Virus record (IMG/VR): IMGVR_UViG_3300042900_000713
Coordinates: 1 to 39,885 of that record
Length of the DNA stretch: 39,885 nucleotides
Reading direction: 5' to 3' (one strand)
Source of the DNA: a virus
Lineage: Duplodnaviria; Heunggongvirae; Uroviricota; Caudoviricetes
The position numbers and the translations under genes were made by a program. This document shows, piece after piece, positions 1 to 39,885 of the stretch; positions within the stretch are counted from its first letter, which is position 1; each line of letters starts with the position of its first letter. The notes under the pieces were generated by a model, which was not told the origin of the DNA, ran no database searches, and saw nothing but the letters and a program-made list of their open reading frames with translations.

Positions 1-877
1 CTTTAGGTAAATTACCCACATCAATATAGAAAATTCTACGTTCTGGTGCTCTTGATATACGATAAATTACCAAAGAATCTTCAATCATCCGAAGTTGATT
101 GAGAGATTTTATTGCTTTATGTAGGTAAGATAGACAAGTTCCTTTATTTCTATCTACCAACCCAGAAGTGCAATATGAAACTGAGTCTCTTGCGATCTTT
201 ACTCCCGCATTTTGTGTTGGTGAAGAAGTTGGTTGTCCTCCCATTGCACCAACGGGATAGGAAGATTTTGGATTGTATATGAAATATTCTTCAATCTCAG
301 GAAAATCATAATCCATTGGATTTTCAACATTACTTTTCGCGTAATTTGAATTATCGTTTGGTTTCTTTTTTTGTTGCCGTACATAACGCATTTTCATTGC
401 GTCAATATACCGAAGTTCTTGTATTCCTTCTTGAGGTTTTTTTAAATCTATAACTTTATGATAATAGAGTCTACCATCAATATACCAATTCCTATAAATT
501 TCGTGAGATTTTTTGTCAAAATCCAATAATTCAAGAAGATATTTAAATTCTTCTCTTATTTTTTCTTTTATTCCATCACTTGCATTTAAATTGGATAATT
601 CAATTTTTATTGGAGAATCATTAGTGTCTGATACGATTGCTTCATTTACGATATCTTCAATAGCACTATCAACTTCCGGATGAAGTGCCATCTCACGATA
701 TCTTTTTATCATTTCAAATTCATTTCTGTAGACACCTTCTATGTCTACATATGAACCAAAAAACCCACTAGTCAAATAATGATCAACCCCGTCCTCGTTG
801 TTAGGAGCGACGGGGGATACTACTGTGGGTGATTGAGTTTGAGTGTCCTCAATTGAAAATCCAAATAATTTTGTCAT
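1..877 (-). CDS. g20: Portal vertex protein, 5' part (runs off the window start)
   Basis: Not in the ORF track because it has no stop in the window. Manual translation from the ATG at 877 gives MTKLFGFSIE...YREMALHPEVDSAIEDIVNEAI...YLHKAIKSLNQLRMIEDSLVIYRISRAPERRIFYIDVGNLPK, the canonical T4-type gp20 motifs. It follows g19. Confidence 0.97.
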   Translation of the reverse strand, partial: MTKLFGFSIEDTQTQSPTVVSPVAPNNEDGVDHYLTSGFFGSYVDIEGVYRNEFEMIKRYREMALHPEVDSAIEDIVNEAIVSDTNDSPIKIELSNLNASDGIKEKIREEFKYLLELLDFDKKSHEIYRNWYIDGRLYYHKVIDLKKPQEGIQELRYIDAMKMRYVRQQKKKPNDNSNYAKSNVENPMDYDFPEIEEYFIYNPKSSYPVGAMGGQPTSSPTQNAGVKIARDSVSYCTSGLVDRNKGTCLSYLHKAIKSLNQLRMIEDSLVIYRISRAPERRIFYIDVGNLPK

Positions 878-901
878 AATTAAGGTTTAACTTGATAATA
901 C

Positions 902-908
902 TATTTAT
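902..908 (-). promoter_or_regulatory. T4-like late promoter motif ATAAATA upstream of g20
   Basis: Plus strand TATTTAT at 902-908, 24 nt upstream of the g20 ATG; matches the core of the T4 late consensus TATAAATA. Confidence 0.6.
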
Positions 909-1528
909 CAACCCTGAGCAGAGTTAGATCCAGGAGTTTCTGGATACCAGAACTGTACTTGGAATTCTACTGTGAATTCTTCAATAGTATCTGAAGTCTC
1001 ATAAGAGAGATCAATTTGTGAAATATTAGTTGGGAAAATATCCTTAAACTTATATTGAGCAAGAACATTAGCATTACCGCCAGTTCCAGTTCCAGTCTCT
1101 CTATTAACTAATGCTCTACCAAGTTGAACAACCTGAGCATCGGTCATATAAGAATTTGGTTCGGTTAGACCACTATGATCAGAGTACTGACCAATGTTCT
1201 GCATCCAAGACTCAAATGCTCTTCTATGTGAGAAGTTTTCATCGTTAATAATAGTAACCGTCCAAGAATCAAATGTCCTATCGCCAGCAACTTTTAGAAT
1301 ACGACCTCTAAAAGGAACATCAATTGGAGCAATAATAGATGCTGGAAGTGCGGCTGCTTTACATAGAAAGGTAAAGTTTTCTGCATCAAATGTACCAGCA
1401 CCATCACCCTGAACACCTAAATTTACACCACCAGGAAAACTGGGAATAGTAACTTCAAAAAGATTAGGGCGGGCACCACCGCCGATTAACTTGGATTTAA
1501 ACTGAGAGAGACCCTTGATAGTAGCCAT
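908..1528 (-). CDS. g19: Tail tube protein
   Basis: GGARPNLFEV...FLCKAAALPAS...VPFRGRILKVAGDRTFDSWTVTIINDENF...IEEFTVEFQVQFW; AGGAGG Shine-Dalgarno at 1537-1542; lies between g18 and g20. Confidence 0.97.
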   Translation of the reverse strand: MATIKGLSQFKSKLIGGGARPNLFEVTIPSFPGGVNLGVQGDGAGTFDAENFTFLCKAAALPASIIAPIDVPFRGRILKVAGDRTFDSWTVTIINDENFSHRRAFESWMQNIGQYSDHSGLTEPNSYMTDAQVVQLGRALVNRETGTGTGGNANVLAQYKFKDIFPTNISQIDLSYETSDTIEEFTVEFQVQFWYPETPGSNSAQG

Positions 1529-1562
1529 TTTTAATTCCTCCTGTTGTAATTAATTTATATGA

Positions 1563-4010
1563 TCAAACAGTTCCAGCGACTTCTTCAAAAGAAACGCCAG
1601 TTCTGGTTGCAACAAAGGTCAATGTTACATAGTTAATTGATTTTGCTGGTTTTAAGAAAATATCAGCTCTAAATTCATTGTTATCAATCACATCTGGAGT
1701 GTTATTAGATTCATCGCATTTTACAAGGAATCCATAAAGACCTCTCTTTGCCTGAACATCACGAAGATAAGGTTCAACAATGTTTACGAAGTTTGCTCTT
1801 GTAATTTCGTCGTTTAACTCAAAGAGTTGTGCCTGAGCAGTTCTTTCAAGTGCTTGCTCAACTGTAAGGAAGAGACGACGAACATTAATTCTATCAAAAG
1901 CAGATGCATATCCAAGAGCAGTCTTATCTCCGTAAAGAAGAATACCAATACCAGGTTGATTGATAATGGAATTGATTCTTAGTGGATAAAGTTGATCTCT
2001 TTGTGCTTTATTTGGGTTATAAGCAAGTTTAATTGCATTGTTTAAGATTCCTCTTTGCTGTCCTGCAGGTGAGAACCAAGGGTATGCAAAAATACTAGTT
2101 CGAACCATTAATCCAGCAACATCGGCGTTACAGGGGATATAACGGAACTTATTATTAAATCTATCGTAGGTATACTTATATCCACTATCAAATACTGCAT
2201 AAGAAGAGGATATAGCAACACCATTGAAGAATTCAATGATATTATCAGTTTGGGTATCAGAATTTGTAATGTCTACAACAGATCCGCGATGAGGAGAAAT
2301 TACTGCAATACAATCTTTTCTTTGATTTGCAATAGAAACTATACTATTTGCCTTCCCTTGGGATTCGTTGATGTTTCCTAAACCAGGTCCCATAATTAGA
2401 TAATCAACCGCAATTTCATCTCTATTTGAGAATAAATTGTATGCAGTAATAAGATCACCGAGAGATGCTTGCATTCCGCCGGTTGAACTATTGTAATCTT
2501 TACCACCAGATAAGTTATATGTTACATTTCCAAGGGCACTAAAAGTTTTATCCTGAGCATCAACGTTCCAAGATCCCTGTGTGGTAGTTAATGCGACAAA
2601 TGATCCTAGACCATTAAATCCCGTTTGAACAGTTGGTTCACCTGGTTTGGTATTGTCAGAAGGATTATCTCCAACATAAACATAATTAGAGTAAACTGCC
2701 AGATAATTTTTCCACCAAGTTTTTTGTGGAGAATTTACTGAAGAAATTGCATCGGATGCTTTTGATAGTCCAATATGCTTCTCAAGGAGATTTCCTTGAA
2801 TTCCAGTCACGGAACCAGTATCATCAACAATTACTACATGAATTTCATCACTCTTAGCGTTTCTTTCAACAGAATGCTGAGAGGTTCCTGGTTTTGGTGC
2901 AAGTGAATTCCAATAAATTGAAGAATTATTAAGATCTAATGTTTGTTCATCATACCAATCTTTTACCGTTGCAACAGAATATGTTCCAACTATATTATTA
3001 AAAGATAATAAGTTTCCAGTTAGGATTGATCTTCCTTGATTTCTTTGTGCGTATGTGATCGGGGTTTCTGTCGATGCTACAGAAACTGAATTGGAAAATT
3101 GGATTGAAGTTCCTGCGACTACAGTAGCGCCAATACCCGTACTAAGTGTTATGAAAGTAGAAGCAACACCTGTAATTGCGGCATATGTCGCAACACCTAC
3201 AATTGAAACCAAATTGCTGGTTGTAATTGACTGTGTTAGATTGCTACCATCCACATACAGTATTGTTGTTGATGCAGTACCAGTAATGCTCAATGATCTT
3301 GTGGTAACTGTATCGTAACGTGTTGATGCTGCAGATACTCTAGAGGTTATTTTTACATCAATTGTACTTGGATTAGGTCCAGAACTAGTTGTATTGATTC
3401 CAGTAATAATTCCCTTTAAATATCCATTAAATGTTGAGGTTGTTCCCGATTCAGATATAGTTACATTTGTTAAAGGAATAGTAACACCAACACCAACTGT
3501 AGCACCAATACCCGATAAACTAGTTGTATTGATACCAATAATTTGATCTGCCTTATCATCAATTACGCAAACTTTAAGATCATTTGCCCAAGAACCTGGA
3601 TTCTTTGCGGCAAAGATATAATTAGCAATATCATCCGCATAATTTGCTTCATAGTCATCAAAGTTTTTGATCTTTAATGTGGGTTCTCCTGCAGTAGAGA
3701 CACCTGAAGTATTTCTAATCGCATTAGCATTTACTAGTTGCCCATCTACCCTAATAACCTTAAGAACGCCACCATATGAAAGGAATGATGAAGCACTCAT
3801 CCAGTACTCATACTGTGCATCTGTTGATGAGGGCTTTCCAAATACGTTAATAAGTTGATTCTCTGTAGTAATGTCAATTGGTTCGTTCACTGGTCCAATT
3901 GCAAAAGGTCCTGCAATTGCTCCAATATTATCTAAAACATTATCAGCTCTCCCTACAGTTAGATCAACCTCGCGGATCAGAACACCCGGAGATAATTGAG
4001 GAGTCGCCAT
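1563..4010 (-). CDS. g18: Tail sheath protein, 815 aa
   Basis: N-terminus LSPGVLIREVDLT; C-terminal sheath domain WFSPAGQQRG...FDRINVRRLF...IFLKPAKSINYVTLTFVATRTGVSFEEV; AGGAG Shine-Dalgarno upstream. Confidence 0.97.
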   Translation of the reverse strand: MATPQLSPGVLIREVDLTVGRADNVLDNIGAIAGPFAIGPVNEPIDITTENQLINVFGKPSSTDAQYEYWMSASSFLSYGGVLKVIRVDGQLVNANAIRNTSGVSTAGEPTLKIKNFDDYEANYADDIANYIFAAKNPGSWANDLKVCVIDDKADQIIGINTTSLSGIGATVGVGVTIPLTNVTISESGTTSTFNGYLKGIITGINTTSSGPNPSTIDVKITSRVSAASTRYDTVTTRSLSITGTASTTILYVDGSNLTQSITTSNLVSIVGVATYAAITGVASTFITLSTGIGATVVAGTSIQFSNSVSVASTETPITYAQRNQGRSILTGNLLSFNNIVGTYSVATVKDWYDEQTLDLNNSSIYWNSLAPKPGTSQHSVERNAKSDEIHVVIVDDTGSVTGIQGNLLEKHIGLSKASDAISSVNSPQKTWWKNYLAVYSNYVYVGDNPSDNTKPGEPTVQTGFNGLGSFVALTTTQGSWNVDAQDKTFSALGNVTYNLSGGKDYNSSTGGMQASLGDLITAYNLFSNRDEIAVDYLIMGPGLGNINESQGKANSIVSIANQRKDCIAVISPHRGSVVDITNSDTQTDNIIEFFNGVAISSSYAVFDSGYKYTYDRFNNKFRYIPCNADVAGLMVRTSIFAYPWFSPAGQQRGILNNAIKLAYNPNKAQRDQLYPLRINSIINQPGIGILLYGDKTALGYASAFDRINVRRLFLTVEQALERTAQAQLFELNDEITRANFVNIVEPYLRDVQAKRGLYGFLVKCDESNNTPDVIDNNEFRADIFLKPAKSINYVTLTFVATRTGVSFEEVAGTV

Positions 4011-4043
4011 TTAATTTTCTCCTAAGTCTCAGTTAACTAAAAA

Positions 4044-4050
4044 TATTTAT
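4044..4050 (-). promoter_or_regulatory. T4-like late promoter motif ATAAATA upstream of g18
   Basis: Plus strand TATTTAT at 4044-4050, 33 nt upstream of the g18 ATG. Confidence 0.6.
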
Positions 4051-4091
4051 TAAAATATTATTTTTCATGGGGGAATTACTGCGTGAACACT

Positions 4092-4322
4092 TTACCAGTC
4101 AGGATATTCCCATTTTACTTCTATTATTACATTCTTTCTTGAGATAATAACTCGTTTTTTGGTGCATTCTTTACACTCATATGAATATGAAGATGCAACA
4201 TGACCTCTATCTTTTCTAGTTCTATAAAATTCATCAATTAAATTTTTAGTCTGATTACAATTTTTACATTTTCTTTCATACAAAAATAAGTGCTCAAAAC
4301 TTAAATGATTATCTAAATTCAT
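4092..4322 (-). CDS. Small CxxC...CxxC zinc-ribbon-like protein, 76 aa
   Basis: RKCKNC...YECKEC. The likely start is the ATG at 4322, which overlaps the g17 stop (TAATG), rather than the track's 4337. Confidence 0.75.
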   Translation of the reverse strand: MNLDNHLSFEHLFLYERKCKNCNQTKNLIDEFYRTRKDRGHVASSYSYECKECTKKRVIISRKNVIIEVKWEYPDW

Positions 4323-5983
4323 TACCAAGAATTCCACATATAAGAAAATTCCGATTGCTTGTCGCCATATTCGTCAGTGAACCATCTATCTCCATCTTTA
4401 TCTACAAATGTGTCCTCATTATTCACTCCATCAACAATAAATCCGAAAGGAGACATATCTTGCTCTACTTGATTCTTTTGTTCTTCATAGATTCGTTTTC
4501 TAATATCTTGATCGGTAAGTTCTTTGAAATAATCTTGAAGAATTAACCAAGAATACATTACCAAACACATTACAAGATCATCATTTCTTCCATCTTCTGC
4601 TTCAAATGAATTTGCTTTTTGAACAAACGTAGTTAATTCATTGATAATTTCAAAATCGGTAAAAGTCAATTTATTATCTTCTATGAGAGTTTTTAAATTC
4701 AAACAACCAACTTTTTTAGTTGTTTTTGACATTTTTACGCCAAGTTGAACTTTTTTCCCAGAAAAACCTTGACCCAATATTTGCCCTGCTCTACCTCTCA
4801 TAGAACTCATAAGAAGATTTGAATATTCTAAGTCGTAATGAAGACCTGCGGCTACCTGATCTCCAACATCATTTACTTCACATAGAACATATGCTTTATT
4901 GTAAGAAAGTGCAACTTCTTTTATAATTTGAGGAAATAATATTGGTCTTATTTTATTATTTCTATACTTTCCTACAACTTTGTGTGGAAATTGTGATACA
5001 TCAATTACTACGAAAGCCGAATAATCTTTTTCTACTCCACGAGCAACATCCACCGTAACAACGTATGTATGATCTTCCTGAGGGTCTTCATAAACATCTA
5101 AACCAGCACTTGAAGTCTTTGGAGTATCAAATACCAATCTATTTAATATTGGTCCAGATATAAGGGTATCTGATGAACCTAAGAATAAACATTCAAATTC
5201 TTGTCTCCATTGGGATTCTGATGTATTTGAAATAGTTAATCTTTTAAACTCTTCATCTCTTCCCGGTACATCAGTCCAATGAACTTCAATTGGAATATAA
5301 TCATTTCTACTCTTTTGTGCGTCATCCCAGAGACGGTAGAAATGATTCATACCGTATGGAGTGCTTACGACAATAACCTTAGAAGATTTGCCTGACGTAA
5401 TTACAGGATAAACTGAACTAAAGAAATTATCTGCGACTGTATTTGGAACAAACGCAAATTCGTCCAGAAAAATAATATTATAAGTTCCACCACGAATAGA
5501 AGATGCTGAAGTAGATGCGGCCGTTATCCTGGACTTATTCTCAAGTTCTAAGGACCCCTTGTTCCACGACAAGACGCCTTGTTGTAACCACTTGGGCAAA
5601 TTCTCATAACCAGTTTGAAGGCGCGTCAGAAGGTCTCTGGCGGTGTTTGCTTTGTTTGCAAGAATTGCAATATTAGTATTATCATTAAAGATTGCATAAT
5701 GAAGAAGATATGAAACTACAACTGTGCTTTTTCCTGACTGCCTAGGTAACTTACATATAGTAAATCTATTTTTATGAAAGGTATCCACCATTTCTTCTTG
5801 AAATGGATACATATCAAAATCAGATAATCCATAATCAAGTGTAGTTATTTTTATATATTTTTTAGCGAAGTATACTGGATCTTCAGCACACTTAATCCAC
5901 TCAAGTACTTGATCTTCTGTAAATTCAATTTTGGTATTTGCTTTCTTAAGAAGTGGATTACCAAGATAGTGTTCTTCAGACAT
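4322..5983 (-). CDS. g17: Terminase large subunit
   Basis: YLGNPLLKKAN, Walker A LPRQSGKST, Walker B IIFLDEFAF, nuclease motifs VTVDVARG and DDLVMCLV; 553 aa, uninterrupted. Confidence 0.98.
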   Translation of the reverse strand: MSEEHYLGNPLLKKANTKIEFTEDQVLEWIKCAEDPVYFAKKYIKITTLDYGLSDFDMYPFQEEMVDTFHKNRFTICKLPRQSGKSTVVVSYLLHYAIFNDNTNIAILANKANTARDLLTRLQTGYENLPKWLQQGVLSWNKGSLELENKSRITAASTSASSIRGGTYNIIFLDEFAFVPNTVADNFFSSVYPVITSGKSSKVIVVSTPYGMNHFYRLWDDAQKSRNDYIPIEVHWTDVPGRDEEFKRLTISNTSESQWRQEFECLFLGSSDTLISGPILNRLVFDTPKTSSAGLDVYEDPQEDHTYVVTVDVARGVEKDYSAFVVIDVSQFPHKVVGKYRNNKIRPILFPQIIKEVALSYNKAYVLCEVNDVGDQVAAGLHYDLEYSNLLMSSMRGRAGQILGQGFSGKKVQLGVKMSKTTKKVGCLNLKTLIEDNKLTFTDFEIINELTTFVQKANSFEAEDGRNDDLVMCLVMYSWLILQDYFKELTDQDIRKRIYEEQKNQVEQDMSPFGFIVDGVNNEDTFVDKDGDRWFTDEYGDKQSEFSYMWNSW

Positions 5984-5995
5984 AATTTAATTACA

Positions 5996-7948
5996 CTACC
6001 ATTTTATTTTGTTAGACCACCAGGCAGCAGACATTTTTCCTTTTGCTATATTTTTTGCGTGTCTAGTTTGAAATCTATTCCTTCTGCTTGCATATTCCTT
6101 AGATTCCCCTTTTTTCTTTGGGGAACCTTTTACTCCTCGTTGACCAAAACGAATAAGTTTTTCTTGACCGTTAGAACACGCTTTGACTACGTGAGATTTT
6201 CCAGTCTCAGAATCTCCAACTGCTTGTGCTTTTGGTTTGTTGCATGGCATCTCAGACTTTTTTCCCTCTAATATTTCAACCTCTTCTTTCATTTCACGTT
6301 CTTTTCTCTTTGCTGCTGCTTTAGCAAGTGTTCTTTGCCTTGCGGATTCACGTTCAGATTGAGGAATATTAATGTCAGTTAAAGCACCAACCCTTTCTCT
6401 CGGAGGTTCTATTTCTTTTTGTTCACCCATGGGTTTTACATAATTTCTATTAGGTCCTAACTTTCCCCCATCACCACCTCTATATGCATAAATTATAGGT
6501 TCTCCGGGTTTAAAATCGGCAACTCGATAAGTAACTACTTTAGAACCTGGATAAATTTTTTGCATTTCATCAGAAACTTCTATTCTGCTTGGAATTTTAG
6601 ATTGGGGGAAGAATAATTGCATAGTATAGTATTTTCCTCTCCAAGATAATGTAACAAAAATATTGTTTCCAGTTTGTGCTTGAAGTCTTACTGCCTCATC
6701 TATATTCTCTTCTTTGACCGAAACACAATTAGGTACTTCTTTTCCACCTTTCTTTTTTGTTCCAACTTGCTTGTATCCTTTCCAGCAAGGATTTTCTTCT
6801 TTAATACTTCCAGATTTAATTATGTCAATAAATTCCGCATATACGTTTCCATTTGCATCTCTTACTGTATTGCTTTCTTTTTGAGTCTCCATTTTTTTCA
6901 ATTTTGTATAATAATCTGGTTTTTCATCCAAATGTTGAAGTGCAGTAATTCTTGCTGAACTCTTACTGGTGGTATGTTCAAATTCAACCTTAGTTCCAAT
7001 TTCTAATTGCTTTTTAATTTCTTCTACTGATATTCCATGCTTTTTAGCAAGTTCTTCTGGAGATTTGTAAGATTTCACTGGTCCTTTAGGGTCTTTCTCT
7101 TCACTCATTGGGCATTGATCTGTTCCATGAATAGGACAAGACTTTCCTTTTTTAGTGTGGGTGCAAGAACCCTCAGCAACCGGTTTACCAATACCTACTT
7201 CAGTTGGTTTTATTTTTTGTCCCGAAACTTTCATTCCTTTTGGAAGTGGTTTACACACTTCATCAGTATTGCACCAGTACATTCCCTTTCCACACTTCTC
7301 TTCACCAAGAATTTTTTCTACTAAGGATGGTTTGTATTCAGCATTAATATTTCTTATACTAGTATCTCCAGGTTTAACTAAAGGAATACTTGGACCACTT
7401 CTTTTACCTTGCGCTGCTTCCCGTTCACCAGTAGTAGATCCTTTTTGTGAAAGATTTCTTATTTTTTGAGATTTTGCACTCGCTCTAATTACTTTTGGAT
7501 CTATGTTTAAACTATCTAAATTAATACCTTCATCAACAGATTCATCACTTTCAAGATACTCAGCGGCAGTATCAATATAATCAGCAGCCTTAGTAATTTT
7601 GGATTGAACCCAGGCAGGAAGTTGCTGATTTCCGGACTTTATACTTTGACGTAGATTTTTAATTGCTCTTTCAATTGAATCTAATTCATTTCTTGCCATA
7701 TATCCTTCATCATCTTGCTTTTTACCAGATGCAATTTCTTTATGGTCTTCTTGAAGTTTTTTCATTTTTTCTTTAACCCAATTGTCTGGTGTTTTTTTGT
7801 TTTTAGATTTAAAAGCATTATGAAGTTCTTCAGCAGTAATATCATAAGATTTCATAATTTTTCTCATAAGAGAATCTATCGAATCATATGAAACATTAGA
7901 TAACTCTAATAACTTATTTTCTAATTCAATTACTGCTTGTGATAGCAT
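5996..7948 (-). CDS. 650-aa modular hypothetical protein (DUF5661-like module plus several short motifs); candidate head-internal polyprotein
   Basis: Long ORF between g16 and g17 with its own ATAAATA motif. It contains IGTKVEFEHT...ALQHLDEKPDYYTKLKKME (recalled as DUF5661-like), WVQSKITKAADY, PCWKGYKQVGTKKKGGKEVPNCV and a basic C-terminal module. Confidence 0.85.
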   Translation of the reverse strand: MLSQAVIELENKLLELSNVSYDSIDSLMRKIMKSYDITAEELHNAFKSKNKKTPDNWVKEKMKKLQEDHKEIASGKKQDDEGYMARNELDSIERAIKNLRQSIKSGNQQLPAWVQSKITKAADYIDTAAEYLESDESVDEGINLDSLNIDPKVIRASAKSQKIRNLSQKGSTTGEREAAQGKRSGPSIPLVKPGDTSIRNINAEYKPSLVEKILGEEKCGKGMYWCNTDEVCKPLPKGMKVSGQKIKPTEVGIGKPVAEGSCTHTKKGKSCPIHGTDQCPMSEEKDPKGPVKSYKSPEELAKKHGISVEEIKKQLEIGTKVEFEHTTSKSSARITALQHLDEKPDYYTKLKKMETQKESNTVRDANGNVYAEFIDIIKSGSIKEENPCWKGYKQVGTKKKGGKEVPNCVSVKEENIDEAVRLQAQTGNNIFVTLSWRGKYYTMQLFFPQSKIPSRIEVSDEMQKIYPGSKVVTYRVADFKPGEPIIYAYRGGDGGKLGPNRNYVKPMGEQKEIEPPRERVGALTDINIPQSERESARQRTLAKAAAKRKEREMKEEVEILEGKKSEMPCNKPKAQAVGDSETGKSHVVKACSNGQEKLIRFGQRGVKGSPKKKGESKEYASRRNRFQTRHAKNIAKGKMSAAWWSNKIKW

Positions 7949-7955
7949 TTTATTT

Positions 7956-8405
7956 CTATTTATTATCTTGGTTATTTAATCTACTCTTTAATATTTTTGA
8001 TAACTCCGTAGTTGATCCAAAAAAGAGGGCATTAGTTACATTTGTAGGTCCACTTGAAGTTTTTACTTCTTCCAAATCTCTTAGTTTTTTTTGTAATTCA
8101 ATCAATTTCTCGGTAGAATCCGAAACATTTTTAATTAGTTGTCCAACAACTTCATACGCTCTCGGAGACTCAGTTTCCTGTGCTAATTCTAAAATACCAT
8201 TTAATGCTTCTTGTCCTTTTTCAATAATAGAGTACATATTGCCACGAGCGTATTCGTAGTCCTTTTTTATGTCACTTAAAATACTTTTAGTGTCAATCGT
8301 ATCTTCTAAAGGAACATTTTTTAATAGTTTAGGTTCAAGTTCTTGGGGAACAATCTCCCCAGTAACATTGAAGACTTCATCTAATTTATCAAATTTTTTA
8401 GGCAT
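7956..8405 (-). CDS. g16: Terminase small subunit
   Basis: DYEYARGNMYSIIEKGQEALNGILELAQETESPRAYEVVGQLIK, typical of cyanomyophage gp16; lies directly after g15. Confidence 0.9.
   Translation of the reverse strand: MPKKFDKLDEVFNVTGEIVPQELEPKLLKNVPLEDTIDTKSILSDIKKDYEYARGNMYSIIEKGQEALNGILELAQETESPRAYEVVGQLIKNVSDSTEKLIELQKKLRDLEEVKTSSGPTNVTNALFFGSTTELSKILKSRLNNQDNK
7957..7963 (-). promoter_or_regulatory. Late promoter motif ATAAATA for the 650-aa ORF
   Basis: Overlaps the last codons of g16 (AAT AAA TAG), 8 nt upstream of the ATG at 7948. Confidence 0.55.
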
Positions 8406-8412
8406 AATTCAC

Positions 8413-9414
8413 TCAACTAAATTCTCCAGTAAATCCAAAGTTATCACCAAATTCGATTAGATCATTATCTGATGCTCTAATTAATTTAACCTCAGCACCA
8501 GATACGTGAATTGATATTGGAGTTCCATATGACCCTCTAATTACAGTAAGAGTGTTTCCATTTTTACTTTGAACTTGAAGAGTTTCATTATTTATTGTAA
8601 AGTGTGAATCTAATAATATATCCGATGCATCATTTACTTCAATAATATTTGAATCTAATTCTAAATCATTAGTAATATAAGTTGTAATATCTCCAGTGTA
8701 ATTTTTTGTTGCTACGGGAGTAGAAGTATAAGTAAGATCTCTAGATGTAGAACGTGTATCTCCAGAAATAAATCCAAGAGAAACCTTTTTGATAATATCT
8801 TTGTCTGCTCCAGTAGATACTGGTCCAAAAAGATAAACCTTTGCAGTAAACTTTAAGGTATAAATTAATGCTCTTCTAGTAGTATACTCACCTTCATAAT
8901 CATCTTGCATAGAAACATTATTTAAGATGATAGGAATGTCTCTTTTTTCTCCAATAGAATCTATTAAGTTTACAGTTAAAGTGTATGCTGGTTGAAAATA
9001 CGGTAATATTTGCTCAACTATTTGCAACATATCATCATTTAATTTAGTCATAATACTCAGATCAAAATCCATATTATATGGAACTGGCATATATGTTTTT
9101 CTTATGTCAGTAGGATCTGTTTTTGTTTTTGCTAAAAATGTTTGAGTCGTAGTTAATTTTCTTGTTGAGTCGTATGATAAACCAGTAAATTCAAAAGACA
9201 TTCTTGGCAATGTAATTTGAACTGGCGAATTTAAATTTGGTTGCTGTTCAACTCTTGCTAAGAATTTTTGAATTGGTCCATATGCAAGGGGAACATTAAT
9301 GACTGATACAACTTGCCCCGCAGAATTGGTATGTTTAATAGAAATACTGTTAAACAACGATCCGAAACCTATAACAGTTTTTCGAAATATCTCGTGATAA
9401 AAATAATCAAACAT
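8413..9414 (-). CDS. g15: Tail completion / sheath stabiliser with an extra C-terminal domain
   Basis: YFYHEIFRK...VPLAYGPIQKFLAR...LPRMSFE...MPVPYN...QIVEQILPYFQP...RRALIYTLKFT. A TTAAATA late-promoter variant lies at about 9436-9442. Confidence 0.95.
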   Translation of the reverse strand: MFDYFYHEIFRKTVIGFGSLFNSISIKHTNSAGQVVSVINVPLAYGPIQKFLARVEQQPNLNSPVQITLPRMSFEFTGLSYDSTRKLTTTQTFLAKTKTDPTDIRKTYMPVPYNMDFDLSIMTKLNDDMLQIVEQILPYFQPAYTLTVNLIDSIGEKRDIPIILNNVSMQDDYEGEYTTRRALIYTLKFTAKVYLFGPVSTGADKDIIKKVSLGFISGDTRSTSRDLTYTSTPVATKNYTGDITTYITNDLELDSNIIEVNDASDILLDSHFTINNETLQVQSKNGNTLTVIRGSYGTPISIHVSGAEVKLIRASDNDLIEFGDNFGFTGEFS

Positions 9415-9446
9415 TTTTTTAACCTAATTATAAACTATTTAACAAG

Positions 9447-10898
9447 TCAAGGAGTTCCAAATGGATTAATTTCACTAAAATCTAAAACATCATCTGCTTC
9501 ATCTTGAATTGTGTCGTTCTGGCCAAATCTATTATTTGGATTAGTTGCTGGATTATCTACACCACTCGTACTTTTTCTTTGCAAACTATAAGAAGCACCA
9601 GAAGTTTGTCCAACTAAAATTTCTCCAGATGAAAATGTTCCTGAAAGATTAGAAACTTCTAAAATTTTTGTTGGTACATTCCAAGACTTAACTCTTGCAG
9701 TAACTCCACTAATGTTACCAGAAACAATTTCATTATATTGATATGTTCCAAATCCAACTATTATATTTGGTGGTGATATCTGTATTTGAGGTGCTTGTGT
9801 ATAACCAAGTCCAGCATTTATTATCCTAATTTGAGTTACTGATCCAGACTCACTTATTATTGTAGATGCTTGTGCTGAAGTTGAAGCAATACCCACAAAT
9901 GTAACGGAGGGAGAATATGAGTACCCTGAACCACCACTAGTTACTGTAATTACACCAACAATACCGTTTCCAATTGTTGCTGTTGCTATTGCGCCGTTTC
10001 CGCCACCACCAATAAAATTAACTCTTGGTGCTACAGTATACCCATATCCAGGATTTGTTAATTGAACTCCTTGAATTCTTAATAAAGTTTTATTCGGTTC
10101 ACATAGATCAACAATTCCACTAATCATTGTTGCAATTCCTACAGCAGTTCCTCCGCCGAATGGGGCAGAAGAAAAAGCAACTACTGGAGGACTACTATAC
10201 CCAGATCCTCTATCAGTAATAGTTATAAATCTAACACCACCATTCACAATAGATGCAATTGCTGATGCCGTAGACCCAATTCCAATCAACTGTAATTTTT
10301 GAGTGGATGCAAATTGCTCACGATCAGTTACATCATCTCCAGTACCATCACCATCAGATCCACCACTATCTGGATTATCTATAAATTCTATACCAGTATT
10401 AATTACTTCATCTTCATATCTGAAGAGTTCGCATCTCAATTCATAAACATAATTTTTTTTCAATTGATAAAAAGGTTTTTCGTGCTCAACGTATTTAATT
10501 TCAAATATACGATTACCCAATGGAAAATAAATTAAGTCACCTTCTTTGGGTCTAGACGATAATTTCACATCAGGCAAATCTTTAATCAATTCACGAATAT
10601 AAGTATCATATCTTTCTCTTGATATAATTAAGTTTAAATCATCTAATTCTTGAATTCCGAATTTTGATAGTATAGTTCCTTGCCCACCATATCCCTCATA
10701 AGAATCAATATATGCTTCTATTGGATAAGCATAATTAAATTCTGATTGAATCACTTCTTTTATAACAGTTTTTTCTGTTATATATTGACGAGGTAAATAA
10801 TAGACATCAATTCCATAAATTTTTAATTGCTCATTGATAAGATCTTGAACAAGTCCTTGTTCCGTTTTTGACCCTTGAAGAAAAAATGGATTTAGCAT
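9447..10898 (-). CDS. g14: Neck protein with inserted GxGY-repeat domain
   Basis: LNPFFLQGS..EQGLVQDLINEQLKIYGIDVYYLPR...PKEGDLIYFPL...YELRCELFRYEDE; C-terminus DFSEINPFG. Confidence 0.93.
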   Translation of the reverse strand: MLNPFFLQGSKTEQGLVQDLINEQLKIYGIDVYYLPRQYITEKTVIKEVIQSEFNYAYPIEAYIDSYEGYGGQGTILSKFGIQELDDLNLIISRERYDTYIRELIKDLPDVKLSSRPKEGDLIYFPLGNRIFEIKYVEHEKPFYQLKKNYVYELRCELFRYEDEVINTGIEFIDNPDSGGSDGDGTGDDVTDREQFASTQKLQLIGIGSTASAIASIVNGGVRFITITDRGSGYSSPPVVAFSSAPFGGGTAVGIATMISGIVDLCEPNKTLLRIQGVQLTNPGYGYTVAPRVNFIGGGGNGAIATATIGNGIVGVITVTSGGSGYSYSPSVTFVGIASTSAQASTIISESGSVTQIRIINAGLGYTQAPQIQISPPNIIVGFGTYQYNEIVSGNISGVTARVKSWNVPTKILEVSNLSGTFSSGEILVGQTSGASYSLQRKSTSGVDNPATNPNNRFGQNDTIQDEADDVLDFSEINPFGTP

Positions 10899-10903
10899 AT
10901 ATT

Positions 10904-11746
10904 TTAACCAATCATATCATATGGTGGAAGTTCATATGTTGAAGACATTTTTTCAATTATTGCCTCTATCTCTCTCTGAGCATCATCATAAAGTTGTCTC
11001 CCATTTAATTCAATTCCACCTGGAAGTTTAACTCCTTGGAATTTAATTAAATTTTGTCCCCATTGACGTTTAATCAATGATGTTAAATATGGTTTCAAAA
11101 ATGAATCATTCCAAACTTTAGAATAATCATTTGGATCCATCATTCGGTAACAATCTATAACTAAATACTGACCAACAGTTAAAGAACTCCAATCAATATC
11201 CATATACAATCTATCTTGTCTCTTATTGAATCTAATTTGCTTTTGTGTGGTTAAAAGAAAATTAATGTCTTCCAAATAAGTTTTAACCATACTATAAGTT
11301 AATAATTCAGTAGACCCCCAGTAGTAAATATCATTTAAGAATAATTGATATTTAATACTAAACATACCACTTGCAATAGAATTAGATCCCTCAAATTGAA
11401 ATACTTTGTTTACTCCCACAACGTGAGAGGGAACCTGCAAATAATTACTATTTTCATAATAATTGAATGTTGTTGCTGTGCCAACTATATTTGTAGTTAC
11501 TGATGTTGAAGCGACTCCTACTCCAGATATTCCTTTTGCTCTTCCTCTATCAATATCTTGTTGAGTAATTTCATATTTTAAATATGTATGATAAACTCCA
11601 TCAAAATGTCTCTCATTAAATAATTGGATAGCGTCATCAACAAGATCTTCTACTTGCTCTTCCGCTACATTAATTTCAAGTACTGGAGCACCAAGTTTTC
11701 TCAAACAATAGTCAATTAATTCTTGTCTTGTTGATGGTTGTGCCAT
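10904..11746 (-). CDS. g13: Neck protein
   Basis: MAQPSTRQELIDYCLRKLGAPVLEINV...SLIKRQWGQNLIKFQGVKLPGGIELNG. Confidence 0.96.
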   Translation of the reverse strand: MAQPSTRQELIDYCLRKLGAPVLEINVAEEQVEDLVDDAIQLFNERHFDGVYHTYLKYEITQQDIDRGRAKGISGVGVASTSVTTNIVGTATTFNYYENSNYLQVPSHVVGVNKVFQFEGSNSIASGMFSIKYQLFLNDIYYWGSTELLTYSMVKTYLEDINFLLTTQKQIRFNKRQDRLYMDIDWSSLTVGQYLVIDCYRMMDPNDYSKVWNDSFLKPYLTSLIKRQWGQNLIKFQGVKLPGGIELNGRQLYDDAQREIEAIIEKMSSTYELPPYDMIG

Positions 11747-11910
11747 TAGAGTTTAGATACAACTTCTTGCTGTTTTAAATATAATTTAGCGTATAATTTT
11801 GCAAAATTCTTAATAATTTCAATATCATCTATACTATCTATATCTCTTGATATTTTTTCATATTCAAACAATTTGCTAATACTTTCAAGTGTTATACTAT
11901 TTGGATTCAT
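11746..11910 (-). CDS. Small hypothetical protein, 54 aa
   Basis: Below the track cutoff. Manual translation MNPNSITLESISKLFEYEKISRDIDSIDDIEIIKNFAKLYAKLYLKQQEVVSKL; its stop overlaps the g13 start (TAATG) and it fills the gap exactly. Confidence 0.75.
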   Translation of the reverse strand: MNPNSITLESISKLFEYEKISRDIDSIDDIEIIKNFAKLYAKLYLKQQEVVSKL

Positions 11911-12124
11911 TTACAAAATTCCTCAATAGATCTTTAATTTCATTCAAATCACTTTTAATATTGTTCATATCATTTTCAAGTGTATTAATTCTTTTTGATT
12001 CATTATATACTCTCTTATAGTTTTCTGCATATTGGTTGTATCCATCCACATCAAAATTAACTATCCCATTTGAATTTATATCTCTTGCTAGATGATCCTT
12101 ATCTTTTACTTTAATATAGTCCAT
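11897..12124 (-). CDS. Small hypothetical protein with C-terminal coiled coil, 75 aa
   Basis: Co-oriented and tightly packed after the DUF4815-like gene; heptad-like INTLENDMNNIKSDLNEIKDLL. Confidence 0.8.
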   Translation of the reverse strand: MDYIKVKDKDHLARDINSNGIVNFDVDGYNQYAENYKRVYNESKRINTLENDMNNIKSDLNEIKDLLRNFVNESK

Positions 12125-12126
12125 AA

Positions 12127-15100
12127 TTAAATTCTAGGTTTAATGGTAGCAATTGCTCGCAATTGTCGAATAAGTGGAGGAGTTGCTTGATTAGATCCTG
12201 CCATTACAATCTTAATTGCAAAAGAATTAAAATCAGGAAGATCATCTACACTATATTCATAGTCTCGGAATGAAGAATCTGAAGTTTGTCTTACAAAGGT
12301 ATCCGCAGATCCATCGTTTAATGAAGAATCTATAACTCTCTTGATTCCTTGGCCATCAACTTGATAGTTTGATGAACCTGGGAACAATTCATAATTTTGT
12401 GATGCTTGTGGTGTATCATCTCTAAAGAGTTGATAAAGAACGCGAACATCATTAGTGTCATTATGACTTGCCGTGAGTAGTACTTTAATTGAGTTTGCGG
12501 GAATCTTAAGTCTTACTGGTTTTGAGATATAAATTACTGCATGTTTGTCATTGAATAAACTTCTTATTGTATCATCATTTGCATAATCGGAGTTTTCATT
12601 GACTCCATAAGGATTATTGATAAGATTTGATGTTGTAACAGCATTAACCCGAATTGTATCAATTACTGGAGATACTCTTGAATCTTCAGTAGACATCAAG
12701 AATTCCATTGTAAATGATTTACTTCCTGGAGATTCTGTAATAAACTTTTGCTCATTAATATCTGAGCAAATAAGTTTTGGAGTATCAAAATAAGTAGTTT
12801 CATCTAAAGAGATGGATGTAAATCCGTCATCAACAAATGATTTTTCACGTCCACCTATACTTGTTCCAGTAAATGTTCTAATCCTACATTCAAGATTTGT
12901 TTTTCCAGGAAGAATATAAGAAACGTTTGGCGTAATTGCTTCAAATTGAATGTTATTTGTAAAAATTATACCTGGTGATCCGGTTTGTGTAGTTTCTTTA
13001 AAATAAAGGTCATTTGTGCGATCTGATCCTATTCCAGCATTATTAAAATCTGCATCTGAAGTGTCAATTTTTATAAAGTATGAATTCAGTTCCGTTAAAT
13101 GATTTGGTGAAACCTCAGAAAAATTATGGACTTTATTAATTCTCCTTAGTGAGATTCCATTAAATTCATACTTATATACTGGAACACTTGCATCATATGA
13201 TTGTGCTTGAGTTCCATCAATTCCTCTTGCAATAACTGGAAGTGTTGTTCCTGTAGGTGTAGTATAAGAAATGACTTCATTTCCAATAATTACATATCCT
13301 GGATTACTGGTACTAACTGTAACACCTTCAAAAGTTTCAAAACCAATTGATGAAGTAACAGGAATAACTGTTTGTACTGCAGTAATTGATTGAGATAATG
13401 TTGAATTTATTTCAGATTGTATTGGTCTGAAAGAACTAATTCGCACATAGTTTTCTGAAGAGTGCATTCCGTGATTCGTATGAAGAATTTTCATATGAAG
13501 ACCATCATAATAAGAATCTGGAGAGATTGTGTTAATAGTGACCCCTACACCAGTTACTGTTGTTGTACCAGTTCCTGCAATATAACTAAGAGTTGTAATA
13601 CCTGCAGAGAATTGACCTTGAACGTTATCAATAATAAAAGTATTATTTGATGCAATACTTACTACAGTTAGTTTTCCACCAAAACCAACATTTTGACCCA
13701 TTCCAGTTTCTGGGATAAGTAATGAATCGCCAACTTGATAACCAAATCCACCATCAGTGATAGTAACAGTAGAAATTCCAGCAGCAGTAACACCAATTAT
13801 TGCAACAGCACCAATACCACTTCCAGTTTCGGTTTCCAAGGAAATATTAGAGAAAGTACCTGCAGTATATCCAAATCCAGCGTTGGAAACTGTAACACCT
13901 AAACCAATATCAGATTTGATACTTCCAGCAATTCCTATTAATTTACCAGTTGCAGATCCCTGAATTAAGGTTACTCCAGGAACAACATTATTTTGGTCAT
14001 AACCAGTAGATCCTAATCCAACAATAATACGTTTTGAGAGTGGTAAAATTTGATTTGAACCAGTTACGGTTACTTTTTGATTTCCTACATCAAGTTTTGA
14101 ATTGAAGAATCTTACAAGACCATCATTAACAAAATTTGCCCTGTAAAGTTTATATTTGAGGTCCTCTAATTGTGCAGGAGACCAAGTTGAACCATTTTGA
14201 GACTTAAACAGACTTCCCAATGTTGGTTGTGCAGATAATCTTACATTAGTCTGAATGTCATTTTTTCCAAGTTCAGCAACAAATACTCTATATTGTGGAC
14301 TATTTGATAGAAGAACAATTGCATATTCTGAAGATTGATCATTACTTATAAAAGCTTGTCGTACTTCTAGTTGTTGAGGTCCAGACAAATAAATAGGAGA
14401 AGGAAAAGTAAATTTCGTAGGGACTGATCCATTTATTGATAGGTTAACTTCATCGGGAGATAATGTTACTTCGGAAAATGGAATTATTATATTACTTGGA
14501 ACACCTGCAATCATTGGTCTGATTTGTATAGTTACTGGAATCTCTTCATCTTTGGTCTCAAAGAAAACTTCAACTGAAGTTAAAAATATTCCAGTATCAT
14601 CAGAGACTGCAAATGACTGACCTAAAGGATCACGCCGCTGTGGCCGCTGCTGATTTGTGATTGGTCTTGGTCGTGAAACCGGGGGTTGTGGCGGTGGAGA
14701 TGGAACTCTATTAGTCACATTAATTTTATAACTAGTTAATATTTTTATATTTCTAGTAGTTAATATGTTAGTTTCTGTAATGTTAGATTTTCCAAGAGAT
14801 GCAAACTCTGCTTCTCCAGAACTTTCGTTGACTCTAGTATTTGATATAAATTCCTGATAAAAATTATTTAAATTGTCTAATTTTGGTGTATCAATCAAAG
14901 TAAATGTATTTTCCCCATTAATCCATTTAGGATTATTTGGAATACTGGAATCTGGAATATATAAAGATCCTATTAGTCGTCCAGAATTGTCTGAAATTAA
15001 ACGAATATTTGAAATTTTTGCTACTGCGCCAGAAGTTTTTCCCCTCAGAACCATATTTTGTGCTATCATCCCATAATATTTGGTCTCAGTAATAAGTTCA

Positions 15101-18100
15101 AGTGATCTTGTATCAATATTAAGGAAAGTTGAAGATTCACTGTATTGTTCTGGTATTGTTTGTTGAGTATATGGATTAAATTTAAAAATATCTGGTTTTG
15201 GTAGTAAATTTGTATTTTGTGGTATCAATTGTCCAGTGGTAAAATCGACTACTGGTGATGGATTTGTAATTGATGGTGGATTTGAACCATCGGAAGGTCC
15301 TGTTCTATGATTAGGTTTACAAAGTTTAAATATAATTTTTTGTTGTGTAAAATGTGGATCAGTTTCTACATCCTCACCAATCTCAAATTTACCAGAAATC
15401 ATTTCAATTTCAAGTAATTTTGGAATAATATAATTTTTAACATCAATTCCCTCAAAAAAACTATAAAATTTTGTTAGGGGTCTTAAACTTTTTGCATCAA
15501 ATTCAATATTTCTACTTCTTAAATATCGTATTTCTTCAGTGTAATTAGAAACTGATTCAGATCTAGTATCTGCGGTTATAATTTCTTCTGGAACTATAGT
15601 GGTAGTTATGTTCGAACCTGACGGTGTTGAAGTACCTCCTCCAGTAGATCCTGGTGTACTAGGTCCACCACCACCAGTTGATGTAGTAGGTCTCACATTA
15701 CCGACCGCAACAATGAATTGTCTGGGAGCAGATGGTGATGGCAGTAAAATAGAAACTCTTCGGCCGCGAATTCCTATTGTTCCAGTTTGTCGGTTAATAA
15801 CAAGACCAGTTCTTCCTGGACTTAAAAGTTGTGTTAGTGGCCCTATAGCATTTCCTGGAACACTCCTACGGGTTACAAGACTCGTAGGTGTTCCAGAAAT
15901 ACCTAAAGCAAATCTCAAGTTTAATGTTCCTGGATTGTTGATAAAATTTGATGCAGGAATTCCTGATTGTACTATTGGTGGGATTACATTTATTGGTCGA
16001 TTTATTGCAACATTATTAACAGTTATAATATTTTGATCATCTCTTTTGGTTATTTCTTTTATTTCATTATATGACGTTGTTGTTATATTTCTTTCTTCAA
16101 TCCAACTATCAATAGGTGGATTAAGAGTAATTGAACCCTCCCAATATCTTACCAAAAATGGAGTTACACTTTCAGTTTTAGTTGCATATGGTTGTTCTTC
16201 ATATTGAATTTCGTTGTAGTTAAGTGTGATCAAATCTCCAGTTTTTCTAATATTTGGAGATCCTAAATCAGTAACATAACTTTGGTCTATATTTGGATTA
16301 TAAGTTTGCCCAACACCACTAATTGCTTCAGAACCCAATTGCAAGTCGATTGAAGTTGTATAATGTTCTGGTCTTAAGGTATTTGTAGTTGAATCAATAC
16401 ATGATCTAAAACTTGGGTTTTGAAGATCATGGTAATCATGAGAAGAAAAATTATCTACAAAAAATCCACATTTAAATCTATCTAGACCAGTATTAGAATC
16501 TTTAATTATAAAATTTTCGGTTTTAGTTTCAAGTGCAGAAAGTGTTGTAAATTCTTCAACTCTTTGAATTCTTTCTTCAAGTAGTGCAATATCCGACATT
16601 CTATATCTTTTATGTCTAGACATATCAACTTTAACATCTTCTACATTATAAACATATGGTGGAAGATAAAGAGTTGAAATGTCTAAACAATTTGATTTTA
16701 ATATTGGAGGACTCGGATTTTCATCGGCATTTCCTTGTACAATACTAAATGTTCCGTCACTATTCAAGAAAATCCTATCAATTCTTCCAACATAATATGA
16801 ATATGATAAAATTAAATTTTCTCCAGGACATAATGTATATTCTGAATATTGTCCATCAGAAGCAAAGTTTCTTGCAGAAAACTCAAATGGAGATTTTGTG
16901 GATAAAGTATAAGGTGCAACACGAGGTCTTATATCAATATAATCCGTTAATCTCGAATTTTCATATGAAGAAACATCATATTTAAAATTACTTATATTAT
17001 AACTATTTGCTGTAATAAACTCACCAGTGTCTGATGAATCAATTGTATAATTTTGGAATATAATTTTAAGTTTTTTTGATGGTTCCTGAATATTACTTTT
17101 TCTTATAATTCTCGAATAATCATAGAAAGTATCTCTCTGACCATCATCAAAAATAAAGTTTTGTGTAATGTTTTTATCACCTAAGGTCTTCGAAGAAACA
17201 ATCGCTTCCTCTGTAGACTCATTTCCAACAATAAGTTCACCAACAGAGAATTGAATTGTATTTAAATATACATACTCCAACTTATTGATATCTACTTTTC
17301 TAACTATGATTGCTACCGCACCAGAATTTTGTCCCTCAATATATTCTCCAACTACAAAATTTTGATTGTTATTTGGATTTCCTGATATAAGTAAAGTTGG
17401 TAATGCAGGTTCTAATGTATTATTGGATTCATATACAGCAAGAACTCTTACTGCATCTGGAATATTTAAACTAATAATTTTATCTTGAACTCTTGTTCCA
17501 TAAACGTTGCTGTAATTTAATCCATCTTTTAAAGTTGTGGTTCCAACTCCAGAATTTACAAGACTGGAATTTGATACAACTAAAGATGAAACTTTATTGA
17601 ACTTTTTGGATTTTGAGCTTGGTTGAATATTTCTTACCGTTGCAGTAACAATTGCATTTGTTCCGCTTGATTTGGTTAATCCATAAAAAGTTAATGTTTT
17701 ACCATCAAGACTAATATTATATTGATCAAATCTTAATGGTTCAATGCTTCCATCTGAATAAGCAATTACAAATCTATCTTCATCAAAAGAATGAAAGAAA
17801 ATATCAATATCTGAAGGATCAATTGCAACTGAAATTGAACTTTCGGAGAAAGATGCAACATTGTATGTGCGCCTTTGAATAACCTCATTATCCTGAAAAT
17901 TGACTGAGGATACGTTATCCGAATTAAGAAGAGTTAAGAGTGATGAATTTGTAGAATCAACTGACGGTGTAACTTTAATTATATTTGTAACTTCAAAAGA
18001 TCCCGATGGAAGAATGCCATTGCAAATTCCAGTAACTGTAGTAATACCTGTAATTGTAAACGATGTTCCACCAGATCCAACTGCAGTTACTCTATTATAA

Positions 18101-19941
18101 ATTGGATCGCCGGTAAAAGTAGTATTTGCATAAGAAACTATATTACCAACCGTTACAATTTTTGTAAATATATCACCCAAACCTGCAGACACTACACCAT
18201 TGTTTACTCTAAATGTAGTTCCTGGTTTTGCAATATAAGATCCGTTGGAAAGTACTAAATCTGCATTAAATGTATTAATTCCTACTTTATAATAAACTGA
18301 TTTTACGTCGGAAAGATTGTAATCAGTTACTGATTTAATTAGTCTTCCATTATCTATACCATTGATAATAATTTGTTCATTTTCTAAAAAATCACCAGTA
18401 GTTTCGTATAATGTTAGTGTTGTAGAACCAGCAGAAACTGATTCTTTTAGGTGACCTGATGCCCTACTTTTTTTACCCTCAATAAAGCAAGGAACAGATA
18501 ATCCACTGCCACCAAAAGATGTAGTAAGACCAATTATTGCATAAGTTTGAATATCAAATAATCTTAAATTTAACCGACTCGTATCATCAACGTAATCACT
18601 TTCTGGTATAAAATCATAAATTCTTGCGAGACCAATGGTTGTTCCTGTAGCAACACTTGCGGACTCTCCAATACGAGAATTCATCAAACTTACTGTTGCA
18701 TCTGTGCCAATACCTAAAGTCGGTGATCCATAACCATTATTTAAAACAAATAAAGTTCCGGCATTGTATGGAATAACTTGATTTGATACAGTTTTTGTAG
18801 TTCTTGGTTTTGGAACATCAATTAGTCTTGGAGAAATTGTTTCTACATCATATCCACCCACATATGCTTTACCTGGTCCAATCTGATAAACCATCAAATC
18901 TTCCGATGGATTATTTCCTTGAACTGTTTGTTGATCTTTAAAATAAATTCCATCATTTAAAACTCCATCATTTAAACTATCTCTCACAAATAGAGTAAAT
19001 GGTTTTATAAAATAATTACCAGATTCATCAAAAGTTCTTCTTGCTAACTCATCACGAATTAAATTATACTGTGAATTTTTATTAAAAAATTGTGGTACTC
19101 CTTGATCAACTCTTAAAATTTCTACAAAATTATCAGTTTCTAAGTCATCAAGTGTTCGTTTAGAAAGTTCTAACGAAATTTTAAAGCGATCTGCTCCTGG
19201 AGCAGCATAATTAGAAAATCCCTGAGCGTTATCAAATAAAGTTTCATCTTCATCGGAAGTTATAATTTCTTCTACAATATCAAAACCAACTTTATATGAT
19301 GGAGTAATTGAGTATTGATCTAAAAGAATAGTTTGTGAAGATACTCTTGCAAATACTCCTCTAACAAAATAAACACCTTCTGCTACCGATACGCCAGAAC
19401 CTTCTGATGTTGCATTAGTTGTAATAGTATTGCAGACTCCCTGACCGACCTGGATTACGAAGTTACCATATGTAAGTGAGGTCTCTAATGTTAGAGTTTC
19501 GCCACTTTGAAAAATTCTATTTGTAAAATCTTCACCACCACTTTGAAGATATTTTAAGTATAACGTATAATTTCTTCTTTCAGAATCTATATTTTTAAGA
19601 AGATAAACTACCTCTGCAGTAACACCACTTACAGAACCTCTTAGTTTTTTACCTAAAAGTTGATCAAAATATAAAGAAATTGGAGCGCCATTGAATGAGT
19701 CCGCAATTTCTACAGCATAAAGTGGAGTTTCATATCTCAGTTGTCCGGGAATTACAACAGAACCCTCCTTAAAAATATGCTTTCCGTATTGTTCTACTTG
19801 ATTTTGAAGAATTGATTGTAGAGTTGTTAGTTCTCTTGCTTGAATAGGATATCCCGGTTTAAACAAAACTTTATAGTAGTCGTTATTTTCATCAAAATCA
19901 TCAAAATATGGAGAGACGTTGAGATTAGTTTCCTGTGACAT
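12127..19941 (-). CDS. DUF4815 / VrlC-like large virion structural protein, 2604 aa
   Basis: N-terminus TNLNVSPYFDDFDENNDYYKVLFKPGYPIQARELTTLQSILQNQVE; LDRFKCGFFVDNF; GSLFKSQNGSTW..AQLEDLKYKLYRANF. These motifs are typical of this family in T4-like baseplate regions. Confidence 0.85.
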   Translation of the reverse strand: MSQETNLNVSPYFDDFDENNDYYKVLFKPGYPIQARELTTLQSILQNQVEQYGKHIFKEGSVVIPGQLRYETPLYAVEIADSFNGAPISLYFDQLLGKKLRGSVSGVTAEVVYLLKNIDSERRNYTLYLKYLQSGGEDFTNRIFQSGETLTLETSLTYGNFVIQVGQGVCNTITTNATSEGSGVSVAEGVYFVRGVFARVSSQTILLDQYSITPSYKVGFDIVEEIITSDEDETLFDNAQGFSNYAAPGADRFKISLELSKRTLDDLETDNFVEILRVDQGVPQFFNKNSQYNLIRDELARRTFDESGNYFIKPFTLFVRDSLNDGVLNDGIYFKDQQTVQGNNPSEDLMVYQIGPGKAYVGGYDVETISPRLIDVPKPRTTKTVSNQVIPYNAGTLFVLNNGYGSPTLGIGTDATVSLMNSRIGESASVATGTTIGLARIYDFIPESDYVDDTSRLNLRLFDIQTYAIIGLTTSFGGSGLSVPCFIEGKKSRASGHLKESVSAGSTTLTLYETTGDFLENEQIIINGIDNGRLIKSVTDYNLSDVKSVYYKVGINTFNADLVLSNGSYIAKPGTTFRVNNGVVSAGLGDIFTKIVTVGNIVSYANTTFTGDPIYNRVTAVGSGGTSFTITGITTVTGICNGILPSGSFEVTNIIKVTPSVDSTNSSLLTLLNSDNVSSVNFQDNEVIQRRTYNVASFSESSISVAIDPSDIDIFFHSFDEDRFVIAYSDGSIEPLRFDQYNISLDGKTLTFYGLTKSSGTNAIVTATVRNIQPSSKSKKFNKVSSLVVSNSSLVNSGVGTTTLKDGLNYSNVYGTRVQDKIISLNIPDAVRVLAVYESNNTLEPALPTLLISGNPNNNQNFVVGEYIEGQNSGAVAIIVRKVDINKLEYVYLNTIQFSVGELIVGNESTEEAIVSSKTLGDKNITQNFIFDDGQRDTFYDYSRIIRKSNIQEPSKKLKIIFQNYTIDSSDTGEFITANSYNISNFKYDVSSYENSRLTDYIDIRPRVAPYTLSTKSPFEFSARNFASDGQYSEYTLCPGENLILSYSYYVGRIDRIFLNSDGTFSIVQGNADENPSPPILKSNCLDISTLYLPPYVYNVEDVKVDMSRHKRYRMSDIALLEERIQRVEEFTTLSALETKTENFIIKDSNTGLDRFKCGFFVDNFSSHDYHDLQNPSFRSCIDSTTNTLRPEHYTTSIDLQLGSEAISGVGQTYNPNIDQSYVTDLGSPNIRKTGDLITLNYNEIQYEEQPYATKTESVTPFLVRYWEGSITLNPPIDSWIEERNITTTSYNEIKEITKRDDQNIITVNNVAINRPINVIPPIVQSGIPASNFINNPGTLNLRFALGISGTPTSLVTRRSVPGNAIGPLTQLLSPGRTGLVINRQTGTIGIRGRRVSILLPSPSAPRQFIVAVGNVRPTTSTGGGGPSTPGSTGGGTSTPSGSNITTTIVPEEIITADTRSESVSNYTEEIRYLRSRNIEFDAKSLRPLTKFYSFFEGIDVKNYIIPKLLEIEMISGKFEIGEDVETDPHFTQQKIIFKLCKPNHRTGPSDGSNPPSITNPSPVVDFTTGQLIPQNTNLLPKPDIFKFNPYTQQTIPEQYSESSTFLNIDTRSLELITETKYYGMIAQNMVLRGKTSGAVAKISNIRLISDNSGRLIGSLYIPDSSIPNNPKWINGENTFTLIDTPKLDNLNNFYQEFISNTRVNESSGEAEFASLGKSNITETNILTTRNIKILTSYKINVTNRVPSPPPQPPVSRPRPITNQQRPQRRDPLGQSFAVSDDTGIFLTSVEVFFETKDEEIPVTIQIRPMIAGVPSNIIIPFSEVTLSPDEVNLSINGSVPTKFTFPSPIYLSGPQQLEVRQAFISNDQSSEYAIVLLSNSPQYRVFVAELGKNDIQTNVRLSAQPTLGSLFKSQNGSTWSPAQLEDLKYKLYRANFVNDGLVRFFNSKLDVGNQKVTVTGSNQILPLSKRIIVGLGSTGYDQNNVVPGVTLIQGSATGKLIGIAGSIKSDIGLGVTVSNAGFGYTAGTFSNISLETETGSGIGAVAIIGVTAAGISTVTITDGGFGYQVGDSLLIPETGMGQNVGFGGKLTVVSIASNNTFIIDNVQGQFSAGITTLSYIAGTGTTTVTGVGVTINTISPDSYYDGLHMKILHTNHGMHSSENYVRISSFRPIQSEINSTLSQSITAVQTVIPVTSSIGFETFEGVTVSTSNPGYVIIGNEVISYTTPTGTTLPVIARGIDGTQAQSYDASVPVYKYEFNGISLRRINKVHNFSEVSPNHLTELNSYFIKIDTSDADFNNAGIGSDRTNDLYFKETTQTGSPGIIFTNNIQFEAITPNVSYILPGKTNLECRIRTFTGTSIGGREKSFVDDGFTSISLDETTYFDTPKLICSDINEQKFITESPGSKSFTMEFLMSTEDSRVSPVIDTIRVNAVTTSNLINNPYGVNENSDYANDDTIRSLFNDKHAVIYISKPVRLKIPANSIKVLLTASHNDTNDVRVLYQLFRDDTPQASQNYELFPGSSNYQVDGQGIKRVIDSSLNDGSADTFVRQTSDSSFRDYEYSVDDLPDFNSFAIKIVMAGSNQATPPLIRQLRAIATIKPRI

Positions 19942-19947
19942 AATTCT

Positions 19948-21507
19948 TTAAAATTGCAAAATGACTTTGATATCTTCTTTTTGATTTGATGACCTTGTAA
20001 TTGAAGGTCTATTATCAACGTAAATAATACTTCCTGAGTATTTTTTAACCTCGGGATTTGCTAAACCAGCAATGAAAGATTGTCCAAGATTGTATGTTCT
20101 ATTATTTAGTGCCGTAGCGATACCTGTGAAAGTAGTGTCAATGTTAAGATTTGTTCCTTGTATAATAGTTGTTCCACCAACACCAGTAGAATTTGTAAAT
20201 CTATTTAATTGAATTCCATAAGTTGGAAATTGATTTTGAGATCCATCAGTATTAAACCCAACGAGACTTTTATCTTGCCAATATTTTAATACTCCAGTAT
20301 TTTGGTCATAAGAAACCACTCTTCCAACAGCAGTTGTTCCAGTACTTATAATTTGGGTAAATTTTGAATTTGGAGTAAATATAGCAGTGTCATATCCTGT
20401 TCCTGTAAGTTTTAGCGCATAAACAGCACTTGCTTTTTCTATATCTAATAATGAAGTAGAATCATATGCTTGAGGATTTTCTACAATTCCAACTCTAGCA
20501 ATTTTATTTCCGGTTATAAAATCTGGATTTTCTAAATCATTTTCAATCCTAGAAAAAATCAAAACACTATAAGCACCAAGTTCCCTATAGATGTCTGCTC
20601 CGTGACCTCCTTTTGGTGGAATAATTACATTAAAAGATGGTATATCATTATCATTCACCCCAATCGGAACATTTCCTCCAACTAAATCAACAGTTCCATA
20701 AGTATATCCCGAGCCTCCAGTAGAAACTGTAATTGATTCTACTCTAGAATCGTTGTTAATTACAATAGTTGCTTTTGCTCCTTCACCATCACCTTTAATT
20801 GGGACATTTGTATAAGTTCTATTTGCAGTCCCAATACCAACCCCACGATTTATAATGGTAATAATTTTAAGTTGGTTATTAGGAGATGCTGCGTTTGTTC
20901 TTAGTGCTAAAGATTCGGAACTAGTCTCCCAGTTTTTTGGTACAGGTATAAAATTAACCGTATCGAATTTTATAACTTCACTAGGTTTGATTGTATAGAG
21001 ATATTTCCAAATATATCCATCACCAGTATTTCCCGCTGCTTTTGGTTCTAAATCTGTAAAAGTTGGTTCATCTAATGATGGTCTTCCAGTTACATTGTCT
21101 GGATCAGTACCATTTTGAAGGCAAATATAAACTCTATAATCACTATTAATTACATAATAATTGGCCGAATATAAACTAGTTGATCCAGATGGTTTTGATG
21201 TATTACTTATACTAATATCATGACGATACATATCATAAGTTGTTCCAGAAGACCAAGTTATTTTACGAATAACTTGATTTACGTCACTTGCTTTAATTTT
21301 TTTTAAAGCAACCATAGTATCCCAATAATCATTTTCTTGATCAAAACTATCTCTTGGTGATGGTGGATTATTTTCCCAAGTTGTTAAGTAATCAGTTGCA
21401 TTAGTTAAACCAACAAAAGAATAATATGAATTGGAAGAAGATGTAACACCACTAACAAAATTCTTTGCATTTAATATTCTTAGTTGGTCAGTTATAATTG
21501 CAGACAT
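19948..21507 (-). CDS. g8: Baseplate wedge subunit
   Basis: MSAIITDQLRILNAKNFV...WSSGTTYDMYRHD...VYICLQNG...DGYIWKYLYTI...YVDNRPSITRSSNQKEDIKVILQF. Confidence 0.93.
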   Translation of the reverse strand: MSAIITDQLRILNAKNFVSGVTSSSNSYYSFVGLTNATDYLTTWENNPPSPRDSFDQENDYWDTMVALKKIKASDVNQVIRKITWSSGTTYDMYRHDISISNTSKPSGSTSLYSANYYVINSDYRVYICLQNGTDPDNVTGRPSLDEPTFTDLEPKAAGNTGDGYIWKYLYTIKPSEVIKFDTVNFIPVPKNWETSSESLALRTNAASPNNQLKIITIINRGVGIGTANRTYTNVPIKGDGEGAKATIVINNDSRVESITVSTGGSGYTYGTVDLVGGNVPIGVNDNDIPSFNVIIPPKGGHGADIYRELGAYSVLIFSRIENDLENPDFITGNKIARVGIVENPQAYDSTSLLDIEKASAVYALKLTGTGYDTAIFTPNSKFTQIISTGTTAVGRVVSYDQNTGVLKYWQDKSLVGFNTDGSQNQFPTYGIQLNRFTNSTGVGGTTIIQGTNLNIDTTFTGIATALNNRTYNLGQSFIAGLANPEVKKYSGSIIYVDNRPSITRSSNQKEDIKVILQF

Positions 21508-21520
21508 TTTATAGTTTTTT

Positions 21521-21527
21521 TATTTAT
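21521..21527 (-). promoter_or_regulatory. Late promoter motif ATAAATA upstream of g8
   Basis: Plus strand TATTTAT at 21521-21527, 13 nt upstream of the g8 ATG. Confidence 0.6.
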
Positions 21528-24500
21528 TTAGGTATTATAATTTGAGTATTTTAAACGATTATACCTTTGAATAACTGGAGAGGATGAAATGCCACCAATA
21601 TTCGCATAAGTGATAAATTCATCTGGATTTGGGCGTATAGGTGTCAAAATTCGCCCCCAACTATATTCTCCATAAAAATCACTAAATCCAAGTCCAGTTA
21701 AATTATTATAATTTGAAACACTTACAGTTACTTTGGTGACGTTGGTAAGTCCTACGCCAGGAACAGCAGTTTGGGCAATTGATACTGATGCAACTTGATA
21801 GATGTTATTAATAAAAGTAGTTCCGACACCAACAACCCCACCAGAAAGATTTAGTGATGTTAACCCATTACCCACATTTGAACTATGAACAATAAAGTAA
21901 TATCCAGTTTGAATTCCACTAATCCCAGTTGTAGCAATTCCCACTTTTACAATACTTGAATCTCTTATAATAGAATTTGTAGGAATAAACAAATCAAATA
22001 CAATTCCAGTTGATGCTACTCCAACAGAAGTAGTTTGAACTCCAGTAATTATTCCAAAATCACCTTCATAAGAAATTTTATCGATAATTTCATATTTTGT
22101 AGGTGGAGTTTCAATTAAAACCACTGGTGGATATGTAAACGTGTATCCAAGTCCAGCAGATGTTATTGCAATTCCTGTTACAACTCCTCCCGAAATTGTT
22201 GCAAGTGCTCTAGCAGTGTTCTGTATTGTAGTTGTTCCAAATCCAATTGGTCCGGCAATTGATACTGTTGGGATAGTAGTATATCCATTCCCATTATCTG
22301 AGATAATAATAGATGAAATTGTCCCCGAAGTAGATACTACTGCAGTAGCAGATGAAGAAACTATGGAATCTTGAGAAATAATAATAATTTTATTTTGTGG
22401 TTTTTCTGTAATTCCGTCATGAGTATACTCTTTCTCACTATCAAAGAATGCCTTAACACTTTCAACAAAAATTATGCTAGACCCTATTCCGATATTTTGA
22501 ATAATATTGGTAGTTGGTTGAATATAAGGTTCATAAAGTACCCTATCTTTACCAACTTGTTTCCCATTTATAACCAAGTCTTCAGTTTGTCTACACCAAG
22601 TTAAAGGTCTTGATAGATCTTCATTTTCAGTAATTCCTGGACCTGAATATAAGTTTGTTGAAAGTATATCAGAAGAAATAATTTCAGTAACCAATCTAGA
22701 GTTCTCTTTTAATTTAATATCATTACTAGTTAAAGTAACTTTATCTCCCTGTTTGATGGTTTCTAAAATATCTACATCCAAAGTATCAATATCTGCAGTT
22801 CCTCGATAAAATATTATTTTAGAGGTATCGCCTTCTTTTGGTGCTTCGGTAAATCGTATAATACTTCCCCCAGAAAAACGGTATCCTTCTCCCGGAACTT
22901 GTAGAATATCATTAATAAAAATTAATAAAGTTGCTTGAACATCAATAATTGAACCTTTTTTTGTTCGGATTGAAGTTTGATTCCCCCCAATACGAATTGG
23001 AAATGATTTTCTATTTCCATCAAAAAGGGAATCAATTGGGTCAATAACTTGAAGTGATCCAACCGTCCATGCAGTAAATGCATCAGAGTATACCCCATCA
23101 ATTGATAATTGGAATTCTGAAAAACTTAATGAGGTATTAGTTGGAATTCCTATGGTTCCTCCAATTGAAACCGTTAATACTTCATTTATATTATATCCAT
23201 ATCCAAAATTCTTTAATTCAAATGATATTACACTTGATCCTTGACCAACTATGATATCAACAACCGCACCAGTACCTACACCTGAAGATGATTGAGAGTT
23301 GTATATTAATGGAATATTTGAATATGATAATGGATCATCAAAAATTACGATTGGTGGATTGGATGAAGTATATCCAACTCCTGGATTTGTAATAGCAACA
23401 CTTACAACACTTCCTCCGCTTATAGAAGCGGTTCCAATTAATTGTATATTTGGAATACCAACGTTTGATGTTACAACCCCGACATTTACAACTGTCTGTA
23501 TTCCAGATCTATAACCAGATCCACTATTTCCAATACTAATAGATTGAATTGTACCTGCAACTGATACTACTGCAGTCCCTCCTGCAGATACTAATGGTTG
23601 ATATGCAAATCCTTGTGTAGATCCAACAGAAAGAATAATACCTCCTCTAGGAATACTTGAAGTGTTTACATCATAACTTGTTGATGTTGCTGATCCAGTA
23701 AATGATATGGAAGTTATTCCTGAAGACTCACTTAAGTCATAATCAACAAAATTGGGTCCTTGAAATATTTCATTTACTAATACTATAGTATTATCTGTTG
23801 ATATTCCAGATACATTTGTTCCATTAGACTTTAATGTAAATGTTTTTTGTATTCCATCAAAATCATTTGAAATATCATCAAAAATATAGTTATTTGAATA
23901 TGATTCATTATTACTATCTGCAATCCCAGATCTTAAGAATATTCTTCCACTAAATGATGACCCAGTAGCAATACCGACATAATCTTGCTCATCTGCCCTA
24001 TTTGATTGATTGACAAAAGGCACTTTTCCATAAGGTGCCTCTGAAAAATAAATTTTATTCCCAACAATGTTATAGTTTCCGTAAACTTTAGATACTAAAC
24101 TTGAAGATGAATGAGTAGATAATCCAGTTCCCATCCAAGGTCTAACTACACTTATTGAATTTGTACTTCCAACTCCAACTGCAGTAACTTTCATAATTTC
24201 TTCATCAATTTTAATCAAGTCTCCACCATAAACTGATGTTATACCAGAAACATATACCAAAGAACTAAAAGCAGTTAAATTACGAATTAATGATGATGTA
24301 ATTGCTGTTGAAACAATAGGAGATTGAATAACATTATCAATTCCAATAATTGCTTTTTTGTTTTGATTTTTTGAAGTAAATAAATGAGAACTCCCTATGC
24401 CAACAGAAGTTAATTCTAAAACTTTTGGAGTAGTTTTTAAAGCATCGGATGCAGAAGTAGAAACTCTTATTTGAGAATCATTTAGTTTAACAACATATAA

Positions 24501-27500
24501 CTTAGGAGGAAGTTTATCAGTAACACCAATACCAGGTACAGAAGTTGTAGCGATACCAATTGCTTGCGCCGACTTAGTAGGGTATGAATATATTATTTCT
24601 TCTCCAGTAACATAGTAATTGTAGGGAATTGTAATTATATTTTTATCAACTTTAATAATATCTGGATTAGTGCCATCGATATATCTTTCAAAAATTGGTA
24701 TATTTTTATGTTTTAACTCAAATTCTTTTTTAATATCTGAATTTGTTCCTGTGTATATTCCATAATCATATTCTAGAGATCCATTTATTAATGATATGTC
24801 GTCAATATTATTACTCAATCCAATGTTAATTGCAAATACTTTGATATCAACATCAATATCTTGAATGGGAGTGAAATAAATTTCAGTATTTGCACCAGAA
24901 ATTCCTGCCGTTGTAATTCCTAAAGAAGATTCTGTTTGTAAAATTCCGAATTCTGTAATATAGCATTGATTTTCTTCGTAATTTGTTACAACTAAAATTT
25001 CAGAAACTTGATATTTTGAATTGGTCTTATCTTCAATACTAATAATATAATATGAACTATTGTAATTTGTATTTGAATAACTTGATATTATGTTTGCTAC
25101 TGGAGAAACACTGGAGGAAATTGCGACTGAAGATGAATTTAGAGAACTTCCTCCAATAATTTCAGTTCCAATTCCGGAAGCACTAGTATTTGCCAAAGAC
25201 ACATTAAAAGTATTAACAATATAATCAATAGAAGTTACTGTATCTGGTATTAAATCAATTTTAATCTCCGAACCAGACAAATAAGCATTATATGTTCCAA
25301 TGCCCAAAGATGAACGTGAAGTAAAACTATCGGTTGTTATTTGTCCATAATCTAATAAATGAATTTGATTTCCATCGTTAATAATAGTAATCTCATCAAC
25401 TTCATAATATGAAGAATCAGTTGCTCCAATTTGAACTAAAACTTTTGATGCTCTATAAGTAGATGCAATTCCTACAATAGAAGTAGAAATTCCAGTTCCT
25501 TGTGGAATTATAGTATTACTAGTATTAATATGAACAGAATTTCCTAAATCTACTGTACCAATTCCACTTAGACTATCGTTGAGGGAGAAAGAAAAAATTT
25601 GTAAATTATAATTATTAAATTTTGTTTTTACTGGATAAAAAAGTAAATTTCCAGATGTTCCAGAAACACTAAAATCAAAAAATCCCAAATTCGGAGATTC
25701 TACTACATTTAATCCATATTGGTTCATAAATCCAACATTATTGTCGTGAAGAAGTACTATGGCACTAAATTGTTTCTCATTTATAAATTTTTGATCTTGT
25801 ATTAGAATAAAATATTTTTTAGATCTGACATTTGTTAACGTAAATGAGTCTACAATACTAAACTCTGTTGCTCTAGGATTACTATTAAATTCATTTGAAA
25901 TATTATCAATTACTAAAACTCTATTTCCAATAGATTCAATATAATCTTGAATAACTCTAGAATCAAATAAAATTTCATTAGAAGTAATAGTATCGTCAAT
26001 GATAAGATTATTTTCCCGAGCAAGATCAAAATCATAAACACAATTAAGGTCAATGAATCTAGACAAATCTGCAGTACCAGAAAAATCTCCTTGATTTTGA
26101 TCTGTTGAAATTCCGATATTTAATGGTTTTGATTCTATAATTAAATTACCAAATTTTTTAAATCCTGCGGTATGGTTTAACGAACTTACTGGATTATCCC
26201 AAGTAGTCAAATCTTTTTGAGATTTCAATTCATATGAAAAATATTGATAATAATCACTATCATGAATTCGTTGAAAATCGTTATTTAAAAATCCAGTTTC
26301 GGTATTCCACCCTTTTCTTGTTTTTGAGGATGAATCAACAGCATAATTAGATTCATAACTTAATATATCATTAATAATACCAACGGAGTTTGAAGTTTTT
26401 CCTCGTATATTACTACCAATAGGAAAATCATCAACTGTGGATATTTTGAGATATTGATTATCTGGATCCCAAAATTGAACATTTCCAACTGATGATTCAA
26501 AATAAATTATTTCTCCTTCATAAAAAGAGTTTTTCTTTAGAATTGGATTAAAAGTTGGAAAATATGATTCTGGAATTATTCTTCCTGCAGATGAGTTAAT
26601 TTTAAATGTTCCCGGAATTTCTTCATTATTCAAATAAGATGAGAGGTTGTATGTAACAACTCCAACTGATCCACCAAGATTTGGATCTACAGCAGTAAGA
26701 GTAAATAATGCATAATCATAATTTGAACTGTTATATCCTTTACCGGTACTATTAACACCTACACTTATACCTTCAATTAATACTTTACTCCCCACTTCAA
26801 ATGGATAATCTTCGGGATTACTAAAACTTGCACCTATAGTTACGGTTACATTTTTAGTTGAGTTGTTAAATGTAATATTATCAATTTTAATTCCATTTGA
26901 ATTATTTGTTGGAATAATTTTAGGAATCGCATTATTAAGAGAACTACTGTTTTTACGTATAGTTACTAAAGAATCACCAAGATTATAAAATAAGTCAACA
27001 TCACTAACTATTTTATTAGTTATTCCATCAATAACTACAAGATCTGGAGAAGCAGTATAATCTTTTCCAATTGAATTAATTTCAATATAATCAAAAAATG
27101 AAAGAGGTTCCAAAACTAATATACTAGGGAACTTCGTGGTAGGTCTAACACTGTAATCAGCAGAATAATCAAATCCAATATCTTGTATTTCTATTGATGT
27201 AATCTTTCCAATAGAACTGGTTTTGGGTTTAACAATTGCATTTAAACCTAAATTAGATTCTATGGAAGTAACTGAAGGTAATCTTGAATATCCTTTTCCT
27301 TTACTTAGAACTTTAACCTCATAAATTGATCCTTGTGCTGAAAGTGAATTATTAGTATAGTATTCTATGCCTTGAGTGTAAATTGGTTCTTCAGGAAATT
27401 CTAAAATATTAAAACTAAATGTTGTGGAAGTAATTCCTACGACTGAGTATTCACCATTATATTTGCTCTCAGATAAAGTAATTTTATTAAATCCTCGTAC

Positions 27501-30500
27501 TTCTGTATCAATTAAAATATCTTTTTTAATTTGCGAATTTCTGTCCAAATTAGTAGGAACCAATTTATAAAATAAATTAGTCGGAGTACTATCATTAATA
27601 GTTAACGTAATATTTGCGGTGGAAGTAATTCCAATTGTACCAATTCCTGATATATCAAATATTTGTGAAGACTGCGTTGTATTGAATTCATCAATAAATT
27701 GTTCATCCCGATAAAATCTAAATTCAAAGGCAGAATAATTTGTCGAATTGGCGTTAAATGACAGAGAGGAATCTGAAAGATCAAAAACTACTCTTTTATT
27801 TTTTGTTAAATTGAGTGGCGGATTGATTGGTGAAATTGTTCCTGGATATGAAGTTGTAATATCAATTATCTCTGGAGGTAATTTAACTGATCCATAATAA
27901 GTATCTGATAATTTAATTTTATTCGAATCAATAGTAACAATATAATAAATTCCAAAATTGATTAAACCAGTTGCTGGAGTTGTCGCTGTGTATATAACTT
28001 TTTGTCCAGTATAGTATTGGTGATTATTAATTGTAATAATATTATTAATAGTATCAATAGATGAAAAAGTTCTAGGATTAATTACCAATCTTCTATTATA
28101 GTCATCATATTTTACTACGAGTGTAGTAGAAATTCCCGGTCTTACATTAATGTTTACATTATCAAGTAGAGATAATCCATGAGTTTCTGCAGTAGAAACA
28201 GTAACTACATTTTTACTAATATTTCCAGTTAAAGTATTTGTATAATTTGTTGTAAAACTATGATTATTTCCGGTTCCCACCGAAGTAAAGTATAAAATAC
28301 CAGATTTTAATGTTGATCCAACAGAAACAAAATTTCCAATTGATCCAAGTCCAACTTTAATAGTTGAAATTCCAATTAAATCATTAGAAATTTTTGCAGC
28401 ATAAACAATTGAATTTTCTTCTAGTTGAAAAGAAGAAGATCCATTAGTAGAAATTGATATAGCATTTCCACCATTTGAAGAATATATTAAAGAATCTCCA
28501 GTATTTAAATTGTGATTTTCAATATAAATTGATTGTGTTGGTATTGTAATTTGAGTAACTCCAACACCCGGATTTGAAAAATAAATTGTGCTAACAATAC
28601 CAACTCCAGAAGTTGTTCCTAATCCAACAGACTCTCTTGGATTAAAATAAAATTCTTTATTAACATTAAAATTATATGTGGTTGAAATTCCAAAATTAAG
28701 TTTTAGTTTTCTAGTTTTCTCAGTAAATCCAATACCGGCAACATATGAAGTCAATCCAGTAGTTCCATTTTGATTACGAAGAACTTTAATTCTAGATGAT
28801 CTGGAATCAATATTTAAAATTTTAATCTTTTCATTTTGAATTTGGTAGATATCATTTTCTTTGATATTTGGATAACTTAAATCTCCAGAGACATTAAAAT
28901 AAGTAATAATTCCAGTATATTGTGCGGAACCAATTCCAGATGTTAACGTGAGATTATTTGTATTAACTACTATATTACCTGACTTTTTATAATCATTACT
29001 ACCAGTAAAAGTAACTAGATCATTATTTGAATAATTGTGTGGAATTGAAGTAAATCCAATAAAAGACTGATTATATGGATAAAACTCAATTTCATTAAAA
29101 GATGATGTAGCAACACTAATTTGAGTTACTTGTTTCCCTTTAATTGAAGAAATTTTTGCTTTTGCTCCAAATCCAGATTGGTGATTAAAAATTAATCTAT
29201 CATTTATTTTATAATTTTGCCCACCATCAAAAATTTCTATAGAATCAATAGATCCTTCTAAAACACTTTTAACAATAGAGTTTTGTTCTTTAATTTTATT
29301 TGGGTTGAGTAAATAATCATACGAAGAAATGTTATATGGAGTAATATTTCTTTTCCAATTAGTTTGATTTATATCAATATAATCTTGATTTGAATAACTG
29401 TTAAAATTAAAATCAATTGGTTTTGCTTTATATGAAGGCCCAATTATATACGGAAAGATTGGTTTTTTTGAAACACTATTAATAGTTGAAAAATATGCAT
29501 AAACTCCATTTGGATACTCTGGAGTAATTCCAAATCTTCCATTATGTTCATCTAATTTATTAAATTCATCAGAATCTTTGTTTCCAACAAAATTATAATC
29601 TTCTATAAAAAATCCTTTTGGATAAATTGATTCTCTAGGTCTACTTGATGGCGAATCTATTAGGTCATACCCAGAAATTAATGGTATTACCTTTCCGCCA
29701 GTTTTTGACGCATATCCATATGGTCCATAAATTGGATTTCCATCATATGCCCACCCAATAATTGGTGAGTGTGAATTTGCTATCTGAACTATATTTTTTA
29801 GGTATTTTGGAGCATACGCATGTGAATATTGAAGTCCATAATTGCTGTTTAGTCCTGGAGTTAAAATTCCTTCGTCAACAGATATTTGAGAATTTATTAC
29901 TAATCTTTCTACCAAATTAATTTTCCAAGATTTAATTTGTGCTTCAAATTTTGCATCTAATCCTGCTGGCGTTACTGTAATTGAAGTGTCTGTGTGATTA
30001 TACCCAATTCCACCGTATATAACTTTAACTTCAACTAAAGATCCATTTGATAATATGGGAGTTAGTACTGCACCAGTACCAGTTCCATCAATTTGAAGAT
30101 TTGGTGGAGAATTGTACCCATTTCCAGAACTATTGACCAAAACATCAACGATTTGTCCATTTGAAATAATCGGTGTTAATTGAATTCCCGATCCAGAATT
30201 TAATTCAAAGAGTGGTTGTCTATTATAATTGATAATATCCTCAGAACCATAATTTAATCCACCAGAACTAATAAATATTGATTGTATTTGCCCCCTAAAG
30301 ATTGGTTGAGCGATAGCATTAAAATTTTGACCGGAAAGAGTAGAAACCCCAATTCTTCCACTAATAGATACACTTATTTCTGGATAATTAAATCTATGAG
30401 AACCAACACCAGAGGAAGTTAGATTCACATATTGATTTGTATCATAATAGAATTTTTTAGTAACACCTAGTGTACCAATTCCAATTTGAGATAATTTAAA

Positions 30501-33452
30501 TTGATCATCATCAATTATAGTCACATAGTAAGAAGTTGAAGATGATAATCCACCTATAACAGTTTCGGTGGGATTGTATGTAATAACTTCACCACTATTA
30601 TATCCATGATTTAAAACTGTAATAGTGTTTGATGCTGTATTAATACCACTTGCACTAGTTGCAACCAATTTGTTTTGATAGTTTATTCCACTATTTTCAA
30701 TAGTGATTGATCCTATTTTTTTCTTTTTATTTTTAGATTTAAATGAATGATTTCCTACTCCATAAGAAGTCAATTGAATAGTGTTAATTCCAATAACAGC
30801 ATCTTCAAATGACTTATGGAGTTTTATGTTATACGCATCTTGAACAGAGACAAAATACGTTGAATTTGTTGGTAGATTACCTATCGTAGATATACCGCCA
30901 ACAATAGGTGATTGTCCATCAGTTACGTAAATTACTTCTTCAGCATCTCTAAACTTATGATAACTAGAAAACCCAATTGTATTTGTAGGATTTAATTTTA
31001 CTAAACCTGCAGATCCAATTGAGTTAAAAGAAACACTATGATCAAAACTTGCTAGATTTACTTTTGCAGATGCTCCAGATCCATTACCACCGATAATATC
31101 AATCGTAGGATCTTCAAGGTAATCAAACCCAGGATCTATGATATCAATTCTCTCCAGTCCACCAATAACCGAGCAATATCCATTAGCCCCAAATCCATTA
31201 GGATCTATAATTGATAAAATTGGGGGATTGATTACGTCATACCCTGAACCAGGTGCAGATACCACAATATCTTCAATTGGACCATAAAAAACATTATCTG
31301 TTGATTTATAATTAAGAAGTTCTACTCCATTAATAAAAATACCAGTTAATCCAGGTACAGTTTCATAAATTTTTCCATCAATTTCTGGATTGGAAATTTT
31401 TCTAATTAATTTTTGTGGTTCAAGTATTTGTGTATCTAGATTATTGTAAGTAAACTTTGTAAGTTCAAATTTAGCATTCTTAACATCGGCATCTATAGAA
31501 ATAAAATTTTCAGTAAAAATATTATTCCTACTTCTTGCCAATTTTATTTCAGTACCACTTATTCTTTTGATAAAATAAACGCCCGTTGAAATTCCTAAAG
31601 AATTTCCCAATGATGGTTTATATACAATTGAATCTCCAGTATAAAACTTATGTGTACCTATGTCTAAAGTAGTACCTTTGTTTAAATTATCCGCATCATC
31701 TGGTAAAAAAGTTCCACTAAAAGATATTGAACCATCATTTATGCTTAATGGTATATTTAAATATGTTGGAAGTGATGGTGAAGCAACATATAAAGAATCT
31801 TGATCTAGATAAACATTTTGAACATTTGAAGTATATTTACTCAATGATGGATATTTGTTTTTATCAGTATTAGATAACTGAACTTTAGATACATTTTTTT
31901 GAACAATATATGTTTGATTTATATTTAAATTTTGATTTGATCCAAGTAAAACACTAAAAGATTTTTCATCATTAATAGAAGTAATATTTGTAATCAGTGG
32001 ATCACCTGAAGAGGGAATTAAAGATATTGAATCTCCTAATCTAAAAGAATGATTATCAGGCACAGTAAAGGTGTATGAACCTTCAGCAGCATTATCTAAA
32101 GTTGAAATTCCGGAAACTGAGTATTTTACCGGAATATTGAAAAACCAATTATTTGCTTTAACATCTTTACTATCAATACCTAAAGTTTTTATTTTTACAA
32201 TATCTCCTTTTGAATAAAAAAGAGTATTATCAGGTATCGGTAAATCGGATAAAACACCAAGAATTCTAATTTTTACTATCTCTTCGTTAGAATATCCATA
32301 TACAAAGAAATCTGATTTGACTTCTGTTGCTGAAGGAATGTCTTGAGTAATTCCAATACAATCTAAAAATTGATTTAGTGTTTTTGACGCATAAGTAACA
32401 TTTAAAGATGTTCCATTATCAAGATCAATAATTAAGTTCCCATTTGAATTTGGAAATGCTACGGTAGAGTCTACTTCTAGTGTTGTTGATCCAGAAATTA
32501 CTGAAGATACTGATACTATTCGTGTTTTTGGGTGTATTTGAAATTTTCCATAAACACTTCCGCTTGGTTGTATATCTTTATCATAATCCGAATCTAAACT
32601 TATAACATAATAATCTTTAGATTCTCTTCTAATTTTTTCAACATTAGTTATAGTTCCCTGTGCTCTGTTTATATTTTCAGTTTCATCTTGGTAGAGAGTT
32701 GTATTTACAAGATCTTCAGGATTCCCTTCGATTTTTTCTACAACTAAATCAGAAGTGATTCTATATTGTGCGCTAGATGGTTGAATTAAATAATCTCTAG
32801 GTCTAATGACTTCAACATTTTGTCCATATAATGCACCAAATAAAATTTTAAAGGAATTGTCAGTTCCTTTTGAAGAATAAAAATCAATAGATTGCTTTAC
32901 AAAAAGTCTTTCATCTAAATCAACATATAATTCTCTTTCTTCAAATCCTGGGGTAATTTGCTTTTTAACTTTCTTGAAAAATTCTTTAAGAAAAAGAATA
33001 CTTAAGTTAGATACTTTTGTGGATAAGATATGTTCTTCTACTTGTGTTTCAGAAAAACTTAACTGATCCTTAATTTCGTATGATGTAGTTCCATCGAAAC
33101 CACGAATGCACCCTTCAAAAGATGTAGACGTTTTTGAGGTATATGTAATAATCTCAGAATCTATTAAAATAAGTCCATATGAATCCGGAAATCCTAATGT
33201 TGAATCAACATTAATTGTAGTATCAAAAAATGTTACATTTGATGATAATTTAGTTGATTCAATTAAATTTGCTAAGTTATCAACTTTAATATATTGATCA
33301 ATATTTTGAAGTATATCACTAGTGTGTCCATCACTTTCTAATGAAATATAATATTGTGATAAAAATTCAGAAACAAGAGGAAACTCTTCTTTAACAAACT
33401 CTGGAAGTTGATTTTGAATGATTGAACTGATTTTGATTCTGGTTTTTCTCAT
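21528..33452 (-). CDS. g7: Giant baseplate wedge initiator (gp7-like), 3974 aa
   Basis: Lies between g6 and g8. N-terminus KISSIIQNQLPEFVKEEFPL and FYSSKGTDNSFKILFGALYG; WDNPVSSLNHTAGFKKFG; many GxGY and H-x-x-x-TG(D/E)-x-(I/V)-x-Y repeats. Confidence 0.85.
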   Translation of the reverse strand: MRKTRIKISSIIQNQLPEFVKEEFPLVSEFLSQYYISLESDGHTSDILQNIDQYIKVDNLANLIESTKLSSNVTFFDTTINVDSTLGFPDSYGLILIDSEIITYTSKTSTSFEGCIRGFDGTTSYEIKDQLSFSETQVEEHILSTKVSNLSILFLKEFFKKVKKQITPGFEERELYVDLDERLFVKQSIDFYSSKGTDNSFKILFGALYGQNVEVIRPRDYLIQPSSAQYRITSDLVVEKIEGNPEDLVNTTLYQDETENINRAQGTITNVEKIRRESKDYYVISLDSDYDKDIQPSGSVYGKFQIHPKTRIVSVSSVISGSTTLEVDSTVAFPNSNGNLIIDLDNGTSLNVTYASKTLNQFLDCIGITQDIPSATEVKSDFFVYGYSNEEIVKIRILGVLSDLPIPDNTLFYSKGDIVKIKTLGIDSKDVKANNWFFNIPVKYSVSGISTLDNAAEGSYTFTVPDNHSFRLGDSISLIPSSGDPLITNITSINDEKSFSVLLGSNQNLNINQTYIVQKNVSKVQLSNTDKNKYPSLSKYTSNVQNVYLDQDSLYVASPSLPTYLNIPLSINDGSISFSGTFLPDDADNLNKGTTLDIGTHKFYTGDSIVYKPSLGNSLGISTGVYFIKRISGTEIKLARSRNNIFTENFISIDADVKNAKFELTKFTYNNLDTQILEPQKLIRKISNPEIDGKIYETVPGLTGIFINGVELLNYKSTDNVFYGPIEDIVVSAPGSGYDVINPPILSIIDPNGFGANGYCSVIGGLERIDIIDPGFDYLEDPTIDIIGGNGSGASAKVNLASFDHSVSFNSIGSAGLVKLNPTNTIGFSSYHKFRDAEEVIYVTDGQSPIVGGISTIGNLPTNSTYFVSVQDAYNIKLHKSFEDAVIGINTIQLTSYGVGNHSFKSKNKKKKIGSITIENSGINYQNKLVATSASGINTASNTITVLNHGYNSGEVITYNPTETVIGGLSSSTSYYVTIIDDDQFKLSQIGIGTLGVTKKFYYDTNQYVNLTSSGVGSHRFNYPEISVSISGRIGVSTLSGQNFNAIAQPIFRGQIQSIFISSGGLNYGSEDIINYNRQPLFELNSGSGIQLTPIISNGQIVDVLVNSSGNGYNSPPNLQIDGTGTGAVLTPILSNGSLVEVKVIYGGIGYNHTDTSITVTPAGLDAKFEAQIKSWKINLVERLVINSQISVDEGILTPGLNSNYGLQYSHAYAPKYLKNIVQIANSHSPIIGWAYDGNPIYGPYGYASKTGGKVIPLISGYDLIDSPSSRPRESIYPKGFFIEDYNFVGNKDSDEFNKLDEHNGRFGITPEYPNGVYAYFSTINSVSKKPIFPYIIGPSYKAKPIDFNFNSYSNQDYIDINQTNWKRNITPYNISSYDYLLNPNKIKEQNSIVKSVLEGSIDSIEIFDGGQNYKINDRLIFNHQSGFGAKAKISSIKGKQVTQISVATSSFNEIEFYPYNQSFIGFTSIPHNYSNNDLVTFTGSNDYKKSGNIVVNTNNLTLTSGIGSAQYTGIITYFNVSGDLSYPNIKENDIYQIQNEKIKILNIDSRSSRIKVLRNQNGTTGLTSYVAGIGFTEKTRKLKLNFGISTTYNFNVNKEFYFNPRESVGLGTTSGVGIVSTIYFSNPGVGVTQITIPTQSIYIENHNLNTGDSLIYSSNGGNAISISTNGSSSFQLEENSIVYAAKISNDLIGISTIKVGLGSIGNFVSVGSTLKSGILYFTSVGTGNNHSFTTNYTNTLTGNISKNVVTVSTAETHGLSLLDNVNINVRPGISTTLVVKYDDYNRRLVINPRTFSSIDTINNIITINNHQYYTGQKVIYTATTPATGLINFGIYYIVTIDSNKIKLSDTYYGSVKLPPEIIDITTSYPGTISPINPPLNLTKNKRVVFDLSDSSLSFNANSTNYSAFEFRFYRDEQFIDEFNTTQSSQIFDISGIGTIGITSTANITLTINDSTPTNLFYKLVPTNLDRNSQIKKDILIDTEVRGFNKITLSESKYNGEYSVVGITSTTFSFNILEFPEEPIYTQGIEYYTNNSLSAQGSIYEVKVLSKGKGYSRLPSVTSIESNLGLNAIVKPKTSSIGKITSIEIQDIGFDYSADYSVRPTTKFPSILVLEPLSFFDYIEINSIGKDYTASPDLVVIDGITNKIVSDVDLFYNLGDSLVTIRKNSSSLNNAIPKIIPTNNSNGIKIDNITFNNSTKNVTVTIGASFSNPEDYPFEVGSKVLIEGISVGVNSTGKGYNSSNYDYALFTLTAVDPNLGGSVGVVTYNLSSYLNNEEIPGTFKINSSAGRIIPESYFPTFNPILKKNSFYEGEIIYFESSVGNVQFWDPDNQYLKISTVDDFPIGSNIRGKTSNSVGIINDILSYESNYAVDSSSKTRKGWNTETGFLNNDFQRIHDSDYYQYFSYELKSQKDLTTWDNPVSSLNHTAGFKKFGNLIIESKPLNIGISTDQNQGDFSGTADLSRFIDLNCVYDFDLARENNLIIDDTITSNEILFDSRVIQDYIESIGNRVLVIDNISNEFNSNPRATEFSIVDSFTLTNVRSKKYFILIQDQKFINEKQFSAIVLLHDNNVGFMNQYGLNVVESPNLGFFDFSVSGTSGNLLFYPVKTKFNNYNLQIFSFSLNDSLSGIGTVDLGNSVHINTSNTIIPQGTGISTSIVGIASTYRASKVLVQIGATDSSYYEVDEITIINDGNQIHLLDYGQITTDSFTSRSSLGIGTYNAYLSGSEIKIDLIPDTVTSIDYIVNTFNVSLANTSASGIGTEIIGGSSLNSSSVAISSSVSPVANIISSYSNTNYNSSYYIISIEDKTNSKYQVSEILVVTNYEENQCYITEFGILQTESSLGITTAGISGANTEIYFTPIQDIDVDIKVFAINIGLSNNIDDISLINGSLEYDYGIYTGTNSDIKKEFELKHKNIPIFERYIDGTNPDIIKVDKNIITIPYNYYVTGEEIIYSYPTKSAQAIGIATTSVPGIGVTDKLPPKLYVVKLNDSQIRVSTSASDALKTTPKVLELTSVGIGSSHLFTSKNQNKKAIIGIDNVIQSPIVSTAITSSLIRNLTAFSSLVYVSGITSVYGGDLIKIDEEIMKVTAVGVGSTNSISVVRPWMGTGLSTHSSSSLVSKVYGNYNIVGNKIYFSEAPYGKVPFVNQSNRADEQDYVGIATGSSFSGRIFLRSGIADSNNESYSNNYIFDDISNDFDGIQKTFTLKSNGTNVSGISTDNTIVLVNEIFQGPNFVDYDLSESSGITSISFTGSATSTSYDVNTSSIPRGGIILSVGSTQGFAYQPLVSAGGTAVVSVAGTIQSISIGNSGSGYRSGIQTVVNVGVVTSNVGIPNIQLIGTASISGGSVVSVAITNPGVGYTSSNPPIVIFDDPLSYSNIPLIYNSQSSSGVGTGAVVDIIVGQGSSVISFELKNFGYGYNINEVLTVSIGGTIGIPTNTSLSFSEFQLSIDGVYSDAFTAWTVGSLQVIDPIDSLFDGNRKSFPIRIGGNQTSIRTKKGSIIDVQATLLIFINDILQVPGEGYRFSGGSIIRFTEAPKEGDTSKIIFYRGTADIDTLDVDILETIKQGDKVTLTSNDIKLKENSRLVTEIISSDILSTNLYSGPGITENEDLSRPLTWCRQTEDLVINGKQVGKDRVLYEPYIQPTTNIIQNIGIGSSIIFVESVKAFFDSEKEYTHDGITEKPQNKIIIISQDSIVSSSATAVVSTSGTISSIIISDNGNGYTTIPTVSIAGPIGFGTTTIQNTARALATISGGVVTGIAITSAGLGYTFTYPPVVLIETPPTKYEIIDKISYEGDFGIITGVQTTSVGVASTGIVFDLFIPTNSIIRDSSIVKVGIATTGISGIQTGYYFIVHSSNVGNGLTSLNLSGGVVGVGTTFINNIYQVASVSIAQTAVPGVGLTNVTKVTVSVSNYNNLTGLGFSDFYGEYSWGRILTPIRPNPDEFITYANIGGISSSPVIQRYNRLKYSNYNT

Positions 33453-33456
33453 GTTA

Positions 33457-35367
33457 TTATATTCTTACGAGGTCTCCGTTAGTGTAACTTGATGTAAATT
33501 TATAAGAAGATCCAGATATATCTGAACCTGAAGAAATCTCATCTGATAACATATTTAACGTAATGTTATTAATATCTAGTTGTAAATATAAATCTTGCAA
33601 TCCAATTACATCATTCGATTTTGGAATAACTGATATTTCAATTATTGGTCTAGAAAATGATGATTTTGAGGTTGAAATTATATTAACTGGATATAATTTT
33701 ATTTCACCTTTAACATAATCAATTATACCAACATTTCTTTTTACAATTACTGGTTGTGTACTTGATTGCAATTTAAAAAAGAAAATAGTGCCAGTTAATC
33801 CATTAGAGTTTGGGATGTCTGTCAAATAAAGTGTTTCATTAACTCCCGCTATATTGAATCCAGAAGATTTAATATTATACCCACTTTGGGTTTTAATGTG
33901 AAATTGATTGCCATAGCAAATTTCATAGTCTGCAAATGTATTCAATACTACACCCAAATCACGTCTCATTATAACTTTAGTAATGTTTGAGGTAACTGCA
34001 CTATTTGAATCGTCAATAATTTTTAAATATTTGCTATATTTAAATCTTGCTCCATACTTATTAAGTTCTTTTGAGTTTGTATAATTTCTAATGTTAGATA
34101 AAATAACATCCTTGATAGTGTTTGCCTCAAAAGTTGAATTTGAATTATAATATGCAGTGGTATCTGTTTCAAGATAAAGATATTTTAGATCAATAATTTC
34201 AGGAACAATTCCTGCTACGGAGTATCTTCTTAAAGAACTTTTAATATTATCCTTTATTTGATTAGAAACAAATGGTCCATTGATTGGTTTAATACTAATA
34301 AACACCCTACCATACTTTGGTGGATTTAAATCTTCTCCACCAAAGACTGATATTGATTCTGCTTCCGAATAAATCGTAGGTATTATGGTTTCGTAATCAG
34401 TTGCTGTGACAGCACGATTTTGTGATGAATACTTTCTTGGAGCATATTTTCTAATAGATTCTACAGATTCTATTTCTCTTCCATTTTGTGAAGATGAATT
34501 TGTAGTAATAAGTGAAATGCCAGTTGTTACAACTCTATTATTGTTATCAACAATTCTCCCATTGAAGTTGAATGAAGATGCTCCATTTGCACTTTCTCCA
34601 TTTGTAATATTATAAGAAACCTCAATGTAATTTAAATTGTTTAATTTCTTACCAAAAATTCCATCACCAAAAATTAATTCATATCTCTGATCTTCAATTT
34701 CTTGAATAAAAAATACTTTTGATTCTGAACTTATATCAAATAAATTCTTAGATAATTTAAAAGAATTTTTAACAGTAGATAATTGTGTGTCCCTTACGAA
34801 GACATTGATTGAATCTATATCAATATTAGCATTTTCTAAAATAAATTTTTGATTTGGATTATTTGCATCTACATTGAAATTATTAACAATAAATGTTCCT
34901 TCGTAAATATCTACATTTTCAAATAATGCAATTCCATTTATTACCGGAACAGTTATATCTTGAGGAATGATGAAGGAAAAATTTTGATTACCAAAACTAG
35001 TACTTGTAGTAGCAACAACCCCACTCTTAAGAGTTAATGTGAGAGGATTAGTTGTAAATTGAGTTGTGTCTATAAAAAATGTAATGTTTGCTTTGGATGC
35101 TGAACGGGAATGAGGAACGTATCCAATGTTTCTTGCAAGAGATACTACGTTCTCGCGAAGAGTAGCGCCATCAATAAACACCTCATTGCTAATCATATTA
35201 GCATTATATGAGGATATGTAAGTATTATATGCGAGAGTATCAATTATAATTGATAGGTTAGATCCTTCAAAATCATAGTCCGTAAAATTGGAGTTCGCCC
35301 TAAGATACTCGCGAATGGAGGATTTTATTTGATCAAAATCTAAATTTGTAAAATTTACTAATGCCAT
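33457..35367 (-). CDS. g6: Baseplate wedge subunit
   Basis: NFTNLDFDQIKSSIREYLRANSNFTDYDFEGSNLS...ATLRENVVSLARNIGYVP...APRKYSSQNRAVTATDYE. Confidence 0.96.
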   Translation of the reverse strand: MALVNFTNLDFDQIKSSIREYLRANSNFTDYDFEGSNLSIIIDTLAYNTYISSYNANMISNEVFIDGATLRENVVSLARNIGYVPHSRSASKANITFFIDTTQFTTNPLTLTLKSGVVATTSTSFGNQNFSFIIPQDITVPVINGIALFENVDIYEGTFIVNNFNVDANNPNQKFILENANIDIDSINVFVRDTQLSTVKNSFKLSKNLFDISSESKVFFIQEIEDQRYELIFGDGIFGKKLNNLNYIEVSYNITNGESANGASSFNFNGRIVDNNNRVVTTGISLITTNSSSQNGREIESVESIRKYAPRKYSSQNRAVTATDYETIIPTIYSEAESISVFGGEDLNPPKYGRVFISIKPINGPFVSNQIKDNIKSSLRRYSVAGIVPEIIDLKYLYLETDTTAYYNSNSTFEANTIKDVILSNIRNYTNSKELNKYGARFKYSKYLKIIDDSNSAVTSNITKVIMRRDLGVVLNTFADYEICYGNQFHIKTQSGYNIKSSGFNIAGVNETLYLTDIPNSNGLTGTIFFFKLQSSTQPVIVKRNVGIIDYVKGEIKLYPVNIISTSKSSFSRPIIEISVIPKSNDVIGLQDLYLQLDINNITLNMLSDEISSGSDISGSSYKFTSSYTNGDLVRI

Positions 35368-35768
35368 TATCGTGTTGACTGAAGAGCGAATGATAATTGT
35401 TGAGGAAGAACATCAATCCCAACAATTCTGTAATTTATAGTAACATTAAATTCATTTTCATCATAATTTGGAGAAACAACTACATCAATTAGATTGACTC
35501 TTGGTTCGTAATTATTAATAGTATTTTTTATTTCATCTTGAATAACTGATGCTGAAATCTCATCCATATTTTCAAAAAGAGAACGACTTACTTTAGAACC
35601 CAAATTTTCATTAAAAAATCGTTCTCCGGGCAGAGTAAATACAAGGTTTCTTACTGAACGTGCAATTGCAGATTCATTTTTAAGACCAATAAGATCATAG
35701 TTCAGAGGATTAACCTGAAATGTCATACTTATATCTTTAAATCCCTTACTTATCCTCTCTAGAGGCAT
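35367..35768 (-). CDS. g25: Baseplate wedge subunit
   Basis: FKDISMTF...NESAIARSVRNLVFTLPGERFFNENLGS...INNYEPRVNL; stop overlaps the g6 start. Confidence 0.95.
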   Translation of the reverse strand: MPLERISKGFKDISMTFQVNPLNYDLIGLKNESAIARSVRNLVFTLPGERFFNENLGSKVSRSLFENMDEISASVIQDEIKNTINNYEPRVNLIDVVVSPNYDENEFNVTINYRIVGIDVLPQQLSFALQSTR

Positions 35769-35770
35769 AA

Positions 35771-35797
35771 TAATACAGATAAATCTGTATTATTTAT
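35771..35797 (-). promoter_or_regulatory. Late promoter ATAAATA followed by a 10-bp inverted repeat in the g25 leader
   Basis: TATTTAT at 35791-35797; TAATACAGAT-aa-ATCTGTATTA at 35771-35792, ending 2 nt before the g25 ATG. Confidence 0.6.
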
Positions 35798-36010
35798 TCA
35801 ACTTTTTTTACCTTCATAAAGAGGTTCTGTTCCATATTCCCAATCATCATAATCTTCATCATTGCGAATTTTTTCATGAAGTTCATTTTGAATTTGAAAA
35901 TCATGTTTTTTAGGTGTCAATAAATCATTATTAATTTCACGGAGCATTTTTTTATCCAAATGATCCGCTCCCCAAGTTTGTCTCATAAAATTTACATTTC
36001 TATCTGACAT
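35798..36010 (-). CDS. Small acidic hypothetical protein, 70 aa
   Basis: AGGAG Shine-Dalgarno at 36019-36023; co-oriented with the flanking genes. Confidence 0.8.
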   Translation of the reverse strand: MSDRNVNFMRQTWGADHLDKKMLREINNDLLTPKKHDFQIQNELHEKIRNDEDYDDWEYGTEPLYEGKKS

Positions 36011-36110
36011 TGTGTGTCTCCTGATTTAATTAAAATCAGAACTTTTAAGGGGGTTTCTATCCCCATAGAAAGAAATTCAATTGTTATCTATCTATAAAAA
36101 ATGCAAGACA

Positions 36111-36135
36111 TAAAAAATCCGCCTATAAAGCGGAT
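36111..36135 (-). terminator. Rho-independent terminator
   Basis: Minus strand ATCCGC-tttatag-GCGGAT followed by a T run (TTTTTAT), about 10 nt after the stop of the 46-aa ORF. Confidence 0.7.
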
Positions 36136-36144
36136 GAATGAGAA

Positions 36145-36285
36145 TTATTTTCCTTGACCTCGGTATTTTTTTCTTGCCTTATTCCGAGAAGTTGAAGCAT
36201 ATTTTGTATGCTTTCCAAGACCCTGACGGGTAGACTTGGGTTTAGATTCAATTTGATCTGAACTTAGATTTGGTCTTTTTGCCAT
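36145..36285 (-). CDS. Very basic 46-aa hypothetical protein
   Basis: Below the track cutoff. Manual translation MAKRPNLSSDQIESKPKSTRQGLGKHTKYASTSRNKARKKYRGQGK; GGAG Shine-Dalgarno-like sequence upstream and a terminator downstream. Confidence 0.75.
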   Translation of the reverse strand: MAKRPNLSSDQIESKPKSTRQGLGKHTKYASTSRNKARKKYRGQGK

Positions 36286-36301
36286 AGTTTAAAATCTCCA
36301 A

Positions 36302-37084
36302 TCAAATAATACGAGTTTTTTCATGACCTACACGAATACGTGGATCACACCAGATTTCAAATCCTTTTTCAATTGCATCAAGACAGAATGAAACGTCTTC
36401 ACCACACATATCCTGAACTGCACCAGACTCAAAGACTTGCATCTTTGGAGCAAACCATGGATATTCAAGATTCTCAAAGACTCCGTGCTTAATGAGTACC
36501 CAACCAAATCCAGTGTAATCAACTGTGAAAGGTTTGCGACGCTTACCAATTGATTCAACATTTTCATGATTCATCACTCCACCGTTCTTACGGAAGTCAT
36601 CTTCTTCTAACCAGTGTGCTACTGAGGTTGTGTGACCATCTTCAGTAGCATACCAACCGGCAACAATTTCTTTCTCTTTCACATTACCCTCTTCATCAGG
36701 TTCTGTTAATGCCATATCACAAAGTTGCCAAAACTTTTCTGTATTGAAAACAATATCAGAGTCAATCCAAAGTTGATAATCATAATTAAGTTTTCCATCC
36801 CAAGGAATTTGCTTGGGACCACGAAGAACATTTGCTCCTAAAACTTTACAACGTGCGAAATTAACCATTGATGAGTAGTCTTGAGAAATCTGAATACTCA
36901 TTCCATTTTGAACTAAATCAAAACATAATTGAACAAATGCTTTGAGAAATGTAAAAGAACACCCTCTACCTGGAAGGCAGAAAACAATTGATTTTCCTTT
37001 CATTCTATTTTTGATTGCATCATAATCCCAATCTTCAGTCTTGGGAGTTGGTGCTGCTGCTTTTACGGTGAAACCTTTAGCCAT
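36302..37084 (-). CDS. Glycosyltransferase-like protein (GT-A fold, DxD motif), 260 aa
   Basis: YDYQLWIDSDIVF; VDYTGFGWVLIK..VFE; GEDVSFCLDAIEKGFEIWCDPRIRVGHEK, a GT2-like signature. Confidence 0.75.
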   Translation of the reverse strand: MAKGFTVKAAAPTPKTEDWDYDAIKNRMKGKSIVFCLPGRGCSFTFLKAFVQLCFDLVQNGMSIQISQDYSSMVNFARCKVLGANVLRGPKQIPWDGKLNYDYQLWIDSDIVFNTEKFWQLCDMALTEPDEEGNVKEKEIVAGWYATEDGHTTSVAHWLEEDDFRKNGGVMNHENVESIGKRRKPFTVDYTGFGWVLIKHGVFENLEYPWFAPKMQVFESGAVQDMCGEDVSFCLDAIEKGFEIWCDPRIRVGHEKTRII

Positions 37085-37108
37085 AAGTTTTATTTAAACC
37101 TCAAGTCA

Positions 37109-37137
37109 ATTTTAGCGTTCTATTTAGATTTTGTCAA
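37109..37137 (-). promoter_or_regulatory. Sigma70-type promoter TTGACA-N17-TAAAAT with an embedded CTAAATA late-like motif
   Basis: -35 at 37132-37137, -10 at 37109-37114, exact 17-bp spacer, 24 nt upstream of the GT-like gene. Confidence 0.75.
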
Positions 37138-37319
37138 TACGAGGAACTTAACATTAATTCCTTATCTAAAGTTACTTCTTCGTACGATAGTTCTTTAGAA
37201 TTTGATAGAAGATCTGAGAGGCGATTTAGTGCAACCCAGGTTGTTGTAAAATCATCCTCTTTAAGTGAATGGTAAATGCATTGACCACGAGCATATATGT
37301 GATATATTGTTTGAGACAT
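37134..37319 (-). CDS. Hypothetical protein, 61 aa
   Basis: ORF track; co-oriented and fills the gap. Confidence 0.65.
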   Translation of the reverse strand: MSQTIYHIYARGQCIYHSLKEDDFTTTWVALNRLSDLLSNSKELSYEEVTLDKELMLSSSY

Positions 37320-37324
37320 ATATT

Positions 37325-37507
37325 TTATTTTGTCAACGCATTATATATCATCACCAATAAAAACCCCAGAGGTACTCCAATAATACGGAAAACCTTACCT
37401 GGGTAACGAATTAACCACCCAGCAAATACAACCTTCCAAAAATTCCAATAGGGGGTTTTTGGTGAATTTTTTTGGGCGCGGTTTTTTTGAGAGGCGGGGT
37501 AATTCAC
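37325..37507 (-). CDS. Small putative membrane protein, 60 aa (GTG start, exact start uncertain)
   Basis: PYWNFWKVVFAGWLIRYPG and hydrophobic C-terminus IIGVPLGFLLVMIYNAL; an extended -10 (TGcTATAAT) lies at 37551-37559. Confidence 0.65.
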   Translation of the reverse strand: MNYPASQKNRAQKNSPKTPYWNFWKVVFAGWLIRYPGKVFRIIGVPLGFLLVMIYNALTK

Positions 37508-37713
37508 TTTGATTTTTTTTTCGTCTGGGATTTTTTGTGTGCCTTAGAATATTATAGCATTTTTTGTGAGAGTCTTATATAACTATCGCGTTTCTTAAGA
37601 TTTGTAGGTTACAGGGACCCATCGATTTTTATCGGCATGGCGCCGCCCATAAGGATCGCTTATCATTAAAAACACTGTCCATAAGCACGACTAATGACTG
37701 TACTTAAGCACGA

Positions 37714-37756
37714 ACATAGTGGGTGCTAAGTGTAACGAACTCAGCACCCACTATGT
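37714..37756 (-). other. Strong hairpin (14-bp perfect stem, extendable to 18 bp with one G-U pair on the minus strand)
   Basis: ACATAGTGGGTGCT...AGCACCCACTATGT, 5 nt after the stop of ORF 37762-38064; no U-tract follows. Confidence 0.8.
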
Positions 37757-37761
37757 GTAAC

Positions 37762-38064
37762 TCAGACGCAATACCTACCGACTACAACGGACTCACACGA
37801 TTGCACAATCTTAACGACCAAACCGCTGAAATAGGTTTGGTTACAGATACCTTGCCAACCCTGCGCCAGTAGATCACCCTCTGTCCGAAGAAACTCCGCC
37901 AGAGCATACACTTGCCCCCGGTACTTGAAGAACATCGCAGAATCGAAGTCTGCGTCATTCATGTAGTCAAACTCTTTACGGAGTTTGGTATACTGTGCGC
38001 CGTTAAGTTCAAACGCCGAGATGAGATCGCGGGGAACGAAGTTGGTGGTGATGGCGATAGACAT
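37762..38064 (-). CDS. Hypothetical early-region protein, 100 aa
   Basis: ORF track; preceded by its own GC hairpin and TACACT box. Confidence 0.8.
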   Translation of the reverse strand: MSIAITTNFVPRDLISAFELNGAQYTKLRKEFDYMNDADFDSAMFFKYRGQVYALAEFLRTEGDLLAQGWQGICNQTYFSGLVVKIVQSCESVVVGRYCV

Positions 38065-38084
38065 GATGAGAACGTTTTGAGAAC

Positions 38085-38118
38085 AGTGTACTGAATGGGG
38101 GAGGATTGCGCCTCCCCC
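38085..38118 (-). promoter_or_regulatory. Variant hairpin plus -10 element (GGGGGAGG-cgcaat-CCTCCCCC ... TACACT)
   Basis: 8-bp stem at 38097-38118; TAnnnT box at 38085-38090; lies between the stop at 38126 and the ATG at 38064. Confidence 0.55.
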
Positions 38119-38125
38119 GATTACA

Positions 38126-38302
38126 TCAGGCGTCGAAGGTTTCCATCGCCCAACTCCACAAACTACGGGAATTGATAAGGTCTACGGAATAGGTCTTGCC
38201 AAACCTATTCTTCAAACCGTCAACTACATAACCCTCACGAGAAGAACCCGTGAGGATATAACCGGATTGCTGGCAGTGAGCGAGGATCTGATCGAAGGTC
38301 AT
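38126..38302 (-). CDS. Cassette ORF, hypothetical, 58 aa
   Basis: Below the track cutoff. MTFDQILAHCQQSGYILTGSSREGYVVDGLKNRFGKTYSVDLINSRSLWSWAMETFDA; its ATG is the last triplet of repeat A. Confidence 0.75.
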   Translation of the reverse strand: MTFDQILAHCQQSGYILTGSSREGYVVDGLKNRFGKTYSVDLINSRSLWSWAMETFDA

Positions 38303-38379
38303 CGGTCTCGTGTGCGGTGTTGACTCTGGAATTGTAGCACGGATCCGGGGGGACCGTGAGTCCCCCCTCGCTGGATTCA
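38300..38379 (-). repeat. Intergenic regulatory cassette, copy A (80 nt, stop codon to start codon)
   Basis: Minus strand TGAATCCAGCGA-GGGGGGAC-TCACG-GTCCCCCC-GGATCCGTGC-TACAAT-TCCA-GAGTCAACACCGCAC-ACGAGACCG-ATG. Confidence 0.95.
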
Positions 38380-38634
38380 GACTGCGACCCAGTAGGAATA
38401 GTTCGGGGTATTGTCTAGATCCCGCTGCTCTGCCATGATGTACTCATGACGGAAGTTGTAATGAGCATCGGATGCCCGCCATCCCTGGCACTGATTGTAA
38501 ACATCTTCCAGAGTGCGAGCATAAGCAATAGTGCAGGCGATTCTGCCATCCACAACCTTAGCAACGGCAAACGGGTAACGGTCCGGGGTGAGAATGGTCT
38601 TGAGCGGGGTCGGGGTGATGGTGGAAGCGGTCAT
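38377..38634 (-). CDS. Cassette ORF, hypothetical, 85 aa
   Basis: The likely start is the ATG at 38634 (MTASTITPTPLK...) at the end of repeat B. The track's extension to 38724 merely reads through the repeat. Confidence 0.75.
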   Translation of the reverse strand: MTASTITPTPLKTILTPDRYPFAVAKVVDGRIACTIAYARTLEDVYNQCQGWRASDAHYNFRHEYIMAEQRDLDNTPNYSYWVAV

Positions 38635-38711
38635 CGGTCTCGGGTGCGGTGTTGACTCTGGAATTGTAGCACGGATCCGGGGGGACCGTGAGTCCCCCCT
38701 CGCTGGATTCA
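38632..38711 (-). repeat. Intergenic regulatory cassette, copy B (80 nt)
   Basis: Identical to copy A at 79 of 80 positions by manual alignment. Confidence 0.95.
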
Positions 38712-38897
38712 GTATCCTAACCACACCAGCAGTTCGCCTAGATCTACTCGCCCGAACTTCGCGGTAGTTCCGTACTCTGAACGAAAGTCATTCAGGCAGC
38801 AGTGGTCTTTAGCAACCTCGTAGGCAAGATGCCAGGAGATTGTATCACTATCGTCTGCCGCGTTTTGTAGAATCTGCGGAAGGGTGGCGCTGTTCAT
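38709..38897 (-). CDS. Cassette ORF, hypothetical, 62 aa
   Basis: ATG ends repeat C and TGA begins repeat B. Confidence 0.75.
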   Translation of the reverse strand: MNSATLPQILQNAADDSDTISWHLAYEVAKDHCCLNDFRSEYGTTAKFGRVDLGELLVWLGY

Positions 38898-38974
38898 TGT
38901 GTCGTGTGCGGTGTTGACTCTTTAATCCTAGTCGGTCAGGAGGGGGACCCGTGAGTCCCCCCTTGCTGGATTCA
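38895..38974 (-). repeat. Intergenic regulatory cassette, copy C (80 nt, TAGGAT variant)
   Basis: TGAATCCAGCAAG-GGGGGAC-TCACGG-GTCCCCC-TCCTGACCGAC-TAGGAT-TAAA-GAGTCAACACCGCAC-ACGACACA-ATG. Confidence 0.93.
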
Positions 38975-39187
38975 ATCAACCCATAACGCGTTAGCGATGA
39001 TGCTCGCCGCTCCCCCTATGTCATCTCTGACGATCCTGCGAAGAACTTCCTGCCCCAATTCGGTTTTGTGCATGGCACGGATACCCTCAGCACTTTTGGG
39101 ATCGTATGCAACGACCTTGAATGACTCCGCGATCAGGAGAAGAACCTCGGGGGTGAGGGCGGCAGGGGTGATGGTGGAAGCGGTCAT
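38972..39187 (-). CDS. Cassette ORF, hypothetical, 71 aa
   Basis: ATG ends repeat D and TGA begins repeat C; shares MTASTITP with the ORF at 38634. Confidence 0.75.
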   Translation of the reverse strand: MTASTITPAALTPEVLLLIAESFKVVAYDPKSAEGIRAMHKTELGQEVLRRIVRDDIGGAASIIANALWVD

Positions 39188-39262
39188 CGGTCTCGTGTGC
39201 GGTGTTGACTCTGGAATTGTAGCACGGATCCGGGGGACCCGTGAGTCCCCCAGCAGGATTCA
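39185..39262 (-). repeat. Intergenic regulatory cassette, copy D (78 nt, TACAAT variant)
   Basis: TGAATCCTGCT-GGGGGAC-TCACGG-GTCCCCC-GGATCCGTGC-TACAAT-TCCA-GAGTCAACACCGCAC-ACGAGACCG-ATG. Confidence 0.93.
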
Positions 39263-39433
39263 GATTATCGGTGAGATCACTTCGTTCGAGAATGCATCGG
39301 CGAACTGCGCTGCTAATGCAGTAGCGGGAACACCATAATCGGTCGTGAGCGGATTAAACGTAGAATCGTCATTCTTGCGAGCGACCCAGACGGTGGCGCG
39401 GTCAGAGAGGCGGGATGCTTGTGATAGAATCAT
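39260..39433 (-). CDS. Cassette ORF, hypothetical, 57 aa
   Basis: Below the track cutoff. MILSQASRLSDRATVWVARKNDDSTFNPLTTDYGVPATALAAQFADAFSNEVISPII; bounded by repeats E and D. Confidence 0.7.
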   Translation of the reverse strand: MILSQASRLSDRATVWVARKNDDSTFNPLTTDYGVPATALAAQFADAFSNEVISPII

Positions 39434-39511
39434 GATCGGTCTCGGGTGCGGTGTTGACTCGGTAAGTCTAGCGGGTCAGAGGGGGGACCGTGAGTCCCCC
39501 CGGCAGAATCA
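39431..39511 (-). repeat. Intergenic regulatory cassette, copy E (81 nt, TAGACT variant)
   Basis: TGATTCTGCC-GGGGGGAC-TCACG-GTCCCCCC-TCTGACCCGC-TAGACT-TACC-GAGTCAACACCGCAC-CCGAGACCGATC-ATG. Confidence 0.93.
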
Positions 39512-39682
39512 CCAGATCGCAGGGGATCCGTTCCGGTAGGATCCGATGATCATGCCGTTCTGGCGAACCTCAGCGTACCCATAATCCTGCGAGAGATCCA
39601 GGCAGAGATCCCATGCGCGATCGGCATCGGTGGTTTCGTTCTCCCAGGTGGCAGCGGGGCAGATGACGGAGAGGCGGGTCAT
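39509..39682 (-). CDS. Cassette ORF, hypothetical, 57 aa
   Basis: Below the track cutoff. MTRLSVICPAATWENETTDADRAWDLCLDLSQDYGYAEVRQNGMIIGSYRNGSPAIW; bounded by repeats F and E. Confidence 0.75.
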   Translation of the reverse strand: MTRLSVICPAATWENETTDADRAWDLCLDLSQDYGYAEVRQNGMIIGSYRNGSPAIW

Positions 39683-39767
39683 GGTCTCGTGTGCGGTGTT
39701 GACTCTGTAATCCTAGTCGGTCAGGAGGGGGAACCGTGAGTCCCCCGTGCCAGTTGCTAGATTGTCA
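39680..39767 (-). repeat. Intergenic regulatory cassette, copy F (88 nt, TAGGAT variant, divergent 5' end)
   Basis: TGACAATCTAGCAACTGGCAC-GGGGGACTCACGGTTCCCCC-TCCTGACCGAC-TAGGAT-TACA-GAGTCAACACCGCAC-ACGAGACC-ATG. Confidence 0.9.
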
Positions 39768-39885
39768 CATCGCCCAGAGATCATCTACCGTACACTCCAT
39801 CATCGCGGCAAATTGCTCACAACTAAGTGAGTAATCTATCGGAGACAGTGTAGGAATGTCATTCTCCCAGACTACATTAAACTCT
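39765..39885 (-). CDS. 3' end of another short ORF (start lies outside the window)
   Basis: Open frame ...EFNVVWENDIPTLSPIDYSLSCEQFAAMMECTVDDLWAM*, ending at the TGA that opens copy F. Confidence 0.55.
   Translation of the reverse strand, partial: EFNVVWENDIPTLSPIDYSLSCEQFAAMMECTVDDLWAM

What the first reader, a model, noticed from the sequence alone, without database searches (positions are those of the whole stretch)
38126..39885. Array of single-gene cassettes joined by a repeat running exactly from stop codon to start codon
Seen: six copies of a 78-88 nt element alternate with mutually unrelated 57-85 aa ORFs. The element begins with the upstream gene's TGA and ends with the next gene's ATG, so each ORF forms a self-contained unit. 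A, B and C are each exactly 80 nt, and A and B match at 79/80. Known: repeated promoter-stem-loop cassettes (PeSLs) were described as shuffling modules in some T4-type phages, and a distinct early-gene element was reported for cyanophage Syn9. I cannot tell whether this element belongs to either class. Inference: this is an integrase-free, integron-like gene-shuffling platform in which recombination between repeats gains, loses or reorders early host-interaction genes.
Basis: partly seen in the sequence, partly recalled or inferred. Interest (0 to 1): 0.85.

Follow-up and report, generated by a model that had tools for sequence, protein, structure and literature searches.

The report
Cyanophage promoter-hairpin gene cassette array
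A T4-like cyanophage separates its tiny accessory genes with ~80-base repeats that combine a GC hairpin and a promoter box, and related phages differ by whole genes gained, lost or swapped at these repeats: a cyanophage version of the already described 'PeSL' shuffling cassettes, not a new kind of system.

Summary
Six 78-88 nt units, each running from a TGA stop to the next ATG, lie on the minus strand and separate unrelated 57-85 aa ORFs. A and B match at 79/80.

The window cuts the array. At least 18 copies run from 38.3 to 45.2 kb of a 124.7-kb contig of a T4-like cyanophage (Kyanoviridae-like).

Each unit has a GC hairpin, an invariant TAnnnT -10 box, exactly 5 nt, then RAGTCAAC and a CA-rich leader of about 20 nt. 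Most copies outside the window, and copy F, also carry an upstream dyad (GTGNCA-N10-TGNCAC) 30-32 nt before the -10 box.

The box-bearing form of the module occurs in cultured Syn9 and S-CREM1.

Close relatives show cassette changes at the repeats:
- a one-gene insertion or deletion;
- a swap for a divergent allele;
- a swap for an unrelated gene;
- a different gene order.

In one clean case in a related GC-rich array, the single repeat is a chimera of the two repeats that flank the extra gene.

The window's cassettes are strongly GC-rich (GC3 0.53-0.74 against 0.13-0.22 in core genes).

This works like PeSLs of T4-type phages but lacks their -35 box and AT-rich upstream region. I rate it a new variant of a known kind. 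The scan has noted the same thing before in this genome and in other cyanophage contigs. No transcript or read data could be used.

The parts
38300..38379 (-). Unit A (80 nt, TGA to ATG). Hairpin at 38347-38367, TGcTACAAT extended -10 at 38331-38339, AGTCAAC at 38319-38325. No upstream dyad.
38632..38711 (-). Unit B (80 nt), 79/80 identical to A. The repeat continues about 27 nt into the downstream ORF.
38895..38974 (-). Unit C (80 nt). Same hairpin, TAGGAT -10 box. This is the site where relative L004 carries one extra cassette.
39185..39262 (-). Unit D (78 nt), A-type promoter half. Shares its first codons (MTASTITP) with the ORF behind unit B.
39431..39511 (-). Unit E (81 nt), TAGACT -10 box.
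39680..39767 (-). Unit F (88 nt). The only window copy with the upstream dyad GTGACA-N10-TGGCAC (39747-39768), which contains the stop codon of the upstream gene.
38062..38128 (-). Seventh, divergent unit: GGGGGAGG...CCTCCCCC hairpin, TACACT -10-like box, leader, ATG. It has a twin at contig 40052-40118, just beyond the window.
   Evidence: read from the sequence; partial profile hit at contig 40090-40118
37762..38064 (-). Last gene of the array (100 aa, PHROG family of unknown function). 80% identical to the protein in relative L062.
38126..38302 (-). Cassette ORF, 58 aa, no known family. GC3 0.58.
38377..38634 (-). Cassette ORF, 85 aa. 53 metagenomic homologues. Confident small alpha/beta model with no informative fold match.
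38709..38897 (-). Cassette ORF, 62 aa. In relative L004 it is replaced by an allele only 54% identical in DNA, between repeats that are 97-99% identical.
38972..39187 (-). Cassette ORF, 71 aa.
39260..39433 (-). Cassette ORF, 57 aa.
39509..39682 (-). Cassette ORF, 57 aa, GC3 0.74. Homologues in many phage contigs and in Synechococcus phage S-CREM1.
39765..39885 (-). 3' part of a 49-aa cassette ORF whose start (contig 39914) lies beyond the window end.
37715..37762 (-). 13-bp-stem inverted repeat directly after the last gene of the array, at the border with the AT-rich structural genes. Probable terminator closing the array.
   Evidence: read from the sequence; GC step

Best explanation
The repeats are compact terminator-like hairpin plus promoter units that punctuate the variable small-gene region of a T4-like cyanophage. 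Each gives one small accessory gene its own expression signals.

Reading the gene strand, a unit runs as follows:
1. the stop codon of the upstream gene;
2. in most copies outside the window and in F, a 22-bp dyad, GTGNCA-N10-TGNCAC, best read as a protein-binding site;
3. a GC-rich hairpin packed into the fixed 30-32 nt between the dyad and the -10 box;
4. an invariant TAnnnT -10 box (with an extended TG in A, B and D);
5. exactly 5 nt;
6. RAGTCAAC at the predicted transcript start;
7. a CA-rich leader of about 20 nt with no Shine-Dalgarno sequence;
8. the ATG.

The units share 20-80 nt of near-identical sequence in one orientation. Recombination between them deletes, inserts, replaces or reorders whole genes without breaking neighbours. 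The most likely agent is the phage's own homologous recombination.

Shown here:
- the anatomy of the unit;
- conservation of the hairpin through different sequences;
- the rigid spacing;
- presence of the box-bearing form in cultured cyanophages;
- cassette differences bounded by repeats between relatives;
- one chimeric repeat, in a related array.

Inferred, not shown:
- promoter activity and the transcript start;
- what the hairpin does in RNA;
- the recombination machinery;
- early timing of expression.
For: **Anatomy**
- 18 copies in one orientation over 38.3-45.2 kb.
- In a 48-copy alignment the T, A and T of TAnnnT are invariant and AGTCAAC is at least 90% conserved.
- The dyad spacer is always 10 nt. 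The distance from dyad to -10 is 30-32 nt. The distance from -10 to AGTC is always 5 nt.

**Hairpin**
- 33 of 40 distinct spacers fold better than 95% of shuffles (mean z -3.2).
- There are 34 different hairpin sequences of several unrelated stem types at the same place.

**Dyad**
- Its variable half-site positions combine as expected under independence: 11 mismatched against 9 paired. It behaves like a protein site, not a stem.

**Same box-bearing module in cultured phages**
- Syn9 at 48575-48624, 51017-51066 and 53013-53062, and S-CREM1.

**Cassette changes between relatives**
- L004, 92-98% identical, has one extra 274-nt cassette inside unit C. It also has a 54%-identical allele between 97-99% identical repeats.
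- L086 has an unrelated 110-aa ORF in place of a 66-aa one. Both ends of the difference lie at the dyad/hairpin border.
- L062 has homologues in another order, and many cassettes are not shared.
- L089 against L090 differ by one extra gene. The single repeat in L089 is a chimera of the two repeats that flank the extra gene in L090.

**The ORFs are real genes**
- Differences from close relatives fall 28/20/66 on codon positions 1/2/3.

**Phage type**
- Sheath, terminase, neck and baseplate proteins are T4-like. The nearest match is Synechococcus phage B23/B3.
Against: - There is no conserved -35 hexamer and no T-run after the hairpins. Simple sigma-70 promoter and intrinsic-terminator scans do not call the units.
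- Whole-unit folding is not better than dinucleotide-preserving shuffles for the G-run/C-run copies.
- All compared sequences are metagenome assemblies. Repeats of 80 nt can be mis-joined, and the stretch 38700-39172 is confirmed by no second contig.
- No RecA/UvsX-type gene was found in the 58% of the genome held.
- In one comparison (L090 against L089, cassettes c18/c19 and c06) one end of the difference lies inside an ORF, not in a repeat.
Confidence: 0.75

Rival explanations
1. The repeats are only regulatory modules (promoter, activator site, RNA hairpin) kept alike by selection. The gene-content differences arise by ordinary recombination anywhere, and repeats look like the boundaries only because breaks inside genes are removed by selection.
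For: The spacing is rigid and the -10 and leader boxes are invariant, as expected for function under selection. The same module occurs in low copy number in Syn9, where no array exists. One end of one difference lies inside an ORF.
Against: A clean chimeric repeat marks the site of a one-gene difference (L089 against L090). Repeats are 97-99% identical while the genes between them are 54-97% identical. The repeat extends into the first codons of two unrelated ORFs in two separate places.
Confidence: 0.15
2. The hairpin is a true recombination site. A structure-specific or site-specific enzyme cuts and joins at the extruded GC hairpin, much as integron attC sites fold as hairpins. Cassettes would then move as circles between phages.
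For: The ends of the differences cluster at the start, the loop or the 3' edge of the hairpin in the events read here. The original PeSL paper raised the same idea for GGGG...CCCC stems and detected mini-circles in RB49/phi1 (PMC2839356).
Against: No integrase or resolvase is present in the DNA held. The ends of the differences are not at one fixed nucleotide. The hairpin is also the longest stretch shared between units of different subtypes, so homologous exchange would end there anyway. Only a handful of events were examined.
Confidence: 0.07
3. The apparent gains, losses and reorderings are artefacts of assembling mixed phage strains through 80-nt repeats.
For: Every compared sequence is a metagenome contig. 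A and B share more than 60 nt of exact identity, which is enough to confuse short k-mers.
Against: Independent contigs from other samples reproduce the window's order over two long stretches. In the read events the shared sequence is only about 20-25 nt. Three contigs from three samples carry the same alternative orders, L088 equal to L089 and different from L090. Replacement by a 54%-identical allele cannot be a mis-join of the same genome.
Confidence: 0.03

Closest known systems
PeSLs (promoter-early stem-loops) of T4-type phages RB49/phi1, T4/PST and KVP40/nt-1 (Arbiol et al. 2010, PMC2839356; Comeau et al. 2014, PMC4122927)
   Same: [quoted passage not shown] Both have a G-run/C-run stem-loop next to a promoter, are dense in the variable small-gene regions of T4-like phages, flank single genes of unknown function, and mark insertions, deletions and replacements between close relatives.
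   Different: PeSLs have a full sigma-70 promoter (-35, 17 nt, -10) with an AT-rich upstream region and the stem-loop upstream of it. Here there is no conserved -35 and no AT-rich region. The hairpin sits where the -35 would be. Many copies add a 22-bp dyad at a fixed distance, and a conserved RAGTCAAC leader follows. PeSLs were not described for cyanophages, and a study of S-PM2 found no dense PeSLs there (PMC4503421). Terminator activity and mini-circles were shown for PeSLs but not here.
Early-gene regulatory element of T4-like cyanophages (Doron et al. 2016, ISME J 10:1437; Syn9 and P-TIM40)
   Same: The box-bearing form of the unit (dyad half-site, 31 nt, TAnnnT, 5 nt, AGT) is present in Syn9 at 48.6, 51.0 and 53.0 kb among its small genes, and in S-CREM1. 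From my memory of the abstract, that paper reports a novel element controlling early transcription that is widespread in T4-like cyanophages.
   Different: The paper is not in the library, so its motif could not be compared letter by letter. Window copies A-E lack the dyad altogether. The dense array, the stop-to-start packaging, the nested hairpin and the cassette turnover are, as far as I could find, not part of that description.
CGRE1, the palindromic site of the GntR/PlmA-type regulator PMM1637 in yfr2 promoters of marine picocyanobacteria (Lambrecht et al. 2018, PMC6191309)
   Same: A palindrome of about 22 nt upstream of a -10-type promoter in the presumed host group.
   Different: Not confirmed here. 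The paper's text describes GTTG/GTTA flanks 13-14 nt apart around a GTGATCAC-like centre, starting 55-57 nt before the transcript start. The phage dyad is GTGNCA-N10-TGNCAC and starts about 64-65 nt before the predicted start. The logo and the supplement are not held.
Integron gene cassettes (attC plus IntI)
   Same: Arrays of single small genes in one orientation, separated by short imperfect palindromes, with cassette-level gain and loss.
   Different: No integrase, no common promoter and no attI. Every cassette has its own promoter box. The repeats are regulatory units, not dedicated recombination sites.

Membership tests
PeSL (T4-type promoter-early stem-loop) | Repeated intergenic unit from upstream stop codon to downstream ATG, in a variable small-gene region of a T4-like phage | tested here: met
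   Units A-F measured. 18 copies over 38.3-45.2 kb. T4-like structural genes.
PeSL (T4-type promoter-early stem-loop) | Stable stem-loop, typically a G-run and a C-run | tested here: met
   9-10 bp G/C stems in A-F. 33 of 40 distinct copies fold better than 95% of shuffles.
PeSL (T4-type promoter-early stem-loop) | Sigma-70-type promoter with both -35 (TTGACA-like) and -10 boxes 17 nt apart, plus an AT-rich upstream region | tested here: not met
   The -10 TAnnnT is invariant. No conserved -35 exists, the units are not called by the consensus scan, and the upstream part is GC-rich. Related arrays L088-L090 do carry TTGAC in the hairpin loop 17-18 nt before the -10.
PeSL (T4-type promoter-early stem-loop) | Units mark insertions, deletions and replacements of single ORFs between close relatives | tested here: met
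   L004, L086, L062, L088-L090.
PeSL (T4-type promoter-early stem-loop) | Stem-loop terminates transcription; the promoter is active; mini-circles form by recombination between units | not testable with these tools
No T-run follows the hairpins.
Cyanophage early-gene regulatory element (Doron et al. 2016) | The same motif lies upstream of early genes of Syn9 | tested here: inconclusive
   The box-bearing module is in Syn9 at three small-gene sites. The paper's own motif and gene timing could not be read. Window copies A-E lack the dyad.
CGRE1 / PMM1637 (PlmA-type GntR) site | Palindrome of 21-22 nt with GTTG/GTTA flanks and a GTGATCAC-like centre, starting 55-57 nt before the transcript start | tested here: inconclusive
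   Only the text description is available. The phage dyad has other flanks and lies about 8 nt further upstream by my count. The dyad does behave as a protein site rather than a stem.
Integron | IntI tyrosine recombinase with attI and a common promoter; promoterless cassettes ending in attC | tested here: not met
   No Phage_integrase or Resolvase domain in the 124.7 kb held. Every cassette has its own -10 box.
MITE- or REP-like selfish repeat | Terminal inverted repeats, target-site duplications, insertion in either orientation | tested here: not met
   All copies are in one orientation with exact stop-to-start geometry (13 on the gene strand against 1). No terminal repeats were seen.

The most novel reading that the evidence does not exclude
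The GC hairpin is not only an RNA signal. It would also be a structure-specific recombination site that lets single-gene cassettes leave as circles and re-enter any phage carrying the same unit. That would make a real, integrase-free cassette exchange network. It would explain how strongly GC-rich genes (GC3 up to 0.74) arrive in phages whose core genes have GC3 of 0.13-0.22.
Probability: 0.1. Interest if true: 0.8.

Novelty: new variant of a known kind. Interest (0 to 1): 0.4.

Why it matters
T4-like cyanophages are among the most abundant viruses of aquatic primary producers, and most of their variable genes have no known function.

The finding gives a concrete mechanism for how these phages try out accessory genes. 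The genes sit in self-contained units that carry their own expression signals, and whole units are gained, lost and swapped at the shared repeats.

It also gives a simple sequence handle for finding such genes in metagenomes: TAnnnT, 5 nt, AGTCAAC, with or without the dyad.

The strong GC contrast of the cargo suggests exchange with a much GC-richer gene pool, which bears on host range and on gene flow between phage lineages.

It extends the PeSL idea, so far documented for phages of enterobacteria and vibrios, to cyanophages, with a different promoter design. It does not reveal a new kind of system.

Tried and rejected
**Searches with no result**
- BLASTN of two units against 50,697 GenBank phage records: no match. 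Short, diverged repeats are below its reach, and the profile search later found copies in Syn9 and S-CREM1.
- Rfam scan of 12 kb of the array: no family.
- Pfam on ten cassette proteins: nothing. PHROGs: only families of unknown function.
- The 85-aa cassette protein folds confidently (pLDDT 87.5), but PDB and viral fold libraries give no informative match. It has no homologue in cultured phages.
- A 32-nt string across the promoter/hairpin border of unit C was not found in other viral contigs. The contig's own copy at about 40.4 kb contains the same string, so unit C need not itself be a chimera.
- Photosystem gene psbA is absent from the held 58% of the genome. The cyanophage label rests on structural-protein similarity.
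- No RecA/UvsX-type, tyrosine-recombinase or serine-recombinase domain in the held part.

**Tests that proved uninformative**
- Whole-unit folding against dinucleotide-preserving shuffles is not significant for the G-run/C-run copies, because the shuffles keep the runs. I replaced it with folding of the spacer alone across 40 distinct copies.
- Consensus promoter and terminator scans do not call the units.

**Ideas rejected**
- Reading TGGCAC as a sigma-54 box: the downstream half is missing, and (from general knowledge, not tested here) cyanobacteria lack sigma-54.
- Reading the dyad as an RNA stem: its commonest form is mismatched.

**Tools and sources not available**
- Doron et al. 2016 is not held.
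- The CGRE1 supplement is not held.
Full report
**1. What is there**

The window is the first 39,885 nt of a 124,703-nt viral contig that is estimated to be 58% complete. Its large genes encode T4-type proteins: tail sheath, tube, large terminase, neck and baseplate wedge. The neck protein is closest, at 58% identity, to Synechococcus phages B23 and B3, followed by other Kyanoviridae. No psbA is present in the held part, so 'cyanophage' rests on these structural similarities.

**2. The observation**

All genes of the region are on the minus strand. Measured from stop codon to start codon, the six repeats are:

| Unit | Coordinates | Length |
|---|---|---|
| A | 38379-38300 | 80 nt |
| B | 38711-38632 | 80 nt |
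| C | 38974-38895 | 80 nt |
| D | 39262-39185 | 78 nt |
| E | 39511-39431 | 81 nt |
| F | 39767-39680 | 88 nt |

- Each starts with TGA and ends with ATG. A and B agree at 79 of 80 positions.
- The ORFs between them are unrelated to each other.
- The ORFs behind B and D share their first codons, because the repeat runs about 27 nt into the coding sequence.
- A seventh, more divergent unit (another G/C hairpin, then TACACT) precedes the last gene at 38128-38062.
- A 13-bp-stem inverted repeat at about 37715-37762 closes the array at the border with the AT-rich structural genes.

**3. The array is much larger than the window shows**

Anchoring on RAGTCAAC gives 18 copies in one orientation between 38.3 and 45.2 kb of the contig. 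A profile built from them finds these copies at E 1e-8 to 1e-23, plus a few degenerate or isolated copies elsewhere.

A pattern for 'half-dyad, 29-33 nt, TAnnnT, 5 nt, AGT' hits 13 times on the gene strand, once on the other strand and once in the reversed-pattern control.

**4. Anatomy**

A 48-copy alignment from this contig and from related contigs (A1) shows:
- an invariant T, A and T in a TAnnnT box;
- AGTCAAC conserved at 90% or more;
- a conserved AACTGGCACA.

The last motif is the right half of a dyad, GTGNCA-N10-TGNCAC. In many copies its left half contains the stop codon of the upstream gene.

The geometry is rigid:

| Distance | Value |
|---|---|
| Dyad spacer | always 10 nt |
| Dyad end to -10 box | 30-32 nt (mode 31) |
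| -10 box to AGTC | always 5 nt |
| AGTC to ATG | 17-26 nt |

The variable position of the two half-sites combines as expected under independence: 11 mismatched, 9 paired. I therefore read the dyad as a protein-binding site and not as a stem.

Between the dyad and the -10 box sits a hairpin:
- 33 of 40 distinct spacers fold better than 95% of shuffles (mean z -3.2).
- There are 34 different hairpin sequences of several unrelated stem types at the same place. That is the kind of variation expected if the structure, not the sequence, is kept.

Window copies A-E have the hairpin, the -10 box and the leader but no dyad. A, B and D have an extended -10 (TGcTACAAT). C, E and F have TAGGAT or TAGACT.

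There is no conserved -35 hexamer and no T-run after the hairpins, so consensus scans for promoters and terminators do not call the units. In related GC-rich arrays (L088-L090) the hairpin loop is TTGAC, placed 17-18 nt before TAGAAT or TACAAT. That is a full host-type promoter folded around a hairpin.

**5. The cargo**

- The cassette ORFs have no Pfam family and only PHROG families of unknown function.
- They are real genes. Against close relatives, differences fall 28/20/66 on codon positions 1/2/3.
- The 85-aa ORF has 53 metagenomic homologues and a confident small alpha/beta model (pLDDT 87.5), with no informative structural match.
- The cargo is strongly GC-rich. GC3 is 0.53-0.74 in the window's cassettes, 0.28-0.49 further up the array and 0.13-0.22 in core genes (profiles).
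- The same GC-rich end of the array, next to an abrupt drop to about 34% GC, is seen in relatives L062, L089 and L090. It is a property of this genomic position in the lineage and not a chimeric contig.

**6. Do relatives keep a fixed order? No.**

(a) **L004**, a 5.6-kb contig 92-98% identical to the window over 36.0-39.2 kb.
- It carries one extra 274-nt cassette inside unit C.
- In place of the 62-aa ORF it has an allele only 54% identical in DNA, although the repeats on either side are 97-99% identical.
- The 85-aa ORF is a mosaic with a divergent middle.

(b) **L086**, 97% identical over 41305-41889.
- It has an unrelated 110-aa ORF with canonical units where the contig has a 66-aa ORF.
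- Both ends of the difference lie at the dyad/hairpin border.

(c) **L062**, a 45-kb relative with 68-93% protein identity in shared genes.
- It has the same flanks, but many cassettes are not shared.
- Homologues stand in another order. The contig order 40635, 40051, 39682, 39187 becomes 40051, 40635, 39187, 39682.

(d) **L088, L089 and L090**, three contigs from three samples that encode an identical homologue of the window's 85-aa protein.
- They differ in cassette content although the flanking cassette proteins are 100% identical.
- L090 has one extra gene between two units. The single unit at that place in L089 is the 5' part of one and the 3' part of the other, with the switch inside the hairpin.
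- In another difference between these contigs, one end lies inside an ORF. Not every event is bounded by repeats.

(e) A 10-kb ENA contig encoding another homologue shows at least 11 ORFs of 49-91 aa separated by 69-82 nt. No DNA was available for it.

Two independent contigs reproduce the window's own order over 36753-38699 and 39173-40105.

**7. How it most likely works**

- Each unit insulates and drives one small gene.
- The -10 box and the fixed 5-nt distance to RAGTCAAC predict a transcript start at that box.
- The CA-rich leader without a Shine-Dalgarno sequence fits translation initiation in picocyanobacteria. This rests on general knowledge and is not shown here.
- In RNA, the hairpin ends the upstream message as an attenuator or a 3' stabiliser. 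Without a T-run I would not call it a strong terminator.
- Where present, the dyad is probably an activator site.
- The units are the longest shared sequences in the region and all point the same way. Recombination between them removes, adds or exchanges whole genes and always restores a working unit.
- T4-like phages have very active homologous recombination that needs only short homology (as discussed in PMC2839356). No RecA-type gene was found in the held 58%, so this step is inferred.

**8. Comparison with what is known**

- **PeSLs.** The layout and the behaviour are those of PeSLs (PMC2839356 and PMC4122927). A defining PeSL feature is not met: a full sigma-70 promoter with a -35 box and an AT-rich upstream region. 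The dyad and the leader box are extra.
- **PeSLs in cyanophages.** I found no paper describing PeSL-type shuffling in cyanophages. The only paper holding both terms concludes that S-PM2 lacks dense PeSLs (PMC4503421).
- **Cultured cyanophages.** The box-bearing promoter module is not new to them. It occurs at three small-gene sites in Syn9 and in S-CREM1. It probably corresponds to the early-gene element reported for Syn9 and P-TIM40 by Doron et al. 2016, which I could not read.
- **CGRE1.** Earlier notes of this scan equate the dyad with the CGRE1 site of host yfr2 promoters. The text of that paper (PMC6191309) does not obviously match the phage dyad in sequence or position, so I leave this open.
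- **Integrons.** They are an analogy only.

**9. Earlier notes of the scan**

The same kind of cassette array has been noted in this genome (e1-1852078, e1-1852079, e1-5414639) and in at least a dozen other cyanophage contigs. I used these notes as leads and re-derived everything cited above.

**10. Verdict**

- The shuffling interpretation is supported by comparison with relatives. It is a cyanophage variant of a known kind.
- The regulatory roles and the recombination mechanism remain inferred.

Noticed in passing
window 12127-19941 and 21528-33452, minus strand: Two giant ORFs of 2604 and 3974 aa lie inside the baseplate and tail module, between gp6/gp7-like wedge genes. They are presumably fibre or virion decoration proteins.
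   Followed up: no
L001 7037-7397 (contig 43037-43397): Two neighbouring units are near-identical and extend into the first six codons (MTTTDT) of two otherwise unrelated 50-aa ORFs. The 61-aa ORF upstream (contig 43521-43336) reads through the whole dyad and spacer and stops inside the -10 box, so its last 20 or so codons are the unit itself.
   Followed up: partly
L088, L089, L090 (JGI metagenome contigs): In these 57-66% GC arrays the hairpin loop is TTGAC, 17-18 nt before TAGAAT or TACAAT. A complete host-type promoter is therefore wrapped around the hairpin. One 47-nt unit has the promoter but no hairpin.
   Followed up: partly
window 38000-39885 and contig to about 41000: GC3 of the cassette genes is 0.53-0.74 against 0.13-0.22 in the structural genes. 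This is a far larger contrast than the overall GC step (54% against about 33%). The gradient falls with distance up the array.
   Followed up: partly
L001 4116-4370 (contig 40116-40370), minus strand: An 84-aa cassette protein resembles a small winged-helix DNA-binding protein by eye. It has no Pfam hit and only a weak hit to a PHROG family of unknown function.
   Followed up: partly
L001 5882-5899 and 8659-8684, minus strand: Canonical intrinsic terminators (a stem followed by a run of 6-7 T) occur at a few places inside the array. The phage therefore does use T-run terminators, which makes the absence of T-runs after the unit hairpins more telling.
   Followed up: no
window 36302-37084, minus strand: A 260-aa protein of PHROG 1574, with a weak glycosyltransferase-like match, lies between the array and the baseplate genes. 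It is conserved in relatives L062 and L004.
   Followed up: no
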